From the NCBI GenBank assembly GCA_934122275.1, contig CAKOWI010000001.1, forward strand, positions 64,726 to 128,725: 64,000 nt of DNA. The letters run 5' to 3'. Each line of letters begins with the position of its first letter. The stretch's first letter is position 1. Source of the stretch: an uncultured Bacilli bacterium. GTDB taxonomy: Bacteria > Bacillota_I > Bacilli_A > RF39 > UBA660. The translations under genes and the position numbers were made by a program. This document shows positions 1-64,000 of the stretch, one piece after another. The notes under the pieces are model-generated. The model made no database searches, was not told the DNA's origin, and saw only the letters and a program-made list of their open reading frames with translations.

Positions 1-166
1 TCTTATTTTTCATCTTTTTGATGGTCTTCAGACTTTATTTTTAAATAAATTCATATAACTTTCCTGTTTATCTTACCCGTATATTATAACAAAGTGATTA
101 CAAACTCAGTATTTAAGAACTAAATAACAAAATAATTTCTATATTTAGGTTGCAAAAAAATAGTTC

Positions 167-1216
167 TTAGCTAGAACTATCATTATTATTTATTTTATTA
201 AACGTAAGTACTTTTTTTATTTTTTCTTCCATTTTTTCTTCACTATCTACATAAACCAAAGGACCAGATGCATTATTAATATTACCTCCGCCATTGTTTA
301 AAATATACATTATGTTATTTACTGCAATATCATTTTTACCTCTTGCACAAACTTTATATCCACCATCTTTTGTTTTTCCCGCAATAAGTACAGCATCACA
401 CTTATAATTAAGTGCATAATCAGCAGCTTTAGCTATCTCAGTTTCAGTATACACTCCATCACCTAAAACCGAAACCATAAACCTTAAATCCAGTAGTTTT
501 AAATTATCAACTAATGTATGAACCTTTCTATCACTTTCAAAATCAAGTGCAAAAAAGTCTTCAACCATATTTTGATCTGCTCCTTTATTTATCAAACCTT
601 TTACGGCATCTAGTGTACTTACATATTTATTCTTATTAAGTTTATTAGTATCAAGATAAATGCCTGCTAGAAGATATGTATACAAAATTTGATTTGTAGA
701 ATTAATTTTATATAAATTTAAAAGATAATACATTATTTCACTACAGCTAGATGTATTATTAATGACTAACTTTTTATTAGTTTTAATGGTATTTTCATCA
801 ATTGTATGGTGATCTATTATTATAATGTTCTTAAATTTTTTATATTTTCCTTCTAAAGAAGTTAAATAATCTTTATTAACATCAACCGTTATTAGTAAAT
901 CATTATCAGTTCTATTATTTTCATAATGGTCAGTTGTTATAACAATAAAAGTTTCTTTTATTCTATCAATCATTTGTAATACTTCATCTGATAAATCTTC
1001 TTCTTTATCATCTATTATTATATAAGATGCTTTTTTATGTTTTTTACAAACCACTGCTGCCGCTAAAAGTGATGCAACGGCATCATAATCTAATTTTTTA
1101 TGTGATGTTATAAAAACTTGGTTTGCATCATTTATATTACTACTTAAAATCTTTTTAAATTCACTAACTTGTTGTTTTACACTACTACCTTGCTTGGAAT
1201 TTTCCATTTCATTCAC
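167..1216 (-). CDS. DHH-family phosphoesterase (NrnA / DHH-DHHA1-like)
   Basis: 349-aa ORF with a DHH motif (NIIIIDHHT), upstream Asp motifs (DYDAVAS, TVDVN) and a C-terminal glycine motif NNGGGN resembling the DHHA1 GGGH. Confidence 0.7.
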   Translation of the reverse strand: MNEMENSKQGSSVKQQVSEFKKILSSNINDANQVFITSHKKLDYDAVASLLAAAVVCKKHKKASYIIIDDKEEDLSDEVLQMIDRIKETFIVITTDHYENNRTDNDLLITVDVNKDYLTSLEGKYKKFKNIIIIDHHTIDENTIKTNKKLVINNTSSCSEIMYYLLNLYKINSTNQILYTYLLAGIYLDTNKLNKNKYVSTLDAVKGLINKGADQNMVEDFFALDFESDRKVHTLVDNLKLLDLRFMVSVLGDGVYTETEIAKAADYALNYKCDAVLIAGKTKDGGYKVCARGKNDIAVNNIMYILNNGGGNINNASGPLVYVDSEEKMEEKIKKVLTFNKINNNDSSS

Positions 1217-1283
1217 CTGTAAAACTTATAATAACACATTAATAAATAAAGTCAATAAAGAAAAAAGTCTAAATATTGACTAT

Positions 1284-3455
1284 TTAGACAGGATCTATTA
1301 AACTTAGCGAAACCTTTTCTTTTTCTTTATCTATATCAATTACATAACAATCAATTATATCTCCTACACTCAAAATATCTGATGGATGCTTTATATAATC
1401 TTTAGATATTTTTGATATATGAATAAGTCCATCATTATGAAGTCCTATGTCTATAAACACACCAAAATCAATAACATTTCTAACAGTACCTTGCAACTTC
1501 ATTCCAATTTTTAAATCATCAATAGATAATACATCACTTTTTAATATAGGCTGTGCATATTCATCTCTAGGATCTCTATTAGGTTTTTTTAAACTACTTA
1601 TTACATCTTCTAACGTATAGCAATCCGTACCTAATTTACTAGCATATTTTTCAACATTAATGTTATTTAACTTACTTATTAATGCATCACTTGCAATATC
1701 TTTAATATCAAACCTTAGTTCCTTTAATAAATTTAATGCAACATCATAACTTTCTGGATGTATACTAGTTTCATCTAGTATGTTTTTACCTTCCGTTATC
1801 CTTAAAAAACCAATCGCTTGTTCATATACTTTATCACTTAATAATTTCTTTTTCTTTATCTCTTCTCTAGAATTAATTTTACCATGTTCTTTTCTATAAG
1901 ATATTATTTTATCAATATTATTTTTCTTAATACCAGAAACATACTTTAATAAAGACTGAGATGCTGTATTAACATTTACTCCAACACTATTAACGGCTTT
2001 TTGTACAACAAAGTCTAAGCTTTCAGATAATTTTTTACCTGCTACATCATGCTGATATAGTCCTACACCAATACCTTCTGGTGGTACTTTAACAAGTTCT
2101 GATAGTGGATCTTGAAGTCTTCTTCCAATTGATACGGCACTTCTTTTTTCAACAGCTAAATCTGGAAATTCTTCTATCGCTATTTTTGATGCACTATATA
2201 TTGATGCACCAGCTTCCGACACAATTACATACTTACAAGAAAGATTATATTCTTTAATTAAATCAGCACAAAATTTCTCTGATTCACGAGATGCAGTACC
2301 ATTACCAATAGCGATTAAATCAACATTATATTTTTTTATTAATTCTAAAACTTTTAATTTACAAGAATTTAATGAATCATCACTAATATTTTTTAAGAAA
2401 GGTTTCACAACACATGAATCCATATAATTACCAGTTTTATCAATAACGGCTAACTTACATCCATTAATAAATCCAGGATCAAATGCAAGTACTACTTTTT
2501 CTTTCATAGGAGGTGTTAACAATAATGCTTCTAAATTCTTACTAAAGTTTTCAATCGCACTATCTACTCCTTTTTCTGTTAAATCACTTCTTATTTCTCT
2601 TTGTACAGAAGGATAAATAAGTCTCTTATAACTATCTTCTATAGCTTCTTTTATGTACTTAACACAAAAACTTTTTTCATCTTTTATGTTTTTATTTTGT
2701 AAGTATTCTATTATTCTTTCACTATCAATTTCTATTTTAACGTTTATAACGTTTTCTTTTTCTGCCCTATTTATTGCAAGAATTCTATGTGGTTTTATTT
2801 TATTTACTGCCTCACTATAGTCATAATACATTTCATAAATCTTATTTTCATCTTTAGCATCTTTTTTTACCTTTGACGTTAATATTCCAAACCTATACAT
2901 ATTATTTCTTATGTTCTTTCTGTAACTTGCATTATCGCTTATCCACTCTGCTATTATATATTTAGCACCTTCTGTAGCAGAATCTGCATCTTTAACATTT
3001 TCATTAATAAATTTTTCTGTTAACTTACTTACATCACCATTTAATGGACAAGACATAATTATTTTAGCGAGCGGCTCAAGTCCGTTCTTTATTGCATCTG
3101 TCGCTTTTGTTTTCTTTTTTTCCTTATATGGTCTATATAAGTCTTCTACTTCAACTAATTTAGTAGAATCCATTATTTGTTTTTTTAATTCATCTGTTAA
3201 TAGTCCTTTTTCATCAATTAACCGTATAACATCTTCTTTTCTTTTAAGTAAATTAACCTGATACTCATATGCATCTTCAATAACTTTTATTTGTTCTTCT
3301 GTAAGACCACCTGTTTTTTCTTTTCTATATCTAGCAATAAATGGTATTGTATTTCCTTCACTTAACATAGAAAGAGTTACATTAACTTGATTTTCAGTTA
3401 TATTTAAATTTAAGGCTATTTCCTTAATAATATTTTCGTTCATTTTATCCTCCAT
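1284..3455 (-). CDS. tex: Tex-like transcription accessory / RNA-binding protein with C-terminal S1 domain
   Basis: 723-aa ORF with the hallmark N-terminus TIPFIARYRKEKTGGL and a C-terminal S1 fold (GTVRNVIDFGVFIDIG..DGLIHISK). Confidence 0.85.
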   Translation of the reverse strand: MEDKMNENIIKEIALNLNITENQVNVTLSMLSEGNTIPFIARYRKEKTGGLTEEQIKVIEDAYEYQVNLLKRKEDVIRLIDEKGLLTDELKKQIMDSTKLVEVEDLYRPYKEKKKTKATDAIKNGLEPLAKIIMSCPLNGDVSKLTEKFINENVKDADSATEGAKYIIAEWISDNASYRKNIRNNMYRFGILTSKVKKDAKDENKIYEMYYDYSEAVNKIKPHRILAINRAEKENVINVKIEIDSERIIEYLQNKNIKDEKSFCVKYIKEAIEDSYKRLIYPSVQREIRSDLTEKGVDSAIENFSKNLEALLLTPPMKEKVVLAFDPGFINGCKLAVIDKTGNYMDSCVVKPFLKNISDDSLNSCKLKVLELIKKYNVDLIAIGNGTASRESEKFCADLIKEYNLSCKYVIVSEAGASIYSASKIAIEEFPDLAVEKRSAVSIGRRLQDPLSELVKVPPEGIGVGLYQHDVAGKKLSESLDFVVQKAVNSVGVNVNTASQSLLKYVSGIKKNNIDKIISYRKEHGKINSREEIKKKKLLSDKVYEQAIGFLRITEGKNILDETSIHPESYDVALNLLKELRFDIKDIASDALISKLNNINVEKYASKLGTDCYTLEDVISSLKKPNRDPRDEYAQPILKSDVLSIDDLKIGMKLQGTVRNVIDFGVFIDIGLHNDGLIHISKISKDYIKHPSDILSVGDIIDCYVIDIDKEKEKVSLSLIDPV

Positions 3456-3496
3456 TTAATCAAAATAAAAACACTAGCAATTGCTAATGATAAAAT

Positions 3497-3811
3497 TTAG
3501 AATTTTTTTCTTTTTATAAATATTTTTACTACAAAGAATAAAAATATTGCCATTATAACTACATATACCCAAATAAGTACAGTATTAAATATTCCAGATG
3601 TATATTTATTTACAACTGCAGGTATTGATGCTGGGATATAAGTTTTTATAAAAGCTCTTATCTCTTTAATTGGTACATATCCATTTATTAAATTAAGTAT
3701 TCTAAATAATATATCTATCATTCCAAATCCAAACATATAAGTCTGAAATCTTTTTGAATATATTATTACAAATACTAAAAGTACTACTAGCACAACTAAA
3801 TCTAAATACAT
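3497..3811 (-). CDS. small integral membrane protein, unknown function
   Basis: ORF with three hydrophobic segments. I prefer the ATG at 3811 (MYLDLVVL...) because GGAGG lies 7 nt upstream; the track ORF extends to 3844. Confidence 0.45.
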   Translation of the reverse strand: MYLDLVVLVVLLVFVIIYSKRFQTYMFGFGMIDILFRILNLINGYVPIKEIRAFIKTYIPASIPAVVNKYTSGIFNTVLIWVYVVIMAIFLFFVVKIFIKRKKF

Positions 3812-3915
3812 TATAACCTCCATATGATATAAAAATAATAACATATTTTAACGTAATATACAATCGATTAAGGACAAAAAAAGAACTCTTATATAATAAG
3901 AGTTTTGTTGCATAA

Positions 3916-3992
3916 ATGGTGGACCGTTAGGGATTCGAACCCTAGACCCACTGATTAAGAGTCAGTTGCTCTACCAACTGAGCTAACGGTCC
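3916..3992 (-). tRNA. tRNA-Lys (anticodon CTT), CCA encoded
   Basis: The reverse complement folds as a cloverleaf: GGACCGT acceptor, GCTC/GAGC D-stem, anticodon arm ACTGA-CTCTTAA-TCAGT, T-arm TAGGG-TTCGAAT-CCCTA, then ACGGTCC-A-CCA. Confidence 0.9.
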
Positions 3993-4048
3993 ATGTAAAT
4001 TACTTAATAAGTATAATACAAAATATTTAAATTGTAAATACTTTTATA

Positions 4049-4125
4049 TGGTGGACGCTATAGGACTCGAACCTATGACCCCCTGCTTGTAAGGCAGGTG
4101 CTCTAACCAACTGAGCTAAGCATCC
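4049..4125 (-). tRNA. tRNA-Val (anticodon TAC), CCA encoded
   Basis: Reverse complement: GGATGCT acceptor, anticodon arm CCTGC-CTTACAA-GCAGG, T-arm ATAGG-TTCGAGT-CCTAT, then AGCGTCC-A-CCA. Confidence 0.9.
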
Positions 4126-4209
4126 ACTTGCATAAGTATTTTACTACAAGTTTTTTAAAATAGCAATTCTTTTTTTTAAAATGTGATTAAATTCGTATGA
4201 AATTTAATT

Positions 4210-4563
4210 TTATCCCACACTAGGTATTCTTACAATCCATTTTGTATAACATTTAGTTTCATTAGTTATTTTTCCAGATACTTTAAAACTTTTAGAACTT
4301 TTAAAATAAGTAACTTCTGATGATGAAGCACTATCGTCTTTAGTTAGTTCAGTTGTATATGCAGTAATTGGATTTCCATTTAAAGCTATACTAAGCCTTG
4401 CACATCCTTCCTCGGTGAAAAAAGAAAACCAACAAAATCCTAACAAAAAAAACATAATTAAAACATTGATTATTTTCATTCCAGCTTTAATCAAAAGAAC
4501 AACAGCACCTATCACCAATATTAAAACAATCCACTTTGTTATTTCAGTCATCATAATCATCAC
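4210..4563 (-). CDS. membrane-anchored hypothetical protein
   Basis: 117-aa ORF with two N-terminal hydrophobic helices and a soluble C-terminal half. No recognisable motif. Confidence 0.4.
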   Translation of the reverse strand: MMIMMTEITKWIVLILVIGAVVLLIKAGMKIINVLIMFFLLGFCWFSFFTEEGCARLSIALNGNPITAYTTELTKDDSASSSEVTYFKSSKSFKVSGKITNETKCYTKWIVRIPSVG

Positions 4564-4602
4564 TCCTATTATATTATAATTTTTATATAAAACTTTTATT
4601 CA

Positions 4603-5295
4603 TCATAAAGTACGTACATCATAAGTGTAACTATTATTTAGTGAAAAATCAACATCATCAACGATTTTATTAACGTAACTTTCTAATTCTTTAACGTTAC
4701 ATGCTAAATATACCACGTTTATGTTTTCACTTTTTAATTTACCAAGTATTTCATCATCAACATAACAACCATTAAAAAACACAGCATTTACTTTAGCATT
4801 ATCTCTTTTTAATCTATCAATCTGTTTTAGCAGTTTTTTTCCTATATTCTTATACTTAACAATCTCTAATAACCTATTATTTTTTACTGTATTTAAGTCA
4901 TCTGCATCTATATAATTATTCTTATTTCCAATTATTTGTTCTGCAACTTTAACCTCACAATAATTATCTACTCCATTATTATCTCTAAAATATAAGTCAG
5001 CTTTCATTTGTTCTTTACCGCTTTCCATATAAATTGGAAACTCATTATAAACATTATAACCTAATCCACTATAATAATTTGTTGCAAGTAAATTACCATA
5101 TATACCAAGTAAGTTTTTAGATAATTGTTTTTTACTATTCTTATTTTGATTACTTACTAATTTATCATAAAATAACATAACTAAATCTATATTCATCTTT
5201 CTTGCTAAATCAAAAACCGATGTAGATACTCCGCACTCTATCATAATATTTTTGACTTGTAAATATTTTTCTTTATTAATAGTAACCCGTTTCAT
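4603..5295 (-). CDS. hypothetical protein with a possible YraN / PD-(D/E)xK nuclease-like core
   Basis: 230-aa ORF. The segment GNLLATNYYSGLGYNVYNEF...KADLYF...NYCEVKV resembles the YraN-type pattern (G..A..yL...Gy.i...N....D.....vEVK). This is inference from motif spacing only. Confidence 0.35.
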   Translation of the reverse strand: MKRVTINKEKYLQVKNIMIECGVSTSVFDLARKMNIDLVMLFYDKLVSNQNKNSKKQLSKNLLGIYGNLLATNYYSGLGYNVYNEFPIYMESGKEQMKADLYFRDNNGVDNYCEVKVAEQIIGNKNNYIDADDLNTVKNNRLLEIVKYKNIGKKLLKQIDRLKRDNAKVNAVFFNGCYVDDEILGKLKSENINVVYLACNVKELESYVNKIVDDVDFSLNNSYTYDVRTL

Positions 5296-5410
5296 ACTAC
5301 ACCTCTATATTATTCTATCATATCATTCATTGTTAAAACAGAAACAAACTAAATATTTGGCATAAATTTACATTTTATTATATAAAGTTATCATATTATT
5401 TAAGTTTATA

Positions 5411-5419
5411 TGCTATAAT
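5411..5419 (+). promoter_or_regulatory. extended -10 promoter element (TGCTATAAT) for the 5440-7404 operon
   Basis: TGnTATAAT lies 21 nt upstream of the ATG at 5440, with the GAGGTGA RBS in between. No good -35 element. Confidence 0.4.
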
Positions 5420-5439
5420 TAAGTGCATGAGGTGATAAT

Positions 5440-5955
5440 ATGGCAGAAAGCTTAGTACATACTTTTCTAGGATTATTTGATGGTTTAAAAAATATTCCAT
5501 ATGGAAAGGAATTAATAGTTTTTATAATTTCATTAATGCCAATATTAGAATTACGTGGTGGTTTAATAGCGGCAGCATTATTAGGATTAAATATAGTCCC
5601 TTCATTTATTATTTGCTTAATAGGTAATTTACTTCCGATACCATTTATTTTATGGCTCATTACTCCCATTTTTAACTGGCTTAAGAAAACTAAACATTTT
5701 AGTAAAATGGTAAATAAAATAGAAAAGAAAGCTTTAAGAAAGAAAGATAAAATAGAAAAAGCAGAGTTTTTTGGACTTTTATTCTTCGTTGGTGTTCCAC
5801 TACCAGGAACTGGTGGATGGACTGGAAGTTTAATAGCAGCTTTAATTAATATGGATAAGAAAAAAGCACTTTTAGCGATTACTCTTGGTGTTATTTTAGC
5901 GGGTGTTATAGTTGGAAGTTTGTCTTTTGGACTATTAAAAGGAATTTTAGGATAA
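5440..5955 (+). CDS. small multidrug-export-like membrane protein (COG2426 family)
   Basis: 171-aa polytopic ORF with PILELRGGL and GVPLPGTGGWTG motifs characteristic of this family. Confidence 0.6.
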   Translation: MAESLVHTFLGLFDGLKNIPYGKELIVFIISLMPILELRGGLIAAALLGLNIVPSFIICLIGNLLPIPFILWLITPIFNWLKKTKHFSKMVNKIEKKALRKKDKIEKAEFFGLLFFVGVPLPGTGGWTGSLIAALINMDKKKALLAITLGVILAGVIVGSLSFGLLKGILG

Positions 5956-5967
5956 GGATGTGTTAAT

Positions 5968-7404
5968 ATGAATGATAAACAAGTAAAGGAAATAACTAGT
6001 CGTGATACTGATTTTGCACAGTGGTACACAGATGTTTGTAAAAAAGCTGATTTAGTTGATTATTCATCTGTTAAAGGAAGCATGATAATAAGACCATATG
6101 GCTATGCAATTTGGGAAAATATGCAAAGTATATTAGATAAAAAATTTAAAGAAACTGGACATTTAAATTTACAGATGCCTATGTTTATACCAGAGAGTTT
6201 ACTTCAAGTTGAAAAAGATCATGTTAAAGGTTTTGCGCCAGAAGTTGCTTGGGTAACACATGGGGGTTCAAATAAATTAGAAGAAAGAATGTGCATTAGA
6301 CCTACTTCAGAAACACTATTTTGTGAACATTTTAAAAAAATAATTAATTCATATAGAGACTTACCACTTTTATATAATCAGTGGTGTACAATAGTTAGAT
6401 GGGAAAAAACAACAAGACCATTTTTAAGAACAAGGGAAATACTTTGGCAAGAAGGTCATACAATGCACTCTAGTGAAAAAGAGGCAATAGACGAAACACT
6501 TAGAATGCTTAAAGTTTATGAAGATTTCCAAAGAAATGTTTTAGCGGTTCCAGTATTTACTGGTAAAAAAACAGAAAAAGAAAAATTTGCGGGAGCTGAG
6601 GCTACTTATGCTATTGAGGCTATGATGTATGATGGGGTTGCACTTCAAACTGCTACATCACACTATTTCGGTCAAGGTTTTGCAAAAGCATTTGATATTA
6701 AGTTTTTAAATAAAGACAATAAATATGAAATTCCATATCAAACTTCTTGGGGATCAACAACTAGAATGATTGGTGAAATAATAATGGTTCATGGTGATGA
6801 TAGAGGTTTAGTTCTTCCACCTAGAATTGCACCATATAAAGTAATTATAATACCTATTGGTGATGATGAAAAAGTTACAAATGCAGTTAATGAAATTAAA
6901 AATGATTTAAATGAATCATCAATTTCATATAAAATAGACGATTCCAAAAAATCTCCAGGATTTAAATTCGCAGAAGCAGAAGTTAAAGGATACCCTATTA
7001 GAATAGAAATTGGTAAAAGAGATTTGGAAAATGACATTGTAACAATAGTTAGACGTGACACTTTAGAAAAGCAACAAGTTACAGTTAATGAGGTCATAAT
7101 AAAAGTTAATGAACTTTTAGTAAATATTCAAAATGATATGTATAAGAAAGCATTAGATAGAAGAAATAGTATGATATATAATGTAGATACATATGAAGAA
7201 ATGAAAGAAATAGCTAAAAATAAAAACGGATTTATATATACAAATTGGTGTGGCAATGAAACTTGTGAATTAAAAATAAAAGATGAGCTTGGTTTAAAAT
7301 CAAGATGTATGCCTTTTGATAATGCCGAACCCGATGGTGATAAAAAATGTATTTGCTGTGGTAATGATGCCAAAACAAAAATATATTGGGCTAAACAGTA
7401 TTAA
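5968..7404 (+). CDS. proS: proline--tRNA ligase (archaeal/eukaryote-like short form)
   Basis: 478-aa class II aaRS. N-terminus ITSRDTDFAQWYTDV...VKGSMIIRPYGYAIWE, motif 2/3-like blocks, and a C-terminal Cys cluster (CGNETCE...CICCG). Confidence 0.95.
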   Translation: MNDKQVKEITSRDTDFAQWYTDVCKKADLVDYSSVKGSMIIRPYGYAIWENMQSILDKKFKETGHLNLQMPMFIPESLLQVEKDHVKGFAPEVAWVTHGGSNKLEERMCIRPTSETLFCEHFKKIINSYRDLPLLYNQWCTIVRWEKTTRPFLRTREILWQEGHTMHSSEKEAIDETLRMLKVYEDFQRNVLAVPVFTGKKTEKEKFAGAEATYAIEAMMYDGVALQTATSHYFGQGFAKAFDIKFLNKDNKYEIPYQTSWGSTTRMIGEIIMVHGDDRGLVLPPRIAPYKVIIIPIGDDEKVTNAVNEIKNDLNESSISYKIDDSKKSPGFKFAEAEVKGYPIRIEIGKRDLENDIVTIVRRDTLEKQQVTVNEVIIKVNELLVNIQNDMYKKALDRRNSMIYNVDTYEEMKEIAKNKNGFIYTNWCGNETCELKIKDELGLKSRCMPFDNAEPDGDKKCICCGNDAKTKIYWAKQY

Positions 7405-7431
7405 CTTATGATTAAGTCATAAGTTTTTTTA
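7403..7431 (+). terminator. rho-independent terminator after proS
   Basis: Hairpin AACTTATGA / TCATAAGTT followed by a T-run. Confidence 0.65.
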
Positions 7432-7461
7432 TTTTGGATATTATAATAATGGTGATAAATT

Positions 7462-7908
7462 ATGTTAAACAAAGAATATGAACAAGCATATAATGCTTCA
7501 TGTTTAAAAATAGCTAAAGCTTTAGAAAACGAATATAAAATATTAGTTACAGATGGAGAGTTAGGAAACTTTGAAATAAAAATTGAAGAAATTAATGGTG
7601 AAAAAGTAAATGATTATCTAAGTATTTGCTTTCAAAAACAAAATGGTGCGTTTACCGTTATAGCAAATAAAAATATTAGTGATGATATAAAACAAAAACT
7701 TCTTAAAGATATTTCTTTTGAACTTAAAATCAATCCAATTGCATCATATAACTTTAAGGATCTTAAAGACTATGCAGTTTATCATTTTGAATATTATATA
7801 GAAAATAAAATTATAGATAATCAAAAAATAATCAAAGATTTAGAAAGTATGGATGAAATAGAAAACGTAAATTATAGTCCAATTATAAGTCGTCATATAA
7901 ATTTTTAG
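7462..7908 (+). CDS. hypothetical protein
   Basis: 148-aa ORF with its own RBS region. No recognisable motif. Confidence 0.45.
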   Translation: MLNKEYEQAYNASCLKIAKALENEYKILVTDGELGNFEIKIEEINGEKVNDYLSICFQKQNGAFTVIANKNISDDIKQKLLKDISFELKINPIASYNFKDLKDYAVYHFEYYIENKIIDNQKIIKDLESMDEIENVNYSPIISRHINF

Positions 7909-8004
7909 AAACTTAACCGTAGCAAGTTTTATAATTTGCTTCTTTTTATTGTAATTAAAAAACCTACAATATATAATTATAGGTCTATATTTTTTATTTA
8001 CATT

Positions 8005-8832
8005 CTACTTATTGTTATATTTGAATAAAGCAGATGGTCTATGTCCACCACCAGTTTGTATCTTATCTGTCTTTTCTACTTTATTTGCAATTATTCTTCT
8101 AAATGCAGGATCAAGTAACTCTTTACCAAGTATTACTTCGTATACTTGCTGTAACTCCCCTAAAGTAAAATACTCTGGCATCATATTAAATACTATATCC
8201 GTATATTCTATTTTATTTTTTAATCTTTCAATACCACTTACTATAACTAGTGGGTGATCGAATGCTAATTTATCATTTTTAATTATATTAAAATCATATC
8301 TGTCAGTTGTTTTATCTCTTAGTTTTTTGCCAACCACAAACTTAATTTCCTCTATTCCATTATCTAATGTAACATTATATGATTTCTCATCTTCTAGCAT
8401 AAGAACATTAAACCAAGATGCATTAGCACTAAGATTATCTCTTAATCTATTTTTATCTACTAAAGCCATATATGAAGTAGATATAACGCGCATTCTAGGA
8501 TCTCTTTTTATATCACTAAAAGTATATAACTGTTCAATATAAATATCTTTTAAGTTAGTTTCTGCCCTTAATACTCTTTTAGCGGCTTCATCTAATGTTT
8601 CATCAATTCTAACAAAACCACCTGGTAAACACCATTTATCTTTAAACGGATAATTATCTCTTTTTACAAGTAAAATACTAAACTTTTTTTCTGATAACTT
8701 TCTATAATTTCCGGTATCCTCGTTTGATACACTCATAATTAGTATATCAGTTGTCATTGATAATTTTTCAAAAGCATTAGAATCATATTCTTTTAAGAAC
8801 TCTTCTTCACTGCTATATACCTTACCATCCAT
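8005..8832 (-). CDS. nrtR: NrtR-like regulator (degenerate Nudix domain + C-terminal winged helix)
   Basis: 275 aa. The Nudix-like box LPGGFVRIDETLDEAAKRVLRAETNL lacks the catalytic REUXEE glutamates. It has a C-terminal wHTH-like tail and is the last gene of an NAD salvage operon, which is the classic NrtR context. Confidence 0.7.
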   Translation of the reverse strand: MDGKVYSSEEEFLKEYDSNAFEKLSMTTDILIMSVSNEDTGNYRKLSEKKFSILLVKRDNYPFKDKWCLPGGFVRIDETLDEAAKRVLRAETNLKDIYIEQLYTFSDIKRDPRMRVISTSYMALVDKNRLRDNLSANASWFNVLMLEDEKSYNVTLDNGIEEIKFVVGKKLRDKTTDRYDFNIIKNDKLAFDHPLVIVSGIERLKNKIEYTDIVFNMMPEYFTLGELQQVYEVILGKELLDPAFRRIIANKVEKTDKIQTGGGHRPSALFKYNNK

Positions 8833-8859
8833 TTTATCACTCCCTATAAAGAAATTATA

Positions 8860-9351
8860 TCATAAACATTCATATTCTTTTATACTTAATATCATATTAA
8901 TTACTTCATTTATAACTAACTTTTTATTTTCCATTCTACTCCCTTTAGTAGCCTCTACTTTAGAGTTATAATACCTATTATTATCTTTATCATATATAGA
9001 AATAAATACTATGTTATCTTCTCCGTAAGGATTATTTTTGTCCACTTTGTTTAACTTACCAGTAATTCCAACTCCTAAGTTACTGTTTGCAAACTTTGCT
9101 ATATTATAACTCATTTCATTTGCTGTTTGAATACTATAAACAGAGTATTTATCTATTATATCCTTTGATACACCCATCTTGATTTTATATTCATTTGAAT
9201 AAGTTACCGCACTAAACTTAATTATATCAGATGCACCTTCTATATTAGTAATAGCATTAGCTACTCCACCACCAGTGCAAGATTCCATCGTTGATATCGT
9301 TTTATTATTTTCTTTTAGTTTTTCCACCAAGTATTTTGCATCCATTTTCAT
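8860..9351 (-). CDS. pncC: nicotinamide-nucleotide amidohydrolase (CinA C-terminal / PncC domain)
   Basis: 163 aa. N-terminal LVEKLKENNKTISTMESCTGGG matches the PncC signature (..ESCTGG..). Its start overlaps the upstream gene by 47 nt. Confidence 0.8.
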   Translation of the reverse strand: MKMDAKYLVEKLKENNKTISTMESCTGGGVANAITNIEGASDIIKFSAVTYSNEYKIKMGVSKDIIDKYSVYSIQTANEMSYNIAKFANSNLGVGITGKLNKVDKNNPYGEDNIVFISIYDKDNNRYYNSKVEATKGSRMENKKLVINEVINMILSIKEYECL

Positions 9352-10177
9352 TTATCCTTTCGTTAAATTTATTTAGTATGTCATTAAAGTAATCTGGTAT
9401 ATATTTTTTTATTTCTTCTTTAATTTCTTTAGGGATTCCATAAAATTGTTCTGAAATGGATCCTACCATACATGCTATTGTATCAGCATCCCCTCCTATG
9501 GAAATTGCCTTTCTAATTGAATCTTCAAAGTCATTAGATTCTAAAAATACATATATAGCTTGAGGAACAGATGAGATAGCTCTACTTGTAAATTCATAAT
9601 TTTCTTGCAAATCTTTTAAGTCAAAATCAAGACTAAAATAATTATCTTCTATATATGATTTTATCTCTTCTTTAGAACTATTATTCTTAGCCATAAAAAT
9701 AGCTACCGAAAGAGCTTCGGCACACAAAATAGCCTCTCTATTGTTATGTGTTGGAATGGTTGCTTCATAAACTTCTTTTTTCAGCTCTTCTACATCATCA
9801 ATTAAGACTGGTAATGAGCTTATTCTCATAGCACAACCGTTTCCGTAACTACCATTTAATTCTTGGTTATAAAGCCAGTTTACAAAACCCTTACCAAACC
9901 TACTTCTACCATATAAGTCAAGACCTTTTTGTACTTCTCTTAAACCATATTCCCTCAAACATTCTGCGTAACTTTTTCCGTTTAAATAAGCATCCGCTAC
10001 TGCAATGGTTAAAATACTATCATCTGTTACTGATGAGGATTTTGGAAACAAAGGAATACTCCTATTTAAAACCATTCTTCTTTCTTCTGCACTTACTTTA
10101 CTTTTCTTTAGTTTTTCTAATACTTCTTTTACCTCATAAGTAGAGCCTGCACAATCACCTATTATTGCACCTAGCAT
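9305..10177 (-). CDS. ADP-ribosylglycohydrolase family protein (DraG/ARH-like)
   Basis: 290 aa. N-terminal GAIIGDCAGSTYE and C-terminal GGDADTIACMVGSI match the two metal-binding signature regions of the ARH family. Confidence 0.8.
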   Translation of the reverse strand: MLGAIIGDCAGSTYEVKEVLEKLKKSKVSAEERRMVLNRSIPLFPKSSSVTDDSILTIAVADAYLNGKSYAECLREYGLREVQKGLDLYGRSRFGKGFVNWLYNQELNGSYGNGCAMRISSLPVLIDDVEELKKEVYEATIPTHNNREAILCAEALSVAIFMAKNNSSKEEIKSYIEDNYFSLDFDLKDLQENYEFTSRAISSVPQAIYVFLESNDFEDSIRKAISIGGDADTIACMVGSISEQFYGIPKEIKEEIKKYIPDYFNDILNKFNERINENGCKILGGKTKRK

Positions 10178-10194
10178 AAAATCACCTTCTTTAA

Positions 10195-10755
10195 TTACAT
10201 ATATAAGCCTTTTTCCTTTATATATTCTAACACAAAGTTATCTATATAACGATTATTTTTGCTTAGTTTATTATTTTTAATCATGTTTCTAATCATTGTA
10301 GAAGATACATCTAAAATAGGTAAATCATATACGATTTTATAATTTTCTATTTTATATTTTTTTACATAGCATTTAATATTTATATCGCCTCTGTTTATTA
10401 TAATAAGTTCATGCTTTAATAAGTTCTTATAATCGTGCCATTTGTTAAAATTTACTATATTATCTGCTCCAATAATTAGTGAATAACAATTATTATCCAT
10501 TGATAAGTCATCAAAGATTAAAGAAGTATACGTATAATTATTATGTTTTTGATCTATAATGATGTTTTTATTTTTATACATCTTAAGCATATTTATTCTG
10601 TCATTTGTACTTATTAGGTCGTTTTTATTCCAATAATTACCAGTTGGAATTATAAGAACCTTATCTACGTATTTATTTTCAATTAAATGATTAACTATTT
10701 TAATATGTCCTTTATGTACCGGATTAAAACTTCCTACGTATACTCCTATTTTCAT
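10195..10755 (-). CDS. nadD: nicotinate-nucleotide adenylyltransferase
   Basis: 186 aa with GSFNPVHKGH (the GxFxPxHxGH nucleotidyltransferase motif) and a C-terminal SST.IR motif (VSSTMIRN). Confidence 0.9.
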   Translation of the reverse strand: MKIGVYVGSFNPVHKGHIKIVNHLIENKYVDKVLIIPTGNYWNKNDLISTNDRINMLKMYKNKNIIIDQKHNNYTYTSLIFDDLSMDNNCYSLIIGADNIVNFNKWHDYKNLLKHELIIINRGDINIKCYVKKYKIENYKIVYDLPILDVSSTMIRNMIKNNKLSKNNRYIDNFVLEYIKEKGLYM

Positions 10756-10757
10756 AA

Positions 10758-11525
10758 TTAGATGCTCCTTTTATATGTTGGAATGTTAAACTTATGCAAA
10801 TTATTATTATGAAGTTTTTCTATCTTTTTTCTTGTTGTTTCATCAACTTTCTTTTTATCTTCCATATAATCTGCAATATCGCTATATTTAACTCCTATTT
10901 TATCCTCATCAGTTTGATTAGATAATCCATCACTTGGTGCTTTATAAAGCACTTTTTCTGGTACTTTTAAATACTTTCCAATTTTAATTACTTCTTCAAC
11001 CGTAAAATCTGCAATTGGTGAAATATCGTGAACTGAATCCCCACCTTTAGTAAAGTATCCAACGTATAATTCACATTTATTTGAAGTGCCCGCAACTATA
11101 TATGGTTTTCCTTTTATGCTTGTATAAAGTGCTGCTAAGTAATATAAAGTAGTCATTCTAAGTCTTGGTTTAGCATTTATATCACTGTTTTTAGTTTCAT
11201 CACTATTAAATTTTCCTAATTTATCTGCTTCCTTTTTTAATGCATCAAAGGTACTTGTAATATCCATGTTAACTAGTTCAAATCCATAATAGTCGCTAAT
11301 TAATTTTGCGTCAGACTTATCCTCTTCATTTGAATGGCAAGGCATTGTAACTCCTAATACATTTTCCTTTCCAAGTGCTTTTGTAAATAATGCTGATACA
11401 ACAGCACTATCTTTACCACCTGAAATACCAATAACGGCACCTTTCAAATTATTTTCCTTATAATAGTTTCTAATAAACTTAATTATGTTATTTGTTTCTC
11501 TTTTAACATCAAATTCTTTTTTCAT
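10758..11525 (-). CDS. nadE: NH3-dependent NAD+ synthetase
   Basis: 255 aa with the PP-loop GISGGKDSAV (SGGxDS). Confidence 0.9.
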   Translation of the reverse strand: MKKEFDVKRETNNIIKFIRNYYKENNLKGAVIGISGGKDSAVVSALFTKALGKENVLGVTMPCHSNEEDKSDAKLISDYYGFELVNMDITSTFDALKKEADKLGKFNSDETKNSDINAKPRLRMTTLYYLAALYTSIKGKPYIVAGTSNKCELYVGYFTKGGDSVHDISPIADFTVEEVIKIGKYLKVPEKVLYKAPSDGLSNQTDEDKIGVKYSDIADYMEDKKKVDETTRKKIEKLHNNNLHKFNIPTYKRSI

Positions 11526-11529
11526 CTTT

Positions 11530-12126
11530 TTATCTTCCCTTCTTTATATATTTTTTAGCTCTATTAAGTGCAATTATCGCATTACAGCCTTCAATGTAAT
11601 TCATATCAACAAGTTCTAGAGCCTCATCATAAGTGCATTCAAAATATTTTATATATTCGCCTTCATCTAGGTTTTGATTTTTAAGCCACCTGCACCCGGT
11701 TGCAAGAAACGTTTCATTATATGCTGAAGAGCATCCCATATCCTGATAAAAACCGCCCATATTAGTTAACTTATCTGGAACTAAGCCTGTTTCTTCTTCT
11801 AACTCCCTTAATGCAGCAACATAAGAATCTTCACCATCTTCTATGTATCCAGCTGGAACACCTATCCCAACAGTTCTTTTAGAAAACACTCTAGGTTCAA
11901 CGGTTAATACAACGTTATTATCAGATGTAACAGGTAGTATTATTGCAGCACTACCATCTTTATTATTTTTAAGTATCTTTTCTCTAGTTATTATTTTATC
12001 GTTATTTAAACGGCACCTATAAACTTCGCTTCTAATAAACTTAGGTTCTTTAGTAAGTTTTTCTTTTTTTATTGTTTTTAAACTATCAATTATTTTTTCT
12101 AACTCTTCTATTTTTTCTTTTCTCAT
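11530..12126 (-). CDS. NUDIX hydrolase, probable ADP-ribose pyrophosphatase
   Basis: 198 aa with a complete Nudix box GYIEDGEDSYVAALRELEEETGL, located in the NAD operon. Confidence 0.75.
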   Translation of the reverse strand: MRKEKIEELEKIIDSLKTIKKEKLTKEPKFIRSEVYRCRLNNDKIITREKILKNNKDGSAAIILPVTSDNNVVLTVEPRVFSKRTVGIGVPAGYIEDGEDSYVAALRELEEETGLVPDKLTNMGGFYQDMGCSSAYNETFLATGCRWLKNQNLDEGEYIKYFECTYDEALELVDMNYIEGCNAIIALNRAKKYIKKGR

Positions 12127-13610
12127 TTTTTAGCACCTAAACTTTTAGCATATCCACTGTTTTCTATTGCAGTTTCACTAACCTTTCTAGTTGCATCATA
12201 AAGCATATACTCTTTTAACTCTCTTTCCTTTTCACTTAAATCAACATAATATGTATGAGGATTAGAAATGTCAGTTATTCTATCAGTTAAAGTTTCAAAC
12301 TCGCTATCACAATATCTTTTCCTTTCTTCTATGCTAGGAATATTATAAACTAACTTACCATCTTTAAATATTGGAACCTGTAATTCTCTTACGTAATAAT
12401 CTTCAATTTCCGTTTTCTTCCATGGATCTTTATCACTAACTAAAGTATATTTATCAAGAGGAATTTTCTCATCACTAGTTGCTATTACATCTCCTAAAAC
12501 TTTTTGTGTATCCGCATCATAAAACCTATATACCTTCTTGTATCCCGGGTTAGTAGTTTTAACCGTGTCTCCAGATACTTTTACCTTTGGTAATATTTTT
12601 CCATCTTTTTCTATTGCAACTAATTTATATACGCCGCCTACTCTTTCCTTTGCTGCCGCAATATTATCTCCAGCACCAATAGAATCTATTTTTGCTCCTT
12701 TATTTAAGTAATCTTTTATACTATATTCATTAAGACCGTTGGATAAACAAATCTTTGCATCATTAAAGCCTGCATAATCAAGCATTTCTCTAGCTGCTTT
12801 TGATAAATAAATTAAGTCACCTGAATCTATTCTTATTCCTTTTAATTTATAACCATTAGGTATTAAATACTCTTTTGCAACACGAATTGCATTTGGAATA
12901 CCACTTTTTAAAGTATCATAAGTATCAACTAAGAATACACAGTTATCAGGATTACTTTTAGCATATGCCATAAACGCTTCATATTCCGTATCAAAAGCCT
13001 CAATCATACTATGTGCCATTGTTCCCATTGCTGGGATGTTATACTCTTTAGCAGCATATACGTTTGACGTTCCAACACATCCTCCGATGTATGCATACTT
13101 ACTTGCTTCGTTAGCTGATGATGTACCTCTTGCTCTTCTTGCTCCAAACTCCATTACTGGAATGTTTTTAGCTTCGTTTGTAATTCTTTTCGCAGCAGTT
13201 GTAACTAAAGATGCATGATTGAAGTGTGCTAGTATTGCTGTTTCAATTATTTGTGCTTCTATTATAGGAGCTCTAACCGTAATTACTGGTTCATTTGGAA
13301 ATACAGGAGTACCATCTAAAACAGCACTTATATCACCCGTAAATTTCAAATTCTTAAGGTATTTTAAGAATTCTTCACTAAGGCCTTCCTTTCTTAAATA
13401 GTCTATGTCTTCATCAGTGAATTTAAAGTTTTTAATATACTCTATTATGTTATCAAGACCATTTGATATAGTGTATCCTCCTTTAAATGGATTTGCTCTA
13501 AAAAACACATCAAAGTATGCTATATCATCTTTCTTTCCATTTTCAAAATAAGTTTGTGACATTGTAAGTTCATAAAAATCAGTCACCATAGTTTCGTTAT
13601 TATTTTTCAT
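12123..13610 (-). CDS. pncB: nicotinate phosphoribosyltransferase
   Basis: 495 aa. N-terminal TDFYELTMSQTYF and the central MEFGARRARG block are typical of Firmicute NAPRTase. Confidence 0.9.
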   Translation of the reverse strand: MKNNNETMVTDFYELTMSQTYFENGKKDDIAYFDVFFRANPFKGGYTISNGLDNIIEYIKNFKFTDEDIDYLRKEGLSEEFLKYLKNLKFTGDISAVLDGTPVFPNEPVITVRAPIIEAQIIETAILAHFNHASLVTTAAKRITNEAKNIPVMEFGARRARGTSSANEASKYAYIGGCVGTSNVYAAKEYNIPAMGTMAHSMIEAFDTEYEAFMAYAKSNPDNCVFLVDTYDTLKSGIPNAIRVAKEYLIPNGYKLKGIRIDSGDLIYLSKAAREMLDYAGFNDAKICLSNGLNEYSIKDYLNKGAKIDSIGAGDNIAAAKERVGGVYKLVAIEKDGKILPKVKVSGDTVKTTNPGYKKVYRFYDADTQKVLGDVIATSDEKIPLDKYTLVSDKDPWKKTEIEDYYVRELQVPIFKDGKLVYNIPSIEERKRYCDSEFETLTDRITDISNPHTYYVDLSEKERELKEYMLYDATRKVSETAIENSGYAKSLGAKK

Positions 13611-13683
13611 TATTATCGTCCCTTCTTTTTAACATTTTATTAATACCAGATTATATTTTTTTAAGACCTATTTTTGGTCCTTT

Positions 13684-14265
13684 CTATTTATATTTTTTTA
13701 ATATTTTTACGCCAGCTTGACCCATAAGTTTATAAGCCATACTGTTATACTCATCTCTATTATGATTTATAGCATCATAAGTATCACAAGCATTAGTTGG
13801 TACTATAACTTTAACATTCATATCATTTTCATCAAAGTAATTTACAAGTGGTATAGCAAGATTCATAACACATATATCAGTACATCCTCCAGCTAACACC
13901 ACTTCCTTTAAGTTTTTCATACCACTTATATCACTCATAAAATTAGGAGCAAAAATGGATGATGTTGAATTTTTCTTATAAACGTTATCTTCATCTACGT
14001 ACCTATAAAATTCATCTACGATTAATGCTTCACTAGTACCTTCTATACAATGTTCAGGAAATTTTAGAAATTCCTTACTATTTTTATGGTGAGATTCTTT
14101 TATAAAAATTACTTTATCATCATTTTTTATAAATTTTTCTATCAGGCTTTCTATCTCTGGTATTAATGCTTTCATATAAGGTGTATGCATAACCCCTTCC
14201 TTTGTAAAGCCATTAACCATATCAACAACAATTAACATTTTTTCAATATCTTCCGCTCTCTTCAT
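13684..14265 (-). CDS. pncA: isochorismatase-family hydrolase, probable nicotinamidase
   Basis: 193 aa with LIVVDMVNGF (Asp), a conserved Lys region and the catalytic Cys in AGGCTDICV. It is the first gene of the NAD salvage operon. Confidence 0.75.
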   Translation of the reverse strand: MKRAEDIEKMLIVVDMVNGFTKEGVMHTPYMKALIPEIESLIEKFIKNDDKVIFIKESHHKNSKEFLKFPEHCIEGTSEALIVDEFYRYVDEDNVYKKNSTSSIFAPNFMSDISGMKNLKEVVLAGGCTDICVMNLAIPLVNYFDENDMNVKVIVPTNACDTYDAINHNRDEYNSMAYKLMGQAGVKILKKYK

Positions 14266-14280
14266 AATTTCTCCCTTCTT

Positions 14281-14307
14281 ATGTTATTATCATTTTATTA
14301 ATAACAT
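14281..14307. promoter_or_regulatory. palindromic candidate operator 1 (ATGTTATTA-N9-TAATAACAT) in the pncA leader
   Basis: Perfect 9-bp inverted repeat immediately upstream of the pncA RBS. It shares a TGTTA...TAACA core with operator 2. Confidence 0.45.
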
Positions 14308-14336
14308 AGTTTAAAAAATAATTCAGACTTTTTCTC

Positions 14337-14367
14337 ATCTGTTACTAACATTATATTAATAACAGAT
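14337..14367. promoter_or_regulatory. palindromic candidate operator 2 (ATCTGTTA-N15-TAACAGAT) overlapping the pncA promoter
   Basis: Perfect 8-bp inverted repeat spanning the spacer and -10 of the promoter below. Confidence 0.45.
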
Positions 14368-14378
14368 AAATTTGTCAA
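14350..14378 (-). promoter_or_regulatory. consensus sigma-A promoter of the NAD salvage operon
   Basis: On the minus strand: TTGACA (14378-14373), a 17-nt spacer, then TATAAT (14355-14350). Confidence 0.65.
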
Positions 14379-14419
14379 CTATTTTTTGAAAAAAACTTAC
14401 AATAAAGTAAGTCTTCTTG

Positions 14420-14980
14420 TTAATTATATCCTTTTTTCTTATATTCATCAGATAATTCTTTAAATCTATTGTAATGAACTACCTCTCTTTGTCTAAGCCA
14501 TAACAGTGGACCTAGTATATCAGGATCATTAGTCTGATTAATTAAATTCTCATATACTGCTCGTGCTTTTTGTTCTGCTGCCAAATCTTCTTCTAAATCT
14601 GCTATTGGATCACCTGTTGTAGATATATAGTTTGCTGTCCAAGAATCACCATTTGAATTGCATGGAAATAACGATAAACCATGTTCTGTATAATGACCCA
14701 AAAGACCTGCTTTATCTAATTCTTCTATTGTTGCTCCTTTCATCATTTGATGTACCATTGTACATATCATTTCAACGTGTGCAAGTTCTTCTGTACCTAT
14801 ATCATTTAATAACGCACGTCCCTTACTATCTGGCATTGTATATCTTTGATTTAAATATCTAAGTGCTGCACCAAGTTCTCCTTGAGCACCACCATATTGA
14901 CTAATTACTGCTTTAGCCATCTTTAAATTTTTATTTCTAATATTTATTGGATACTGTAACTTTTTAGAGTACTTCCACAT
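14420..14980 (-). CDS. cotJC: spore coat protein CotJC (manganese catalase family)
   Basis: 186 aa. QYGGAQGELGAALRYLNQRY and EELAHVEM match the di-Mn catalase / CotJC signature. Confidence 0.9.
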   Translation of the reverse strand: MWKYSKKLQYPINIRNKNLKMAKAVISQYGGAQGELGAALRYLNQRYTMPDSKGRALLNDIGTEELAHVEMICTMVHQMMKGATIEELDKAGLLGHYTEHGLSLFPCNSNGDSWTANYISTTGDPIADLEEDLAAEQKARAVYENLINQTNDPDILGPLLWLRQREVVHYNRFKELSDEYKKKGYN

Positions 14981-14994
14981 AAAAATTCCCCCTT

Positions 14995-15477
14995 TTACTC
15001 ATTCCAAGGCCAAGGTTCATTTATCCAAGACCATGGAGTCATATTTAGTCCACTATCATCAGATAAATCTATTGGACCATATCTTTTTTCATACTCATCA
15101 GTTAATTTTTTAGCATCATTATTATACTTATTGTACAAATTTATTGCATATGAATCATTAGGATGAGTATCTAAATATAAATTTATATCATGAGCCATAA
15201 AACACATCTCTTGCACTTTATATAGCATCATATCTCTTTCATTTGTAATATTAGGTTTTATATAAGTCATATTCTTATATGGCTCGTATTTATTTGATTC
15301 TATATTTCCCTTTAAAAAGCCTTCACTAGGATTTAAAAAATTAGTTTGATTCACATTTTCGTTTTGATTTACCATTGATTGCATATTATTTAAATCAAAA
15401 CTTTTTTGTACTGCCGGCATCATATATGTTCTTATTAAATTACTACCATCCATATAATTAAAATAGTCTTCTCTCAT
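14995..15477 (-). CDS. cotJB: spore coat protein CotJB with a CotJA-like N-terminal extension
   Basis: 160 aa. The C-terminal half (MMLYKVQEMCFMAHDINLYLDTHPND..YNKY..L..EYEKRYGP) is a CotJB domain. The N-terminal segment NPSEGFLKGNIESNKYEPYKN resembles the CotJA motif (eAL..GT.F..L..PY). Confidence 0.75.
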   Translation of the reverse strand: MREDYFNYMDGSNLIRTYMMPAVQKSFDLNNMQSMVNQNENVNQTNFLNPSEGFLKGNIESNKYEPYKNMTYIKPNITNERDMMLYKVQEMCFMAHDINLYLDTHPNDSYAINLYNKYNNDAKKLTDEYEKRYGPIDLSDDSGLNMTPWSWINEPWPWNE

Positions 15478-15554
15478 TATTTTTACCTCCTAGCCTATTA
15501 TATACATCTATAGACATAGTGCATGGGCTTAAAGCATATAAAAAGATGAATTAA

Positions 15555-16586
15555 TTATTCACCTTCATTATATTCATCATAAATATTTCCAAGTATTTCT
15601 TCAACTGCATCTTCAAGAGTTATAATACCAACGGTTTTATCATCTTTAACTACTATTTTCATTTGAATGTGTTCCTTTTGCATATCTGCAAAAACACCAT
15701 CTATTTTTTCTTTATGATCTATTTTTCTAGCTTCAAATAATATTTTTTTCAAATCAAATTCACCATTATTCTTCTTATATATTATGTAGTTTTTAACATT
15801 AAATATTCCTATTATATTATTTGAGTCTCCATTATAAACTGGATATCTAGTAAACTTAGAATTCTTAATTATATTAAGTATTTTTTTAGGACTATCATTT
15901 GCATTAAGCATAACACATTCACTAATTGGAGTCATAACTTTATCAACTGATGTATCATTAAATTTAAATATATTAAATATATATTCTTGTTCTTTTTTTT
16001 CAATTATACCATCTCTTGTTCCAGTTAATATTATCCTTTTTATATCTTCTTCAGTAAAGTTTTCTTCTCTTTCTTCTATTTTAAGTATCTTACAAATAAA
16101 GTTAGTTGAAACCGAAAGTAATTTTATTAAAGGGTAAAATATAATTTGCATTGCACTTATTAAATTAACTGAAAAACTAGCTACTCTAAATGGATTAGAT
16201 AATGCTATTTTCTTTGGAACTAATTCTCCAAATACTAAAGTAAAATAAGATAATACAACAGTTATAATAATAACTAGAAAAGTTGATGTAAAGCTTTTAC
16301 TTATTATTAAGAATCCTGATTCCATTATTTTATCAGCAAATGTTGATGCTGCAAAAGCACTAGATAAAAAGCCAGCTAAAGTTATTCCAACTTGTATTGT
16401 GGATAAAAAATTACTTGGATCATTTATTATTTTCCTAATTTTCTTAGCATTCTTTTTCTTTCTTTTTACCATTTTATCAATTTCATACTTTTCAAGAGAT
16501 ATAAATGCAATTTCACTTGCAGATAATATTCCATTTAATAATATAAGTATAATTAATAATAATATTTTGTAAAACATTATAGACAC
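15555..16586 (-). CDS. DUF21/CNNM transmembrane + CBS-pair protein (HlyC/CorC-type, lacks the CorC C-terminal domain)
   Basis: 343 aa with an N-terminal 4-TM DUF21 region (SASEIAFISL) and a CBS pair (VDKVMTPI..., ..IGIITLEDAVEEILG). Confidence 0.85.
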   Translation of the reverse strand: MSIMFYKILLLIILILLNGILSASEIAFISLEKYEIDKMVKRKKKNAKKIRKIINDPSNFLSTIQVGITLAGFLSSAFAASTFADKIMESGFLIISKSFTSTFLVIIITVVLSYFTLVFGELVPKKIALSNPFRVASFSVNLISAMQIIFYPLIKLLSVSTNFICKILKIEEREENFTEEDIKRIILTGTRDGIIEKKEQEYIFNIFKFNDTSVDKVMTPISECVMLNANDSPKKILNIIKNSKFTRYPVYNGDSNNIIGIFNVKNYIIYKKNNGEFDLKKILFEARKIDHKEKIDGVFADMQKEHIQMKIVVKDDKTVGIITLEDAVEEILGNIYDEYNEGE

Positions 16587-16690
16587 CTCTTAAGTATTTT
16601 ATCACATAAATGTAAATTATTCATTTATATTTTATTATATTCTATATATATAACATATTTGTACGATTTTATTACCTAATATGATTATTT

Positions 16691-16719
16691 TTGTTAATTT
16701 TAATTTAGTATGATATAAT
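16691..16719 (+). promoter_or_regulatory. sigma-A promoter driving the retron ncRNA and RT
   Basis: TTGTTA (16691-16696), a 17-nt spacer, then the extended -10 TGATATAAT (16711-16719). The predicted start falls at about 16725, at the a1 repeat. Confidence 0.6.
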
Positions 16720-16723
16720 AAGA

Positions 16724-16884
16724 ATGCAGTAGTGATTGGAATTATTTTCCTACTTTAACGAGTCGTTAAGGGACTAAATTAATTAAGACGATTAAATAGT
16801 AATACTTCAAAGGACTAACCTACACGTACGTGTAGAAGCTTCGCTTAAGTCCATTTCCATATTACTATATTGTTAGTACTGCAT
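16724..16884 (+). ncRNA. retron msr-msd non-coding RNA (candidate)
   Basis: a1 ATGCAGTA (16724-16731) is the perfect reverse complement of a2 TACTGCAT (16877-16884). There are msr-like hairpins at 16738-16750 and 16755-16769. A long imperfect msd hairpin is formed by 16796-16804 / 16860-16868 and GGACT/AGTCC (16812-16816 / 16848-16852), with the apex palindrome CTACACGTACGTGTAG (16820-16835). It lies directly 5' of a retron-type RT. Confidence 0.6.
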
Positions 16885-16901
16885 ATAAAGGAGGTAGTAA
16901 A

Positions 16902-17849
16902 ATGTGGAAATACATAACAAAAAAAGAATGTAACCTATTTTTACTATCTCTTAACTTATTTAATTGTAAAGAAAAAAAGAAATATATAAAAACTATTTAT
17001 TCTATTAGTAATAACGTAGAAAAAAACTACAAAGTCTATAGAATTAGAAAAAGAAATGGAAAATATAGAACCATATATGAGCCTAACAATATTTTAAAAC
17101 AAATTCAAAAAAGAATTTTATGTAATATACTTAATAATAAGTCAATCTCAAAATATGCCAAAGCATATTATAGAGGAGCTAGTTTAAAAGAAAATGCAGT
17201 TAAACATATTAATAAAGAACTTATCTTAAAACTAGATATTAAAGATTTTTTTGAAAACATAACTTTTTTTAATGTTTATGACTCATCTTTTCCTATAGAA
17301 TACTTTCCTAAATCTGTTGGTATGCTTTTAACTTATTTATGTACTTATAATAATCACTTACCACAAGGTTCACCAACTTCTGCCTATATATCCAATTTAG
17401 TTATGAAAGAATTTGACGATGAAATAGGTTCTTGGTGTGATGAAAACAATATATCATACACAAGATATTCGGATGATATGACTTTTTCTGGTAATTTTAA
17501 TCCTAAATATGTTATAGAGAAAGTTAGAAAAATGTTATATAAACTAGGATTAAGTTTGAATAATGATAAAATACATGTAATAAATAAATCACAAAGTCAA
17601 AGTGTTACTGGAATTGTAGTAAATGAAAGAATCCAAACAAGCAAAAAATATAGAAACAAAATAAGGCAAGAAATATATTATATTAGAAAATTTGGTTTAA
17701 TTTCTCATTTAAAAAGATGTAATATTAATGTTAATTATGAAAAGTATTTAAACTCACTATATAGTAAAATTCTCTATGTTTTACAAATTGATCCAACTAA
17801 TAGCGAATTTATACTATACAAAGAATTTATCAAAGATTTAAAAAGATAA
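16902..17849 (+). CDS. retron-type reverse transcriptase
   Basis: 315 aa. RT motifs LPQGSPTSAYISNL and RYSDDMTFSG (YxDD), plus the retron-specific NAxxH (NAVKH) and VTG (QSVTGIVVNE). RBS AAAGGAGG. No maturase, endonuclease or other fused domain. Confidence 0.85.
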   Translation: MWKYITKKECNLFLLSLNLFNCKEKKKYIKTIYSISNNVEKNYKVYRIRKRNGKYRTIYEPNNILKQIQKRILCNILNNKSISKYAKAYYRGASLKENAVKHINKELILKLDIKDFFENITFFNVYDSSFPIEYFPKSVGMLLTYLCTYNNHLPQGSPTSAYISNLVMKEFDDEIGSWCDENNISYTRYSDDMTFSGNFNPKYVIEKVRKMLYKLGLSLNNDKIHVINKSQSQSVTGIVVNERIQTSKKYRNKIRQEIYYIRKFGLISHLKRCNINVNYEKYLNSLYSKILYVLQIDPTNSEFILYKEFIKDLKR

Positions 17850-17990
17850 CTCTTTTATAATTTTTATTTATGACTATTGGCACTCATTTGAATCATTCTA
17901 TATAAATACTATGTGATTACTTGGAATATATATGAGCACCTATATCCAGGCACAAAAAATAACTTAATAAACAAAATTAATTAATATATT

Positions 17991-18021
17991 AAAAACCCTT
18001 ATTTTATAAGGGTTTATTTTT
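17991..18021. terminator. bidirectional rho-independent terminator
   Basis: Stem AAACCCTTA (17993-18001) / TAAGGGTTT (18007-18015), flanked by an A-run and a T-run. Confidence 0.7.
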
Positions 18022-18024
18022 ATA

Positions 18025-18138
18025 TGGAGCGAATCACATACATGTTACGAACTAAGTTCTCTTTCTAAAAATATTATATATGTATTGTTATTAAATTTCA
18101 ATAGGCATATGGAAAAAAATGCACTTATATAGTATAAT
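18025..18138 (+). repeat. cassette left-end module L1 (tRNA-Gly 3'-end core TGGAGC + conserved promoter region)
   Basis: TGGAGC-N14-TTACGAAC-N6-CTCTTTC-N6-TATTATATA...TTCAA...TATGG...TATAAT. It is collinear with 22323-22438, with the -10 at offset about 108-110 in both copies. Confidence 0.75.
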
Positions 18139-18177
18139 TTTTATAGTTTAAAATTAGTAAAAGTTCGGAGGATATAT

Positions 18178-19599
18178 ATGAAGATAGGAATAGATATAGA
18201 TAATGTTCTATCTAATTTTAATGATGTATTATTAAACGAATATAAGAAACATGATAATGCAATAAATGGCAAAGGTATAGTTCATCAAGATTTATATATT
18301 AGAGATATGTTTAATTGGGATAAAGAATATGAAAAAAATTTTTATAAAGAAAATATTGAGTATTTTGCAAGCCTATTTGAACCGATTGAAGAATGTTCTA
18401 AATATGTAAAATTATTAAAAGAAGAAGGAAATACAATTTATATCATTAGTGGTCGAGATAATGGTGAATATTCTAACCCATATAAAATGACCATTGATTG
18501 GTTAAAAAAATATGATATTGTTTATGATAAATTATTTTTAGTAGATGCTTATAATAGTCATTCAAAAACAGAAATATGTATAGAATACAATATTGATGTA
18601 ATGATAGATGATTCTAAAAGAATGTGTAAGGACATAAAGGATAATGGTATTAGAGCATTACTTATGGATACACCATATAATAGAGATACAAATGAATTTG
18701 AAAGAGTTAATTCATGGAAAGAAATTTATAACAAATTATCTAACAAAAAAATTAATGTGATACTTGATACAGATACTTATAATGAATGTGATGACCAATT
18801 TGCATTAGCCTATTTAATTAAGTCACAAGATATGTTTAATATTGAGGCAATTACAGTAGCACCATATTCTCATACAAAAAGAGATGTAAAAGTAAAAGAT
18901 GGACAAGAATTAAGTTATAATGAAATTTTAAAGATATGTAATTGGTTAAACTTTGATACAAATAATAAGGTGTTTAAAGGTTCAATGGATTACATTCAAA
19001 ACGGTTATGATGAGAAAAATGATGCTGTAAATAAAATTATAGAAATTGCTTTAAAAAATAATAAAACTTATATATTAGGGATTGGTGCTATTACTAATAT
19101 TGCTTTAGCAATAAAAAAAGAACCAAAAATAGTAAACAAAATAGAAATTATTTGGTTAGGTGGCAATGAACTTGGCTACAAAGATAACCTTGAATACAAT
19201 TTTAGACAAGATGTTGAAGCAGTAAAAATAGTATTTGAGTCAAAAGCGAAGTTAATTATACTTCCTTGTAAAAATATTGTTTCAGAATTAAGAATTGATA
19301 TTAATACTTTAAAAAAATATTTAGAAAACAAATCAGAATTGTGTAAGTATTTAATTGAAAGATTTTATAATGATGGATATCATGGAATACAAGAATCAAG
19401 AGTAATATGGGACATAGCTGTTATAGCCTACATGATAAATAAAAATTGGTTTGAAACGAAACAAATAAGTTGTCCAAATATAAGAAAGGATACTTCTTAT
19501 GAAGTGACGGACAATAGACATAGTATTACTTTTGTTACTAAATTGGATAGAGACAAAATATACAAAGATTTATTTGAGAAACTAGGTGAATTGCAATGA
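18178..19599 (+). CDS. fusion protein: HAD/NT5C-type 5'(3')-deoxyribonucleotidase + IUNH-type nucleoside hydrolase
   Basis: 473 aa. N-terminus MKIGIDIDNVLSNF (HAD motif I DxDxV as in NT5C-family deoxyribonucleotidases) with DD later (VMIDDS). The C-terminal half starts VILDTDTYNECDDQFALAYL, which is the nucleoside hydrolase aspartate cluster DxDxxxDD. Confidence 0.75.
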   Translation: MKIGIDIDNVLSNFNDVLLNEYKKHDNAINGKGIVHQDLYIRDMFNWDKEYEKNFYKENIEYFASLFEPIEECSKYVKLLKEEGNTIYIISGRDNGEYSNPYKMTIDWLKKYDIVYDKLFLVDAYNSHSKTEICIEYNIDVMIDDSKRMCKDIKDNGIRALLMDTPYNRDTNEFERVNSWKEIYNKLSNKKINVILDTDTYNECDDQFALAYLIKSQDMFNIEAITVAPYSHTKRDVKVKDGQELSYNEILKICNWLNFDTNNKVFKGSMDYIQNGYDEKNDAVNKIIEIALKNNKTYILGIGAITNIALAIKKEPKIVNKIEIIWLGGNELGYKDNLEYNFRQDVEAVKIVFESKAKLIILPCKNIVSELRIDINTLKKYLENKSELCKYLIERFYNDGYHGIQESRVIWDIAVIAYMINKNWFETKQISCPNIRKDTSYEVTDNRHSITFVTKLDRDKIYKDLFEKLGELQ

Positions 19600-20129
19600 G
19601 CAGAATAACTTTAATAACATATTTTGATGAAAAGCAATTAGATATAATTAGTAAATTTTTAGAAAACATCAATTTGAAAATGTGTAAAGTTCCTTATGGT
19701 ATAAATGATAATAAAAGGTATGAAATTGATAATCTACCATATCATTTTACAATATTTGCAACAGATAAAATAAATCAAAATAAGTTATTAGAAATTGCAA
19801 AAAACACAAAAATGAAAAAAATAAAATTAAAAATTAATAAAGTAAAAATCGAAAATATTAAAAATGGTAGTTTTATTCTATATTTTGGAATTGAAGATAA
19901 TTGTTTTATGAAAAATCTGCAAAGGAATTTTTATGAAGTAATACCAGAAGAAAAATATAATCCTGACAATTTTAATTTTCATATGACTTTACATATAGAT
20001 AAAAGTTTTAATATAGTAAATAATCTAATTGAAATGATACAATTAAAATTTAAACCATTTTCTATTGAATTTAATAAACTAACATTATATGATTACCCTG
20101 GTGAAATAATTGAAACTATTGAATTTTAA
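19596..20129 (+). CDS. 2H phosphoesterase superfamily protein (LigT/CPDase-like)
   Basis: 177 aa with two HxT/S motifs at the expected spacing (LPYHFTIF and FNFHMTLH). Its start overlaps the upstream stop (ATGA), implying translational coupling. Confidence 0.65.
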   Translation: MSRITLITYFDEKQLDIISKFLENINLKMCKVPYGINDNKRYEIDNLPYHFTIFATDKINQNKLLEIAKNTKMKKIKLKINKVKIENIKNGSFILYFGIEDNCFMKNLQRNFYEVIPEEKYNPDNFNFHMTLHIDKSFNIVNNLIEMIQLKFKPFSIEFNKLTLYDYPGEIIETIEF

Positions 20130-20157
20130 AAAAATATTAGTAAATAAGGTGGTATAA

Positions 20158-20766
20158 ATGAAACTAAATAGTAAAGAAGCAAGAAAGCTTTTAGAAAAAG
20201 AAAGAGTTAATCAAAAAGATGATAGATGGATAGAACACTGTATATCTGTAGGTGATAGTGCTGGAAGAATTGCTAAAGCATTAAGTGAAAATAAAATTAA
20301 TGTGGACATAGATAAAGCAATTACTCTAGGGTATTTACATGATATTGGCAAGTATAATGGAGAGTCACAGGGACATGTTATGAGAGGATATGAATACTTA
20401 AAAAATAAAGGTTATGATGATGAATATGCTAACATCTGTTTGACTCATTCATATTTAAATAATGATGTAGTGTGTACAGCTGGAGGAGTTCCAAATCCAA
20501 ATGATAATACATTTTTAACAAACTTTATAAAAAATCATGAATATACTATAGAAGAAAAAATAATAAATTTATGTGATTTGATGTGTCCACAAGGAAATAA
20601 AGTATTTACAATTGATAAAAGGTTGGTTGATATAATGATTAGAAGAGGCACATATTCTAATACTCAATATCATATTAAAGAAACATATAAATTAAAAGAA
20701 TATTTTGATAATCTGTTAGGATATAATCTGTATGACTTGTTTCCGAAAATAAAAGAAAATTTATAA
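20158..20766 (+). CDS. HD-domain metal-dependent phosphohydrolase
   Basis: 202 aa with H...HD signature residues (IEHCISV ... LGYLHDIGKY ... H..LTHSY). Confidence 0.75.
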   Translation: MKLNSKEARKLLEKERVNQKDDRWIEHCISVGDSAGRIAKALSENKINVDIDKAITLGYLHDIGKYNGESQGHVMRGYEYLKNKGYDDEYANICLTHSYLNNDVVCTAGGVPNPNDNTFLTNFIKNHEYTIEEKIINLCDLMCPQGNKVFTIDKRLVDIMIRRGTYSNTQYHIKETYKLKEYFDNLLGYNLYDLFPKIKENL

Positions 20767-20966
20767 AAGGAATTGGGAACTTCCTATAATAGAATTTGTT
20801 TGTGAGTACGAATTCATTGCTGTCTAGACATAGATTTTATTCCCATATTTTCTAAAAAATCAAAAAGAGGATTAAATTATTTTCGTAATTTTTTCCTCTT
20901 TTTGATATTATTTATTATAAAATAACTCACGAACTTTTAAGCCCGTAAGTTGATTTCAAATGGAGC
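20767..20966 (+). repeat. cassette right-end module R1 (terminator module ending in the TGGAGC core)
   Basis: About 200 bp, collinear with 24127-24332 at roughly 75-80 percent identity by eye (GGGAA.T..CC.ATAAT.GAATTTGT...GAGTAC.GATTCA.TGCTG.CTAGACATAGATTTTA ... ACGAAC..TTAAG.CCGTAAGTTGATTTCAAATGGAGC). It contains the hairpin AAAGAGGA/TCCTCTTT plus a T-run. Confidence 0.8.
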
Positions 20967-21108
20967 GATTGTCGTAGTTATCTACAACTCTTTTTCAATA
21001 ACGAAAGAATACATATAATCTTCCGTTGCTAGATATAATATACCATGTTTTAAGTATTTATGTAATAATTTTTTGTTCATTTTACAATCTTTCGCACAAA
21101 TTTTAATT

Positions 21109-21843
21109 TTATTTATTAGCTATATCTATTAAATTTTCAAAATATCTAACCCTATTATCTAATGTAATTTTTATTTTATTACTATTTATCAATCTGTTTA
21201 TTAAATAAACATACAGTATATCATGTAGATATATGTTTTGTATTAATCTTCCCACTAGTTCGCATATCTTAACTTTACCCATTGATTTTAAAGTGTCTAT
21301 AATATAATCATCATAAAAATCTATTGAAACTGATTTAACATTTCCAGAATCAATCACTCTTAAGTCAGAATTTTCATCAATTAATTTGTTCCAAATATTT
21401 ACATTGTTATTTATTTCTTCATTTGTTAATTTATGCTCTAATTCAGATAAATTTTTTAGTTCTTCTTCTCTCATTACGCTAGGAGATGGATAATCATTAT
21501 TATAATCATCACAATATAGAACATATAATTCATAGTTATAATCTTTTATAATACTGCAAACATATAACATAATTAAATATGAATAAATGTCTTTTCTACC
21601 AGTCCATACTCTTATTTTATTTTTTTGTTTTATGTTATCAATAATAACATTATATTCTTGTTCAAAATTGATACTTTTGTCTTCTAAGCATAATTCTTTT
21701 GGTATACTAATTTTATGATTTCTACAATTAGATAAATCCCCTACATTAAATAAGACATTTAGCATTAGCATATTATCATTAAGTTTACTGTTTTTCATAG
21801 TATAGTAACAAGAATTTCCAAATATTATTTCCAAAGTATTCAT
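21109..21843 (-). CDS. DUF1835-like protein, unknown function
   Basis: 244 aa. The N-terminus LEIIFGNSCYYTMKNS resembles the DUF1835 start (hIvFG.SaaGsLK). This is a weak call from memory of the family. Confidence 0.4.
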   Translation of the reverse strand: MNTLEIIFGNSCYYTMKNSKLNDNMLMLNVLFNVGDLSNCRNHKISIPKELCLEDKSINFEQEYNVIIDNIKQKNKIRVWTGRKDIYSYLIMLYVCSIIKDYNYELYVLYCDDYNNDYPSPSVMREEELKNLSELEHKLTNEEINNNVNIWNKLIDENSDLRVIDSGNVKSVSIDFYDDYIIDTLKSMGKVKICELVGRLIQNIYLHDILYVYLINRLINSNKIKITLDNRVRYFENLIDIANK

Positions 21844-22322
21844 CTTTTAACAACTCCAATCATTCTCATAAATTACTATTTGTGCATCACTTTTATAATC
21901 TAATTATACTACTTTTTGATGTGTTTTAATAGTATCATTAACATATGTAATCTTCTAGTTCTACTAATTTAATTTTTTTACTTAAATTACCTATGTAAAT
22001 ATCAGTAGAGTAATTAAATGCTAGAAAAGTAGTATCATTTATAATGATTTTATGCGATTCTAGGTAGTTCAAATTAGTGTTGTTAATACGTTTGATACTA
22101 CATACTACCATTGATAATCTTTGATGTAGTGTGGCAAAACTCACAAATAAACTCTATACGTTGTTTTAAACTACTTTCCATTTCTAACTTTTGTGTAGTA
22201 AACTTTATCATAAAATGCACCATCCTTTCTTGGTTAATTCTTCTGTAAACACAAAAAATCAACCTGAACGGATTGATATATATGTTAAGTTTAAACTCTA
22301 AAAGTTCGAACAGATTCCTCAA

Positions 22323-22438
22323 TGGAGCATTTAAGCTACAGCTTACGAACCACAATGCTCTCTTTCCAAATTTATTATATAGTAATCCCCATATTTTTTC
22401 AAGGAAGTATGGGAATTTTTTGTATTTTATTGTATAAT
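22323..22438 (+). repeat. cassette left-end module L3 (TGGAGC core + conserved promoter region)
   Basis: TGGAGC-N14-TTACGAAC-N7-CTCTTTC-N6-TATTATATA...TTCAA...TATGG...TGTATAAT, homologous to 18025-18138. Confidence 0.75.
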
Positions 22439-22468
22439 AATTTCAAGAAATATCTTGGAGGTAAAAAC

Positions 22469-23272
22469 ATGACTGATGAAGCATTAGAAATCACAAAAGA
22501 AGTAGCAAAAGTTGTTGCAAAAGATTTATATAATGATGGATTAAAAGGAACTGTAACTCAAACAGGAGCAATAGTAGAATCTATTGTTGGATTATTCAAT
22601 AATGTAGTTTTTTATCCAGTAAAAAAAGCAAATGCATTATTTAAATATAAACTAGAAGATTTCAAAAATGATTTAGAAACTAGACTGAATTCTCTTCCTG
22701 ACGATAAGATAGTAGAACCCGATTTAATGGTAGCAGGTCCTGCATTAGAATCATTAAAATATACATATGATAAAGAAGAACTTAGGAATATGTATTTAAA
22801 TTTACTAGTATCTTCTATGAACAAAGATACTAAGGATAAAGCACATCCTAGTTATGTAGAAATAATTAAGCAATTAACGCCACTAGATGCTAAAGTTTTT
22901 AAAAGATTAAATGATGTCGGACAGGTTGCTTGTGCACATCCAGTTTTAAAACTTGATAATACAAATAAAGTTTACGTTTCTGCATATCCTAATTATATAG
23001 TAGAAGAATTACTTGATTTAGGTGATGAATTTGATATATCAGCATCTGTTTCTAATTTAATAAGACTAGGTTTAATTCATCATGAAGATAACAGTATAAA
23101 TGGTTATAATTATGAAAAATTTAAAAGTTTCGATATTATTATTAGAAATAAGCAAAAGCTAGATAACCTGAATAATTCTGAAGGAAATGGAATAACTACC
23201 AGTGTAGAAATTCAAAAGCAAGTTATTATGAAAAATAATTTTGGTGAACGCTTTGCTGATACTTGCTTATAA
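22469..23272 (+). CDS. Abi-alpha (DUF4393)-like abortive-infection family protein
   Basis: 267 aa from the ATG preceded by GGAGG. The pattern AKDLYNDGLKG..., PALESLKYTYDKEELRNMYLNLLVSSMN...AHPSYVEIIKQLTPLDAKVFKRL matches my recollection of the Abi_alpha consensus (..eelr..fanLLa......hPsf.eil.qLsp.eA..L). The track ORF start at 22322 lies in the repeat module and is rejected. Confidence 0.55.
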   Translation: MTDEALEITKEVAKVVAKDLYNDGLKGTVTQTGAIVESIVGLFNNVVFYPVKKANALFKYKLEDFKNDLETRLNSLPDDKIVEPDLMVAGPALESLKYTYDKEELRNMYLNLLVSSMNKDTKDKAHPSYVEIIKQLTPLDAKVFKRLNDVGQVACAHPVLKLDNTNKVYVSAYPNYIVEELLDLGDEFDISASVSNLIRLGLIHHEDNSINGYNYEKFKSFDIIIRNKQKLDNLNNSEGNGITTSVEIQKQVIMKNNFGERFADTCL

Positions 23273-23289
23273 AAAAGGGAGGCTGAATA

Positions 23290-24126
23290 ATGGACAAAAT
23301 AGCAATAATATCAGACATACATGGTAATTTAGAAGCATTAAAATCAGTATTAGATGACGTTAAAGAAAGAAATATAAATAGAATATTTTGTCTTGGGGAT
23401 ATAATTGCAAAAGGAACTCATCAACAAGAGTGTGTTGATTTAGTTAAAGAAAATTGTGATGTTATGCTTAGAGGTAATTGTGATGAATATTTTACTAGTG
23501 ATATTGATTTATTAACTAAAACACAATCAGAAGTAGATAGAATATTTTGGAACAAAAATAAATTAAATGAAGAAACTAGAAAATATTTAAGTAATTTACC
23601 TTATTGTTATGAATTTTATTTGAGTGGTAGACTTGTAAGATTAGTTCATGCACATCCTGAAAAAATAGATAAATTTGTAGGAAATATAGATAAAATTGAT
23701 AGATTGTATGAATTGTTTTTGACAAGTTCTAATACGATTTCTGATAAGAAAGCTGATGTTTTAATATATGGTCATATACATACTCCATATATTCAAAAAA
23801 TATATAATAGAACGATTATAAATACAGGCTCTGTTGGTAATGCTATTGATGTCTTTAGAAATGATGAAAAAGATGGAGATGTTAAAAATACAACTGTAGC
23901 TAATTATTTAATTTTATCTGGTAACTTTAATTCTAAAAATATTGATGAAAAAATTTCGTATGAACTAGTATGTGTACCTTATGATATAGATATGGAATTA
24001 AATGATAATGATGACAATATTGAATTTGAATCATATGAAGAAGAAATTAGAAAAGGCAAATACAGGGATATGGCGAAGATTTATAAAAGTTTTGAATTAA
24101 GAGGTATAGACAAGGATAAAATATAG
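23290..24126 (+). CDS. calcineurin-like metallophosphoesterase
   Basis: 278 aa with motifs ISDIHGN, LGDIIAKG, RGNCD and YGHIHTP. RBS GGGAGG. Confidence 0.8.
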   Translation: MDKIAIISDIHGNLEALKSVLDDVKERNINRIFCLGDIIAKGTHQQECVDLVKENCDVMLRGNCDEYFTSDIDLLTKTQSEVDRIFWNKNKLNEETRKYLSNLPYCYEFYLSGRLVRLVHAHPEKIDKFVGNIDKIDRLYELFLTSSNTISDKKADVLIYGHIHTPYIQKIYNRTIINTGSVGNAIDVFRNDEKDGDVKNTTVANYLILSGNFNSKNIDEKISYELVCVPYDIDMELNDNDDNIEFESYEEEIRKGKYRDMAKIYKSFELRGIDKDKI

Positions 24127-24332
24127 AAAATAAGGGTATGGGAATTGCCATAATGGAATTTGTACGGGAGTACAGATTCAGTGCTGGCTAGACATAGATT
24201 TTACTTTCAAATTTAAAAATATAAAAAAAGAAGATTAAATTATTTTGATAATTTTTCCCTCTTTTTTTATAGTATTTATATAAAATAAAAACTTACGAAC
24301 AATTAAGTCCGTAAGTTGATTTCAAATGGAGC
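24127..24332 (+). repeat. cassette right-end module R3, abutting and including the tRNA-Gly 3' end
   Basis: Homologous to 20767-20966. It ends in TGGAGC, which here is the genuine 3' end (GCTCCA) of tRNA-Gly. Confidence 0.8.
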
Positions 24333-24400
24333 AGGTGAGGAGAATCGAACTCCCGTATCAAGCTTGGAAGGCTTGGGTTCTACCATTAAACTACACCTGC
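24327..24400 (-). tRNA. tRNA-Gly (anticodon TCC), CCA encoded
   Basis: Reverse complement: GCAGGTG acceptor, anticodon arm CAAGC-CTTCCAA-GCTTG, T-arm GGGAG-TTCGATT-CTCCT, then CACCTGC-T-CCA. Confidence 0.9.
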
Positions 24401-24546
24401 ATCAAGTAGGCATTATTAATTATACCTATTTTTGATTTAAAGTCAATACTTTTCGAATTATTTCAAATATTTTTTGAACATAAATCCTATCTTCGTCATT
24501 GTCCCCCAGCATTAATATATTTTTAATATTAACATATATACACAAT

Positions 24547-25635
24547 TTATTCTTGATATCTAGATATATTTAAAATTATTCCCATACTAATTAATGTAAT
24601 TATTAAACTAGAGCCACCATAAGAGAAAAATGGAAGTGTAACACCAGTTACTGGAACTAAACCTACTACTACAGATAAGTTAAGTAATGTTTGAAAAGAT
24701 AACTGAAATATAATACCAAACACTAAGAATTTAGCAAATATATCTGGTGCTTTAATCGAAATTTTAATACTTCTTAAAATTATTATTAAAAATAATATTG
24801 CAACTGTTATTATTCCTAAAATTCCTAACTCTTCAGATATAATTGAAAATATAAAGTCAGTTTGAGGTTCAGGTAAATAGAAATGTTTTTGAATGGATTT
24901 ACCAAAACCAAGACCAAATAATCCACCAGGACCTATAGCATATAGAGATTGTATAGCTTGAAATCCAGTTCCTAAAGGATCACTCCACGGGTTTAAAAAA
25001 GAAACTATTCTCTCCATTCTATATGGTGCCATTATTATAAGAATAACTGCCCCTACTATACCTATCATTCCAAGCTTAATAAAGAAAGAAAAATTAACGC
25101 CAGATATAAAAAGCATAGCTACTATTGTTAATACTAAAATTGTTCCAGTTCCAAAATCTGGTTGTAACATAATAAGTCCAAAAGTAAACATAGTTACAAG
25201 TAAAATTGGAAAAGCTCCCTTTGTTACCGTTTTCATTTGTTTTGGATTATTATATATATATTTACTAGTAAATATTATTAGTGCAAGTTTCATAAACTCA
25301 CTAGGTTGAACACCAAGTCCACCTATTCCAAACCAGCTTCTAGAACCGTTTCTTACTGTACCTATTCCCGGTATTAAAACTAAAACCAATAAAATTAAGC
25401 AAATAAATAGTATAGTATTTGATTTTTTTAGATAATAAGTATATGGTATCTTACTTACAATTATCATTAATACAATACCCATTAAAAAAAAGGCACTTTG
25501 CATTATAACGTAATGCAGTTTATCATTAAACTTATACTCTGCCCACACACTAGATGCAGAATAAATCATTATTATTCCATATACACAAATTAAAAATACG
25601 GTTATTATTAATTTTATATCCAGTTTATTTTTCAA
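24547..25635 (-). CDS. FtsW/RodA/SpoVE-family peptidoglycan glycosyltransferase
   Basis: 362 aa, about 10 TM segments. Motifs QPSEFMKL, PDFGT and LPVTGVTLPFFSYGGSS. Confidence 0.85.
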   Translation of the reverse strand: MKNKLDIKLIITVFLICVYGIIMIYSASSVWAEYKFNDKLHYVIMQSAFFLMGIVLMIIVSKIPYTYYLKKSNTILFICLILLVLVLIPGIGTVRNGSRSWFGIGGLGVQPSEFMKLALIIFTSKYIYNNPKQMKTVTKGAFPILLVTMFTFGLIMLQPDFGTGTILVLTIVAMLFISGVNFSFFIKLGMIGIVGAVILIIMAPYRMERIVSFLNPWSDPLGTGFQAIQSLYAIGPGGLFGLGFGKSIQKHFYLPEPQTDFIFSIISEELGILGIITVAILFLIIILRSIKISIKAPDIFAKFLVFGIIFQLSFQTLLNLSVVVGLVPVTGVTLPFFSYGGSSLIITLISMGIILNISRYQE

Positions 25636-25704
25636 CTATTTCATCTCCTATTACTAATTAAAAATATTCTAAATAAGCAAAAAAAAGAACGCATTAAACG
25701 TCTT

Positions 25705-27186
25705 TTATAACTTAAAACTTATAGAAAATAGTACACCATCACCCTTATTTATAACCTTACAATTTCCTTCATGCAAATCTACAATTGCACGTGTTATTGT
25801 AAGTCCAAGCCCAGTTCCTTCTTTATTTCTTGAACTTTTATCTTTATAATAAGAATTAAATATGTTTTCTAAATTTTTATCACTAATATTATCACCTGTA
25901 TTAAATACATCATAATAGAAATAATTATCTTTAATATAAGTATCTATTTTTATTACTTTATCATATTTGCAGAACTTTATTGCATTAGTTAATATATTTT
26001 CTACAACCTTTGTAAACTGTTTTTTATCCAAGTAAACTTCCTTATAATCTCTTATACTCTTTTTCACTGTTATGTTACTATTAACTAATTTAACATTTAA
26101 CTTTTTTAGTTCCTCTTCTATAACATCTTTAGCATTAAATTTTTCTTTATTTAATTTTATATTTCCACTTTCTAATTTTGATAATTCTAAAAACTCATAG
26201 ACTAAATCACTTAATCTTTCAGATTCACTAATAATTAAATCTACATTCTCTTTATTTTCTTTTCCCTTAACTTCATCTTTTAATAACTGTCCATAACCTG
26301 AAATTATAGTAAGTGGTGTTTTAAATTCATGTGAGATATTTGCAATTAGTTTCTTTCTAGCAGTTTCTTGTTTTTCTTTTTCTATCAAATCTTGTTTAAG
26401 CTTATAATTAGCTTCTTCTAGCTCTTTAATAGTTTCTTCAAGCTTATCACTCATTTTATTAACATTGTTAAATAAATCGCCTAATTCATCATTAGAATTA
26501 ATTGATATTTTTTTATCAAATCTCATATTAGATATGTCATCAGTTACATCTTTTATTTCATCTATTTTTCTTCCAAAAAGTTTAGATATAAAATAAGAAA
26601 TAATAAGTAATATTAAAAATGTAATAACAGAAGTTAATAAAATTATAACCAAAGTTGTACTAGCATCCTTCTTTAAAGATTCAATAGAAGAAGATATTAT
26701 AGTGTAATTATCATCTATTTTTCCAATTAAATGAAGATCATAACCATTTTCATAATAGTTTTTTAATATTATAATTTCACTTTCTTTATCTTTTAAACTA
26801 TCTAATAATATTAAATCTAAACTAGTAAATTTACTTCTTGTTTGCTCATTTAAAATACTATATGTTAAATTATAGTCTCTATCAAATACTTTTACTTTAA
26901 TTCCTCTATCATTTGCATTATATATAATATTTACTAACTCATCTTCATCTTTGTAATTTCTTTTCACATGATAATATTCTCTTTTTAACTCTCTTTTTTC
27001 TAGCCATAAATAAATATCATTAATTGATAACTTAACTACAATAAAATTAATTAATATATTTAATATAACAAATAATCCAACTAGAAAGAATACTTTAGTT
27101 CTAATTGATACTCTTTTATTTTTATACTTATTTAATAAAAACGTACCCTGTTCCTGAATATGTCTTAATATATTTTTTTTCTTCAT
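25705..27186 (-). CDS. sensor histidine kinase (2 TM, HAMP, HisKA, HATPase_c)
   Basis: 493 aa with H-box ISHEFKTPLT, N-box NAIKF and G-box GTGLGLTI. The annotated start overlaps the upstream response regulator by 59 nt. Confidence 0.85.
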   Translation of the reverse strand: MKKKNILRHIQEQGTFLLNKYKNKRVSIRTKVFFLVGLFVILNILINFIVVKLSINDIYLWLEKRELKREYYHVKRNYKDEDELVNIIYNANDRGIKVKVFDRDYNLTYSILNEQTRSKFTSLDLILLDSLKDKESEIIILKNYYENGYDLHLIGKIDDNYTIISSSIESLKKDASTTLVIILLTSVITFLILLIISYFISKLFGRKIDEIKDVTDDISNMRFDKKISINSNDELGDLFNNVNKMSDKLEETIKELEEANYKLKQDLIEKEKQETARKKLIANISHEFKTPLTIISGYGQLLKDEVKGKENKENVDLIISESERLSDLVYEFLELSKLESGNIKLNKEKFNAKDVIEEELKKLNVKLVNSNITVKKSIRDYKEVYLDKKQFTKVVENILTNAIKFCKYDKVIKIDTYIKDNYFYYDVFNTGDNISDKNLENIFNSYYKDKSSRNKEGTGLGLTITRAIVDLHEGNCKVINKGDGVLFSISFKL

Positions 27187-27772
27187 CTATTTTCTTTCTT
27201 ATTCTTTTTATATTAGTATCAACTACCCTATCATCACCAAAGTAATCTATTCCCCACACTCTATCTAATATTTGATCCCTTGTTAATACAACATTAGGAT
27301 TACTAAAGAAATATTCTAAAATTAGATATTCTTTTTTAGTCAATTTTATCATCTTACCATTTTTCTTAATAGCTCTTTGTTCCTTGACTAATTCTAAGTT
27401 ATTGGTATTTTCTATATCTATTAATTTCTTTATTCTCAATAATAATATTTCTAAATTAAATGGCTTTGTTATATAATCACTTGCACCACTTTCTAATCCA
27501 TCTATTTCATCTTCATCTTCACTTTTTGCAGTTAACATTATAATTGGCACATCACTTACTTTTCTTATTTCTTTAGTAGCTGCTACACCATCCATTTCTG
27601 GCATCATAACATCCATTAATATAAGATCTATATTGTCTTTATTCTTATTAAATAGTTCTACACCTTTTAAACCATTTTCAGCTTCTACACACCTAATATT
27701 ATATTTACTTAAATATTTACTTATTATTGTTCTTATTTGTTTTTCATCTTCTACTATCAATACTTTAATCAT
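27128..27772 (-). CDS. OmpR-family response regulator
   Basis: 214 aa. Receiver domain (VEDE, phospho-acceptor Asp in LILMDVMMP, LTAK) plus a winged-helix output (LTKKEYLILEYF...GTGYVF). Confidence 0.85.
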   Translation of the reverse strand: MIKVLIVEDEKQIRTIISKYLSKYNIRCVEAENGLKGVELFNKNKDNIDLILMDVMMPEMDGVAATKEIRKVSDVPIIMLTAKSEDEDEIDGLESGASDYITKPFNLEILLLRIKKLIDIENTNNLELVKEQRAIKKNGKMIKLTKKEYLILEYFFSNPNVVLTRDQILDRVWGIDYFGDDRVVDTNIKRIRKKIDEEKKYIKTYSGTGYVFIK

Positions 27773-27863
27773 AGCATCACCTCTATTAGCTATACTATTA
27801 TATATATTTGTTTAAAATGTGTCAAAATTAGTAATTAGTATTATGAGTCAAAAAAAGAAGAAA

Positions 27864-30050
27864 TTACTCCTCAGTATTTTCTTCTTTTTTCTTATCTAAA
27901 TCATCTTTAATTTTATCTTTTACTAATACTTCTTTTCTAGATAAATTAAGCTTACCATTTTTATATCCAGTAGCCTTAACAATTATTTCATCACCTATAT
28001 TTACAACATCAGATGTTTTAGCTACTCTCTTATCAGACAATTGTGAAATATGTACTAAACCTTCACAACCTTCCCAAAGTTCAACAAAGCATCCCAATTC
28101 TTCTATAATCTTAACTACACGTCCTGTGTATATTTTTCCAACTTCAACTTCTTTAACTACGTTTTTTATCATGTTAGCAGTTTTTTCTATTATCTCTTTA
28201 TCTGTATGATAAATAATTACTCTTCCATCTTCTTCTATATCTACCTTAACAGCATTCATATCAGTTACTGTTTTAACGTTCGAAGCTTCAAGAATAATTT
28301 TAGTAATCATTTCTCCACCTTTACCAATAACATCTTTTATTTTTAAAGGATCAATAGTAAATGTATATGTTTTTGGTGCATATTTACTAACTTCACTTCT
28401 TGGCTCTTTTATCTGATTAGTTATAACCTTTAATATTTCCATTCTAGCTTTTTTAGCTTGTTCCAAAGCTTCCTTTAGTATCTCTTTAGTAATACCTTTT
28501 ATTTTAATATCCATTTGAAGGGCACAAATACCATCTTTAGTACCTGCAACTTTAAAGTCCATATCTCCTAAATGGTCTTCCATACCTTGAATGTCAGTTA
28601 AAACTGTATAATCATCACCATCAGTAATAAGTCCCATTGCAATACCTGCAACTGGAGCTTTTATAGGTACACCTGCAGCCATTAAAGCCATACAACCAGC
28701 ACAAATAGATGCTTGTGATGATGAACCATTAGATTCTAATATCTCTGATACAACACGTACTGTATATGGAAATTCTTCTTCTGATGGCATAACCTGTAAT
28801 AATGCTCTTTCACCTAATGCACCATGACCTATTTCACGACGACCTGGAGCTCCATAACGTCCAGTTTCACCAACAGAAAATTGTGGAAAATTATAGTGTA
28901 ACATAAATCTTTTTTCGTCTTCTGGAGAAAGGCCATCTATTATTTGATGTTCCCCAAGTGCTCCTAGTGTTACAACAGATAAACTCTGGGTTTCACCACG
29001 TGTAAATAAAGCCGAACCATGAGTTCTTGGAAGTAAATCTATATCTGTTGAAAGAGGTCTTATCTCAGTCATTTTTCTTCCGTCTGCTCTTTTTTTCTCT
29101 TTAACCACTATCTTTCTAAATACTTCATATTCAACTTCTCCTAAACATAATTTAACCTTTGTTAGAAGTTCGTTTAATTCTTCTTTGTCTAATTCTTCAT
29201 TTTCATATTCAAACTTAGCTACTACATCTTCCTTTATTTTATCTATTGCAGCATATTTTTCCAATTTATCTTTAATACGCATTGCATTATCAAGAGGTTC
29301 TTTTGCAAGTGAATATATTTCTTCTTTAAGTTCATCTGTTATTTCTAGAGCTTCGTACTCCATCTTTTCTTGGCCTATTTCTTTTACTATTTTTTCTTCA
29401 AACTTAACTAGTTCTTTAACAGCATCATGGCCAAACATTAATGCATCAAGCATATCTTCTTCACTAGCTTCTTTAGCTCCAGCTTCAACCATATTAATCG
29501 CATCCATTGTTCCAGCAACAGTTAAGTCTATATCGCTTTCTTCCATCTCTTCAACACTAGGATTAATTATAAACTTTTCATTAACTCTTCCTACTTTAAC
29601 ACCTGCTATTGGTCCATCAAAAGGAATCTTACTTATTGATGTTGCAATAGATGATCCAAGCATAGCAGTTAATTCTGGTGAATTATTTGGATCAACTGAT
29701 AAGATTGTATTTACAACTTGTACTTCATTTCTAAAGTTTTCAGGAAATAAAGGACGCATTGGTCTATCAATCATTCTAGCAGCAAGTGTAGCTGCATCAG
29801 TTGGTCTTCCTTCTCTTTTTATAAATCCACCTGGTATTTTACCTACTGAATATAACTTTTCCTGGTATAAAACCATTAAAGGAAAAAAGTCTGATAATAT
29901 ATTAGCAGTTTTACTAACAACAACAGTCGATAAAACAACAGTATCACCGTATCTAACTAATACTGCTCCATCTGCTTGCTTAGCCAATTCTCCTACTTCT
30001 ACGGTTATCTTTCTTCCTCTAAAGTCCATTTCAAAAATTCTTTTTTCCAT
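27864..30050 (-). CDS. pnp: polyribonucleotide nucleotidyltransferase (PNPase)
   Basis: 728 aa with two RNase PH domains ([14 protein letters not shown]), then KH and S1 domains ([15 protein letters not shown]). Confidence 0.95.
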
Positions 30051-30108
30051 AATATTCTCCTTCTATATATAAAAAGACACCCAAAAAAGAGTGCCTACTT
30101 TTATCAAA

Positions 30109-30375
30109 CTACTTTCTTAATCCTAACTTCTTAATTAATTCACGATATCTATTAATATCAGTTTCCTTTAAATAATTAAGTAAATTCTTTCTCTTACTAA
30201 CTTTCATTAATAAACCTCTGTTTGAGTGAAAATCATGAATGTTTGTACGAAAATGTTCAGTTAAAGCATTAATCTCTGTTGTTAAAATAGCTACTTGAAC
30301 TTCTGGTGAACCTGTATCACCTTCATGAGTTGCATATTTTTTAATAATTTCTTGCTTTACTTCTTTCTTTAACAT
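30109..30375 (-). CDS. rpsO: 30S ribosomal protein S15
   Basis: 88 aa with [15 protein letters not shown]...H..D.HS.RGLL. Confidence 0.95.
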
Positions 30376-30379
30376 AATA

Positions 30380-30460
30380 TATCCTCCTTATTTTAATAAT
30401 ACACCTAATTCCAAGACATGGTTAGGAGTACTCTCCAATACCCTAGAACAGGTAACAATA
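30380..30460 (-). promoter_or_regulatory. structured rpsO 5' leader (possible S15 autoregulatory element)
   Basis: The minus strand has adjacent hairpins GGAG-AGTA-CTCC and CCTAA...TTAGG immediately upstream of the RBS AAGGAGG. The functional assignment is inference. Confidence 0.3.
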
Positions 30461-30561
30461 ATAATATACACTTATTTTACAGTTATTGCAAGTGTTTTTA
30501 AACAATTTTACACTATATACAAATATATGAAAATAATATTAGTTTTATTCATACTTTACAT

Positions 30562-31413
30562 TTAAATAAACATTTTATATGGCTTTATCTTATTTTTATC
30601 TTTAATATACACTTTATATATTGCAATTATATTACCATTATACGTAAATGCCACTAAATCACTATTATAAATATTATTTAAAATACTACCATATTTAATT
30701 TTATCATATAATTCTTTACTAACTTCAACTCTATTTAAATTCATAAGAGCATCATTTATCGATATACTTTTATAACTGCCATTAGCTAATTCTTCTAATG
30801 TATAAGAATCTTTTATATCAAAAATTCCTTGCCTTATTCTTAATAAATCACTCATAGAACCAATTATACCAAGTTTATCATTTATATCTTTGATAAGACT
30901 TCTAATATATGTTCCTTTTGATACAGTAACTTTAAATTGATATTTGTTATCACTAAATTGTAATAACTTAATACTCTTTATCTTAACTAATCTTTTTGGC
31001 AATACAACATCTTTGTTTTCTCTAGCATACTCATATAGCTTTTTTCCTTTAATCTTAACCGCACTATATATAGGAACTTCTTGTTCATATTCTCCTATAA
31101 ATGAATTTAAAGTATCAATTAAATCATGTTTATCTAAGTTTACATTTTCTTTTTTTATTATATTACCATCAACATCCAAAGTATCAGTTAATATACCAAG
31201 CTTTACAGTTGCTATATATTCTTTGTCATCACAAGTTAAGAGTTCAACTAGCTTAGTTGCTTTACCACAGCATAAAACAAGTACACCAGTTGCAATTGGA
31301 TCAAGTGTTCCTGTATGACCTATTTTCTTTGTATTTAATATTTTACATGCTTTATTTACAACATCTCTACTAGTTAATCCTTTTTGCTTATTAATAATTA
31401 TTATTTCATCCAT
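30562..31413 (-). CDS. truB: tRNA pseudouridine(55) synthase
   Basis: 283 aa with GHTGTLDPIATGVLVL containing the catalytic Asp. Confidence 0.9.
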   Translation of the reverse strand: MDEIIIINKQKGLTSRDVVNKACKILNTKKIGHTGTLDPIATGVLVLCCGKATKLVELLTCDDKEYIATVKLGILTDTLDVDGNIIKKENVNLDKHDLIDTLNSFIGEYEQEVPIYSAVKIKGKKLYEYARENKDVVLPKRLVKIKSIKLLQFSDNKYQFKVTVSKGTYIRSLIKDINDKLGIIGSMSDLLRIRQGIFDIKDSYTLEELANGSYKSISINDALMNLNRVEVSKELYDKIKYGSILNNIYNSDLVAFTYNGNIIAIYKVYIKDKNKIKPYKMFI

Positions 31414-31475
31414 AATATCACCAAAGCTATAATAACATAATAAAAATTAAAAAAGAAAGTAAAACATACTTTCTT

Positions 31476-33170
31476 TTACATTTTTTTAACATATGGTAAT
31501 TCTGAATCATTTATCTTAATATTTTCTATATCATCATCAGTATATACATATTGTTTTTCATTACTTTGTTTGTATAGACAAATATTATATATTTCTTCAC
31601 AATATGCTTTTTTAGTTAATTCATCTAACTTACTATTTTCTATAAATTCTTTAACTTTTTTAGCATATGCCCTTAATTCATTCTCATCACATTCAATGAT
31701 TGAAAGATTCTCCATATATTGTTTTATAATGCAGATAGTTCTTTTTTCATCAGCATAAATCTCATCCATCTCTTTATTTATCATGCTTGAAAGGTTTTTA
31801 TCGACACTACTTACAACTTTATTAGCTCCATTTATAAGTCTTTTTTCTTGATTATCATCACTTAAGCCTTCTTTAAATAATTTAAATCTTAATTTATTTA
31901 ATTTATTTGAGTTTATAAATAAAGTTCCACTATTTACAATGTCTCTTTCATGATAAATATCAGTTTGTTCTGCTGCCTTTTCTACATTACCATTATCTTT
32001 AGATTTTTGAATTTTTCCTAGTAAATACTCACCATATTTCTTTGTTCTACGTATAAGTCTTACAGGAAATGCTATCATTTCAGAGATAATAGTTTTAAAA
32101 CTTTTATTATTTTTCTTAACATATTCATCATCTTTTGCTATGTCAGCTTTTCTTTTTTCTTGAATCTGAATATTATTTTTATCAATTATTTTTTTGATTC
32201 TATCTCTTATAATTATTCTCTTATGATCATCTTTCCATATATCATCATTATATTTTAATAACTCAAATCTTTTTGATAACTCTTCAACCTTGTCAGAATC
32301 TAATAAATCATTGTTTTCTAATTTGTCACTTAATTCTTTAGATAATGCAACAAAATCAATTTTATTTTTATTAGCAACCTTATCAAATCCGTTACTTAAC
32401 ATTTCTTTTTCTTCACATTCAGGTAATGATTTTAATAGTGTATCAGCCATATTCCAAACTTTTTTATCTAAACAAGTAGCAGCTAATTCTATAGATTTTT
32501 TAGTATCAATTAAATTTCCTATTAAATTAGATTCTTTATTTAATTCTTCTTTTTCTTTTACAGAATCATCTAAAGCTCCAATTAAGCTTCTAGCATCAGT
32601 CAATGTTTTTTCATCAAATGACTTTCTAGCTTTTTTTAACATATCTACAATATTTTTATAATCACTAGAATTATTTAAATTGTTTGTATTATTATCTATA
32701 CTAGAGTAAGAAACAATAATGTTTTCTATACTTGGATGTGACATTAAATATTCTCTATAAATTGTTTCCTCTAAACTCTTATATTTATCATCTAATGGCA
32801 TAGAAGAAATTAACTTATAATATTCATATTTAGCTTTATTATCTTTTAAAATCGTCAACCATTTAGCTTGTTTAATTATTTCTTTTCTTATTCTATTTTT
32901 TATTTCTCTTAACTCTATTTCTTTTTGTTCTTCTAAATTTTCTAATTCATCATCCATATACATTGAGTAAGATGGTGTTTTTGAATAGTCTCTAACGACT
33001 TCGGTCTTTAATTTAGAATACTTATCAGTTATATTTTGACTTTCTTTAATAATATCATTAATCTTAATTATGTTATTTTTTCTTATTTTTTCTAAATCAA
33101 ACTTTTGTTCATTAGGATTATACCTTTTTTCAAAATTATATGTTCCCTTATTATAATATCTATCGTACAT
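31476..33170 (-). CDS. large K/E-rich coiled-coil hypothetical protein
   Basis: 564-aa ORF, strongly charged and heptad-like in composition, with no enzymatic motif recognised. Confidence 0.5.
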   Translation of the reverse strand: MYDRYYNKGTYNFEKRYNPNEQKFDLEKIRKNNIIKINDIIKESQNITDKYSKLKTEVVRDYSKTPSYSMYMDDELENLEEQKEIELREIKNRIRKEIIKQAKWLTILKDNKAKYEYYKLISSMPLDDKYKSLEETIYREYLMSHPSIENIIVSYSSIDNNTNNLNNSSDYKNIVDMLKKARKSFDEKTLTDARSLIGALDDSVKEKEELNKESNLIGNLIDTKKSIELAATCLDKKVWNMADTLLKSLPECEEKEMLSNGFDKVANKNKIDFVALSKELSDKLENNDLLDSDKVEELSKRFELLKYNDDIWKDDHKRIIIRDRIKKIIDKNNIQIQEKRKADIAKDDEYVKKNNKSFKTIISEMIAFPVRLIRRTKKYGEYLLGKIQKSKDNGNVEKAAEQTDIYHERDIVNSGTLFINSNKLNKLRFKLFKEGLSDDNQEKRLINGANKVVSSVDKNLSSMINKEMDEIYADEKRTICIIKQYMENLSIIECDENELRAYAKKVKEFIENSKLDELTKKAYCEEIYNICLYKQSNEKQYVYTDDDIENIKINDSELPYVKKM

Positions 33171-33250
33171 TCAAATCTCCCCCTCTTTGTTTGAATGCCA
33201 TATATAATAGCACTTTAATATTCATTTGTCAATAAAAAAAGAAGAATATT

Positions 33251-34618
33251 TCATCCTCTCATTTTTTTAAATACTAAATAACCTACAATTGCTATTACAA
33301 GCATTATAATAGATAATATTATAACACTTATTTTTCCACTTTTGTTTTCTACTGTTTGATTAGTAAAATTATCGTCTGTATATAGTTCATCTATATACTT
33401 TTCATAAGAATCAGTTAAGTAATATCTCTCTTTTCCACTAAATATACTTTCAAAGTAGTTTTTAAAACTTACTGGAATCTTACTTTTATGTTTATTATAT
33501 ATTTTTTCTATGTCATTTATATTAGCATCATCATCTATCTTTGTATCTGTTAATAATTGTAATGCAGTTATTGCAAATGCATATAAATCAGTTTTTTCTG
33601 AAACAATTTTATTAAATGGATCTTTATATTTGTTAGCAATTTCATTATTTATTGCATTTTCTTTTACCACAAATGCATCACAATCAATTAATTTAACATT
33701 TCCATTTTTATCAAAGAAAATATTATCCGGATTTAAATCACATATGTATATATGTTTTTTATGTAATTTCCTCATCACATCTTCTATTAATTTTAATTTA
33801 TCTATCTTTTCTTCAAAACTATACTTTTCACTGTTAGCTAAAAGTGAATTACCATCTGGCAAATATTCCATTATATATCCTACAAATATTCCATCATAAT
33901 AAACTAAATTTTTAGGTTTAACAATTTCATCTACATCTAAATTCTTAATTACTTTTATTGTTTCTTCTCTATCTTTTATATAAGTAAATGAAGTAGAAGT
34001 AAACATCTTAAGTATTCTTCCGTCTTGAGTTAAATATATATTTCCAGATCTTCCAGAAGCTATTTTCTTAATTAACTTAAGATTTTTATAATCAATTGAA
34101 TCAGGTAAAATATTTCTAAATTTATCGTTTAATCTTCTTACACTTACAGCAGTTACAACGTTAATACTTAAGATATTTCCATCTTCATTCATTCCAACTT
34201 CATAAAAGCCTATATTATGATACATAGAAAGCATTTTAGAATCATGCTCATCAACACTTGATAAAACATTCCTACATCCAACTTCTCCAGCTATATATAT
34301 AACACCCTCAATTAAAAGTGTCTCCATGTTCTTATCATTAAAGCCTTCATCAATATATAATTTATTAATTTCAACTTGTGAAACATTATTACTATTTTTA
34401 AATTCAAATGTTACATACCCTATTAACATTTTATTAGTTTGAATAACTAATGTTATCTTGTTTCTAAAATATTCAGGAACAATGTAATCATCAAGATCTA
34501 TTAAGCACTCTTTTTTCATTACATCACTAGAGAAGGTATTAACTATGTCGGCAAAAACATCAAAATCTGTTTCCAAAATACCCATATTTAAGTTTTCTTT
34601 TTTAACTAGATTTATCAC
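33251..34618 (-). CDS. GNAT-like domain + divergent Ser/Thr protein-kinase-like domain + C-terminal TM anchor
   Basis: 455 aa. Kinase-like elements are the G-loop SGRSGNIY, Lys in RILKMF, the catalytic loop ICDLNPDNIFF (HRDLKPEN-like, with His replaced), and LIDCDAF in place of DFG. The N-terminal ~150 aa are acetyltransferase-like (NIGFYEV). There is a C-terminal hydrophobic helix. Confidence 0.55.
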   Translation of the reverse strand: MINLVKKENLNMGILETDFDVFADIVNTFSSDVMKKECLIDLDDYIVPEYFRNKITLVIQTNKMLIGYVTFEFKNSNNVSQVEINKLYIDEGFNDKNMETLLIEGVIYIAGEVGCRNVLSSVDEHDSKMLSMYHNIGFYEVGMNEDGNILSINVVTAVSVRRLNDKFRNILPDSIDYKNLKLIKKIASGRSGNIYLTQDGRILKMFTSTSFTYIKDREETIKVIKNLDVDEIVKPKNLVYYDGIFVGYIMEYLPDGNSLLANSEKYSFEEKIDKLKLIEDVMRKLHKKHIYICDLNPDNIFFDKNGNVKLIDCDAFVVKENAINNEIANKYKDPFNKIVSEKTDLYAFAITALQLLTDTKIDDDANINDIEKIYNKHKSKIPVSFKNYFESIFSGKERYYLTDSYEKYIDELYTDDNFTNQTVENKSGKISVIILSIIMLVIAIVGYLVFKKMRG

Positions 34619-34690
34619 TTTATCACCGCCTATTGTTATTAATATAATTATAACCTTTTTTACATCATATTTCTACAAAAAACTAAAAAA

Positions 34691-34738
34691 AAGATTAAAA
34701 AAATACATCCATTTAGTATTTTTTTAATCTTTTTTTAA
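34691..34738. terminator. perfect 16-bp AT-rich hairpin terminator after rbfA
   Basis: AAGATTAAAAAAATAC (34691-34706) / GTATTTTTTTAATCTT (34716-34731), flanked by A- and T-runs. Confidence 0.65.
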
Positions 34739-35077
34739 TTATTCATTCATTTCTTTAATTATTTTTTCGATTTTATTACCATAATCTATTGATTCATCAT
34801 ATATAAACCTTAAATCAGGTATTCTTCTTATCTCTAACTTTCTTTTAACTAATTCTGATTTAATAAAGCCTTTTGCAGAATTTAAATCATGGATACACTT
34901 ATCTTTCTTATCTTTATCAAATACAGTGCAATATATCTGTGCTAAAGATAAATCAGTATCTAACTTAATCGCCGTTATAGTAACAAACTTTATATCTTCA
35001 TCATACACTTCATTTTGCAAAATATCACTTATTTCCTTCATTAGCATACTTGCTATTCTATTTGTTTTTAAACTCAT
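34739..35077 (-). CDS. rbfA: ribosome-binding factor A
   Basis: 112 aa with R.ASMLMKEISDIL...VTIT.....DLS.A.IY. Confidence 0.9.
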   Translation of the reverse strand: MSLKTNRIASMLMKEISDILQNEVYDEDIKFVTITAIKLDTDLSLAQIYCTVFDKDKKDKCIHDLNSAKGFIKSELVKRKLEIRRIPDLRFIYDESIDYGNKIEKIIKEMNE

Positions 35078-35079
35078 GA

Positions 35080-36318
35080 TTAACCTCCATATATTGGAAA
35101 CTTACTAGTTAATTTTAGTACCTTTCCCTTTAATTCATCTAATATTTTTTCATCTGAATAGTTAGTTAAAGCCTCTATTATAATTTGTGCTACTAAAATA
35201 AATTCATCTTCTTTAAATCCTCTTGTTGTCATTGCAGGAGAACCAATTCTTATTCCACTAGCTTTCATTGGACTTTCAGTATCATTTGGTATAGTATTTT
35301 TATTTACAGTAATACATATCCTATCTAAAATTTGTTCTGCTTCTTTTCCAGTAATATTAAACGATGATTTAACGTCAACTAATATAAGATGATTATCAGT
35401 TCCACCAGATACTATTTTAACACCATTATCTATAAAATAATTACTCATCGCTTTAATGTTGCTTAAAACTTGCTTTTGATAGCAAATAAAGTCAGGTTTT
35501 AATGCTTCATAAAAACATTGTGCTTTAGCTGCTATTACATGCATTAAAGGTCCACCTTGTATTCCTGGAAATACAGTCTTATTAATTTTTTTAGCTAATT
35601 CTTCATTATTTGTAAGAATTATTCCCCCTCTTGGTCCTCTTAATGTCTTATGAGTAGTTGATGTTACAACATCAGCATAATCTACTGGTGACATATGAAG
35701 TCCTGCCGCAACAAGCCCTATAATGTGTGCCATATCAACCATTAAGTATGCTCCGCATTTATCAGCAATATCTCTAAATCTTTTAAAATCAATTTCTCTA
35801 GAATAAGCGGACGCACCTGCTATAATCATTTTTGGTTTTTCTTTCAATGCAATTTTTTCTAAATCATCATAATCAATATAGCCATTTTCATCAGTACTAT
35901 ATGAAACTATATTATAATCTTGTCCAGAAAAACTAAGTGGATGTCCGTGAGTTAAATGGCCTCCGTTTGATAAATCCATGCCAAGAACTTTATCACCATG
36001 ATTCAATAAAGCTCTATATACTGCCATATTAGCAGAAGAACCAGAATGTGGCTGAACATTCGAATATTTAACTTTAAATAATTTTTGTAAATAATCATTA
36101 GCAATATCTTCTATGGTATCAACGTTTTGACATCCACCATAATATCTTTTTCCAGAATAACCTTCTGCATATTTATTTGTAAAAATACTACCTTGTAATT
36201 TTAATATTTCATTAGAAACATAGTTTTCAGATGCAATTAATTCGATATTATGATTTTGTCTTTCTAGTTCAAGTTCTAAAGCCTTTTCTATTTTTTCATC
36301 CATCTTATCACCATCCAT
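35080..36318 (-). CDS. glyA: serine hydroxymethyltransferase
   Basis: 412 aa with the PLP site [13 protein letters not shown]. Confidence 0.95.
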
Positions 36319-36372
36319 AAACTAATTATACATCAAAAAAGAAGAATCACAAATATTATTCTTCTTTTTTAT

Positions 36373-38514
36373 CTATCTTTTAATCTCTACTAATTCATAA
36401 GCTTCTATTATGTCTTTTTCTTTAATATCACCATAGTTTTCTAACGTAATACCACATTCAAAACCAGATTTAACTTCCTTTACACTATCTTTTTCTCTTT
36501 GAATTGAATTAATATTTCCATCATATATAACTATACCGTCTCTTATTACTCTTGCCTTTGAATTAGATTTAATTATACCACTTAGTACATAGCATCCAGC
36601 AATATTTCCTGTTTTAGAAAACTTATAGATTTTTCTTATTTCTGCCTGTCCTAAAACCTTTTCTTCATATTCAGGGTCAAGCATTCCTTTCATAGCAGCT
36701 TCCATTTCTTCAACTACTTTATATATAATATTGTGAAGTCTAACTTCAACTCCATATTCTTTCGCTACATCTAAAATTTTAGCTGTTGGTCTTACGTTAA
36801 AACCTATTATTATTGCATTAGAAGCATTAGCTAAAACTATGTCACTTTCTGTAATTGTACCAACGCCACTTCTTATAATATTAAGTTTACATCCCTCAAC
36901 ATCAATTTTTGATAAAGTATTTTTAACAGCTTCTTCACTACCTTTAACATCCGTTTTTAATACTATATTTATCTCTTTTAGTCCCTCTGAAATTTTTCCA
37001 AACAAATCATCCAAACTAATTGAAGCTGATGCTTTATTAGATTTTAATTTAGCTGCTAAACTTCTTTCTTCAGCTACACTATGTGCTTTCTTTTCTGATT
37101 CAAAAGCCATAAACTTATCACCTGCAGTTGGAACACCTGAAATACCGGTTACTTCAGCAGGCATTGATGGAAGTGCAAACGTAATTTCTTCTCCTAAATC
37201 ATTTCTTAGTGTTCTAACCTTTCCAAAGAACTCACCAACAACTATTGGATCACCTAATCTTAAAGTACCATTTTGAACTAATAAAGTAACAACAGATCCT
37301 ACATTCTTATCTAGCTTAGACTCAATTACAGAGCCTAATGCGTAACGTTTAGGATTTGCCTTTAAACCCTCCATCTCTGCTAATAAAAGAAGATTATCAA
37401 GCAGGTTATCTATACCTTCATGAGTCTTAGCAGATATATTTACAAATAAAGTATCTCCTCCCCAAGTATCTGGTGTAAGTCCCCTTTCACTCATTTCCCT
37501 CATTACTCTTTCAGGATTAGCTCCAGGTTTATCTATTTTGTTTACAGCTACTATAATTGGAACTTTAGCTGCTTTAGCATGATCTATAGCTTCTATGGTT
37601 TGTGGCATAACACCATCATCAGCTGCTACTATAATTATTACTATATCAGTAACTGATGCACCACGAGCTCTCATTTCAGTAAATGCAGCATGTCCTGGAG
37701 TATCTATAAAAGTTATTTTTTTATTCTTATAACTTACTTGATAAGCACCAATATGCTGAGTTATACCGCCAAATTCTCCATCAACCACACTACTTTTTCT
37801 AATTGCATCAAGTAAAGAAGTTTTTCCATGATCAACATGTCCCATTATAGTTACAACAGGTGGTCTTTCTTCTAGATCTTCTTCATTATCTACAACCTCA
37901 AAAGTCTCAAAGTTTGCTATATTAGTCTGTTCTTCCCTTTTTAATGTTTTATTATAATCCAAAGCAACAACAGAAGCATCATCAAATGATATGGAAGCAT
38001 TCATATTTGTCATTATACCAAGTAACATAAGCTTTTTAATTAATTCAGAAACTGGAACTTTTAATTCATTAGCCAATTCCTTAATTGTCATTCCATCTTT
38101 ATAAACTATTACATTAGTATCCTCACTTGTATCATTTGATACTAACTTTTCCTTACTTTTATACATTGCCTTTTTAGCACTCTTTAAATCTTTTTCTTTA
38201 TTATTCTTTTTTGCCTTTTTCTTTATTTTAGAAGAATCATTAGAAGTATGTTTTTTATCAACTAATGTATCCACTACTTCATCATAATAATCATCTAAAT
38301 CCATTTTCTTAATTATTTCTTCGTCAACTTCATTTTCACTAACAGATTCTTCTTCACTTGAAAAAGCATTATCTAATTCTACTATTGAATCATCATCCAA
38401 AAGATCATCTTCACCGTTAACTTGAATTTTTAAGCTTTCACATTTTTTTAAAACTTCATCCACGCTTAAATTCATATCATTTGCGTACTCTAAAACACTC
38501 ATCATGATACCCAC
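36373..38514 (-). CDS. infB: translation initiation factor IF-2
   Basis: 713 aa with the G-domain [19 protein letters not shown] and NKID. Confidence 0.95.
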
Positions 38515-38523
38515 CTCTTTCTT

Positions 38524-38790
38524 TTATTTATTATTTGCTATCAATATAAGTTCATCATATATTTCCTGAGGTATTAAAACCTCCAAATGCCTTTCTAAAG
38601 CTTTTGTTTCCATAGCCTTTTTTATAACATTAACGTCTTTTTTTAAGTAGGCTCCTCTTCCATTTGCCTTACCAGTTAAATCTACAGAAACTTCTCCCTT
38701 ATTATTTCTAACTACCCTAATTAAATCTTTCTTTTCACATTTTTCTTTTGTAACTATGCAAGATCGCATAGGTATTTTTCTCTGTTTCAA
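38524..38790 (-). CDS. ylxR: YlxR/DUF448 RNA-binding protein
   Basis: 88 aa with PMRSCIVTKEK..K.DLIRVV and GRGAYL. Confidence 0.85.
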   Translation of the reverse strand: MKQRKIPMRSCIVTKEKCEKKDLIRVVRNNKGEVSVDLTGKANGRGAYLKKDVNVIKKAMETKALERHLEVLIPQEIYDELILIANNK

Positions 38791-38804
38791 TTATATCACC
38801 TCAT

Positions 38805-39896
38805 CTATGATAATGCGTTTGTTAAATCTATGTTTTCCTCTTTTATTTGTTCTTCAGTTTTAACATCTATTCTATAATGAGTAAGTCTAGCTGCTAACTT
38901 TACATTTTGACCTTTTCTTCCAATTGCTAGTGATAAATTATCGCCTTCTGCAACTGCTAAAGCCTCTTTCTTCTTTTCATCTAATATGTATACTTTTACA
39001 TTTTTAGCTGGAGATAAAGCGTTTTTTATAAATTGAATTGGGTCTTTATCATATTTAACAACATCAATTTTTTCACCATTTAACTCTTTAGTTATATTAT
39101 TTATTCTAGAACCTTTTTCACCAATACAAGCTCCAACTGCATCTATAGATTGATCTTCAGAATAAACAGCTATTTTGCTTCTTGATCCTGGATCTCTTGC
39201 TACACTGTATAGCATAACAGTTCCATCACTAAGTTCTGGTATTTCTTTTTCAAGTAGACGCTTAACAAAACCATAATGACTTCTAGAAAGTAATATCAAA
39301 GGGCTTTTACCAGTGTTATCAATTTTAGTGACATAAACCTTAATTGATGATCCCATGGCAAGACTTTCACCAGGAATTAATTCTTTTTTAGGTAAAACAC
39401 CATGCATTCTGCCTAAATCAACATAGTAATTAGTAGCATCTTCTCTTGATAAAGTACCTACTAATAACTCTCCTTCTTTATCCTCAAATTCAGACATTAT
39501 ACTTTGTCTTTCAGCTTCTCTTACCTTTTGCACTAATATTTGTTTAGCTGTCATAGTAGCTACTCTACAAAAATCTTTTAAAGATACTTCTTCTTCTATT
39601 GTTTCACCTGGTTTTATGTCAGGTACTATTTTTTTAGCATCTTCTAATAATATTTCTACTGAATCATCATCTTCATCATCACTTCCGTCACTATACTCTG
39701 TAACAACTTTTTGATATGAAAATCCTTTTATTTTTCCTGTAGTTTTATCAATTTCTATTCTTATATTAGGAAGACCAGTTTCTTTCGTATAAGCCTTTTG
39801 TAATGCTTGAGTCATTCCATCAAATATTACTTCTTCAGAAATATTCTTCTCTTCACATATATCCTTTAAAGCTTTTATAAATTCTTTATTATTCAT
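38805..39896 (-). CDS. nusA: transcription termination/antitermination factor NusA
   Basis: 363 aa with the NusA N-terminal domain, S1 and two KH domains (GACIGEKGSRI, AIGRKGQNVKLA). Confidence 0.95.
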   Translation of the reverse strand: MNNKEFIKALKDICEEKNISEEVIFDGMTQALQKAYTKETGLPNIRIEIDKTTGKIKGFSYQKVVTEYSDGSDDEDDDSVEILLEDAKKIVPDIKPGETIEEEVSLKDFCRVATMTAKQILVQKVREAERQSIMSEFEDKEGELLVGTLSREDATNYYVDLGRMHGVLPKKELIPGESLAMGSSIKVYVTKIDNTGKSPLILLSRSHYGFVKRLLEKEIPELSDGTVMLYSVARDPGSRSKIAVYSEDQSIDAVGACIGEKGSRINNITKELNGEKIDVVKYDKDPIQFIKNALSPAKNVKVYILDEKKKEALAVAEGDNLSLAIGRKGQNVKLAARLTHYRIDVKTEEQIKEENIDLTNALS

Positions 39897-39897
39897 T

Positions 39898-40155
39898 CTA
39901 ATTACCTCCCTTTTCTAATGAACAAACATCAAGTACATAAGCATCTTCAAATTCATCTTCTATTTTGTCAACAATTGGATTAATTATACTAGTTGCCTTA
40001 ACACAAGTGTCAACATCAACAAAAGGTTCTTTATCAATTACTATTCTTAAATAATAAGTATTACCCTCTTTAACATATTCAACTTCACATAACTTAATAC
40101 CTTCATCTAAAAGAGGTTTTTCAATTAGTGATTTTACTTTTTCATTCATTACCAT
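39898..40155 (-). CDS. rimP: short RimP-like protein (N-terminal domain only)
   Basis: 85 aa in the canonical position before nusA. It has the N-terminal RimP fold pattern (L.EVEYVKEGNTYYLRIVID), but the ORF stops where the usual LEVSSPG motif and the Sm-like C-domain would follow. Confidence 0.55.
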   Translation of the reverse strand: MVMNEKVKSLIEKPLLDEGIKLCEVEYVKEGNTYYLRIVIDKEPFVDVDTCVKATSIINPIVDKIEDEFEDAYVLDVCSLEKGGN

Positions 40156-40343
40156 CTCTCCTTAATTATAAAGAGTAGGAAACTTCTCCTACTCTTTTTT
40201 CTCCTTCTCATCTACGTGTATTATAACATAAAACAAATATATTTCAATACACATTTATATTTTTTGCCATGCTTTTCTCTACTTTTATACAAAAATTCTA
40301 ATATTTGATAATAATACTACATTTTTTATAATAAACAACAAAA

Positions 40344-41108
40344 ATGTTTTCTTTTTATGTTATAATCAAAAATAGAGGTGATTTGGTGTTAGATGATATT
40401 ATAAAAAATATATATGACAAATATTTAAAGAATTGGGTTAAAAATAATTATAAGTATTTACTAACTATATTACTTTATGTTATGTATCAATGTGATTTTA
40501 TAATGAACTTGATAAATTTAACTAACATTAATTTAAGTGCACTACCAAGAATAGCTAGAATTTCAATTTTAATTATAAACTATCTTATATATGTGTTTGC
40601 AATGATTTTTATTTTTTGGAAAGATATAAAAAGATGTATCAAAGATTTAAAAAAAGATTTTTCATCTAAAGCACTACTAGGATTAAATTGTTGGATTATA
40701 GGATGTCTTGTTATGACAATTTCATCAGTTATAATTAGTTTAATAACAGGTAATAGCACATCTACTAATGAAGTTTTAGTAAGGCAAAACATTAAAGTTG
40801 CTCCTATATTTATGTTATTTTTATGTACTGTAGTAGCTCCTATATTAGAAGAAATGACATTTAGAAAAGCACTTTATGGTTTGATAAAAAATAAAGTAGT
40901 ATTCATAATCTCAAGTGGTGTTATATTTGGTCTACTACATATAGCTGGTAGTTATAGTGGTCCTTTGGATCTTCTTTATGTAATACCATATGGTGCAATG
41001 GGATGTTCATTTGCATTCTTACTTACACAAACCAATAACATCGTTTTACCAATAGGTATTCATATGATACACAATTTTATTTTAGTGTTATCCCAAATAT
41101 TGAGGTAA
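40344..41108 (+). CDS. CPBP-family intramembrane glutamic protease (CAAX-like)
   Basis: Motifs APILEEMTFRKALYG (EExxxR), FGLLH and HMIHN. The true start may be a few codons downstream (GAGGTG RBS near 40375). Confidence 0.8.
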   Translation: MFSFYVIIKNRGDLVLDDIIKNIYDKYLKNWVKNNYKYLLTILLYVMYQCDFIMNLINLTNINLSALPRIARISILIINYLIYVFAMIFIFWKDIKRCIKDLKKDFSSKALLGLNCWIIGCLVMTISSVIISLITGNSTSTNEVLVRQNIKVAPIFMLFLCTVVAPILEEMTFRKALYGLIKNKVVFIISSGVIFGLLHIAGSYSGPLDLLYVIPYGAMGCSFAFLLTQTNNIVLPIGIHMIHNFILVLSQILR

Positions 41109-41112
41109 TAAT

Positions 41113-41946
41113 ATGAGTGAAAAAACAGAAAATACTTCAGTTAAAACTGTAAGAAAATTAAAGTTTAAATTTAAAGTTATATTATTTTTAGCATTTGTTG
41201 TTATATATTCCTTTTTTATAGGAACTAAGGGTATTTTTATAATTGATTATCCAGTAAAAGACAAAAACATAAATAATGATTTAAATGGTGTAAAAATACT
41301 TCAATTTTCTGATATACATTATGGATATGGTAAAAATAAGAGTGATGTAAAAAAGATAATTAAAAAAATAAATGATGCTAAAGCCGACATTGTAATATTT
41401 TCAGGTGACTTAATTAGTAATAAATACAGTATTAATTCTGATGAAGAAAAATTCCTATCTAATGAACTTAGCAAAATTAAAGCAACCTATGGAAAATATT
41501 TTATAAGTGGCGAAGAAGACTTCGAAAATGCAAAAAATATCTTTACAAATTCTAATTTTATTAATTTAAATGATAGCAATGAGATAATATACATTAATAA
41601 GTCATCAATTTTACTATCAGGTGGTAAGGATTTAGATAATTTCTTTAAGGATAATACCGATAATTTGCCAAATTATAAAATGTTGGTTCTTCATGACCCT
41701 AACGATATTGATAATTTTCTAAAATATAATTTTGAAATGGCAATGGCTGGTCATACTCATAATGGACAAATAAATATTCCAAAGTTAAATGAATTATTTA
41801 TAAAAGGAAAATATAAAAATGATTATCAAAAAGTTAATAACACAAAATTATTTATAAATCCTGGAATTGGTAATAAGGTAATTAAAGCAAGATTGTTTAA
41901 TCATCCAACAATTTTCTTATATAGACTTGAAAAGACATCAAATTGA
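41113..41946 (+). CDS. membrane-anchored metallophosphoesterase (YkuE-like)
   Basis: 277 aa with an N-terminal TM and motifs FSDIHYG, SGDL and AGHTHNGQI. Confidence 0.8.
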   Translation: MSEKTENTSVKTVRKLKFKFKVILFLAFVVIYSFFIGTKGIFIIDYPVKDKNINNDLNGVKILQFSDIHYGYGKNKSDVKKIIKKINDAKADIVIFSGDLISNKYSINSDEEKFLSNELSKIKATYGKYFISGEEDFENAKNIFTNSNFINLNDSNEIIYINKSSILLSGGKDLDNFFKDNTDNLPNYKMLVLHDPNDIDNFLKYNFEMAMAGHTHNGQINIPKLNELFIKGKYKNDYQKVNNTKLFINPGIGNKVIKARLFNHPTIFLYRLEKTSN

Positions 41947-43149
41947 TGCCTTTTTTGTTGGAAGTATTATTTTAACGGTTGTTCCTTCATTCTTTTTCGA
42001 TTCATACTTCATTTTACCACCATGTCTTTCTACTATTTCTTTAGAAAAACAAACGCCTAATCCGGTACCATTTTTTTTAGTAGTATAAAATGGTGTTCCA
42101 ATCTTTTCTAACATTTCATCATCCATTCCGGAGCCATTATCAGAAATGGTAATAACATATTCAGTTTTATTGTTAATTGATTTTAGACTCACCCTTCCAC
42201 TTTCCTTTATTGATTCCTTTGCATTTTTAATAATATTAATTAAAACTTGTTTTAGTCTATTATAATCACCATTTATGTATACTTCATCATCTGATAAATC
42301 ATAATCAAATGCTATATTATTATTAAATATCATTTTAGTTTCATCACATACATCTTCTAGTAACATTTTTATGTCCATTTCATTTTTATCTATATTAAGT
42401 TTTGATACATCTTGAAAGTCCTTTAACAAAACAAGTGTTCTGTCTATTTCTTGATCTATTATGTTTATGTATTTATTAGCTTTACTAGTATTTCTTATAT
42501 CAAACATTTCTAAATATCCCTTACATACCGCTAACGGATTTTTTATTTCATGAGTAATTTTAAAAAGTGATTGGTAAAGTGTTTTTTCTTTAGTTATTTC
42601 TTCAAAAGATTGATACATATTTACTATTGACTCTAGCTTTTTATATAATACCGAAATAAGTTTGCATAAGAAATACATAAGAATTATATAAATTAATATA
42701 TAAGGATAATTTTCAAAATTAATTATTTCATCACTAAATAAAATAGACACAATTAAGCTAGCTATTACGTTTAATATTGCAAATACATTAATAAAGTCAT
42801 ATTTTAGGAAACGCCTAAATAAAATAGTTGCAAAATAAATAACTATTAATGCATATAAATTAATATTTAAATAATAAAATAATGAAAACGACAAAAATAC
42901 GGATAATATAATACTTGATATAAAATCCTTTTTTAAAAGAGAAAATACAAATAATATGTTAAGTATTGCAATTAAATATATATCTATACTTCCAAATTTC
43001 AAACATAAGTATAAACTAGATAATAGAGAAAGTAGGAAAAAAATGTTTTTTTCTTTTTCATATGTCACTTTATTATATATTAAGTATACGTAATAGCATA
43101 GTAATGGAACAAATAAATAAATCAAATTCAAAAAAATAGATGTAATCAT
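41938..43149 (-). CDS. orphan polytopic sensor histidine kinase
   Basis: 403 aa with about 5-6 N-terminal TM helices, H-box THEIKNPLAV, N-box NAKES and G-box GTGLGV. No adjacent response regulator. Confidence 0.8.
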   Translation of the reverse strand: MITSIFLNLIYLFVPLLCYYVYLIYNKVTYEKEKNIFFLLSLLSSLYLCLKFGSIDIYLIAILNILFVFSLLKKDFISSIILSVFLSFSLFYYLNINLYALIVIYFATILFRRFLKYDFINVFAILNVIASLIVSILFSDEIINFENYPYILIYIILMYFLCKLISVLYKKLESIVNMYQSFEEITKEKTLYQSLFKITHEIKNPLAVCKGYLEMFDIRNTSKANKYINIIDQEIDRTLVLLKDFQDVSKLNIDKNEMDIKMLLEDVCDETKMIFNNNIAFDYDLSDDEVYINGDYNRLKQVLINIIKNAKESIKESGRVSLKSINNKTEYVITISDNGSGMDDEMLEKIGTPFYTTKKNGTGLGVCFSKEIVERHGGKMKYESKKNEGTTVKIILPTKKASI

Positions 43150-43243
43150 ATAATCTTCCCTTCTTCATGAGAGAATTATATAATGCCATCTATGTAGAAA
43201 TTTGTCGAACAATGTAATTTTAAATAAAAAAATGTAACTTTTT

Positions 43244-43555
43244 CTATGAATTTAGCTCTTCTATACACTTTTTTAGCTTTTTTGCATCATCTTCGAATAT
43301 TATTTTTAAAGTATTATCAATCTCAACTATTCCTTTTGCGCCTAGTTTTTGTATTCCTTCTTTATCAGCTTTAGAAACGTCCTTTAATGTCACTTTAAAC
43401 CTAGATACACTAACTTCCATGTTTGTTATATTTTTAATGCCACCTAAATACTCAACTAATTTATTAGCTTCATATTTAAAATCTGGCTTATTCGCTTTGA
43501 TTACAACAAGTGCAATTAAAATAAGCACTATACCTATTATTATATACTTTGTCAT
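43244..43555 (-). CDS. membrane-anchored PTS EIIB-like domain protein lacking the phospho-Cys
   Basis: 103 aa. YLGGIKNITNMEVSVSRFKVTLKD aligns with the EIIB(Glc) signature alGG.eNI......C.TRLR..v.D, with Cys replaced by Ser. It has an N-terminal TM. Confidence 0.5.
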   Translation of the reverse strand: MTKYIIIGIVLILIALVVIKANKPDFKYEANKLVEYLGGIKNITNMEVSVSRFKVTLKDVSKADKEGIQKLGAKGIVEIDNTLKIIFEDDAKKLKKCIEELNS

Positions 43556-43706
43556 TTATATCACCTAACCTAATCAAAATTATATAACAAGTGAGAAAAA
43601 AAAGCAAGTAAGCAATTTTTTTCTTCAACAAAGGGCTTTTTTAATGGTACTATTTACTACTTTTAGAATAAGCTACTAGTGAAAAAGATAGAAAGGGTGA
43701 AATATT

Positions 43707-44114
43707 ATGTGTGATAATTCTAATTCTAGTTCAAAATGTAACTGCATCGCTGAAATATTAAAAGTTATAAACATTCTTCAAAGCGAAGTATGTCCTGGTG
43801 ATAGTTGCTTAGAAACTTGTACAAGAGCTTACTTCGGACCAAATTCATCAGTTGATTTTAATACAAGACCTGTAACATTATATACTTGTAGTGGTACAGC
43901 AATAAACATGCCAGTATCAAATAATCCAGGAGAAGAGACAACTTCAAATATATTCAGAGTTGAAAAAGTAGACGGATGCTGTGCAACACTTAGAGTATTA
44001 CTATACAACTCAGATACTAGTACCTATACTGCAACTAATTCATTCTTTACAGTAAATACAGATTGCTGCAGTTGCATAAAATGTTTAGCTGATACTTACG
44101 TTGAAGGTGTTTAA
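43707..44114 (+). CDS. CotY/CotZ-family cysteine-rich spore coat / exosporium protein
   Basis: 135 aa. IFRVEKVDGCCATLRVL matches the B. subtilis CotY/CotZ block FFRVEK..DCCATL.IL. It also has an N-terminal C.C..E.L..I...Q and a C-terminal CC.C..C. Confidence 0.75.
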   Translation: MCDNSNSSSKCNCIAEILKVINILQSEVCPGDSCLETCTRAYFGPNSSVDFNTRPVTLYTCSGTAINMPVSNNPGEETTSNIFRVEKVDGCCATLRVLLYNSDTSTYTATNSFFTVNTDCCSCIKCLADTYVEGV

Positions 44115-44135
44115 AAAGGCCACTTAATGTGGTCT

Positions 44136-44444
44136 TTATTTTATGTTATAAATATCGTTTAAATTAATCTTATTTCCTTCCAGAGTTATTAAATAGTCAT
44201 CTTTTATACCAATTACTTTTTCTTTTATATTTTCACCATTTTTGTACAGAATAGTAATATCAGCCTGATAAACAAAATTTGGGCTTTCAAAAATTTCATT
44301 CAATTTTTTTATAAGTTCAGTTATAGAAATCTTATCTATTTTATCCGGCATGCTAGTATTTTTATGAACATAAAACTCTTTTTGAACTGATGACTTTATT
44401 TTATCAATCTTATTTTTATATATTTCTGGAAATTTATCCTTCAT
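44136..44444 (-). CDS. hypothetical protein
   Basis: 102-aa ORF with no motif recognised. Confidence 0.4.
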   Translation of the reverse strand: MKDKFPEIYKNKIDKIKSSVQKEFYVHKNTSMPDKIDKISITELIKKLNEIFESPNFVYQADITILYKNGENIKEKVIGIKDDYLITLEGNKINLNDIYNIK

Positions 44445-44510
44445 ATAGATTCCTCCTACAAAATATATATATGATTATTATTATATTAAATACCGAATAG
44501 AGGTGAAAAA

Positions 44511-45614
44511 ATGAAAAAAATTAATTATGGTATTATTATTCCTATTTTTATCTTTTTTATAATAAGTATAATTTCAATTTATAGTACATCAATTAATTCG
44601 AGTAATATATTATCTAGGCAAGTAATCTACTATATAATTGGGTTTGGTATAATAATTTTATTTCAAAAAATAGATACCAAAAACATATTTAAATATACCA
44701 TCTTTTTTTATATATTGGGAAATATATTACTTTTGCTACTTCTATTCTTTGGAGAAGAAATAAACGGTTCAAAGTGTTGGTTTGTAATACCAAAAGTTGG
44801 ATCTTTTCAGCCAAGTGAATTTATGAAATTAATTCTTATAATTATGAATGCAAATATATTTGAAATGTATGATAGAAAAAACGAAAAAAGAAGTATAAAA
44901 ACAGATGTCAAGCTTTTCTTCACAATCATGATTATAACCTTAATACCATCAATTTTAACGTTTCTAGAACCTGATACTGGTGCTATTATAATATACTTTC
45001 TAATATCATTTGTAATGTTATTCTCATTTGGAATCAAAAACATTATTTTTATAGTAATCATTGTTATTTCTTCAATTTTATTAGCTGCGTTTTTTTATTT
45101 TTACTTTAACTATCAAACTAAATTTATAGATATTTTTGGAACATCATTCTTTTATAGAATTGATAGAATACTGGATTGGTCTAACAAAAGCGGAATGCAA
45201 CTTACTAATGCACTAGCATCAATTAAAGCAGCTCACCTATTTGGATTTGGTATAGGAAAAACTCCGATATACATACCAGAACGACATACTGATTTTATAT
45301 TTTCAATATATGCAAGTAATACTGGACTAATTGGAGTTATAGTTTTAATAGTTACTATTGCCATATTTGATGTTTGTATTCTTATAAAAGCAAATGAATT
45401 ATATGTTAAAAAATATAAATTTGTAATAATCGGTTTCTTTGCTATGTTGTTATATCAACAAATTCAAAATATTGGTATGAATATAGGACTTCTTCCTATA
45501 ACTGGAATTACACTACCCTTTATAAGTTATGGAGGTTCTTCTTTATTGTGTTACATGACAGGTATTGGTATTATTTTAGGTCTTGATAAAGCAAAAAAAT
45601 CAACTAAAGGATAG
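44511..45614 (+). CDS. FtsW/RodA/SpoVE-family protein (second paralog)
   Basis: 367 aa with QPSEFMKL, PDTGA and LPITGITLPFISYGGSS. Confidence 0.85.
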   Translation: MKKINYGIIIPIFIFFIISIISIYSTSINSSNILSRQVIYYIIGFGIIILFQKIDTKNIFKYTIFFYILGNILLLLLLFFGEEINGSKCWFVIPKVGSFQPSEFMKLILIIMNANIFEMYDRKNEKRSIKTDVKLFFTIMIITLIPSILTFLEPDTGAIIIYFLISFVMLFSFGIKNIIFIVIIVISSILLAAFFYFYFNYQTKFIDIFGTSFFYRIDRILDWSNKSGMQLTNALASIKAAHLFGFGIGKTPIYIPERHTDFIFSIYASNTGLIGVIVLIVTIAIFDVCILIKANELYVKKYKFVIIGFFAMLLYQQIQNIGMNIGLLPITGITLPFISYGGSSLLCYMTGIGIILGLDKAKKSTKG

Positions 45615-45860
45615 TTGATTTTGCAATTACAAAGTATTAGTAAAATCTATTTAGATTATTTTTCATTAGAATCCGTTAACTTAATTAATTAAGATACTAA
45701 TATTCATTAGTATCTGACTGTTTGAAATATCATTATTTATTGATTGCTTCAAATACAGACAATCGTTTTTGTAAATCAGAGCTTATCGATATTACGAGAA
45801 AAATAGACAATTTATAAAAAGTGTGCTTAATGATGTGTTTAAATAATATATGTATAATAA

Positions 45861-45882
45861 AAACCCTCAAAGGTAAGGGTTT
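45861..45882. terminator. hairpin terminator flanking the tRNA fragment
   Basis: AAACCCT / AGGGTTT stem with flanking A/T runs. This is the same tRNA-end-plus-terminator architecture seen at 17991-18030. Confidence 0.5.
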
Positions 45883-45893
45883 GCTTCTTAATA

Positions 45894-45917
45894 TGGTGAC
45901 GCGTATGGGATTTGAAC
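45894..45917 (-). repeat. orphan 24-nt tRNA 3' fragment = prophage attachment-site remnant
   Basis: The reverse complement GTTCAAATCCCATACGCGTCACCA is a T-loop half, acceptor 3' strand and CCA. The upstream sequence cannot complete a tRNA. Confidence 0.65.
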
Positions 45918-46094
45918 TATATATAATTTTAAAGTTTGTTGCTATATAAGGTTTTGCTGAATTTTTCTTTATTCTACAACGTTTTAATATAGTCTTAATG
46001 TCAATGTCACATTGTTTAAATCAATACTAGTTTGACATGAAACAAGACCAAAACAAGACCAAAGTTAAGAAAAAAACATTGACACAAAATTTAT

Positions 46095-46247
46095 TTAATT
46101 CTTTGCTGAAAACAAATACCAGCCATTAATTAAATATTCAATTCTATCATCATGAATAATGTAAGATACTCGTCTAATATCATTATTGTATTCTTTAAAG
46201 TATTTTTGAGCGAATTGTTTTAACTCTACTCTATTCATATTTTTCAT
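46095..46247 (-). CDS. small hypothetical phage protein (not in the ORF track)
   Basis: 50-aa ORF MKNMNRVELKQFAQKYF... with a strong RBS GAGGGGGG 7 nt upstream. Confidence 0.35.
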   Translation of the reverse strand: MKNMNRVELKQFAQKYFKEYNNDIRRVSYIIHDDRIEYLINGWYLFSAKN

Positions 46248-46338
46248 AATATCCCCCCTCAAGCGAATATAGTATCATACTTGATTGTAGAAATTTGTCG
46301 TAATATAAAAAAAGACCTGGAAATTAATCCAGGTTTTT

Positions 46339-47028
46339 TTAATATCTAAATCCGTATTCAACTAATTTTGCTAAAGTCTTAGGACCTGTACATCCATCTG
46401 CTACAAGTCCAGTTCTTCTTTGAAATTCTTTGATACTTGCAATTAAGTTTGGTCCATATAAGTTGCCTAAAGCCTTAACTGATGTATAACTTGGGAATGT
46501 CTTTCTCATGAATGAAGCTATCTTCCCTACATTAGTGTTATTGTCTCCACGTTTAAAGTAACCTCTAGCTGGCAAAAAGTTATTAGTACTAACTGGTGTA
46601 CTAGCTTCTGTATATGAATATTGTTCAGGATTAATATATTGTCCATTTGATAAATTTACTATAGATAAATGAAGGTGTATTCCTGTAGCTTTTCCACTCA
46701 TACCAGTATATCCTATCAGAGTACCTCTTGATACTGTTTGCCCTGCTTTACAATTAACACTAGATAAGTGATAGTGTAACATTTTAACATTTAATCTAGG
46801 ATATTTAATCCATACATATTTACCACCTAGCTTATCAGTACCAGCGCTTAATACAATCCCATTTTCAAGGGCATATTGAGGTATTTTAGCCCCATATGTT
46901 CCATAATCCGTTCCATTGTGAAATGAGCTCGTATTGCCTGCTTTTGTACTTATAATACGCCTCCAACCGAATGAACTTGTCACACAGTGTTTTGCATTAT
47001 TGAAAATTATATTAGTTATCTTGCTCAT
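46339..47028 (-). CDS. endolysin: M23 peptidase + C-terminal PG_binding_1 domain
   Basis: 229 aa with HNGTD (HxxxD) and GIHLHLS (HxH), and a C-terminus FQRRTGLVADGCTGPKTLAKL. Confidence 0.85.
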   Translation of the reverse strand: MSKITNIIFNNAKHCVTSSFGWRRIISTKAGNTSSFHNGTDYGTYGAKIPQYALENGIVLSAGTDKLGGKYVWIKYPRLNVKMLHYHLSSVNCKAGQTVSRGTLIGYTGMSGKATGIHLHLSIVNLSNGQYINPEQYSYTEASTPVSTNNFLPARGYFKRGDNNTNVGKIASFMRKTFPSYTSVKALGNLYGPNLIASIKEFQRRTGLVADGCTGPKTLAKLVEYGFRY

Positions 47029-47125
47029 CTACTGTCACCTCTTCTATATCTTCTGGAATTTCTGGAACTTCTCCATACATTTCTTTTAATTCCTCTTCTG
47101 TTAATTCTGTTTTAATTTCTTCCAT
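47012..47125 (-). CDS. small acidic lysis-module ORF (not in the track)
   Basis: 37 aa, MEEIKTELTEEELKEMYGEVPEIPEDIEEVTVDEQDN. Its start overlaps the holin stop (TAATG) and its end overlaps the endolysin start. Confidence 0.25.
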   Translation of the reverse strand: MEEIKTELTEEELKEMYGEVPEIPEDIEEVTVDEQDN

Positions 47126-47292
47126 TACTCTTCACCATTCTTTCTTGTAAAATAATAAGTTATTATAGCCATTGTTATCGCCATAAATGTTTCCATTTCA
47201 ATTTTACCCATTATTGCAAGTGCACAAGTTACACCACAAAACATTAATGATAATATTGATTTTAATTTTAATAAATTTAATAAGTTTTTCAT
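47125..47292 (-). CDS. putative holin (not in the track)
   Basis: 55 aa with two hydrophobic segments (SILSLMFCGVTCALAIMG, TFMAITMAIITYYF) and a charged C-terminus RKNGEE. It has a TAATG overlap with the upstream gene and sits just before the endolysin. Confidence 0.5.
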   Translation of the reverse strand: MKNLLNLLKLKSILSLMFCGVTCALAIMGKIEMETFMAITMAIITYYFTRKNGEE

Positions 47293-47558
47293 TATTTACC
47301 TCCATGTTCTAAATCTTCTATTCTATGATTTATTACTTTTATCTGTTCTTCAACAACTGGCATACGTCTAGCAAAGTTATTATGTTCTCTGACTTCTCTA
47401 GTTAGTTCTGTTATTTTTTCATCAGTAACTGCTTGATTTGTCTTAACTTCTGATTTAATATCACTAACAATCTTTTTATTGGCACTAACATTAGTAAAAA
47501 TAACAGCTATAAGCGATAATCCGCCTGTTATTAAAGATCCTATTAATCCATCACTCAT
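47292..47558 (-). CDS. membrane-anchored coiled-coil lysis-module protein (XhlA/holin-accessory-like)
   Basis: 88 aa with an N-terminal TM (LIGSLITGGLSLIAVIF) and a C-terminal coiled coil. Confidence 0.4.
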   Translation of the reverse strand: MSDGLIGSLITGGLSLIAVIFTNVSANKKIVSDIKSEVKTNQAVTDEKITELTREVREHNNFARRMPVVEEQIKVINHRIEDLEHGGK

Positions 47559-47567
47559 TTTGACCTC

Positions 47568-48029
47568 CTAATAATAAATTCTATAATCATAACGTACTCC
47601 AGCTACAAAATTAAATGAATTTGTGAATGTGATTGAATATGAACTATCGGTCACGCTGCTTACACCATTTGAATTCAACCAATGTAAAGTGGATGTGTTA
47701 GTCCAAAATACAGTTTCATAATTGTGTACAGCATCATAAATTATAATTTCTGGTTCAAGTTGTGTAATTTTTGAACCAGGTTGTCTAGACACAATTATCA
47801 ATTTTGGTGGATGTTCTAAACCTGTTATAGTTAATGTTTTACCAGCAGATGCTACAACACTACCAGTCATATAATCATAACTACCACCTTGCGCAATTAA
47901 AGTACCAGTTATTTTATTACCATATTTATCATAAGCAGTTTCACCACTTGCTAAAGTTTCAGCACTTACCGTGCTATCTGTTAAATCTAGTAATACATCA
48001 TTACCAGACACAAATTTGTTATATGCCAT
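47568..48029 (-). CDS. phage tail-fibre-module protein
   Basis: 153 aa. The N-terminal VLLDLTDSTVSAETLASGETAYDKYGNKITGT motif is common in Firmicute prophage fibre accessory proteins. Confidence 0.4.
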   Translation of the reverse strand: MAYNKFVSGNDVLLDLTDSTVSAETLASGETAYDKYGNKITGTLIAQGGSYDYMTGSVVASAGKTLTITGLEHPPKLIIVSRQPGSKITQLEPEIIIYDAVHNYETVFWTNTSTLHWLNSNGVSSVTDSSYSITFTNSFNFVAGVRYDYRIYY

Positions 48030-48465
48030 TATTTACCTCCTGTGTAGTTTTAAATGTTATTCCATAATCATTAGTTTCAGAATTTGCAAATTTAACCGTA
48101 GTTCCATAATCATTTTCTTCTGTTTCGAATACTGTGGAACCAGTTGATTGCAAAGCAGTACCCGTCACACCCATAATTGTTTTACCAGATACAATATCTT
48201 CACTATTGATATTTGTTATCGTTACTTTTGATAAACCATAATAGCCTTGCCCAGGTTTCATTACAGAGCCTGCATTTGATGCACTTACTGTACGTTCTTC
48301 TAATTTCTTACCAGCTAAAATATTAAGTCCTGACCACGAGGTAACACCATCACCTATTTTTAATAAGTTGTTCGTTGTGTCAAACCCTATTTCTCCGAGT
48401 GCTAAAATAGGGTCATATGTTGCCCAATTAGTAGCAGTATCTTTTCTCAAAATTATTTGATTCAT
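48019..48465 (-). CDS. tail fibre protein with an Mtd/HylP-type N-terminal motif
   Basis: 148 aa with RKDTATNWATYDPILALGEIGFDTTNNLLKIGDGVTSWSGL. Confidence 0.5.
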   Translation of the reverse strand: MNQIILRKDTATNWATYDPILALGEIGFDTTNNLLKIGDGVTSWSGLNILAGKKLEERTVSASNAGSVMKPGQGYYGLSKVTITNINSEDIVSGKTIMGVTGTALQSTGSTVFETEENDYGTTVKFANSETNDYGITFKTTQEVNNGI

Positions 48466-48653
48466 TTTTGCACCTCCATTATTACAAACAAATTATTCCA
48501 TGAAGTAACTCCATCACCTATCTTTAATACTTTATTTGTTACATCATATCCAAACTCACCTATCCTTAAAATAGGATTATACTTTTTCCAATTATCCGAT
48601 GTGTCACTCCTAAACGTTAATCTAAAACTATTTATCATGCCATTTACCTCCAA
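48462..48653 (-). CDS. short paralog carrying only the fibre N-terminal motif
   Basis: 63 aa. FRSDTSDNWKKYNPILRIGEFGYDVTNKVLKIGDGVTSWNNL duplicates the motif of the next gene. Confidence 0.4.
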   Translation of the reverse strand: MEVNGMINSFRLTFRSDTSDNWKKYNPILRIGEFGYDVTNKVLKIGDGVTSWNNLFVIMEVQK

Positions 48654-49473
48654 ATTGTTCGTAAACTCTGATTATTTCCATTTCCATGACGTGACTTATT
48701 ATATTTGAACCTGCTGCATTAGGATGGAACTTGCTTCCAGAATCATTGCCAGCACTATCTAAGCAATAATTTTTTCTATATGTACTAAACTTAAATGATA
48801 ATCCTGCATTTTTAGCCAAATCGAAACATGGAATTGAGAAGTGAGCGCATACTTCTTTCATTGCATTACCATACTCAAAAATTGTTTTGCCATCACCATT
48901 TTTATCATTTGAAAAACTTTCTTGCACTGCATACATTGGAGTAAAAAATAATATAGGTTTATTAGGAAATCTATTCTTTAAATAATAAACTAATCTATAT
49001 AATCCTTTATAGAATGTTGATTGGTTTTTAGGTCTAACAACCGAGTCATATTCTGTCGTAAATGTACCTAAAGCAACACTCCAATTCCAATCGTTAACTC
49101 CACCAAGTACAGTTATCATGTCTATATCATCTGGAATTTGTTGAGCCCTTGTAAAGAAGTCTTTAATATCGTCACCTCTATCAAATGAAATTGTAGAACC
49201 ACCTACCCCAAAGTCACCGTGGTCAGCCATACCATTTGGATATAATAATTTAACTTTTGGGTTTCTTTGTGCTATCCAATATGGATAGTTGTTCGGTCTA
49301 CCTTTTAAATCCGTTATACTGTCACCTAATGCAACCCACTTAATGACCTTCTTTTCTATTGGTCTTTTAGCAGTTAATGATGCACTACCACATTCCAGCT
49401 TACTACCATTTGTGACTATATTGAAATTTGGTGTACCTATAGTCTTGTTTTCAATTATAACCGACATTACCAC
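48628..49473 (-). CDS. SGNH/GDSL hydrolase (tail-associated esterase)
   Basis: 281 aa with block I VALGDSITD, block III GGVNDW and a C-terminal FHPNAAG. Confidence 0.75.
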   Translation of the reverse strand: MVMSVIIENKTIGTPNFNIVTNGSKLECGSASLTAKRPIEKKVIKWVALGDSITDLKGRPNNYPYWIAQRNPKVKLLYPNGMADHGDFGVGGSTISFDRGDDIKDFFTRAQQIPDDIDMITVLGGVNDWNWSVALGTFTTEYDSVVRPKNQSTFYKGLYRLVYYLKNRFPNKPILFFTPMYAVQESFSNDKNGDGKTIFEYGNAMKEVCAHFSIPCFDLAKNAGLSFKFSTYRKNYCLDSAGNDSGSKFHPNAAGSNIISHVMEMEIIRVYEQFGGKWHDK

Positions 49474-50192
49474 TTACCTCCGAAACCTTCTATTGTTTCT
49501 TTGATTGAATCTTCAATTAAATAACTTATTCTTTCGGAACCAACAGAATTTAAATGATAGCCATCGGCATAAAAAGTAGAAGCTCCTGTAGTAGTCAAAT
49601 TAGTGACACTTGATTTTGAGTATAAGTCACAAACTGGTATAGCAAAATTTCCAGCAACTTCTTTAATTGCATCTACAAACTGTTTTAAAGTGTTACCATT
49701 TGAATTAGTACCCGTACCTATTGTTGGTGTTAACACCAAAATTGGAGTTGTTGAATATGCATTTTTTACTGAATATAGTAATCTATATAATCCTTTATAA
49801 AACGTAGGATTAGTTGTAATATCACTATAATCTGTTGTGAACTCTCCAAGTGTTATACTATTATTCCAATCATTAAATCCAGCTAAAATACATATGCAAT
49901 TTGTACTTGATAACGATTGAGATTGAGTATATAAATCATTTGTTAAAGTAGCTGATTCTGTAGCTAAATTAGTTATATCTAAATTAGGATTTCTTGTTTT
50001 TATCCAATAAGGATAGTTATTAGGATATGTATCTAAACAAGTTAGGTAGTCACCTAATAAGGTGATTTTATGCTGCTTTGACTCACTATGAGATATATTA
50101 GTTAAGTCAGCAGTACCACCACTTATAACATCTCCAGCCTTAATAGCATCACTACCATTTGTGGCTATTATTTTATTACCTATAATTATCAT
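49467..50192 (-). CDS. SGNH-like paralog with the nucleophile Ser replaced (GDY)
   Basis: 241 aa, collinear with the upstream paralog (NNYPYWI, FYKGLYRL.Y..KN shared). Block I reads LLGDYLT, and block V DGYHLN (DxxH) is retained. Confidence 0.65.
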   Translation of the reverse strand: MIIIGNKIIATNGSDAIKAGDVISGGTADLTNISHSESKQHKITLLGDYLTCLDTYPNNYPYWIKTRNPNLDITNLATESATLTNDLYTQSQSLSSTNCICILAGFNDWNNSITLGEFTTDYSDITTNPTFYKGLYRLLYSVKNAYSTTPILVLTPTIGTGTNSNGNTLKQFVDAIKEVAGNFAIPVCDLYSKSSVTNLTTTGASTFYADGYHLNSVGSERISYLIEDSIKETIEGFGGKW

Positions 50193-51022
50193 TAAATCAC
50201 ATCCTTTTTGTACACTAGTTTCGAACCTACATAAATTTCTTTTACTGGTTTTTTGCCTACGTAAGCATTAGTTGGAATTGTTGAATTGCCAATTTTTATT
50301 TGAGTATTTTTGGTAAATTTAGCAGTGTATGATAAATTCGTTGTTATTGAACTTGCTGATACTGTGTATGTATTCACTGTTGAAACTGTTGTGCCAGAAC
50401 TATTTATCCACTTGCTAAATGTATAGCCATCTCTTGCTGTTGCCATTAAAATCACATCATTAGGGTTCTCTGGGTCAACAAGTCCATCATTTGGACTTAC
50501 TGAAACTTGTCCAGCCCTACTGTCACAACTTGCTGATACTACAAAATTTGAAGTTTCAGTATAATTAACAACAAAATAGCAATGGTCTAAAAATGCATAT
50601 CTAAAGCCAGCATCAATATATATCCCAATATCTTTGTTTAACTGCCTAGTTTGAGCATCATAATATGATATTGGAATAGAAACCTTATATTCTTTAGTAT
50701 CATAAACTGTTACAGCTGAATGTGATTCTAAATTACCACCTGATTGATTAGAAGTATTTTTGTCATACATTCTTACATAAAAAGTACCAGATAACATAGC
50801 TATCCAAGCATTATAGTATAAATCTATACTCGATATTATCCAGTTCTTACGGATGTTATCTGATAACAATTCTTGATTAATCTTAAGTATTCCAGCTCCC
50901 CAATGAGATGCGGCTCTTCTGTCAGTTGGAATTGTATCCCAACCAGATAATGCTTTAGCCCCAGAATTAGTTAAATAATTGTCCTTTGTTATGTGAGATG
51001 CTGGTATAATTGCAGTTGCCAT
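50192..51022 (-). CDS. tail fibre/baseplate-associated protein with a Listeria-Bacteroides-type repeat
   Basis: 276 aa. The C-terminal ARDGYTFSKWINSSGTTVSTVNTYTV resembles the GYtFsGW repeat. Confidence 0.45.
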   Translation of the reverse strand: MATAIIPASHITKDNYLTNSGAKALSGWDTIPTDRRAASHWGAGILKINQELLSDNIRKNWIISSIDLYYNAWIAMLSGTFYVRMYDKNTSNQSGGNLESHSAVTVYDTKEYKVSIPISYYDAQTRQLNKDIGIYIDAGFRYAFLDHCYFVVNYTETSNFVVSASCDSRAGQVSVSPNDGLVDPENPNDVILMATARDGYTFSKWINSSGTTVSTVNTYTVSASSITTNLSYTAKFTKNTQIKIGNSTIPTNAYVGKKPVKEIYVGSKLVYKKDVI

Positions 51023-51030
51023 AATGCCTC

Positions 51031-52008
51031 CTACACGATAAATGTGATTATATTATCGTTATCCTCTAAAGAATCTGTTGAGTCTTTAACTTGAATAATA
51101 TAGTCTCCAAATTGATTTACATCTTTTTCATCAGTCACATTGTAGATTGTATTTGTATCTTTTTCTGTAATGGCATCATATTGTGCTTTAGTGCCTACCC
51201 AAACCTTTCTCGATGTTAAATTTTGGTCTTTTATTGCAACAGTTTGTAATTTGTTATTATCATCTTTTGTTATAGTAGCATTATCAACTTCAGCACTTGA
51301 ACCACCTTGTATTTCGATATTGCCCTCTCCCTCAAGTGACTGGTTATTTATTGTCTTGATCTTTTGAATAGACGAATCAGCCTTATCTAAACTTGACTGT
51401 ACGGAACTTTCTAAATCAGATTTAGGAATACCATCAGTTGGCTTACTATAAGTGCCAGTATTAGACGTATATCCGTCTGGATTTGAGCTGTTATATGGTG
51501 TATAACCTAATGCGTCTGTCACATCCTCTTTTGATATTGATTGTAAAGCGGTTGCTCCTTTGCTTGCTCCAGCTCGAATTGCTTCTAAATCGTTTATAGA
51601 ATTTTGCTTTGATGAATCATGATAAGTATTATCTATAAAGTTCTTATCATTTTCTAATTCACTCAACTTTGCTGGAATGTCAGACGGATTTGCTTTCTTG
51701 TTTATTAGTTCTTTTAAAGCTGTATCATCATAGTTATTTAATTCACCGAGTTTTTTCTTATCTTCATCAGTATAATTATTATCCGTATGTACATAATTAG
51801 TATCCTTAACGAAATCTTGAGTTATTCCCAAATCAGATAAAGACTTATTGCCACTTAATTCAACATCATTTATCTTAGGTTTATTATCTAAATCATTATA
51901 ATCGTTCGATGATCCGCCACCCGTATTTATAATTTTAACATCATGCCCTAAATCACCAATTTCAACCTCATTGTAAAACTCTAAATTACCAATATTAATT
52001 TCCGTCAT
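51031..52008 (-). CDS. tail fibre protein
   Basis: 325 aa. NDYNDLDNKPKINDVELSGNKSL and HTDNNYTDEDKKKL motifs are typical of Firmicute phage fibres/BppU-like proteins. Confidence 0.6.
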   Translation of the reverse strand: MTEINIGNLEFYNEVEIGDLGHDVKIINTGGGSSNDYNDLDNKPKINDVELSGNKSLSDLGITQDFVKDTNYVHTDNNYTDEDKKKLGELNNYDDTALKELINKKANPSDIPAKLSELENDKNFIDNTYHDSSKQNSINDLEAIRAGASKGATALQSISKEDVTDALGYTPYNSSNPDGYTSNTGTYSKPTDGIPKSDLESSVQSSLDKADSSIQKIKTINNQSLEGEGNIEIQGGSSAEVDNATITKDDNNKLQTVAIKDQNLTSRKVWVGTKAQYDAITEKDTNTIYNVTDEKDVNQFGDYIIQVKDSTDSLEDNDNIITFIV

Positions 52009-52327
52009 AAATAGTATCCTCGTCGGTTATTTCAAATTGTGATTTTAGAGTTTTTACAGTTCCGTCTTTTAGTGTGCATTCAATATCAAAATTATAAATT
52101 CCATAGTCAAGTTCTCTAGTGTCTTCTGGTTTAAATTCACTATGCCAATAATCTTCTTTAAATGTAAAATCTTCTTTGTTTTTATTAAAAAGAATTGTTG
52201 ATGATTTTAAGTTATACTTCCGACATGTTAATATTAGTGTTTTAATATTCTCACTTAAAATGCTTTTTCCGTCTTTATCAGTTATTTTAAATTTAAATGG
52301 TTGCGTATCTCCTCTTATAAATTCCAT
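51995..52327 (-). CDS. phage hypothetical protein
   Basis: 110-aa ORF in the tail module, with overlapping start and stop to its neighbours. Confidence 0.45.
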   Translation of the reverse strand: MEFIRGDTQPFKFKITDKDGKSILSENIKTLILTCRKYNLKSSTILFNKNKEDFTFKEDYWHSEFKPEDTRELDYGIYNFDIECTLKDGTVKTLKSQFEITDEDTIYDGN

Positions 52328-52328
52328 A

Positions 52329-52541
52329 TTATTCCTCCTCAGTTTCAGTGTGTTCTCGTATTACTTGACGAGCTTCTTCTCTTTTGTTTAAGGTTTCAGT
52401 ATAGTCATTATCTAATTCCTTACCTAAAAATTGATATTCAATTATCTTGTTAGCAATATAATCAGTATCTATCAAATATTGCTTTGATTTATATAGTTCA
52501 TTTTCTTTTTCATCAAAACTTTCCTCTATCATTATTTCCAC
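52329..52541 (-). CDS. phage hypothetical protein (acidic)
   Basis: 70-aa ORF in the tail module. Confidence 0.4.
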   Translation of the reverse strand: MEIMIEESFDEKENELYKSKQYLIDTDYIANKIIEYQFLGKELDNDYTETLNKREEARQVIREHTETEEE

Positions 52542-54319
52542 CTTCCTATCGCAATATATGACACACCAAAATTTCGAGTTGCTTCAGTTCCTCTGCCAAT
52601 TTGTATTCCACCAGGGCTTTTCTTTGAGACAAGATTAACTTGATCATTCATCAAAAAACCCGTCCAGTCGCCTGCGGTAATTGCATAAGAAATCTTGGGT
52701 GTTTCAATAAATTGTTCAATAAAATCATCAAAAACAAAACTGTTGGTCCCCGATGTGTACAAATAACCCCAAGTGTTCGTAACTGAAACACTTGCATTTT
52801 TATATCCAGTTTGTATCATGGTGCCATCGTAAAATTTAAGACAAGTATTATCTCCAACAACTTTATTTTCTATAACTTGATTGCCATTTACTTGTAACAA
52901 TCCTCCAACGTCTTCATCATATTTACCCATTATTCCAACACCATTTTTATGAAGTGCAATATTTGGAATACCACCTCCAAAAGTGTCTGTAAATGTTACT
53001 TCTGAAAGCTCATCCTTGATTAACACTTCTATTTCATAAGAATTACCAATATTGAATCCTAATGTTTCTGTATCGCCTTTAATAAGACCGTCATATGAGT
53101 AATTGCCTTCACTTACTGTTAAAGTTAAGTCATTATAATCTGACCATTCATTAGTACCTTTAACTCTATATCTATACTTTGAATATTTAATTGAATTGAT
53201 AACAGTACCAAAATTGATTTTATTAAATGTTCCATCTATTTTGAGTGTTACATCTTTTGATACACCATTTGTTCTTGCTACAGATATATTTCCTTTAGCA
53301 ATGACACTATACGGAATAAAGTTTGTAGCTTGTTTACTTACTAATTTAGAATTATTACGACTATCAATTGCATAAACATTTATTGTAGATGAATCAGCAT
53401 TATTAACAGTTCCATTAACGTCACTATCTGAACTATATGTAATGTCGACTGGATTAGCTGCTCCAATAGAAGCTCTATATTTACTTAAAGTAGCTTCTTT
53501 ATTAGCTGTTGCTTTCATGCTTGATGGTATTGTTACTTTTACATTAGAATAACCTTTTACTATCGAAGTATTGCTACCTGTTAATGCTACTGTCTTTTCA
53601 TTAACATCAGCAAAGTTAAAATTATTAAATGTAGGTTCACCATTAACGATTGTCATCGTTTTAGTAACTGATGAATAATAATAAGTGCCACCTATTGTCG
53701 TTCTCAAATAAAATTTAACTTGCATAGAATTACCAGTACAAGCTTGTCTTAATTTAACTCTTTCATCATCTGTCAGATTAAATGTATAACTTGTACCAGT
53801 TTTAGGTACATCTCTATAACCAGCATAAGCTACACTACCATTTGTATCGTGTATGCTTAGTACCAATTGACTAACGGCATCACCCGCAGGATTTGAATAA
53901 TTTACTGTAGGATTACTTTCATCATTAAAGTCGGAAGCTGATGTAATATTTGCTTGTCTTGGTATATCTGGAGCCCATAAATTACCAGATGTACTACCAC
54001 TCATGTGATAACTACTAGCACTTATTGATACTGACCTACCAGGCCAACTACCGTCATTGTTATGGTAAACTGTTATATCTTTTTCACCTAAAAGTGTATA
54101 TCCAGGATAATATCTATAAGAACCTGTTTTTACCGTAGTACCATCTATGCTAAAACTTGACGAACTAGAGCCAACTGATGTACTTCCACCATAATAGAAA
54201 TAAGCTCTTAATTTAAATGTACTATAATTGCCATCCGTACTTTGTCCTGTACGTTCATAAGTTCCTACAAATGCAGTTGAATAACTACCACTTATTCGTG
54301 CAAATTCTGTTCCATTCAT
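52532..54319 (-). CDS. putative receptor-binding / baseplate structural protein
   Basis: 595 aa, Ser/Thr/Gly/Asn-rich with beta-rich composition, lying downstream of the Tal-like gene. Confidence 0.5.
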   Translation of the reverse strand: MNGTEFARISGSYSTAFVGTYERTGQSTDGNYSTFKLRAYFYYGGSTSVGSSSSSFSIDGTTVKTGSYRYYPGYTLLGEKDITVYHNNDGSWPGRSVSISASSYHMSGSTSGNLWAPDIPRQANITSASDFNDESNPTVNYSNPAGDAVSQLVLSIHDTNGSVAYAGYRDVPKTGTSYTFNLTDDERVKLRQACTGNSMQVKFYLRTTIGGTYYYSSVTKTMTIVNGEPTFNNFNFADVNEKTVALTGSNTSIVKGYSNVKVTIPSSMKATANKEATLSKYRASIGAANPVDITYSSDSDVNGTVNNADSSTINVYAIDSRNNSKLVSKQATNFIPYSVIAKGNISVARTNGVSKDVTLKIDGTFNKINFGTVINSIKYSKYRYRVKGTNEWSDYNDLTLTVSEGNYSYDGLIKGDTETLGFNIGNSYEIEVLIKDELSEVTFTDTFGGGIPNIALHKNGVGIMGKYDEDVGGLLQVNGNQVIENKVVGDNTCLKFYDGTMIQTGYKNASVSVTNTWGYLYTSGTNSFVFDDFIEQFIETPKISYAITAGDWTGFLMNDQVNLVSKKSPGGIQIGRGTEATRNFGVSYIAIGRWK

Positions 54320-54329
54320 TTATACCACC

Positions 54330-56324
54330 TCACATTCTCGTAAACCATGTTTGGTCTCCGACTTCTGAAATTAAGGTGCTACACATTTGAGCTTTATTCT
54401 TTACTATTAATTCATTCGTACTTAATCCCTTATCAGTAAAGTAAGCTATTGTTTCTTTTTGTAAAGTTAAAATTTTTATTCCATTTGCGTTAGCTTTGAA
54501 TATAGTTTCCATATTTGTAGAAGTGATTGTTATACCTTTTGAAATATTAACTGTTTCAGTTGTGGTCTCATTTGCATTTTGAGAATATGCTAATTTGACA
54601 GCTCCTTTATTTGCCATTAGGTCATATACTTCTACTCCACCATTAGCATTACATTTAAATTCAATTTTAAGATGTCCTGTTGTCACTACAATTGGTTCTA
54701 CTATATATTCATTAGTTTCACTATCTTTTTCACTAGTATAAAATTGTTTATAATCTGTACTATCTAGTTGATATTCTTTATCATTTATAACAACACTTGC
54801 TACAGCTTGACTAATTAGTTTCTTATACCAAAAGCTTATTGAATAATTGCCATTTGGTACTTCTTGTTCTTGTGATAGAGTACTGTTTAATAGCAATATC
54901 GAATTACTATTAGAAGCTTCATCATTTGATTTTCTTAAAGCTTTTCCACCCCAGAATTCATATGGATTAGTTTCTTTATCTTCTCCATCATTTTCAAACC
55001 ATAATCCAGTATTTCTAAATATATTATTACCTCCTGCTTCACTAAAGGCATTTGTTATACCTGATTCAGCAGTTTGGAGCAATTCATCCATACTGGTTTT
55101 GTTATAATAGTTGTTAGTAATATCACTTTGTATATTTTCTTGTTTAATCGTTATTGAACGTATTTCCCCTTTTTGTTTATTAACTTCAATTTGAGTATTT
55201 CTTAAAGCTTCTCCTAAAGAAATATCTTGTTTTGTCTTTATCTCCTGTTCAGTTGGAGCTGGGCTTTCAATAACGCTTGTAAAAGTTCCGTCAAATGTAA
55301 AATTATGTTTTAATACATAAGTATCAAAATATTCTGTTTCACTAATATAAACCCTGATATATTTTCCGAGTTTTAAAAACGGTTTTCCATAATACGTTGT
55401 CAATTTGCAGTCAACGTATTTCATCCCTTTAACTTTATTCCATATTGCATTTATTGCTTGTTGTCTTAATTCCGCATTATACAAAATATAATCCTCACTA
55501 ATTGTTATAGAATGTTCACCATTAGTTGCTATACTTTCGTCATCTTTAATTGTTACATTTTCATCATCTACTTGACTATTTTTTATAATCAAACAATTGA
55601 TAGGCCCACATACAATCTTCCCACCTTCGACGCTACTATAATCATTTAAGTTAAAAACGTAATCTGGTTCGTCGTTATCGCTTAACCAACATAAATCAAT
55701 TTTATTAGTATCATTATCAATATCAATGAAAGAACAAGATATTTTAGCAACAGTTTGTAATACAGTTCTATTCTTCTCACCATTTGTAAATGGATTGTCA
55801 GTAATTGGAATTGTACTATTTGTAAATGTTGTTGTTACTGGCGTTAAACCAAGCTGTTCACATACATCTGCATAAAGGTCTGATAAAGTCTTATTGTCGA
55901 TAGAATAATCAATATTACACACATATTTTTTATCTAAGTTAGTATAAAGGTCGTCATATGCCGTAATTTGACTCATATTTGCCGTTATTTCGTTATTTGG
56001 ACGTTCTACAGTATATTTACCCATATTTATGTATTCGTTGCTTAAATCGGCGTATTTTACCCCTATTTGGGCTTGTATGCTTTTATCAGTTAAGTTGTTT
56101 TGGTCATCTATGAAATTAGCTTTCAAACATTTGGCATATACAGAACCAATAATATTGCCATCTACATAACAACCACTATCTATTTCAAAGCTTTGTAAAT
56201 TGTTAGAATTAGTAATTGGTGTTTCTATTCCATCTACAATTATTTTTCCTAAACGGTTAGCATTTGCTCTATTTTTACATTCATTTATAAAATCTGTACT
56301 TGCCATAATCCACCTACAATTCAA
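54330..56324 (-). CDS. tail-associated (Tal-like) minor structural protein
   Basis: 664 aa in the canonical position after the distal tail protein. The N-terminal region resembles the phage minor structural / prophage tail endopeptidase family. Confidence 0.6.
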   Translation of the reverse strand: MNCRWIMASTDFINECKNRANANRLGKIIVDGIETPITNSNNLQSFEIDSGCYVDGNIIGSVYAKCLKANFIDDQNNLTDKSIQAQIGVKYADLSNEYINMGKYTVERPNNEITANMSQITAYDDLYTNLDKKYVCNIDYSIDNKTLSDLYADVCEQLGLTPVTTTFTNSTIPITDNPFTNGEKNRTVLQTVAKISCSFIDIDNDTNKIDLCWLSDNDEPDYVFNLNDYSSVEGGKIVCGPINCLIIKNSQVDDENVTIKDDESIATNGEHSITISEDYILYNAELRQQAINAIWNKVKGMKYVDCKLTTYYGKPFLKLGKYIRVYISETEYFDTYVLKHNFTFDGTFTSVIESPAPTEQEIKTKQDISLGEALRNTQIEVNKQKGEIRSITIKQENIQSDITNNYYNKTSMDELLQTAESGITNAFSEAGGNNIFRNTGLWFENDGEDKETNPYEFWGGKALRKSNDEASNSNSILLLNSTLSQEQEVPNGNYSISFWYKKLISQAVASVVINDKEYQLDSTDYKQFYTSEKDSETNEYIVEPIVVTTGHLKIEFKCNANGGVEVYDLMANKGAVKLAYSQNANETTTETVNISKGITITSTNMETIFKANANGIKILTLQKETIAYFTDKGLSTNELIVKNKAQMCSTLISEVGDQTWFTRM

Positions 56325-56757
56325 TTACCGCTTGTGAGGCAGGATTATATAGTTCTACAAGTCCATCTGGTGTTTGATAAGGTAGCATTGCTTGGGCTGT
56401 TCTATCACCACGATAACAATTTATATGTTTCCACTTTTTTGTGAATGGGTTTAGGAAATCAACACCTAACGTTGGTGCTTTTATAATCTCAGAGTAAAAA
56501 TCAACTACTTCATCTTCTGTAAGTGGTCTTGTAACTAAATCAAGTCGCCATTTAGTATTAATGACATTGAGAACCATTGTTCCATCAGCATTAGTTGTAT
56601 CACGTCCACTATTTTTTGAAACATCATACCAAGCAACTTTTGACTGATTTGACAAATATTTAGATATATCTACTCCATTTAATTTGACTTTAGATATAAC
56701 AAGCACAGGGCTTGATAATACATATCTATATCCATTATTGGTAAATTCTTTTATCAT
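56314..56757 (-). CDS. distal tail (Dit-like) protein, short form
   Basis: 147 aa in the canonical position between the tape measure and Tal genes. Confidence 0.45.
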   Translation of the reverse strand: MIKEFTNNGYRYVLSSPVLVISKVKLNGVDISKYLSNQSKVAWYDVSKNSGRDTTNADGTMVLNVINTKWRLDLVTRPLTEDEVVDFYSEIIKAPTLGVDFLNPFTKKWKHINCYRGDRTAQAMLPYQTPDGLVELYNPASQAVIEL

Positions 56758-56832
56758 TTATTTCACCATCTTTCAATTTTCCCTTTGAAAGAAAGTGCTA
56801 CACATGTTATAATTCTGGTATAGGAGGGCTTT

Positions 56833-57321
56833 ATGAAAAAGTTATTGATTTTAGTAGTGTGTTGTTTATGTTTGTGTGGGTGTGGTAATGACTTTGAAGG
56901 TTATAATTACAATTCGAGAACTTCTATAACTACGTCAAGTATTACAACATCAAGAAGTACTACACAGAAAACTAATATTACTGTCGAGAATAATGATTAT
57001 GATTTTGATATTTCTTTAAAAGAAATGTCAGAAATATATTACAACAACGAACTTGATGGAAACAAAAAGTTTTTTGGAAAAAAAGTAAAAACAAAGGCAA
57101 AATTCAATCAAGTAAGTACTGGAACTTTTAGTGGACTTATAGCATACTTTGATGAATTAGACTCAATATATGGTATTTATTGCGTTAGTTTTGACAAAAA
57201 AACAAAGAATAAATTAAATACGTTTAATCGTAATGAAGTTTTAACCGTAATAGGTACTGTTGACACATTATCAAGTTCCTCAATAAAGTTCAAAAATTGC
57301 AATATTAATAAATCATCTTAA
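56833..57321 (+). CDS. lipoprotein with OB-fold (tRNA_anti-like) domain; prophage moron
   Basis: 162 aa. Signal peptide plus lipobox MKKLLILVVCCLCLCGC. The mature part, ISLKEMSEIYYNNELDGNKKFFGKKVKT...VLTVIGTV, resembles the tRNA_anti-like OB family. It is the only plus-strand gene in the tail block. Confidence 0.7.
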   Translation: MKKLLILVVCCLCLCGCGNDFEGYNYNSRTSITTSSITTSRSTTQKTNITVENNDYDFDISLKEMSEIYYNNELDGNKKFFGKKVKTKAKFNQVSTGTFSGLIAYFDELDSIYGIYCVSFDKKTKNKLNTFNRNEVLTVIGTVDTLSSSSIKFKNCNINKSS

Positions 57322-57333
57322 ATTACTTTTTTA

Positions 57334-59499
57334 TCAAACTGGTATATTAATTGGACATACACCAGTTTGTTTTGTTCTTTGGTTTATTCTATCAACAATC
57401 GTTCCTTCATCGGTATGTACATGAACATCAATTTCACTAGATTGATTGTCAAATTGGCTCATAGCCTGTGACATTCCATTTATAATGAATTCTTGTAATA
57501 TTGAACAATCTGGATTAATATTTTTTATTGATTCTGGAATGTCATAATTTAAATTCAGTTTATATTTTGCATCCGCAAATGTTTTTTGTGTTTCTTCAAT
57601 TAAAGTTTCAGCTGTTCGTTTTAGTTTAGGGATTTCATCTTCCATTCCTGTTAATATACCATCTGTTGTATAATTACCTACTTTTGCATCTATTACAAGT
57701 CTAGATGGCGAATGTATTCCCAAAGCATCTTTTATACCGGATACAAAGGATTTACCCCAATTTTTTAATTTTCTTCCAAAACCAAACATACCATCAATTA
57801 TTCCATCTAATATATTGATGCCTAAGTGTTTCCAATCAATTTGTTTTATAGCATCTTTTGTTTTATTCCATAAATTGACACCAAAATTAGCAAGTGCTGT
57901 TCCTATATTCAATATTCCATTTACTATTCCAATCAACACTTTTTTACCTAATTCTAACCAATTAGTTTTCGTAATAGTTTTCCACATAGTTCCTACGGCT
58001 TGGCCAGCATAATAGAAAAATTTGTTTGGAAGTTCTTTCAACCAAGTAACGATTTCAGTCATTTTATTTATTGCTTTAGGAACAAAATCAATTATTGAGT
58101 TTATTATATTTTTTACTGCAGTTGCAAAAATTTCATTAACTTTTGAGAACCAAGTTTTCCAATTTTCGAATAAGTTTATAGCCATCTTTCCCATATCTTC
58201 AAAGGCTTTATTAAAATCGCCATGTATTAAATCAGAAATTATTTTACAAGTTCCACTTATAGTGTCAAAAATATTAGAAAATACAAATACAATAGTTTCA
58301 TATATTGTTTTGACTACAGCTACAACTTTTTCTTTCATAATATTCCATATAGGTTTAGTGATGCCCCATATTTCAGATACTGTAGATGTTATGACCCCAA
58401 ATAAATCCTTAAATAATCTGGACACAGATGATACCATATCGTTAACTTTATTTTTGAAAGTATCGTTTGTATTGTACGCATGTATTAAAGAACCAGTCAA
58501 AGCGACAACCCCTGCTATTATTAGTCCTAATGCGCCCGTTGAAATTCCTAAAGTTGAAGTCAATCCACTAAAACCACTAGACAGTAACCCAAGTTTGGAT
58601 GTTACGGATGTAAATACAGTTGATAATGTGCTGAATAATTTAGATATTCCAGTTAATTTTGCAAACTTACTTAAAATTCTAAATAAATTGACAAAACCTA
58701 ATGCAATACCTAAAGAGGCCCATAATTTTCCTTGAGTATTCAACCCTTTCCACCATTTAATGATGTTAGATAGTGTTTTATCAATTCCCCCATACTTCCA
58801 CGAAACTTCGCCAGTTAATGGGTCTATTTCTTTTGTAAAACCTAACCATTCCATTATTTTGTCTCTTATCTGAGTGGCTTTCATCTTAACTTTATCCATA
58901 CCATTATCGTAACCTTTAATGGCATCTAACAATCTCTGATCTATTCCACCAGATGTGCCTCCTGAGCCACTTGAACCACTTCCACTATTTTTGTTTTCGT
59001 CAATGTTATGTATCTCATCAAATCCCAAAACTTGTCTCTTTAATTCTTTGACTTTTTTACCTGCTTTGTCAGCACTACTACCCACTCCACCTAATGAATC
59101 AGTGTATTTATCTACTGATGCAATTCCAGTATTATAATCTTTTAATTTAATACCAAACATAGATGCTATTGCTTTTGTCACTTCTTTTATTACCATTAAT
59201 ATTGCATTGGCATACGGTAATATTTGAGCAAATGCACCAATAAACAGACTTGATAACGCAACCTTAGTTTCGGTTAACTGCTGTCTGAATATTTTCATTT
59301 GGTTACTTGGTGATTCCAAATTGTTTGCAAAGTCACCCATCGCTATGTTTGCTTGTTTTAATGTCGCTATATATCTAAGGATTTCTTTTTCAGCCTGAGA
59401 TAATTCTTTTACTTTTTTATCTATACCCAGTGAATCAAGTATAGGTTGCATTGATGTTTGAGTAACATCAATCCCATATGATCTTAAAGGCTTTGTTTG
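57334..59499 (-). CDS. tape measure protein, exon 2
   Basis: The reading frame continues from exon 1 (..EALRAGVYAG | QTKPLRSYGIDVTQ..). It has hydrophobic G/S/T-rich central segments typical of TMPs. There is no RBS before the track's ATG at 59511. The exact 3' splice site (59499 or 59508) is unresolved. Confidence 0.75.
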   Translation of the reverse strand, partial: QTKPLRSYGIDVTQTSMQPILDSLGIDKKVKELSQAEKEILRYIATLKQANIAMGDFANNLESPSNQMKIFRQQLTETKVALSSLFIGAFAQILPYANAILMVIKEVTKAIASMFGIKLKDYNTGIASVDKYTDSLGGVGSSADKAGKKVKELKRQVLGFDEIHNIDENKNSGSGSSGSGGTSGGIDQRLLDAIKGYDNGMDKVKMKATQIRDKIMEWLGFTKEIDPLTGEVSWKYGGIDKTLSNIIKWWKGLNTQGKLWASLGIALGFVNLFRILSKFAKLTGISKLFSTLSTVFTSVTSKLGLLSSGFSGLTSTLGISTGALGLIIAGVVALTGSLIHAYNTNDTFKNKVNDMVSSVSRLFKDLFGVITSTVSEIWGITKPIWNIMKEKVVAVVKTIYETIVFVFSNIFDTISGTCKIISDLIHGDFNKAFEDMGKMAINLFENWKTWFSKVNEIFATAVKNIINSIIDFVPKAINKMTEIVTWLKELPNKFFYYAGQAVGTMWKTITKTNWLELGKKVLIGIVNGILNIGTALANFGVNLWNKTKDAIKQIDWKHLGINILDGIIDGMFGFGRKLKNWGKSFVSGIKDALGIHSPSRLVIDAKVGNYTTDGILTGMEDEIPKLKRTAETLIEETQKTFADAKYKLNLNYDIPESIKNINPDCSILQEFIINGMSQAMSQFDNQSSEIDVHVHTDEGTIVDRINQRTKQTGVCPINIPV

Positions 59500-60336
59500 C
59501 ATTACATTCATATAAGTTCGCTACTCTTATACCGTTCTCCTACGAACTGCTATATATTTCCATATAGATTAGACTATATCTTCATCTTTTCAGATGTTCC
59601 CCACTTCCACTCGCTTGAGTGTACTCCGACGCCTCGGATAGTCGTTAGCGGTTTCTTAACAATATTTCCAAATATAATTTTTATGTTGTTTCTTTTCACC
59701 ACGGCATACTTCTGAAATATGTCCTTGCGAAAAACCGGTTTGTCTTTTCGCTTCATTTGCTGATGGGTATATTTTAATTAATTTCATATCCATATCATAT
59801 TGAGCCACTTTTTTTGAACAACCATCATTTTTCATAATTCTTAATTTGTTTTTTAATGCGTGATTATTCTGTTCCTTTACAGTTGCCCATTCAAGATTAG
59901 AAATACAATTATTTTGTTTGTTTCCGTCTATGTGATTTACTGTTGGTTTGTTTTCCAAATTTGGAATAAACTCAATAGCAACTAGTCTGTGAACTCTTCT
60001 ATATATTCTTCTATTGTTTTCACATAAGCAAACTCTAAAATAATTATCCTTATCTTTAAAATTTTTTAAATTTCTATATCCATTCGCTAATTTTTTCCTT
60101 ACATTTCCCAAGTTTGATATTTCGTAAGTTTTCGTTTCTGATATAGTTTTCCATGTTTCTTTCATAAGTTATCACCAACTTATGTGTATCACATTATCCA
60201 CTACACTTTCACTACAGTCTACATATATTGTTAAGATTTCCGACGGGATTGCCTTCAACTTTACTTGGTAAGGTGTTCCCCGTTTTCAAGGAATTGTTTT
60301 TGTATATTATTTCTAATACACCGAGCCATTTTATTA
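59500..60336 (-). mobile_element. group I intron carrying an HNH homing endonuclease
   Basis: P1 can form between the exon end CGGGU and the intron GCUCG, with a U.G pair at the splice site. P7 candidates are GACTAT (59643-59638) / ATAGTC (59577-59572) within the hallmark AAGATATAGTC box also present in the Tetrahymena intron. A P8-like hairpin CACTC-AAGC-GAGTG is present. The ORF is looped out 5' of P7. Confidence 0.75.
59656..60165 (-). CDS. HNH homing endonuclease (NUMOD4 + HNH_3 + IENR/NUMOD1-like tail)
   Basis: 169 aa with WKTISETKTYEISNLGNVRK (NUMOD4), HRLVAIEFIPN...VNHIDGNKQNNCISNLEW (HNH), and a C-terminal YPSANEAKRQTGFSQGHISEVCRG. Confidence 0.85.
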   Translation of the reverse strand: MKETWKTISETKTYEISNLGNVRKKLANGYRNLKNFKDKDNYFRVCLCENNRRIYRRVHRLVAIEFIPNLENKPTVNHIDGNKQNNCISNLEWATVKEQNNHALKNKLRIMKNDGCSKKVAQYDMDMKLIKIYPSANEAKRQTGFSQGHISEVCRGEKKQHKNYIWKYC

Positions 60337-60960
60337 ACCCGCGTATACGCCAGCCCTTAATGCTTCCGCGACCTTATCTTCGCTTTTGTTATATAATGAC
60401 GCCAAATCATAAGTTAATTTAGTCATTGTTTCAGACATTATTGCAGAATATTTATCTTTTATACCAACAGTCTCACCCATTGATTGAAATATACCTTGCA
60501 TATATAATGTCTCTGTTTTATTAGTTCCAAATTTTTCATTTAGTTTATATTGAAACTGTGTTGCTGATTTGCCTAATTCTGAAAATGTTTGTTTTCCATT
60601 TTTTTCAATATTGTCAAATACAACATTAAACAAGTTCAATTGTTCAGTATAATCAACTGCTTCATTCATCCAACCAAGTAATGATTGTGTTAGTCTTTTA
60701 ACACCAGTAAAAGTAAATACCGACTTTAATGCACTTCCAAGTTTATCCGTACTAGATGTTGTCTTGTCAATCGTATTTTTTAGCTGATTAACATTTGAGT
60801 TAGCATTATTAACAGAACCAGTTTTCAATTTACTGTCAATGCTAGAAACAGTTCGTTCCAAATTAGTTAACTTTGATACTAGTTTATCAACATTTGATAA
60901 CGCTTCTTGGGCTTTTGATTGAATTTGGAGTTCTAATGTTTGTTCATTCATTCTTTTCAC
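60337..60960 (-). CDS. tape measure protein, exon 1
   Basis: 207 codons with an N-terminal coiled coil, ending ..ALRAGVYAG directly before in-frame TAATAA, which I interpret as the intron 5' end. Confidence 0.75.
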
Positions 60961-61315
60961 CTACCTTTTTGGTCGTTCCCTTTTCGGTAGTGCTATTTTT
61001 AAATTTATTTTGTATTTCAGTTATTCGCCCTTTTAACTTAGCCACTAATATATCACTTTCATTTTTTATTTCTTTTTTAGTATCAAAGCCATATGGTTTT
61101 TTAGAGTATTCAACATTTGCCTTACAAAAAGTTTTGCTAAGTGCCACTATAAGTGCTTCAAGATTATACGCACCTTGTAAGTGGGCTCTCGAGTTAAATA
61201 TCTCTTGTTCTTCTTTTTGTCTTGAATAATAAGAAAAACGGTATGCCCAGAATAGGTCTGGGTTATCTTCCCAAAACTCTTTCACAGACATACCGTATGT
61301 AATTGCCATAGGCAA
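60944..61315 (-). CDS. tail assembly chaperone, frameshift extension (T part of G/GT)
   Basis: This frame is -1 relative to the upstream chaperone and stays open from about 61458 through the G stop codon to 60944. The track start is a TTG. Confidence 0.45.
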   Translation of the reverse strand: MPMAITYGMSVKEFWEDNPDLFWAYRFSYYSRQKEEQEIFNSRAHLQGAYNLEALIVALSKTFCKANVEYSKKPYGFDTKKEIKNESDILVAKLKGRITEIQNKFKNSTTEKGTTKKVGEKNE

Positions 61316-61380
61316 TAAATCATAAAACCAATCTGTTAAGTTTTTATATTGCTTGCCTTTGTCTTCATTAGTGTCTTCGT

Positions 61381-61719
61381 CTAAGCTTCGATTATCTCTA
61401 GTTCCTCGTTGTTCTCCGTCGAGTCTATATCGGCTAGGGCACTCATAAAAGATTGATATTCTTCAATGGCAAACTTAACTACTTTGGCTGGATTTTTACC
61501 ACTTTTTTGATAAGTTTCCATTAATTTAAGTGCTAAATTAGGATTAACATCTTTATGATTAGCAACGAATAAACTTGTCCATACCAAGTCATAAAATGTA
61601 ACTGGCTTTTTATCAAACTCTTCTATACTAAAACCCATTGCTTCAAGCCATTTAATACTATCCCTATTCATTTCTAAAGTATAATCTTTGTCATTAATTT
61701 TTAATTTTAATTTCTTCAT
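61381..61719 (-). CDS. tail assembly chaperone (G)
   Basis: 112 aa in the canonical position between the major tail protein and the tape measure. Confidence 0.55.
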   Translation of the reverse strand: MKKLKLKINDKDYTLEMNRDSIKWLEAMGFSIEEFDKKPVTFYDLVWTSLFVANHKDVNPNLALKLMETYQKSGKNPAKVVKFAIEEYQSFMSALADIDSTENNEELEIIEA

Positions 61720-61743
61720 TGTCTTTCCCTACTTTCATTATTA

Positions 61744-62172
61744 CTAGTTTGTTTCTATTAATGCTGTAACTTCTGTTGTTGTTTTATATGCTGGAGCAAC
61801 ACTTGGTACTGTGTGTAATGTACATTCAATTACACCACCAACAGAAACTTCATTAATCCAAGTTTGTAATGAGCCTTTATATTGAACTCCTGTTCCATCT
61901 GGTAACTTGATTAATATATCTTTTTGTGTATTGTCACATTCTGCTTTTACTGCTGTTAAATTAGCATCACTATAGTTATAAGTGAAATCCATTTCTCCAG
62001 TATCTGCTCTATCAGCAACATATACTTTAACAGTGTCACTTGATGTAGTAGTCTCTACTGTTCCACCTGCTTGTCCAGTTGCAGGCATACCTTTAACTGC
62101 TACTAATTTTTCTTTTGGGAATTTTGCGTCAGTTGTATCTTTAACTCTAATTTCAATACCTAAATCTATCAT
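61744..62172 (-). CDS. major tail protein
   Basis: 142 aa, T/V/G-rich and beta-rich, placed before the chaperones, with a strong RBS. Confidence 0.6.
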   Translation of the reverse strand: MIDLGIEIRVKDTTDAKFPKEKLVAVKGMPATGQAGGTVETTTSSDTVKVYVADRADTGEMDFTYNYSDANLTAVKAECDNTQKDILIKLPDGTGVQYKGSLQTWINEVSVGGVIECTLHTVPSVAPAYKTTTEVTALIETN

Positions 62173-62226
62173 TATTTATTCACCTCTCATTGTAATTTCC
62201 CTTACAATTTGAAGTGCTACATTTGT

Positions 62227-62658
62227 TTAATTCGGATAAATAACTAAATTATCTAATCCATATTTTGTATCTAACTTGCCAGTTATTTTAACTATATTTC
62301 TATGTACATTAGAATCAGCATTTATTGCGTCTAATTCTGTTTTAATGGTTACATGATAATTATTTTTGAAATAATTAACTACATGTTTAGTAACTTCATT
62401 ACAGACAGTTCTTTTTGATGCTTTTCCACTTGTCATTGAATAAACATTTATTTCAATACCGAATGTATAAGTTTCTTCTCCATAACTTAAATTATTATAT
62501 TTATTAGTTACTGGAAGTAATTTAACTGGTACTATAGGAAATACTTTGCTTTGTTGTGGCATTGCTTTTGTAACTGTTGGTTTATATATTGATTTTTCTT
62601 CAACATATTTTTTTAATTCTGGGAAGATTTTATCTTCAAATATATTTTCAACTATCAA
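62227..62658 (-). CDS. tail terminator / tail completion protein
   Basis: 143 aa, assigned from its position in the head-tail joining module. Confidence 0.45.
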   Translation of the reverse strand: MIVENIFEDKIFPELKKYVEEKSIYKPTVTKAMPQQSKVFPIVPVKLLPVTNKYNNLSYGEETYTFGIEINVYSMTSGKASKRTVCNEVTKHVVNYFKNNYHVTIKTELDAINADSNVHRNIVKITGKLDTKYGLDNLVIYPN

Positions 62659-63164
62659 TATAAATCACCTACTGTCTTTCTTATTTCAATGTCAACTATG
62701 TTTCCTATTTCACTTTTAATATCTTGAAATGCACTATAGAACATATGCCTACTTGGTAAACCTCTAGTCCAACCATAAGTACCATCTTCTTTAGGATACT
62801 TCCAACCTTTTTCACCATGTTCATTAACATCATATTTCCATGATTTAAAAGGTCCATCTGGATTAGGATGAGGATTATTAGAACCTACAATTCCTGTACC
62901 CATTTCGTTAAAAATGATAACCATATCATTAGTCCATACTCTACCTGTTTTTGTATCATCATCATATTGCCACTGTATTTGACTTGTATGATTAGAAATA
63001 CCATTAGCATAGCAATGTTCTAGCACCTTGTTATACATCATCTCTGTGGCATATTTAACAGCATTGTCAACACCTTTTGAGTAGGCTTGATAATACTTAT
63101 TCAGTAAATTTTTTGCTTGTTTTAGGCTTTCTTTTGATAATTCCATCGTTAGAACTGTTTTCAT
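62655..63164 (-). CDS. HK97 gp10-like head-tail joining protein
   Basis: 169 aa, assigned from position and size. The true start may be the internal Met (MELSKE...). Confidence 0.5.
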   Translation of the reverse strand: MKTVLTMELSKESLKQAKNLLNKYYQAYSKGVDNAVKYATEMMYNKVLEHCYANGISNHTSQIQWQYDDDTKTGRVWTNDMVIIFNEMGTGIVGSNNPHPNPDGPFKSWKYDVNEHGEKGWKYPKEDGTYGWTRGLPSRHMFYSAFQDIKSEIGNIVDIEIRKTVGDLY

Positions 63165-63306
63165 TTTCTACTTTAGCCTCTTTTGTTTTTTCCTCTACAA
63201 GTTTATAACCTGTTTTAATGTAATCATCTCTTGTTTTTTCATCAAAAACTACTATTCCATTTGTAAATTTGTACATATTGCACCTACTTTCCTGTAAGTT
63301 TTTCAA
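63097..63306 (-). CDS. small phage hypothetical protein
   Basis: 69-aa ORF overlapping both neighbours. Coding status is uncertain. Confidence 0.3.
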   Translation of the reverse strand: MKNLQESRCNMYKFTNGIVVFDEKTRDDYIKTGYKLVEEKTKEAKVENENSSNDGIIKRKPKTSKKFTE

Positions 63307-63667
63307 AATATATAATTATAACTGAATTACCATCTCTTGGTGGTAATAATCTATAGTTAGCATTATCTCCATGATTTTCTTCTCCTTCTGGTGTTGCACC
63401 ATCAAGATAAGCCACATCAAACTCTTTAAATTGACCTTGATATGATATAGGAATAACTGCTTTTTTCATAACACTTGCTTTTTCTCCAAACTCTGCAATA
63501 TCAGCATCAGTATTGACTGGTTGATAATTAAATTTATATGGCTTATTATTTGGCTTATCGTATACATTAATCTCATTACCTTCAATATCTAACTGCGTAC
63601 CACTTTTACTTGCTATATAAACATCTTTAACCCATTTTTCAGGGTCTATATTAACTATTGGTATCAT
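63284..63667 (-). CDS. head-tail adaptor / head closure protein
   Basis: 127 aa, assigned from its position after the gp6-like connector. Confidence 0.5.
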   Translation of the reverse strand: MIPIVNIDPEKWVKDVYIASKSGTQLDIEGNEINVYDKPNNKPYKFNYQPVNTDADIAEFGEKASVMKKAVIPISYQGQFKEFDVAYLDGATPEGEENHGDNANYRLLPPRDGNSVIIIYFEKLTGK

Positions 63668-63984
63668 TTAGGAATACCCGCCTTTGGCACTAATTCTCCT
63701 AATAAATCACTTGATAATAATGAAGTTAAAAATTGAACTGACAATCCATTTTCACTATAAGATTGATATCCAATTCTTTCCATTGCTTTATATAATTCAG
63801 TAGCACATCTTGTTTGCCAATTTGCTAATCGTTTGTTATTTTTAGCATCTATTGTTGTTTTTGTTAAATCATAAGGATAAAGTGTATTTAGAGCTACAAT
63901 TTCTGCGTCATCTAGCTTTAATTTAAACACATCATCTTTTGACTGGTTGGCTACATCGCCTAAGATTTCTAGTCGCATTTTCAT
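63664..63984 (-). CDS. gp6-like head-tail connector protein
   Basis: 106 aa. The N-terminal pattern DDVFKLKLDDAEIVALNTLYPYD is typical of the phage gp6-like connector family. Confidence 0.55.
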   Translation of the reverse strand: MKMRLEILGDVANQSKDDVFKLKLDDAEIVALNTLYPYDLTKTTIDAKNNKRLANWQTRCATELYKAMERIGYQSYSENGLSVQFLTSLLSSDLLGELVPKAGIPK

Positions 63985-64000
63985 TAATTGTTCATCTTGA

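Follow-up and report, generated by a model that had tools for sequence, protein, structure and literature searches.

The window analysed here, a 64,000-nucleotide stretch of DNA from an uncultured Bacilli bacterium, contains a reverse transcriptase (RT) gene preceded by repeats and hairpins that were originally predicted to be the msr and msd of a retron without a co-transcribed effector, and hence raises the question of whether such a retron draws its effector from the separate operon at 18178–20766 or has none at all. Our analysis indicates that 16691–18015 is very probably a complete retron cassette that stands alone, is maintained by selection and belongs to the Ec107-like branch within clade 2 of retron RTs. 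It is a new member of a known "orphan" retron group which is common in gut Firmicutes. As that group has already been described, the cassette serves as a clean example without amounting to a discovery.

Layout of the cassette and its RNA

A promoter, an msr-msd RNA, the RT gene and a terminator make up a single 1.3-kb unit (16691–18015), the features of which are as follows.

16691–16719, + strand: putative promoter, with a -35 box TTGTTA (16691–16696), a 17-nt spacer and an extended -10 box TGATATAAT (16711–16719); sequence and scan
16724–16731, + strand: a1 inverted repeat ATGCAGTA, the msr 5' end, pairing with a2 (perfect 8-nt complement of 16877–16884)
16732, + strand: predicted branching (priming) base, a G that directly follows a1 and is unpaired in the minimum free energy (MFE) fold
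16738–16750, + strand: msr hairpin 1 (GGAA...UUCC); fold and consensus fold, one pair with compensatory changes
16753–16771, + strand: msr hairpin 2 (CUUUAACG-AGU-CGUUAAGG), with the invariant apex CGAGUCG at 16759–16765; fold and consensus fold
16790–16876, + strand: msd, the predicted msDNA template, with putative msDNA ends; fold and consensus fold, four pairs with compensatory changes
16796–16804 and 16860–16868, + strand: outer part of the long msd stem, ATAGTAATA and TATTACTAT; sequence and fold
16812–16816 and 16848–16852, + strand: inner part of the long msd stem, GGACT and AGTCC; sequence and fold
16820–16835, + strand: msd apex hairpin, palindrome CTACACGTACGTGTAG; sequence and fold
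16837–16847, + strand: small second arm of the msd; fold
16877–16884, + strand: a2 inverted repeat TACTGCAT, pairing with a1; sequence, fold and covariation
16888–16894, + strand: ribosome-binding site (RBS) AAGGAGG of the RT gene; sequence, with GGAGGT invariant across 29 relatives
16902–17849, + strand: retron RT, 315 aa, no fused domain; RVT_1 (1e-21) and PADLOC RT_Ec107-like
17993–18015, no strand assigned: intrinsic, bidirectional terminator preceded by an A-run and followed by a T-run, closing the retron unit; scan

The promoter (TTGTTA, 17 nt and the -10 box, 16691–16719), the perfect a1 and a2 repeats, the msd stem segments with their 16-nt apex palindrome (16820–16835), and an RT carrying YSDD, NAVKH and SVTGIVVN and no fused domain were all present as originally predicted. 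Of the two predicted msr hairpins, the first was recovered unchanged, while the second, placed at 16755–16769, has a stem two pairs longer on each side. The bidirectional terminator right after the RT gene was also borne out, at 17993–18015 instead of 17991–18021, and it is kept in the sister contig (L066). Between the RT stop and this terminator (17850–17990), reading of the sequence gave ATG-started ORFs of just 10–11 codons at the longest. In a scan of 16400–21200 (4.8 kb), the promoter ranked second among promoter-like sites and was the sole match of at least 10/12 with a TG extension; comparison of loci showed an extended -10 box upstream of a1 at an equal short distance in most relatives. 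The three RT motifs lie within the ORF and follow the published retron motif definition (PMC7736814), and their core (NA..H, VTG and Y.DD) is conserved in aligned relatives, with the S of YSDD under the 95% conservation threshold.

Folding of 16724–16884 as RNA gave an MFE of -44.7 kcal/mol, compared with -27.5 ± 3.5 kcal/mol for shuffled sequences (z = -4.9, with 0 of 200 shuffles as stable). Both the MFE and the consensus fold have the retron plan of a1/a2 closure, short msr hairpins and a single long msd stem-loop. When folded as DNA, the reverse complement of the msd is predicted to form a Y-tipped hairpin (-12.0 kcal/mol, z = -3.5). An Rfam scan of 14000–22000 (E ≤ 1) returned two chance sRNA matches and none on the ncRNA.

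Relatives of the window RT belong to MAGs of uncultured gut Bacilli, Mollicutes and Erysipelotrichaceae, along with two Lachnospiraceae (L033 and L034). Intact close relatives occur in ~30 gut Bacilli species, in every one of which the RNA architecture is kept upstream of the RT, and 29 loci were aligned. The architecture of this upstream RNA exceeds chance: in the consensus fold of the 29 loci, 99.2% of cells are paired and compensatory changes occur at 8 of 35 pairs, whereas slid controls gave 0–3 such pairs and none of 500 shuffles attained as high a value. Beside the RT homologues, both the a1/a2 repeats and the hairpins are kept and covary, with compensatory changes at three of the seven consensus a1/a2 pairs across the 29 relatives, and in L034 and E. 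coli Ec107 the a1/a2 sequences are different with complementarity retained. Position 16732 is a G in 28 of the 29 aligned relatives (A in L009) and also in the L034 and E. coli Ec107 RNAs; G16734, invariant in all 29, is an alternative candidate for the branching base. Furthermore, the CGAGUCG apex of msr hairpin 2 is identical in the gut Bacilli, L033, L034 and E. coli Ec107, the hairpin stems of L033 and L034 being otherwise rebuilt with G-C pairs, and the hairpin pattern occurs once per RT-bearing locus, invariably ~150 nt upstream of the RT. Identity across the ncRNA (76.6%) is higher than at RT third codon positions (61%).

The search for a partner gene

Neighbouring genes were searched throughout the 64-kb window and within ±8 kb of the RT in its relatives. 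All-against-all clustering of the neighbours at 35 loci detected no conserved partner gene, the immediate neighbours in relatives being unrelated housekeeping or mobile-element genes. PADLOC identified no retron effector among the 65 ORFs of the window, where it matched just PDC-S47, a homing endonuclease, mad6 and MkoA, and no recurring effector among 97 neighbours of the relatives' RT. PRTase-type effectors, which mark type III-A retrons with or without a winged-helix protein, likewise had no PADLOC match in the window, and none recurred beside the relatives' RT. Tripartite retron defence systems (types I–XIII) possess a linked effector gene or a fused domain, and neither was found here. No effector is co-transcribed with the RT, as originally predicted, and no gene is linked to it across species, with no consistent RT-linked gene in the 35 loci.

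A 288-aa AAA_15/AAA_21 (PtuA/AriA-like) ATPase is encoded directly upstream of the RT in 7 of the 35 species loci and also in the abundant P0063 and P0169 contexts; it lies ~210 nt from the RT on the same strand with only the ncRNA between them, its carrier loci do not make up one RT sub-clade, and its divergence is correlated with that of the RT (r = 0.94). This could point to an ancestral system of ATPase, ncRNA and RT in which the ATPase was the effector, lost in the lineage of the window, a history that we consider improbable. Homologues of the ATPase at 75–81% identity, however, are found without an RT nearby, next to DUF5680 or HD/YjbR/NUDIX genes instead, and a homologue at 83% identity is separated from the RT by 2.5 kb and three unrelated genes. 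The ATPase also evolves more slowly than the RT (87–90% compared with 74–78% identity), the pattern expected if it is a host gene kept in synteny. Neither the window as a whole nor the compared stretches of the sister contigs contain the ATPase, yet the RT there is still under purifying selection.

As a hidden, retron-specific effector, this AAA ATPase (candidate "C2") was rejected after database search and context comparison, because its close homologues lack the RT and pair with DUF5680.

A cassette with no partner might instead be a relic, functionless and drifting after the loss of its effector. Loss of an ancestral PRTase in the Ec107 branch has indeed been proposed by Mestre et al. (PMC7736814), and some relatives are degenerate, with an RT frameshift in L012, a truncation in L029 and the A at the branching position in L009. 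However, dN/dS was 0.05–0.22 in five RT pairs (0.22 between the window and the sister strain), all catalytic and retron-specific motifs are kept, and the promoter, RBS and RNA structure are maintained with compensatory changes across ~30 species. Because the RT is under purifying selection, the cassette is not regarded as a relic, and the drift scenario is very unlikely.

The remaining candidate was the operon at 18178–20766, which encodes an NT5C and nucleoside hydrolase fusion, a 2H phosphoesterase and an HD hydrolase, and which the original prediction had offered as one possible source of the effector. Comparison with the sister strain placed this operon in the following context.

18025–18030, no strand assigned: TGGAGC, left junction of a strain-specific island, repeating the tRNA-Gly 3' end; comparison with L066
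18031–24326, no strand assigned: 6.3-kb strain-specific island, not part of the retron, with an NT5C and nucleoside hydrolase fusion, 2H phosphoesterase, HD, DUF1835/DUF3658, Abi_alpha and metallophosphatase; domain annotation
24327–24400, - strand: tRNA-Gly(tcc), target site for integration of the island; tRNA and strain comparison

The window and L066 are ~98% identical up to TGGAGC and diverge straight after it, and identity picks up again immediately ahead of ATGGAGC, at the 3' end of tRNA-Gly. At this site L066 carries a different, 4.35-kb element (Mob_Pre/recombinase), and its RT is 96% identical to that of the window. The predicted tRNA-Gly 3'-end remnant therefore comes down to TGGAGC; in local alignment 18011–18070 matched the tRNA-Gly region no better than shuffles did (p ~0.15), so that part of the claim did not hold by sequence, but the strain comparison shows it to be the exact start of the island. 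In place of the array of cassettes whose edge had been described, the tRNA-Gly 3' end carries an island. In an island-free layout, the terminator at 17993–18015 would also face the tRNA-Gly 3' end.

The operon lies immediately downstream of the RT, shares its strand and encodes nucleotide-metabolising enzymes; furthermore, HD or 2H hydrolases directly follow the RT in L011 and lie close to ATPase C2 in L076–L080 and L085. We regard it as extremely unlikely, however, that the operon is a separately transcribed retron effector, one that would act as a nucleotide-depleting module comparable to NDT or PRTase effectors in type II/III retrons. The operon is parted from the RT by the terminator and the island junction, inside a 6.3-kb island which is flanked by the tRNA-Gly 3' repeat and replaced in the sister strain. 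None of its three proteins has a PADLOC retron-effector match or clusters with an immediate RT neighbour at the 35 loci, the sole match being a hydrolase 4.6 kb upstream in L016. With the island absent from the sister strain and no recurrence beside the RT in the 35 loci, the proposed role of the operon is refuted; it is unrelated island cargo.

Type of the RT and known relatives

The best PADLOC profile for the window RT was RT_Ec107-like (4.1e-126, 418 bits, model positions 2–306 of 307), followed by RT_III-A (345 bits), and the best 25 PADLOC matches listed were all retron RT models, as the best 14 PDB matches were all retron RTs. BLASTP against the RT at the E. coli slmA-pyrE locus (the Ec107 site), which scores 437 bits on RT_Ec107-like, gave 40% identity over 309 aa (E 5e-85). 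The nearest NCBIfam model, retron_St85_RT, reached 209 bits, below its cut-off of 235, hence the RT has no named NCBIfam family. Typing by PADLOC, PDB and NCBIfam agrees on a retron RT and not a group II, DGR, Abi or DRT enzyme, and profile score together with full-length homology points to the Ec107-like retrons of clade 2. The probability that the RT is instead a group II intron, DGR or Abi/UG/DRT enzyme, with upstream hairpins that are not msr/msd, is practically nil: RVT_1 is generic and weak matches to Drt2, Drt3a and group II models occur, but these score 51–59 bits against 418 for RT_Ec107-like, the group II RT model reaches 51 bits with a cut-off of 300, the Rfam scan of 14000–22000 (E ≤ 1) contains no intron RNA, no template/variable repeat pair was detected (the longest direct repeat in 16580–18180 being 26 nt at 85% identity), and both NAxxH and VTG are present in an RT whose best 25 listed PADLOC matches are retron models throughout.

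The closest known counterpart is Retron-Eco5 (Ec107) of E. coli, located between slmA (ttk) and pyrE, which, like the cassette of the window, consists of only the ncRNA and a ~315–319-aa RT in ~1.3 kb and has no linked effector. The two RTs share 40% identity over their full length and both score best on RT_Ec107-like (437 and 418 bits). The window RNA, folded over 16724–16884, matches the plan of this typed retron: a1/a2, an unpaired G right after a1, two msr hairpins and a long msd, with msr hairpin 2 closed in both by CG-AGU-CG and the apex CGAGUCG identical. They differ in host (Gammaproteobacteria for Ec107, a low-GC spore-forming Firmicute for the window) and in the length of a1/a2 (17 bp in E. 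coli Ec107, 8 bp in the window), and their msd sequences are unrelated, with an msDNA of 107 nt in Ec107 and a predicted ~80–90 nt in the window. Of the two, Ec107 alone has been shown by experiment to produce msDNA, whereas that of the window is a prediction from sequence.

Type III-A1 retrons, a sister lineage within clade 2, combine a PRTase-like effector with a winged-helix protein, and RT_III-A was the second-best profile for the window RT (345 bits); the PRTase-like effector, however, was not found beside the RT in the window or in the relatives examined. A nicotinate PRTase gene is located at 12123–13610 on the other strand, a housekeeping NAD-salvage gene which is absent from the sister strain. 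The closest RT of solved structure is that of Retron-Eco1 (Ec86, type II-A3), the best PDB match (E 1.5e-33, residues 25–262). Ec86 and the window have the general msr/msd priming mechanism in common, but the Ec86 RT falls in clade 9 and works with an NDT-like effector, for which the window has no such gene.

Retrons of this kind are already in the literature, and the description of retron defence systems as ncRNA, RT and effector, on which the original prediction drew, ignores them. Two such stand-alone groups, the Ec107 branch within RT clade 2 and clade 11, were described by Mestre et al. (2020), who also reported that the Ec107 branch shares a node with PRTase-linked RTs and left undecided whether such retrons have effectors in trans or another role (PMC7736814). 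Since both groups were already described as stand-alone, the absence of an effector is a defining trait of a known group; the effector-less reading was correct but previously published (Mestre et al. 2020), and a "retron without effector" is no longer a discovery claim. Ec107 was omitted from the defence assays of Millman et al., and the text of the retron "experimental census" paper does not mention Ec107, Eco5 or clade 2. According to a 2026 preprint on SPIRE metagenomes (bioRxiv 10.64898/2026.05.14.725207), clade2_Ec107like is abundant (192 members, 93% Bacillota, 91% host-associated), is defined with an HMM confidence tier, has an msr/msd detectable by an Ec107_like model and shows no recurrent accessory module. 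The relatives of the window RT are likewise uncultured gut Bacilli, Mollicutes and Erysipelotrichaceae with no conserved neighbour; relative to the passages of that preprint used for comparison, our study adds the strain comparison, the tRNA-Gly island, the CGAGUCG link to E. coli and the dN/dS values.

Residence in the host and possible mode of action

The GC3 of the RT (13.9%) lies within the range of host genes (10.8–14.8%), and its divergence follows that of an adjacent host gene (r = 0.94). Viral contigs searched with the RT yielded one fragment at 32% identity and no relatives, hence there is no sign of a phage-borne retron. GC3, the viral-contig search and co-divergence together suggest that the cassette is a long-term resident of its host.

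By analogy with characterised retrons (mechanism as in PMC7736814), the transcript would start at ~16725 and a1 would pair with a2. The RT would then bind the msr hairpins, probably by recognising the invariant apex CGAGUCG, prime from the 2'-OH of G16732 and copy the msd from ~16876 back to ~16790–16800. The predicted product is a branched msDNA of roughly 80–90 nt with a Y-tipped hairpin. Our best guess, for which we would put the chances at about even, is that the RT-msDNA complex acts together with a factor from another place in the genome, as opposed to a toxin linked to the cassette; that it acts alone, again not with such a toxin, is possible but less probable. More tentatively than the first of these, gut-Bacillota Ec107-like retrons may be domesticated, vertically inherited elements without a dedicated protein effector, in which the RT-msDNA particle is itself functional and might, for example, use its sequence-constrained msd hairpin to bind a factor of the host or of a phage. 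This reading would be compatible with the lack of a linked gene at 35 loci, with purifying selection on both the RT and the RNA sequence, with a codon composition like that of the host, with divergence in step with a neighbouring host gene and with absence from viral contigs.

To our knowledge, orphan retrons are the sole large retron group without a known function. The window offers a compact natural test case for them: the cassette spans 1.3 kb, brings its own promoter and terminator, and comes with a clearly predicted branch point and msDNA. The sister strain shows that the neighbouring genes are irrelevant to the window retron, and the RNA signature CGAGUCG links this lineage of gut Bacillota with Ec107 of E. 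coli, a retron validated by experiment. If the RT-msDNA particle does function without a dedicated effector, this would be a retron mode of action unlike the toxin-antitoxin logic of all characterised retrons.

Architecture and conservation of the retron cassette

The analysis shows computationally a promoter-to-terminator unit with a covariation-backed msr-msd fold and a retron reverse transcriptase (RT). All elements of the original prediction were present on reading 16300–18300 and are listed below.

Elements of the retron cassette (window coordinates, read from sequence)
16691–16696 and 16711–16719, + strand: predicted promoter, −35 box TTGTTA, 17-nt spacer, then TGATATAAT
16724–16731, + strand: a1, ATGCAGTA
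16738–16750 and 16753–16771, + strand: two short msr hairpins (sequence and fold)
16796–16804/16860–16868 and 16812–16816/16848–16852, + strand: long imperfect msd stem (sequence and fold)
16820–16835, + strand: palindrome CTACACGTACGTGTAG capping the msd stem
16877–16884, + strand: a2, TACTGCAT, exact reverse complement of a1
16888–16894, + strand: ribosome-binding site (RBS) upstream of the RT
16902–17849, + strand: RT, 315 aa, with YSDD, NAVKH and SVTGIVVN
17993–18015, either strand: bidirectional terminator (sequence scan)

In Pfam the RT matched RVT_1 alone, while its best PADLOC model was RT_Ec107-like (4.1e-126 over the whole model), followed by RT_III-A (9e-104) and then by further retron RT models. 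The best PDB matches were all retron RTs, headed by Ec86 (1.5e-33), and DRT and group II models scored only 51–59 bits. The retron call was correct. An Rfam scan detected no intron RNA or other known RNA at the locus, and no DGR-type repeat pair was found near the RT.

The RNA at 16724–16884 folds at −44.7 kcal/mol, dinucleotide shuffles give −27.5 ± 3.5 (z = −4.9) with none of 200 reaching the native energy, and the predicted fold has the same architecture as the elements read from sequence. RT relatives are encoded at 36 loci (one genome per species), 33 of them in uncultured gut Bacilli, ‘Mollicutes’, Erysipelotrichaceae MAGs and Clostridium sp. CAG:302 (63–78% RT identity) and three in Lachnospiraceae (42–46%). 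All close relatives with sufficient upstream sequence carry the same RNA, preceded by an extended −10 box and followed by the RT RBS. The consensus fold of 29 aligned loci is identical to the single-sequence fold of the window, with standard pairs in 99.2% of cells, and both sides have changed in 8 of 35 pairs (three a1/a2 pairs, four msd-stem pairs and a single pair of msr hairpin 1), a value reached by 0 of 500 shuffles, with 0–3 such pairs in slid controls. The a1/a2 repeats and hairpins are thus kept and covary beside RT homologues. Support from more distant relatives is stronger still. In one Lachnospiraceae locus (L034) the 11-nt a1/a2 differs entirely in sequence from that of the window, yet is perfectly complementary and has a G directly after a1. 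The CGAGUCG apex of msr hairpin 2 is unchanged in the window, Bacilli, Lachnospiraceae and E. coli Ec107, the Lachnospiraceae having rebuilt the stem around it with G-C pairs. The strongest candidate for an RT recognition element is this heptamer.

The msd apex hairpin CUACAC...GUGUAG (alignment columns 125–140) is nearly invariant in gut Bacilli, its CACAC...GUGUG core is retained in two Lachnospiraceae loci (L033 and L034), and the pattern occurs once in the 64-kb window. The msd is thus under sequence-level constraint, which would not be expected of defence retrons.

Search for a linked effector

When every ORF up to 8 kb on either side of the RT was clustered for the window together with 35 loci, no cluster was common to the whole family, and PADLOC detected no retron effector among 65 window ORFs and no recurring one among 97 RT neighbours in relatives. 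Immediate neighbours include a MurC-type ligase, ABC transporters, LexA, 3-methyladenine glycosylase, GNAT acetyltransferase, LysR regulators, TspO, two-component systems, relaxases and recombinases. PADLOC also reported a PDC-S47 match (1.5e-59) among the window ORFs.

The sole recurring neighbour was a 288-aa AAA_15/AAA_21 ATPase directly upstream of the RT in 7 of 35 loci and in two abundant genomic contexts (P0063 and P0169). As a retron component it was rejected: homologues of 75–81% identity have no RT nearby and DUF5680 or HD/YjbR/NUDIX genes downstream, another (83%) lies 2.5 kb from an RT, conservation is higher for the ATPase than for the RT, and it was not found in the window or in the fetched stretches of sister contigs. 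It thus resembles a host gene whose synteny has been conserved. Divergence of ATPase and RT is strongly correlated (r = 0.94), which is evidence that the retron is co-inherited with host genes.

In four loci that have no retron (L081–L084) the 288-aa ATPase (gene 3501–4376) is followed after 2–4 nt by a DUF5680 protein of ~284 aa, and from sequence the pair looks like a two-gene module. In retron-bearing Bacilli the ncRNA-RT sits in the slot downstream of the ATPase, which in one locus (L036) is broken into two ORFs.

The downstream island and strain variation

A sister-strain contig (L066) encodes an RT 96% identical to that of the window, with DNA ~98% identical to window 14389–18040 and 24318–27751. 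The variable segment between them starts in both strains directly after TATGGAGC (window 18023–18030) and ends at ATGGAGC, the 3′ end of a tRNA-Gly.

Downstream features (window coordinates)
18031–24326, strand not applicable: strain-specific island, 6.3 kb, absent from the sister strain by comparison
24327–24400, − strand: tRNA-Gly(tcc), 3′ end ATGGAGC

The island encodes an NT5C and nucleoside hydrolase fusion, a 2H phosphoesterase, an HD protein, DUF1835/DUF3658, Abi_alpha and a metallophosphatase, while the sister strain has 4.35 kb with HTH_3, a zinc-ribbon protein, Ltp, Mob_Pre and a serine-recombinase fragment. The operon at 18178–20766, proposed earlier as a possible source of the effector, is by this comparison island cargo, since the same retron is followed by a different element in the sister strain; sequence comparison thus refutes it as the retron effector. 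The tRNA remnant said to mark a cassette edge does lie at a real island boundary, though its 6 matching nt would not by themselves reach significance. The ancestral order was CNNM(−), retron(+), bidirectional terminator, tRNA-Gly(−), FtsW(−).

The island is flanked by ATGGAGC repeats and no recombinase gene was found in it. The fusion of NT5C (5′-deoxynucleotidase) and inosine-uridine nucleoside hydrolase is unusual (473 aa) and shares its operon with the 2H phosphoesterase and HD hydrolase. With DUF1835/DUF3658, Abi_alpha and the metallophosphatase also encoded there, this segment is possibly a defence island of small size.

Several relatives have, on the opposite strand, a gene of a mobile element that adjoins the RT stop codon or overlaps it, often with Mob_Pre nearby. 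This is a 376-aa serine recombinase overlapping by 5 nt in one group (L068–L070 and L072–L075, ~5955–7085, − strand) and a relaxase in L005 (2044–3351) and L071 (5955–7262). Mobilisable elements thus seem to have integrated repeatedly in the sequence immediately 3′ of retrons of this family. Window segments 8055–9265 and 10259–14389, jointly an NAD salvage/ADP-ribose set (NrtR-like NUDIX regulator, CinA/PncC, NadD-like cytidylyltransferase, NadE, NUDIX protein, nicotinate PRTase, isochorismatase/PncA), are both missing from L066, hence this set also varies between strains.

Relationship to Ec107, maintenance and possible action

We tested the Ec107 assignment directly by finding the Ec107 site in E. 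coli genomes. The slmA-pyrE junction is interrupted in 382 of 5,425 complete genomes, and the insert of strain 18-4 (L094 2893–4195) is the 1.3-kb Ec107 cassette, with one 319-aa RT (437 bits on RT_Ec107-like) and no other gene. RefSeq labels this RT merely ‘reverse transcriptase family protein’. It is 40% identical to the window RT over 309 residues, including the C-terminal region (E 5e-85), and besides the shared hairpin 2 apex its RNA has a 17-bp a1/a2 with a G directly after a1, like G16732 in the window.

Stand-alone (msr-msd)-RT cassettes occur in the clade 2 branch including Ec107 and in clade 11, and a PRTase is associated with only 2 of 59 Ec107-branch RTs (Mestre et al. 2020, PMC7736814). 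The effector-less reading was correct, but this state, taken as unusual, is a known hallmark of the Ec107-like group. Ec107 was excluded from the defence tests of Millman et al. A 2026 preprint (bioRxiv 10.64898/2026.05.14.725207) ranks clade2_Ec107like second in abundance among retron groups of SPIRE genomes (n = 192; 93% Bacillota, 91% host-associated, with no accessory module recurring) and the Ec107_like RNA model among those most often detected; the window element matches the group’s description there in every respect that could be tested.

The cassette is maintained. RT dN/dS is 0.22 between the window and the sister strain and 0.05–0.16 for four further pairs of close relatives, relatives keep the catalytic and retron-specific motifs, and mean RNA identity is 76.6% compared with 61% at RT third codon positions. 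RT GC3 (13.9%) lies within that of host genes (10.8–14.8%), and no RT relatives were found in the viral contigs searched. The few degenerate copies are as expected in any family: one has a frameshifted RT (L012), one a truncated RT of 240 aa together with loss of the second msd arm (L029), and one an A instead of G following a1 (L009).

Following the general retron mechanism (PMC7736814), transcription would start at ~16725 and a1/a2 pairing would close the RNA; the RT would bind the msr hairpins, prime from the 2′-OH of G16732 (predicted) and copy the msd from ~16876 to ~16790–16800. Folded as DNA, the predicted ~87-nt msDNA forms a hairpin whose tip is Y-shaped (−12.0 kcal/mol, z = −3.5). 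Mestre et al. (PMC7736814) left both trans effectors and another function possible for stand-alone retrons. Here, we consider it an even chance that the RT-msDNA particle acts with a partner encoded elsewhere; effector-independent action is a tentative second reading, and action of any other kind is rather improbable. With its clean strain comparison, the cassette is a convenient system in which to test orphan-retron biology.

Follow-up and report, generated by a model that had tools for sequence, protein, structure and literature searches.

Tandem stacking of elements at one attachment site is a known route to genomic islands. In SCCmec, large serine recombinases insert cassettes where a conserved gene has its 3' end; in the composite pseudo-SCC islands of staphylococci, which lack ccr, copies of the integration-site sequence mark off the cassettes, and Ccr provided in trans can mobilize them. 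For Tn4451, a joint promoter has been reported. Cis-mobilizable elements (CIMEs), for which ICESt1/ICESt3 serve as the model, have lost recombination and transfer genes and kept attL and attR (PMC5704250), and tandem accretion has been described in Firmicutes, including tandems in Faecalibacterium (PMC12084326). The ssrA islands of Dehalococcoides are linked to the CcrB-like serine recombinase DsiB and follow one another from the 3' end of a small-RNA gene; the authors read fifteen of them, which have no integration module, as cis-mobilizable, and the role of CcrB in SCCmec is summarized in the same work (PMC3146451). Elements of the Tn4451/Tn4453 and Tn6104 type encode a large serine recombinase, TnpV and sometimes a Mob_Pre relaxase (PMC5704250, PMC3158075), and Tn4451 inserts with low specificity (PMC5704250).

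In the window, i.e. the whole 64-kb stretch of DNA that was analysed, the last six bases (GCTCCA) of a tRNA-Gly(tcc) gene (24327-24400, minus strand; promoter-like site TTGACT-16-TATAAT at 24419-24446, minus strand) recur as plus-strand TGGAGC at 18025, 20961, 22323 and 24327, which confirmed all four positions given in the preliminary description. These four same-strand copies within 6.3 kb compare with ∼0.2 expected from shuffles (8.85 per 128 kb, both strands). Core copy 1 (18025-18030, plus strand) is the junction between the chromosomal flank and a left-end module, denoted Le, and marks the distal boundary of the array. Core copy 2 (20961-20966, plus strand) is an R1|Lc junction (R1|Lc total n = 10), core copy 3 (22323-22328, plus strand) an R2|Le junction (found n = 7), and core copy 4 (24327-24332) the tRNA end itself. 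Directly left of core 1, in the chromosomal (B) flank, lies a terminator-like hairpin (AAACCCTTATTTTATAAGGGTTT followed by a T run; 17993-18015, plus strand), probably the original terminator downstream of tRNA-Gly and a retron RT gene. The same arrangement of hairpin, ∼10 nt and TGGAGC was seen in other genomes at 14 B|Le junctions and 20 unoccupied tRNA sites; the leftmost core had been proposed earlier to be the displaced original tRNA end. We consider it likely that three small integrative elements without a recombinase stand here in tandem, placed between tRNA-Gly(tcc) and its original downstream flank.

The left modules of cassettes 1 and 3 are collinear (18031-18160 and 22329-22460) and have their TATAAT box at offsets of 108 (18133-18138) and 110 (22433-22438), in agreement with the spacing of about 108-110 noted before. 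Both fall in a 24-member Le family with common landmarks, 23 members of which have an outward promoter-like site. In cassette 1, Le (18031-18177) contains TTACGAAC at +14, CTCTTTC, an outward promoter-like site (TTGAAA-17-TATAAT, 18101-18073, minus strand) and an inward one (TGGAAA-17-TATAAT, 18110-18138); in cassette 3, Le (22329-22468) contains the outward site (TTGAAA-17-TATAAT, 22402-22374, minus strand) and the inward -10 box at 22433-22438. The left module of cassette 2 (20967-21108; hairpin GTCGTAG-TTAT-CTACAAC at 20971-20988), previously taken for a diverged copy, belongs instead to a separate recurrent family, Lc, with 13 distinct copies, and Lc also forms the left boundary of a recombinase-bearing element (L069).

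The right modules preceding the cores at 20961 and 24327 (20767-20966 and 24127-24332) are homologous over ∼200 bp, as described, and identical in their final 24 bases; there is no further copy in the window, and the chance expectation is 0 matches. Each is a composite of a distal backbone module and an att half-site. The backbone module comprises a conserved hairpin, a motif and a bidirectional terminator hairpin, features drawn from 38 aligned copies: GAATTTGT..ACGAATTC and TTGCTGTCTAGACA in cassette 1 (20767-20905), and GAATTTGTA..TACAGATTC and AGTGCTGGCTAGACA in cassette 3 (24127-24262). The R1 segment that follows, which we infer to be a recombinase half-site, holds a minus-strand terminator-like hairpin in cassette 1 (segment 20906-20960, hairpin 20951-20924); in cassette 3 (segment 24263-24326) the minus-strand hairpin at 24317-24290 and its T run constitute the tRNA-Gly terminator. 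The supposedly shortened module before 22323 is not a degraded copy. It represents a separate recurrent end family, R2 (22212-22322; GTTCGAAC at 22304-22311, then AGATTCCTCAA), with 11 distinct copies, and R2 adjoins tRNA-Gly in three other loci (L069, L085, L096). The excess of TTACGAAC, suggested earlier to be a recombinase-binding repeat, was confirmed (5 copies in the window, 3 of them inside the array, vs 0.64 expected); the copy in the right module is one arm of the terminator hairpin.

The three cassettes carry unrelated cargo, and cassettes 1 and 3, whose ends had been called homologous, are both Le..R1 units of one family. Cassette 1 encodes on the plus strand a fusion of a 5'-nucleotidase (NT5C) domain with an inosine-uridine nucleoside hydrolase domain (18178-19599; Pfam), a 2H/LigT-like phosphoesterase (19596-20129) and an HD-domain phosphohydrolase (20158-20766). 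Cassette 2 holds the gene of a DUF1835/DUF3658 protein (21109-21843, minus strand) and a frameshifted remnant of a small ORF, c11 (21944-22211, minus strand), recovered by tblastn in two pieces (22211-22101 and 22099-21944; E down to 3e-24). Cassette 3 encodes an Abi_alpha protein (22469-23272, plus strand) matching the PADLOC candidate defence family PDC-S47, and a calcineurin-like metallophosphoesterase (23290-24126, plus strand). Pfam scans of every array ORF found no recombinase, and tblastn over the whole window with serine recombinase, tyrosine integrase, TnpV, Mob and the small ORFs returned the frameshifted small-ORF remnant alone, so that the claim of an array devoid of integrases and recombinases stands.

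GTDB species genomes contain a 22-mer, made up of the last 22 bases of right module plus core, in at least 119 stretches, and 10 IMG/VR contigs contain it as well. This 22-mer was followed either by tRNA-Gly (tcc, gcc, ccc) or tRNA-Thr (cgt, ggt), or by one of about ten recurrent left-end types. Every target tRNA ends in GCTCCA, and adjacent tRNAs with other 3' ends are unused. On this recurrence the end modules are to be read as ends of mobile elements and not as a local oddity. The most frequent protein cluster at R1 loci is a large serine recombinase (Resolvase, Recombinase and Zn_ribbon_recom domains) at a fixed position, -2367 to -580 from the core, with c1 and TnpV adjoining. Complete elements with matching ends measure 4.2-5.2 kb and encode TnpV and a small ORF besides the large serine recombinase, in some cases with a Mob relaxase as well; Le..R1 delimits two of them (L027, 4168 bp; L010, 5163 bp) and Lc..R2 a third (L069, 4822 bp). 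Family 1 has the order core, Le with divergent promoters, rightward cargo, a 135-nt backbone module and rightward tnpV, then leftward large serine recombinase and c1, R1 and core. In family 2, the order is core, Lc, Mob, tnpV, serine recombinase, c11, R2 and core. The recombinase is absent from 21 of 23 delimited Le..R1 elements and at 47 of 60 R1 sites with sufficient upstream sequence. It is 88-98% identical over >120 protein clusters, which points to recent spread. Some elements have mixed ends (La, Lc or Le with R1; Lc, Lf, Lg or Li with R2), so the pairing of ends and recombinase is not simple. By their ends and modules, the cassettes are identified as stripped-down relatives of a serine-recombinase mobile-element family that is widespread in uncultured gut Firmicutes.

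Comparison of these architectures shows that the cassettes derive from two related 4-5 kb integrative-element families that are interleaved in the array. Cassettes 1 and 3 are family-1 deletion derivatives with Le and R1 ends that lost the tnpV-recombinase-c1 block. In L027 this block is flanked on both sides by an 11-bp direct repeat, TTTATATAAAA, and deletion between the two copies yields exactly the cassette junction; the 200-bp right module of the window joins R1 to the backbone module that complete elements carry upstream of tnpV. Cassette 2 is a decayed family-2 member with Lc and R2 ends, which lost recombinase, tnpV and Mob and kept c11 in broken form; complete family-2 elements have this ORF between R2 and the gene for the serine recombinase.

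Cassette 1 was found in 7 other species at 77-95% identity, with homology from the core onward; homologues of the NT5C-fusion cassette (L008, L034, L026, L090, L118) have 77-95% nucleotide identity, and the L008 cassette is collinear except for the missing phosphoesterase gene. Three species share a YhcG-nuclease cassette at 95-97% identity between unrelated flanks, its homology beginning at TGGAGC. The same cassettes sit at other tRNAs in other species, and homology stops exactly at TGGAGC. The occurrence of near-identical cassettes in different species and beside different neighbours indicates that recombinase-less units travel, alone or with a neighbour.

We propose that the serine recombinase of a complete element would join a circular form, R + core + L, with a TGGAGC-centred site, either the boundary between terminator and GCTCCA end of a tRNA-Gly/Thr gene or the R|tRNA junction of an earlier insertion, by exchange at a dinucleotide inside TGGAGC. 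The newcomer would land beside the tRNA and push older elements outward, giving an age order of cassette 1 (oldest), 2 and 3. Insertion would leave the tRNA intact, swap its terminator for the R1 hairpin and supply the cargo with promoter and terminator; transcription from the outward promoter at one end would cross the joint into the recombinase operon. Since the cassettes of the window carry no recombinase, their movement would depend on one provided by a related element in the same cell. Several features count against this accretion model: the mixed ends noted above, the only partial dyad symmetry around the core (13/25 positions), and the lack of sequence conservation in the natural left half of unoccupied tRNA sites, an unusual trait for the attB of a serine integrase.

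The cassettes might share this origin and now be fixed relics, having arrived as or beside recombinase-bearing elements and decayed in place, which we regard as possible though somewhat doubtful. For this species neither a circular form nor an empty site nor a different number of cassettes was observed, which counts against accretion; the three-cassette order is unchanged in the three other assemblies of the strain group that cover the array, none of four small recombinase-bearing contigs is circular, the 64 kb hold no recombinase, and cassette 2 is visibly decayed. Strain variation does appear in L007, where the RodA protein is identical (97.4% nucleotide identity) yet another element directly follows the tRNA. 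Against immobility, cassettes 1 and 3 retain intact end modules near the family consensus, the near-identical cassettes described above have different neighbours in different species, and in the same habitat the recombinase is both very abundant and of recent spread.

Service by a tyrosine recombinase, either a tRNA-targeting integrase or one of integron type, with the serine elements merely sharing the site, is highly improbable. It is tyrosine integrases that normally target tRNA 3' ends, and in six loci one lies ≤3.6 kb right of the R1 core. However, four of the six (L128, L130, L131, L135) lie beyond truncated tRNA copies and thus belong to prophage-like elements inside the tRNA body, not at TGGAGC; no Le..R1 or Lc..R2 element contains one, whereas the serine recombinase keeps its fixed distance from R1/R2, and a 6-bp shared core without further identity suits a serine recombinase better. 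Of the integrase types considered at the outset, tyrosine or serine, it is a large serine recombinase on sibling elements that has the matching ends, and by this co-location it is likely the enzyme serving the cassettes. We give equally little credence to a dispersed promoter/terminator repeat spread by homologous recombination, MITE-like or single-strand transposition without site-specific recombination at the tRNA end. In its favour, the ends are hairpin-rich and the modules do provide promoters and terminators, but all census junctions centre on a TGGAGC-like hexamer (≤1 mismatch), transposon-type target duplications and terminal inverted repeats are absent, and the recurrent annotated clusters are serine recombinase, TnpV, Mob and cargo, with no HUH or DDE transposase among annotated clusters, which are a subset of all clusters. 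The modules do not behave as a dispersed repeat unrelated to tRNA, the outcome named earlier as refuting accretion: spread over species, they always abut a tRNA-Gly/Thr 3' end or an element end. Local segmental duplication downstream of the tRNA with later divergence, to which two 200-bp copies 3.4 kb apart in one region might point, is refuted by the recurrence of the same modules around unrelated cargo in >100 species and has a negligible probability. Collectively, the data support cis-mobilizable cassettes putatively accreted at one att site, and the earlier reading of three successive insertions at one att core with a recombinase in trans fits every comparative test run.

The integron-like logic once suggested holds as a resemblance and not as membership. 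Like integron arrays, the region has many small units of 1-3 genes, each ending in a conserved recombination module, stacked at one site with the newest beside the entry site and with diverse cargo including candidate defence genes. Integron membership is not supported: the likely enzyme is a serine recombinase on sibling elements, not adjoining the array, IntI, attI and attC are absent, and the cassettes have their own promoters. As in CIMEs and ICESt1/ICESt3, tandem elements occupy a single att site at the 3' terminus of a gene, and newcomers are proposed to enter at the att site next to an element already in place; the classical cases involve tyrosine integrases, longer identity segments and tens of kb, whereas the units here are 1.4-2.9 kb with standard promoter, terminator and backbone modules and an associated large serine recombinase.

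SCCmec and pseudo-SCC islands share with this locus recombinase-less cassettes arrayed between repeated site sequences, but SCCmec targets rlmH (orfX) and not a tRNA, its cassettes are far larger, and CcrAB, CcrC and the end sequences differ. The Dehalococcoides ssrA islands are similar in their serine recombinase linkage, tandem stacking and recombinase-less members; they are much larger, use a tmRNA target, a 20-bp direct repeat and a six-gene integration module, and occur in a single genus, in contrast to the GCTCCA end of tRNA-Gly/Thr, the 6 shared bp and the >100 species found here. With Tn4451/Tn4453 and Tn6104-type elements, the complete elements share the gene set and a size of ∼4-6 kb; exchange in the Tn4451 type occurs at a 2-bp core, TGGAGC holds dinucleotides that could serve, and the outward end promoter recalls the Tn4451 joint promoter. 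The recombinase has no DUF4368 match and its catalytic domain is, among solved structures, nearer to TP901-1 integrase (6e-20) than to TnpX (1e-7), and unlike Tn4451, these elements are specific for tRNAs ending in GCTCCA.

The hexamer TGGAGC, the reverse complement of the terminal GCTCCA of tRNA-Gly, lies on the plus strand at 18025, 20961, 22323 and 24327 of the window, whose G+C content is ~25–30%. The surroundings of this core count for more than the hexamer alone. Comparison of 20767–20966 with 24127–24332 revealed a right module that is homologous over ~200 bp and identical in its final 24 bases; no part of it has a further copy within the window. The left modules at 18031–18160 and 22329–22460 are collinear, with TTACGAAC, CTCTTTC, ATTATATA, TTTCAA and TATAAT at the same offsets. 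The cores delimit three cassettes. Cassette 1 (18031–20966) carries an NT5C-nucleoside hydrolase fusion, a 2H phosphoesterase and an HD protein; cassette 2 (20967–22328) carries a DUF1835/DUF3658 protein on the minus strand; and cassette 3 (22329–24332) carries a metallophosphoesterase and an Abi_alpha protein that matches the PADLOC candidate PDC-S47 (9e-60). The right neighbours of the array are tRNA-Gly(tcc) (24327–24400, minus strand) and rodA. The preliminary description had placed the cores and the module homologies correctly and had reported no recombinase in the array; indeed, no recombinase, TnpV or Mob was found among the array ORFs or in the rest of the 64-kb window, the sole remnant being a pseudogene of c11, a small ORF that accompanies the recombinase in complete elements.

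To the left of the array, after a CNNM gene, lies a retron-type reverse transcriptase of 315 aa (16902–17849; PADLOC RT_Ec107-like, 4e-126; RT_III-A, 9e-104), beside which no retron effector was recognisable (16587–17849). Two Logan assemblies are broken just upstream of this gene, at 16749–16775 (L139/L140 versus L146/L147), where a repeat, a retron ncRNA or strain heterogeneity may be responsible. Elsewhere in the window, the stretch 45862–45920 consists of a terminator-like hairpin, AAAAACCCTCAAAGGTAAGGGTTT, followed by TGGTGACGCGTATGGGATTTGAAC, which resembles a tRNA 3′ portion (T-arm, acceptor and CCA) with the remainder of the gene missing. ARAGORN made no tRNA call in this stretch, which may mark where another integrated element ends on its far side.

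The ends of the cassettes recur in many other genomes. The final 22 bases of the right module together with the core, GTAAGTTGATTTCAAATGGAGC, are present in at least 119 stretches of the GTDB collection with one genome per species, and also in 10 IMG/VR contigs. Hosts of this end, denoted R1, are labelled as uncultured gut Bacilli, Clostridia and Tenericutes-like MAGs. Among the matches listed, ~56 nt before the core are kept in nearly all R1 copies, and downstream of the core lies either a tRNA gene or a recurrent left end. A tRNA gene follows R1 directly in 72 of these matches (70 R1|tRNA junctions in the junction census): Gly-tcc in 43, Gly-gcc in 11, Gly-ccc in 2, Thr-cgt in 10 and Thr-ggt in 6. 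All of these tRNAs end in GCTCCA, and among the same matches no tRNA of the loci with another ending adjoins an R1 module. The recurrent left ends listed comprise ~10 types, including the two of the window, namely Le (the type at 18031 and 22329; 24 copies) and Lc (the type at 20967; 13 distinct copies). The core at 22323 is preceded by a second family of right end, R2, which reads GTTCGAAC, ~11 nt, TGGAGC and adjoins tRNA-Gly in other genomes too. Because the bases 3′ of the core are those of the host-specific tRNA and the bases 5′ of it are element sequence, any exchange point must fall within TGGAGC or at its edge. In five IMG/VR contigs (L128, L130, L131, L133 and L135), a truncated tRNA copy alone stands to the right of the R1 core. 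L131 and L133 retain 11–12 nt of it, L128 and L130 a longer piece; further along, L128, L130, L131 and L135 have a gene for a tyrosine integrase. Prophage-like elements therefore also use tRNA-Gly/Thr, inserting inside the tRNA body.

All ORFs of the collected loci were clustered. Among the loci listed, the commonest protein is a large serine recombinase, ~596 aa in length, in which Resolvase, Recombinase and Zn_ribbon_recom domains were recognised. Its gene occupies a fixed position, −2367 to −580 from the core, in at least 12 loci and is transcribed away from the core; it is preceded by c1, a 92-aa ORF at −372 to −97, and followed by TnpV (PF14198). Two sibling families of complete elements were recognised. 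Family 1 runs from one core through Le, the cargo and a 135-nt backbone module to tnpV, and in the opposite direction from the other core through R1, c1 and the recombinase to the same tnpV (L027, 4168 bp; L010, 5163 bp). In family 2, the order between the cores is Lc, Mob_Pre, tnpV, recombinase, c11 and R2 (L069, 4822 bp). TnpV is common to both families and Mob is restricted to family 2; no oriT was identified. A recombinase gene beside one element end, as in serine-integrase elements, is found in these siblings but not in the window. One further contig, L149 (1–4172), is at odds with the family-1 layout: ~260 nt beyond recombinase and TnpV, and in the same reading direction, come a terminator, TGGAGC and Le, an arrangement that may represent an inversion or a hybrid element.

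Among solved structures, the catalytic domain of the recombinase is nearest to TP901-1 integrase; a DUF4368 match is absent, and similarity to TnpX is weak. Plasmid-borne recombinases share ~28% identity with it and carry uninformative annotation. In a collection of 5.8 billion proteins, the recombinase is represented by more than 120 clusters at 88–98% identity, none of which bears a specific name; such near-identity indicates a recent spread. Four recombinase contigs of 4.1–5.1 kb, inspected for circular forms, have neither terminal overlap nor an R|L joint. Another contig, L143 (2087 bp), was considered as a free cassette and set aside as an ordinary fragment broken within a repeat.

The cassettes of the window are related to these elements end by end. 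Cassettes 1 and 3 have the Le and R1 ends of the recombinase-bearing L027 and L010, and cassette 2 has the Lc and R2 ends of the recombinase-bearing L069. In complete family-1 elements, the first 135 nt of the right module separate the cargo from the tnpV 3′ end; the final ~65 nt of the module are R1. In L027, an 11-bp direct repeat, TTTATATAAAA, stands on both sides of the tnpV-recombinase-c1 block; on paper, a deletion between the two copies yields the exact junction of cassettes 1 and 3. Cassette 2 retains a frameshifted copy of c11 at 22211–21944 (E down to 3e-24). Elements without recombinase prevail among the matches listed, accounting for 21 of 23 delimited Le..R1 elements of 1.3–3.6 kb and for 47 of the 60 R1 sites whose upstream sequence extends over 2.6 kb or more. 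Comparable arrays were seen in four other loci (L071, L126, L024 and L026). In L126, an Le..R1 cassette (3642–5951) carries a radical-SAM/SPASM protein and a homologue of 5-hmdU DNA kinase (PF18723, 4e-108), a gene pair of the DNA-hypermodification type in a bacterial cassette.

Individual cassettes recur between species and in different contexts, which lends indirect support to the view that they may travel as units. Homologues of cassette 1 are found in seven other species at 77–95% nucleotide identity. In one of these loci, L008, homology with the window begins at 18019, right at the core, and the cassette is collinear, lacks the 2H gene (19596–20129) and adjoins a different tRNA; cargo therefore also changes by gain or loss of single genes within a cassette. 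Similarly, a YhcG-nuclease cassette is shared by three species (L041 versus L056, 96.8% identity; L041 versus L016, 94.9%) with unrelated neighbours on both sides and homology from TGGAGC.

Comparison with related genomes, as proposed in the preliminary description, revealed one differently occupied site. In L007, from the species of the window (RodA 100% identical, nucleotide identity 97.4%), the sequence immediately following ...GCTCCA is an R2-like end with another gene. The remaining assemblies obtained by exact-protein look-ups (RodA, CNNM, RT and Abi_alpha) have the same array order or contig breaks. Four strains (L003–L006) are 98% identical to the window over 24448–27834. Their homology breaks off 48 nt upstream of tRNA-Gly, at 24448; beyond it, L003 runs into unrelated sequence, and all four contigs end within ~55 nt of this point, so that tRNA-Gly and the array may be missing or replaced there. 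A search of JGI metagenome contigs for an empty or differently filled site, using the flank and core TAAGGGTTTATTTTTATATGGAGC, gave 0 matches; the species therefore seems to be absent from these contigs.

The end modules also contain regulatory signals. Read in the direction of the tRNA, R1 folds into a hairpin with 11–12 pairs and a T run behind it (24317..24290 and 20951..20924), which probably serves as the tRNA terminator in place of the original one; the latter would now lie at the far end of the array (17993–18015). Le contains two divergent promoter-like sites. One points inward to the cargo (18110–18138; −10 box of the second copy at 22433–22438). The other points outward and reads TTGAAA-17-TATAAT with 11/12 positions matching (18101..18073 and 22402..22374); 23 of the 24 Le copies have such a site. 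A joint promoter has been reported for Tn4451. Transcription from the outward promoter would, in circular or arrayed elements, cross the core into the adjoining right end; in complete elements it would reach the start of the recombinase operon, and in the window the outward promoter of cassette 3 appears to aim at the minus-strand genes of cassette 2. A copy of GTTCGTAAG in Le had suggested an antiterminator that, in RNA spanning the joint, might compete against the terminator hairpin of R1; this idea was dropped, as the minimum-energy folds retain the terminator in every context.

The backbone module (20767–20905 and 24127–24262; 38 copies in alignment A3) comprises a covarying hairpin of 10 bp, of which 9 of 38 copies have both bases of one pair altered, then a nearly invariant AGTGCTGGCTAGACA and a bidirectional terminator. 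Extra GCTA repeats occur at the AGTGCTGGCTAGACA spot in four loci (L044, L056, L041 and L035). No Rfam family matches the modules at gathering or relaxed thresholds. The backbone module may act as a nick site or transfer origin, or else be bound by a protein; a role in transfer is possible because family 1 has no relaxase.

The insertion model that we propose follows the pattern of serine integrases and Tn4451. The recombinase would join the R+core+L site of a circular element with a target centred on TGGAGC, strand exchange presumably taking place at a dinucleotide within the hexamer; the 6-bp core could accommodate a 2-bp crossover. Two entry points would be open to a newcomer, an unoccupied terminator|tRNA site and the R|tRNA junction beside an element already in place; insertion at the latter would give rise to tandem arrays. 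The model also draws on published serine-integrase and Tn4451 biology (PMC5704250, PMC3158075). Around the core there is a partial dyad, GTCCGTAAGTTG at −22 opposite CAAGTTACGAAC at +12, with 13 of 25 positions matching. A YRAAMC-like motif is common to all left-end types at ~+17 to +22, and the T-arm TCGAAC of the tRNA lies ~4 bp closer; these features are hints of such a mechanism. A tyrosine integrase, HUH/IS200-type and MITE-like mechanisms and local duplication were each considered and rejected.

The earlier proposal that the cassettes accreted at one att site is supported and sharpened by these data, in that their ends bound recombinase-bearing elements and cassettes recur at other tRNAs; the mobility of the cassettes and the enzyme acting on them are predictions from sequence. 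The enzyme associated with these ends is a large serine recombinase, not a tyrosine integrase. That decayed elements accrete at a single att site is a known principle. The novelty lies in the family itself, whose serine recombinase is directed at tRNA-Gly/Thr ending in GCUCCA, whose cassettes are miniature and standardised, and which is distributed very widely among uncultured gut Firmicutes; our literature searches found no published description of it. On this reading, the locus would add a concrete and very widespread instance in never-cultured gut bacteria, with a serine recombinase family targeting the extreme 3′ end of tRNA-Gly/Thr and a large population of cassettes of 1.3–3.6 kb, which share standard ends, promoters and terminators and are more numerous than the autonomous elements from which they derive. 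Their cargo of candidate defence genes (Abi_alpha/PDC-S47), nucleotide-processing enzymes and transporters would point to a testable explanation of how small defence and accessory genes collect beside tRNA genes, and the recombinase with its site (6-bp core, ~60-nt arms) might become a genetic tool for these organisms.

A broader reading, which we regard as a real possibility but somewhat short of probable, is that the locus belongs to an undescribed integron-like cassette system of uncultured, low-G+C gut Firmicutes, in which a conserved serine recombinase serves a pool of mini-cassettes. The recombinase, 88–98% identical over more than 120 protein clusters, would then act on a large standardised pool, each cassette consisting of a left end with divergent promoters, 1–3 cargo genes, the 135-nt backbone, perhaps a transfer origin, and a right end that doubles as tRNA terminator. 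Cassettes would stack at GCUCCA-ending tRNA-Gly/Thr in more than 100 species and shuttle accessory and anti-phage genes between them. The integron-like logic raised in the preliminary description does not make the array an integron: the window has no IntI or other integrase, the entry site is the 3′ end of a tRNA, and the cassettes end in R1 or R2, with no attC-type structure seen and promoter-like sites in Le, whereas integron cassettes generally lack promoters.

Among other known systems, Tn4451/Tn6104 resemble the sibling elements in combining a serine recombinase with TnpV and sometimes Mob (PMC3158075) but differ in target specificity and recombinase type; from the window, the TnpX-type recombinase, TnpV and Mob_Pre of the Tn4451/Tn4453 type are absent. 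SCCmec and pseudo-SCC arrays provide a further analogue. The closest serine-recombinase case at a small-RNA gene is that of the Dehalococcoides ssrA islands, 15 of which have no integration module (PMC3146451). The array itself follows the logic of cis-mobilisable elements and tandem accretion (PMC5704250, PMC12084326): its cassettes are bounded by the ends of integrative elements, are devoid of recombination and transfer genes, and are set between four cores that stand side by side and end at tRNA-Gly.

Follow-up and report, generated by a model that had tools for sequence, protein, structure and literature searches.

The window analysed here, a 64,000-nucleotide stretch of DNA from an uncultured Bacilli bacterium, carries an operon of three predicted nucleotide-directed hydrolases, whose products we read, at somewhat better than even probability, as cytosolic nucleotide-catabolic enzymes for stepwise catabolism, salvage or house-cleaning. 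Gene 1 fuses a nucleotidase to a nucleoside hydrolase, gene 2 encodes a 2H phosphoesterase and gene 3 an HD hydrolase (Table 1). Accessory rather than a core salvage gene set, the operon forms a self-contained transcription unit that is exchanged horizontally. It was compared with about 170 related loci, among them loci with the fusion and loci with relatives of the reverse transcriptase (RT) encoded next to the operon; partner counts were taken over 83 non-redundant fusion loci.

Table 1. Positions in the window of the operon, its bounding modules and the neighbouring retron; gene positions and lengths are those of the open reading frame list.
Feature	Position	Strand	Length	Basis
Promoter module	18016..18177	+		upstream of gene 1; sigma-70-like site and GGAGG ribosome-binding site; kept in related loci
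Gene 1, NT5C + IUNH fusion	18178..19599	+	473 aa	Pfam, invariant motifs
Gene 2, 2H phosphoesterase	19596..20129	+	177 aa	two HxT motifs, borderline Pfam score, fold matches of AlphaFold model
Gene 3, HD phosphohydrolase	20158..20766	+	202 aa	Pfam HD, invariant ligands
Terminator module, copy 1	20767..20966	+		conserved among related loci; begins at HD stop codon
Terminator module, copy 2	24127..24332	+		82% identity to copy 1; after Abi-alpha and metallophosphoesterase pair
Retron unit (context, outside the operon)	16680..17860	+		ncRNA region and Ec107-like RT

An earlier note on this DNA described three open reading frames with four domains, their catalytic motifs and an ATGA overlap, all of which were confirmed. 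Each domain was recovered by Pfam, that of gene 2 being borderline by sequence with its fold backed by an AlphaFold model, and the catalytic motifs are intact and conserved in alignments of all three proteins, which argues for the salvage or house-cleaning reading. The start codon of gene 2 (ATG at 19596) lies within the stop of gene 1 in the ATGA overlap (19596-19599), in agreement with the translational coupling proposed for the pair. Ribosome-binding-type sequences precede gene 1 (GGAGG) and gene 3 (AAGGTGG), and a promoter scan located a sigma-70-like site, TGGAAA-17-TATAAT, at 18110-18138 ahead of gene 1.

Both modules of gene 1 lie in one open reading frame and score well above their Pfam cut-offs, with the key residues of both families present. 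The NT5C domain (PF06941) spans residues 3-187 (nt 18184-18738; E 2.6e-14, 53.9 bits against a cut-off of 24.8) and the IU_nuc_hydro (IUNH) domain (PF01156) residues 194-462 (nt 18757-19563; E 2.7e-26, 93.4 bits against a cut-off of 34.2). HAD motifs I-IV are invariant in 12 fusions (DIDNV with D6 and D8, S/T91, K130 and DD144-145), and the nucleoside hydrolase residues D197, D199, D205, D206, E339, N341, D345 and D412 are kept in the alignment. As HAD motif I begins at residue 6, the protein is predicted to be cytosolic. The best 120 of 4246 matches are 74-96% identical, with both Pfam domains present in nearly all of them, and about 10 full-length fusion clusters extend down to 31% identity. 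Judged from sequence, the fusion is a genuine family and not a frameshift artefact; it is widespread in gut Bacillota MAGs and essentially absent from the phages, plasmids and IMG/VR entries searched.

The N-terminal 187 residues resemble the 5'(3')-deoxyribonucleotidases of the NT5C family, including those of phages and prophages, in their above-cut-off score and HAD motifs I-IV, and are ~30% identical to Bacillus phage deoxyribonucleotidases; weaker matches include a PNKP-type HAD phosphatase. Unlike these enzymes, the gene 1 nucleotidase is joined to a nucleoside hydrolase, and its substrate is a prediction. The second module gives a full-length Pfam match to the IUNH enzymes (RihA/B/C, IU-NH and IAG-NH), with which it shares an E-x-N motif, the Asp cluster and an Asp just ahead of the leaving-group pocket. 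Its Asp motif, DTDTYNECDD, has two extra residues compared with the canonical DxDxxxDD, and, by comparison with an IU-NH reference sequence, a Trp appears to occupy the position of the catalytic His before D412; such a Trp-type active site may be "purine-like". All NCBIfam equivalogs for the hydrolase scored far below their cut-offs. The ribose hydroxyls that IUNH enzymes normally require sit poorly with the preference of NT5C enzymes for deoxynucleotides, which makes any channelling from one domain to the other putative. This difference in sugar preference was counted against the salvage reading.

Gene 2 is borderline in Pfam (LigT_PEase, 24.5 bits against a cut-off of 23.3; 2_5_RNA_ligase2, 24.7 bits, below the cut-off of 27) and contains two HxT motifs, H50-F-T52 and H129-M-T131; across 34 homologues, T131 is nearly invariant and the other three residues (H50, T52, H129) do not vary at all. 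The top PDB fold matches of its AlphaFold model (pLDDT 93.4) are all 2H enzymes, the best being YjcG, the plant cyclic phosphodiesterase (CPDase) acting on Appr>p, and LigT (2d4g, 1jh6 and 5ldm; TM 0.6-0.7); sequence identity to YjcG, LigT (ThpR) and the plant enzyme is 11-16%. These nearest folds favour salvage or house-cleaning, as does the coupling of some other members of the family, which are found in cellular contexts, to Nudix or NT5C genes. An analogy drawn previously to the phage anti-CBASS enzyme Acb1 stood up at the level of the 2H fold and no further. The Acb1 structure 7t26 ranks 38 among the PDB matches (TM 0.41/0.50, against 0.65-0.70 for YjcG and CPDase), Acb1 entries rank 4, 9 and 15 in BFVD, gene 2 has no PHROG match, and Acb1 is phage-borne whereas gene 2 is cellular. 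Assignment of gene 2 as an Acb1-type enzyme was accordingly rejected, housekeeping 2H enzymes matching as well or better.

The HD domain of gene 3 (PF01966; E 3.4e-11, 43.9 bits against a cut-off of 22) has the H...HD...D ligands H27, H61-D62 and D140, invariant among its homologues, of which the best 120 are 83-99% identical and nearly all exactly 202 residues long. In its HD domain, its ligands and its all-helical model the protein is like the small HD nucleotide phosphohydrolases YqeK, YfbR, YpgQ, SP1746 and the HD domain of PgpH, yet none is close by structure: the Foldseek matches, to PgpH, YqeK-like proteins, SP1746, YfbR and one protein annotated as an NAD-metabolism HD hydrolase, are weak (best E 8.5e-3, TM <0.5). 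A search for a close solved structure or curated family found none, with TIGR00295, HDIG and YqeK below or near their cut-offs. Because the HD protein has no close solved relative, its reaction step is a guess, and this too was counted against the salvage reading.

The 2H and HD proteins together invite another reading, that of a signal-degrading set in which they would cleave cyclic oligonucleotide, cNMP, Ap4A or alarmone signals and the fusion would clear the products, acting as an immune off-switch or as Acb1-like counter-defence. The Acb1 entries among the 2H fold matches are consistent with this, as are the weak HD matches to YqeK, to a small alarmone hydrolase and to the c-di-AMP phosphodiesterase PgpH. 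However, the 2H likeness is generic to the superfamily, with YjcG, CPDase and LigT matching at least equally, the genes are cellular rather than phage-borne, no CBASS, Pycsar, type III CRISPR or Thoeris gene occurs among the recurrent neighbours, and the cassette can do without the 2H gene. We regard signal degradation as very improbable.

The three genes had been proposed as one functional unit, a proposal that the related loci do not bear out. In 59 of the 83 non-redundant loci the HD gene follows within five genes downstream of the fusion and on its strand, and in 37 it directly adjoins it, whereas only 4 loci combine the fusion with the 2H gene, which there occupies a slot between fusion and HD that elsewhere holds a histidine phosphatase, a GNAT or other genes. 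In one of the loci (L016) the gene 2 copy is 97% identical, yet the 5' half of the fusion gene is 62-69% identical at the DNA level. By gene order, the conserved unit is the fusion plus the 202-residue HD protein, two genes and not three, and gene 2 is an optional, dispensable insert in the fusion-HD slot. The pair is present in at least 80, possibly about 390, species-level genomes; the same arrangement is found in a very prevalent gut organism, and one HD sequence recurs in 437 collection blocks. No HD gene is found nearby in the other 24 of the 83 loci, an observation counted against the salvage reading.

Neighbours of the fusion are mostly phosphatases, transporters, acetyltransferases (GNATs) and Nudix proteins. 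The slot and flanks hold His_Phos_1, stand-alone NT5C, NT5C-GNAT fusion, Nudix, second HD and NADAR-HD genes, together with YgjV (presumably related to PnuC), MFS-like and ABC proteins. No ribokinase or PRTase partner recurs at the fusion loci, where MFS-like, YgjV and ABC transporters, of unassigned specificity, are frequent. Both the recurrence of the fusion-HD pair and the surrounding transporters and small hydrolases of nucleotide or phosphate type speak for salvage or house-cleaning.

So do the closest stand-alone relatives of the gene 1 hydrolase, which occur in nucleoside uptake and kinase operons. They are 33% identical to the module and have the same D-[ST]-D-T-[FY]-N-E-x-D-D and VIWD motifs; on a Klebsiella plasmid, one such hydrolase lies in the order PfkB kinase, hydrolase, NupC-like transporter, OmpK. 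The earlier statement that the operon is not in a salvage context was thus overstated, the more so as an NrtR NAD-salvage regulon lies ~4 kb upstream in the window (NrtR-CinA-ADP-ribosylglycohydrolase-NadD-NadE-Nudix-PncB-PncA). The proximity of this cluster suggests NAD/ADP-ribose recycling as an alternative, whereby the fusion would turn NMN/NaMN into the riboside and then into nicotinamide/nicotinate for the PncA-PncB route, and the 2H and HD proteins would process ADP-ribose cyclic phosphate or dinucleotides. A PncA-to-NrtR operon ~2 kb upstream of the fusion in another locus (L082), the YgjV, NADAR-HD and Nudix neighbours in some loci, the fold match of gene 2 to the plant Appr>p phosphodiesterase and the HD match annotated as NAD metabolism all fit this idea. 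Even so, NAD genes are near the fusion in only 2 of 88 loci; the cluster in the window is on the opposite strand, with cotJ, a CNNM/CBS gene and the retron in between, and two unrelated genes intervene in L082. NAD recycling is consequently considered quite improbable.

That the operon is an exchangeable cassette with its own promoter and terminator modules, as suggested previously, was upheld. Homology to other fusion loci begins at 18013-18024, ahead of gene 1, and in related loci the promoter module also stands upstream of genes unrelated to the fusion. The terminator module, aligned in 19 copies from related loci, opens with an ~80-nt element containing the conserved hairpin GAAUUUGU...ACAAAUUC, followed in copy 1 by a long bidirectional hairpin (20862-20903), a second hairpin (20924-20951) and then GATTTCAAATGGAGC. 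Copy 2 runs into the 3' end of a tRNA-Gly gene (24327-24400, minus strand), and it is exactly at this tRNA-Gly 3' end that a sister strain (L102) diverges. The operon is itself recombinant: some segments are ~100% identical to one species and some to another, with a breakpoint at ~18750-18900, within gene 1. Such units stand in arrays, bounded by the conserved promoter and terminator modules, and the neighbouring units are separate transcription units whose content differs between loci. Exchange could be by plain homologous recombination, and the near-identical DNA in different species, with the breakpoint in gene 1, in module-bounded arrays could merit separate study. The accessory and mobile nature of the cassette, its mosaic make-up between species, its place in a strain-variable hotspot next to tRNA-Gly and its retron and Abi-alpha flanks were counted against the salvage reading.

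A retron and an Abi-alpha gene (PDC-S47 in PADLOC) do flank the cassette in the window, as had been described. Retron systems comprise an RT, an ncRNA and a specific effector; type II has an NDT partner and type III a PRTase partner, both resembling nucleotide metabolism enzymes, and no effector is assigned to the Ec107 branch (Mestre et al. 2020; PMC7736814). The retron here consists of an ncRNA region (~16708-16901) and an Ec107-like RT (16902-17849; PADLOC RT_Ec107-like, E 4e-126), with the three genes next to it on the same strand, and the possibility that they form its missing effector arm had been raised. The co-occurrence survey runs against it. No RT stands beside the fusion in the 87 other fusion loci, adjacency being confined to the strain lineage of the window; among 80 RT-relative loci, of which 47 extend at least 2.5 kb downstream, fusion and HD are near the RT in one, where they lie upstream, and the 2H gene in none. 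The homology blocks do not touch, the retron block ending at ~17860 and the cassette block starting at ~18016, with the retron terminator (17993-18015) and the independent promoter module between the two units. In 44 RT-relative loci the region upstream of the RT is kept at 72-90%, and closer RT relatives, at 69-76% identity, often have an upstream 288-residue AAA_15/AAA_21 ATPase instead (17 loci). Membership of the cassette in a tripartite retron system was thus rejected, there being no recurrent adjacency with the RT clade and no shared unit of transcription or inheritance. On the distribution of these genes, the retron-effector reading is extremely unlikely and close to refuted. The Ec107-like retron stays an orphan, whose relatives point to the small upstream ATPase, not the hydrolases, as the likely partner; adjacency in a single genome is no basis for calling a retron effector.

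Genes 1 and 2 have no match in the PADLOC-DB v2 models, and gene 3 has weak matches to Cas3-HD domains (E 9e-5 or weaker), consistent with the earlier view that the combination is not a named defence system. The defence role that had been deduced from the neighbourhood fared less well, the neighbours elsewhere being of the phosphatase, transporter, GNAT and Nudix types; by raw count, few of 121 recurrent neighbour families match PADLOC at 1e-8, and those mostly to generic HTH and ABC-type ATPase models, PDC-S02 and RmrA. Profile searches of the three proteins turned up neither sensor or regulatory domains nor domains of toxin type. The lack of such domains, the absence of PADLOC matches for genes 1 and 2 and the near absence of the fusion from phages, plasmids and IMG/VR all favour salvage or house-cleaning.

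A stand-alone anti-phage module, destroying phage-type non-canonical nucleotides or depleting nucleotides during infection, is distinctly unlikely. It would accord with the strain-variable array shared here with the retron and Abi-alpha cassettes, with R-M genes that sometimes adjoin 2H homologues, with HMUDK_hel proteins upstream in 6 fusion loci and with the precedent of HAD phosphatase effectors in defence, namely Chp, a CARF-HAD phosphatase (PMC12715507). Against this stand the PADLOC results for genes 1 and 2 and for the neighbour families, the lack of a sensor or activation domain such as the CARF domain of Chp, the 83-99% identity of the best 120 HD homologues (to which interspecies gene flow could contribute) and the stability of the same arrangement in a very prevalent species. 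A related and similarly improbable proposal, to which we give slightly less credence still, is that the fusion-HD(-2H) set is a sensor-less, constitutive defence or "nucleotide-sanitising" cassette in undescribed promoter/terminator-bounded arrays that shuffle accessory genes at tRNA-Gly. Its targets, destroyed selectively, would be non-canonical nucleotides such as toxic analogues or phage hypermodified dNMP precursors, and an array of gut Bacillota would carry it together with the retron and Abi cassettes.

Resistance to competitor-made nucleoside or nucleotide antimetabolites, which the hydrolases would dismantle and GNATs or exporters modify or expel, is also unlikely. A class A beta-lactamase, exporters (MFS-like and ABC-2), GNATs and the NT5C-GNAT fusion do occur in fusion arrays, the cassette resembles resistance genes in its mobility and mosaic make-up, and an enzyme lacking a sensor would be tolerable if specific to an abnormal substrate. 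Yet no known resistance family was matched at curated cut-offs, the neighbours are separate transcription units that differ by locus, and no candidate toxin is known.

Under the preferred reading of nucleotide catabolism, for which we infer reaction order, substrates and physiological role, the HD protein, and here also the 2H protein, would convert phosphoanhydride or cyclic/2'-3' phosphodiester forms to mononucleotides. The HAD domain would then remove the phosphate, and the Ca-type nucleoside hydrolase domain would split the (probably ribo-) nucleoside into base and ribose. For gut Bacillota with small genomes, the purpose would be salvage, or else house-cleaning or detoxification directed at surplus or non-canonical nucleotides; in this strain, the slot between fusion and HD has taken up a 2H phosphoesterase by recombination. 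If this reading holds, a very common and so far uncharacterised enzyme pair of gut Bacillota, in which a dedicated HD hydrolase accompanies a bifunctional nucleotidase-nucleosidase, joins the routes of nucleotide salvage and house-cleaning. This would help metabolic reconstruction of uncultured small-genome gut bacteria, although it is not conceptually new.

Among known systems, the cassette differs from the nucleotide-targeting defence effectors (the NDT and PRTase effectors of retrons, and Chp) in having no sensor domain, conserved RT linkage or co-evolution signal; it is like them in its predicted nucleotide-directed enzymes, in a HAD phosphatase as in Chp and in the adjoining retron. Compared with integron-type cassette arrays, each of the units described here brings a promoter module of its own and can include more than one gene, and neither an integron integrase nor an attC structure was identified at the arrays. 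The likeness to integron cassettes lies in the short units, the conserved element immediately after the stop codon and a content that varies by strain and species.

The three open reading frames, four domain assignments, ATGA overlap and catalytic motifs described for this operon in the earlier note were borne out by ORF calling, Pfam searches, the sequence itself and alignments. The operon lies in low-GC DNA (~22-33% in the window), and Rfam searches at gathering and relaxed thresholds in and around the cassette returned tRNAs only. For the cassette proteins NCBIfam gave sub-threshold matches only.

Positions of the cassette and neighbouring features (window coordinates unless a locus is named)
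Feature	Position	Strand	Basis or remark
Gene 1 ORF	18178-19599	+	ORF call
Gene 2 ORF	19596-20129	+	ORF call
Gene 3 ORF	20158-20766	+	ORF call
GGAGG ribosome-binding site	5' of gene 1		Read from sequence
ATGA start/stop overlap, genes 1/2	19596-19599		Read from sequence
AAGGTGG	5' of gene 3		Read from sequence
Long A/T-flanked hairpin	20862-20903, after gene 3		Read from sequence
Sigma-70-like site TGGAAA-17-TATAAT	18110-18138		
Intrinsic terminator	17993-18015		Between upstream reverse transcriptase and operon
Putative retron ncRNA	16708-16901		72-90% conservation, 44 related loci
Example AAA_15/AAA_21 ATPase	L113 (related locus):2171-3037		Cluster c6, 16 further RT-relative loci
tRNA-Gly	24327-24400	-	

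Gene 1 encodes an NT5C domain (residues 3-187; 53.9 bits against a Pfam cut-off of 24.8) followed by an IU_nuc_hydro domain (residues 194-462; 93.4 against 34.2). The HAD motifs are kept in an alignment of 12 fusions, and the Asp cluster, E339, N341 and D412 of the hydrolase module are conserved. In the subfamily to which this module belongs the Asp motif carries two inserted residues, D-[ST]-D-T-[FY]-N-E-x-D-D; the module has a Trp at the position of the IU-NH catalytic His, as judged against an IU-NH reference sequence. Among 5.8 billion proteins the fusion has 4246 matches, the best 120 of which are 74-96% identical to it and nearly all carry both Pfam domains. When each GTDB species was represented by a single genome, 391 relatives were found; the best 80 of these are full-length, 63-97% identical, and derive from MAGs of uncultured gut 'Bacilli', 'Tenericutes', 'Clostridia' and 'Clostridium sp. 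CAG' from humans, rabbits, deer, chickens and mice. Clustering at 50% leaves about ten clusters of full-length fusions, with identity down to 31%, beside hundreds of hydrolases of this subfamily that stand alone. By these searches, the fusion is a genuine and common protein family. Literature searches for nucleoside hydrolases within defence islands, or joined to a nucleotidase, turned up nothing relevant.

The Pfam assignment of gene 2 is borderline for LigT_PEase (24.5 against 23.3) and under the cut-off for 2_5_RNA_ligase2 (24.7 against 27), and neither gene 2 nor gene 3 had a useful sequence match in the PDB. The weak assignment was checked with an AlphaFold model (pLDDT 93.4), for which the best PDB fold matches were all 2H enzymes with TM scores of 0.6-0.7, namely YjcG (2d4g), the Arabidopsis Appr>p cyclic phosphodiesterase (1jh6/1fsi) and Escherichia coli LigT (5ldm). 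The anti-CBASS enzyme Acb1 is also among the fold matches, but is no better than housekeeping 2H enzymes, and we consider it very improbable that the cassette's enzymes degrade a signal. Both HxT motifs are conserved across 34 2H homologues. The homologue search gave 240 matches, some coupled to a Nudix gene between argS and prfA and others 3' of an NT5C(-GNAT) gene and a 397-aa gene with no Pfam match. RNA end-healing by the 2H protein and a PNKP-like HAD was considered and rejected, since NT5C is by far the stronger match and a nucleoside hydrolase fused to it would have no role on a polynucleotide.

The HD domain of gene 3 scored 43.9 against 22, with H27, H61-D62 and D140 conserved across 16 homologues; the catalytic motifs of all three proteins are thus conserved on alignment rather than degenerate. 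The HD model (pLDDT 81) gave weak and non-discriminating Foldseek matches (PgpH, a YqeK-like 'NAD-metabolism' HD, SP1746 and YfbR), and the HD reaction is the least constrained step of the proposed chemistry. In that scheme phosphoanhydride, cyclic or 2'/3' phosphate forms would be converted to mononucleotide, which would pass through nucleoside to base and ribose; this stepwise breakdown, as first proposed, is reasonable.

ORFs were called in 87 fusion loci and the window and searched with the window's proteins. An HD gene was found on the same strand, downstream of the fusion and at most five genes away, in 59 of 83 non-redundant loci, and directly adjacent in 37 of the 83. The 2H gene was present in four fusion loci (the window, L016, L054 and L067), every time in the slot between fusion and HD, which elsewhere holds a 177-aa histidine phosphatase, GNATs, a YgjV-type membrane protein, a KTI12-like P-loop protein, an MFS transporter or a second HD. 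By these counts the functional core is fusion plus HD, with the 2H gene as an interchangeable accessory; the operon was described as a three-gene one, and all three genes are present, but the recurrent unit has two. One HD sequence, from a very prevalent gut organism with the gene order Fic-GNAT-peptidase-MFS-x-x-fusion-HD-(NT5C-GNAT), is listed in 437 collection blocks.

Recurrent flanking genes encode stand-alone NT5C proteins (17 loci), several ~400-aa polytopic membrane or MFS-like families (19, 8, 7 and 7 loci), an ABC ATPase with ABC-2 permeases (12), GNATs (9 and 7), HMUDK_hel (6), NADAR-HD (4) and a class A beta-lactamase (4). The presence of GNATs, exporters and beta-lactamase in the arrays would suit a cassette that detoxifies nucleoside or nucleotide antimetabolites, a reading that we regard as unlikely. 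A 352-aa NT5C-GNAT fusion of nucleotidase and acetyltransferase recurs beside the fusion-HD pair (7618-8676 in L201-L205, loci of a prevalent relative; 3748-4809 in L104), as well as beside 2H homologues, and adds a further undescribed domain combination to these arrays. Upstream of the fusion in six loci, including L068 (12300-13235) and L024 (5516-6451), are 311-aa stand-alone proteins that consist almost entirely of a '5-hmdU DNA kinase helical domain' (PF18723, E 8e-108).

The claim that the operon occupies an exchangeable cassette with its own promoter and terminator modules is well supported by module recurrence, mosaic identity and strain variation. The promoter module (162 nt in the window, 18016-18177; ~160 nt in general) and the terminator module (~200 nt, beginning at the stop codon) recur in 27 sources, always in the same orientation and often several per locus, and enclose units of one to four genes in a PROM-genes-TERM-PROM-genes-TERM array; such arrays were also found in L023, L070, L016, L034, L063 and other loci of related gut Bacillota. 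The two terminator copies of the window, at 20767-20966 (200 nt from the HD stop) and 24127-24332 (after the metallophosphoesterase gene), are 82% identical, and the second runs into the 3' end of tRNA-Gly. Within the module are a palindrome, TGGGAAyTTCCCA, a hairpin, GAAUUUGU/ACAAAUUC, that is conserved and shows a few compensatory changes, and a long terminator that is bidirectional; Rfam has no match to the module. A pseudoknot was compatible with the alignment, yet not significant against shuffles (50/500). The second cassette encodes a DUF1835+DUF3658 protein on the opposite strand (21109-21843, -); Abi-alpha (22322-23272, +) is followed after 18 nt by a YfcE/NinI-like metallophosphoesterase (23290-24126, +).

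Sliding-window comparison gave ~100% identity to L008 over positions 18000-18900 and 96-100% identity to L016 over 18800-20600. These two loci represent different species; L008 lacks the 2H gene and L016 has it, and in its 5' half gene 1 of L016 is only 62-69% identical to the window. The window operon is therefore a recombinant with its breakpoint within gene 1, near the domain boundary. The sister strain L102 matches the window at 97% identity across ftsW and tRNA-Gly. Its divergence begins exactly at the 3' end of the tRNA, beyond which it carries a different gene with a HELAH zinc-protease-like motif, and in other samples contigs end at the modules or this tRNA. From the L102 divergence, the 16.6-24.3 kb segment as a whole resembles a strain-variable hotspot. 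Given this mosaicism and strain variation, the high similarity between 'species' is partly gene flow and not purifying selection alone. A sequence at 18024, ATGGAGCGA, was considered as a third tRNA-Gly remnant or att site and dropped, as the match is 6-9 nt and the start of the promoter module fits better.

The window RT is a good retron RT, matching the PADLOC RT_Ec107-like model (E 4e-126); the Ec107 branch is described as having no protein specifically associated with it (Mestre et al., PMC7736814). The conserved ~195 nt 5' of the RT fit an msr-msd region. The putative ncRNA is bracketed by an a1/a2-like inverted repeat, ATGCAGTA (~16726) and TACTGCAT (~16877), and contains a palindromic stem, CTACACGTACGTGTAG. 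The proposal that the operon supplies a missing retron effector did not withstand comparison and is scarcely credible. A relative of the window RT was found in none of 87 other fusion loci, so that an RT stands beside the fusion in the window only; conversely, among 80 metagenomic loci with RT relatives (45-78% identity; in 47 of them the sequence continues for 2.5 kb or more downstream), the fusion-HD pair was near the RT in one, upstream there, and the 2H gene in none. The two also form separate homology blocks (retron ~16680-17860; cassette from 18013-18024), and their arrangement recurs only in a few metagenomes with identical sequence. Retron and cassette are independent modules, neighbours by chance in this lineage. 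In 17 loci with RTs 69-76% identical, a 288-aa AAA_15/AAA_21 ATPase, matching PtuA-, AriA- and retron I-B ATPase-like PADLOC models, lies directly upstream of ncRNA and RT. This ATPase, absent from the window, is a candidate for the partner protein of a branch that has been called orphan.

As anticipated, the operon is unclassified among PADLOC defence systems, with no match for genes 1 and 2 and weak Cas3-HD domain matches only for gene 3. The suggestion of a defence role draws on adjacency in one lineage and finds little support in the comparison of loci. Of the 121 neighbour families present in two or more fusion loci, few match PADLOC at 1e-8, and these mainly match HTH and ABC-type ATPase models, PDC-S02 (two families) and RmrA (two families). 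No fusion occurs in 50,697 phage records, which gave only ~30% identical NT5C-domain matches, or in plasmids, which gave stand-alone hydrolases only; two full-length matches were found in 2.9 million IMG/VR contigs, and PHROG has no family for either the 2H or the HD protein. In the window, the strain-variable region is shared with the retron and an Abi-alpha gene (PDC-S47, E 1.5e-59), in keeping with a sensor-less anti-phage role or destruction of modified nucleotides, which we consider doubtful.

NAD/ADP-ribose recycling would be suggested by the NrtR regulon 4 kb upstream in the window and by a second case in L082, but is improbable, since NAD genes are near only two of 88 loci and in neither case in the same operon. 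We instead favour, with moderate confidence, an accessory nucleotide catabolism, salvage or house-cleaning module over an infection-triggered effector. The enzymes look constitutive and lack sensors, their usual companions are small nucleotide/phosphate hydrolases and transporters, and stand-alone relatives of the hydrolase are found in a PfkB kinase/hydrolase/NupC-like transporter/OmpK nucleoside-utilisation operon.

A complete NrtR-type NAD salvage cluster (NrtR, CinA, ADP-ribosylglycohydrolase, NadD, NadE, Nudix, PncB and PncA) occupies 8860-14265 (-) of the window and 1104-7364 of locus L088. It is followed by cotJC and cotJB, which also lie ~5 kb from the fusion in L201-L205, a hint of residual synteny of array position.

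The HAD-phosphatase defence effector Chp carries CARF (PMC12715507), whereas no sensor or regulatory domain was found in any of the three cassette proteins. The locus is a variation on known enzyme kinds, in which an undescribed fusion is paired with a dedicated HD partner and carried on a mobile unit. The module arrays resemble integron cassette arrays superficially only, and no recombinase was found; these promoter- and terminator-bounded arrays are the more unusual thing seen here.
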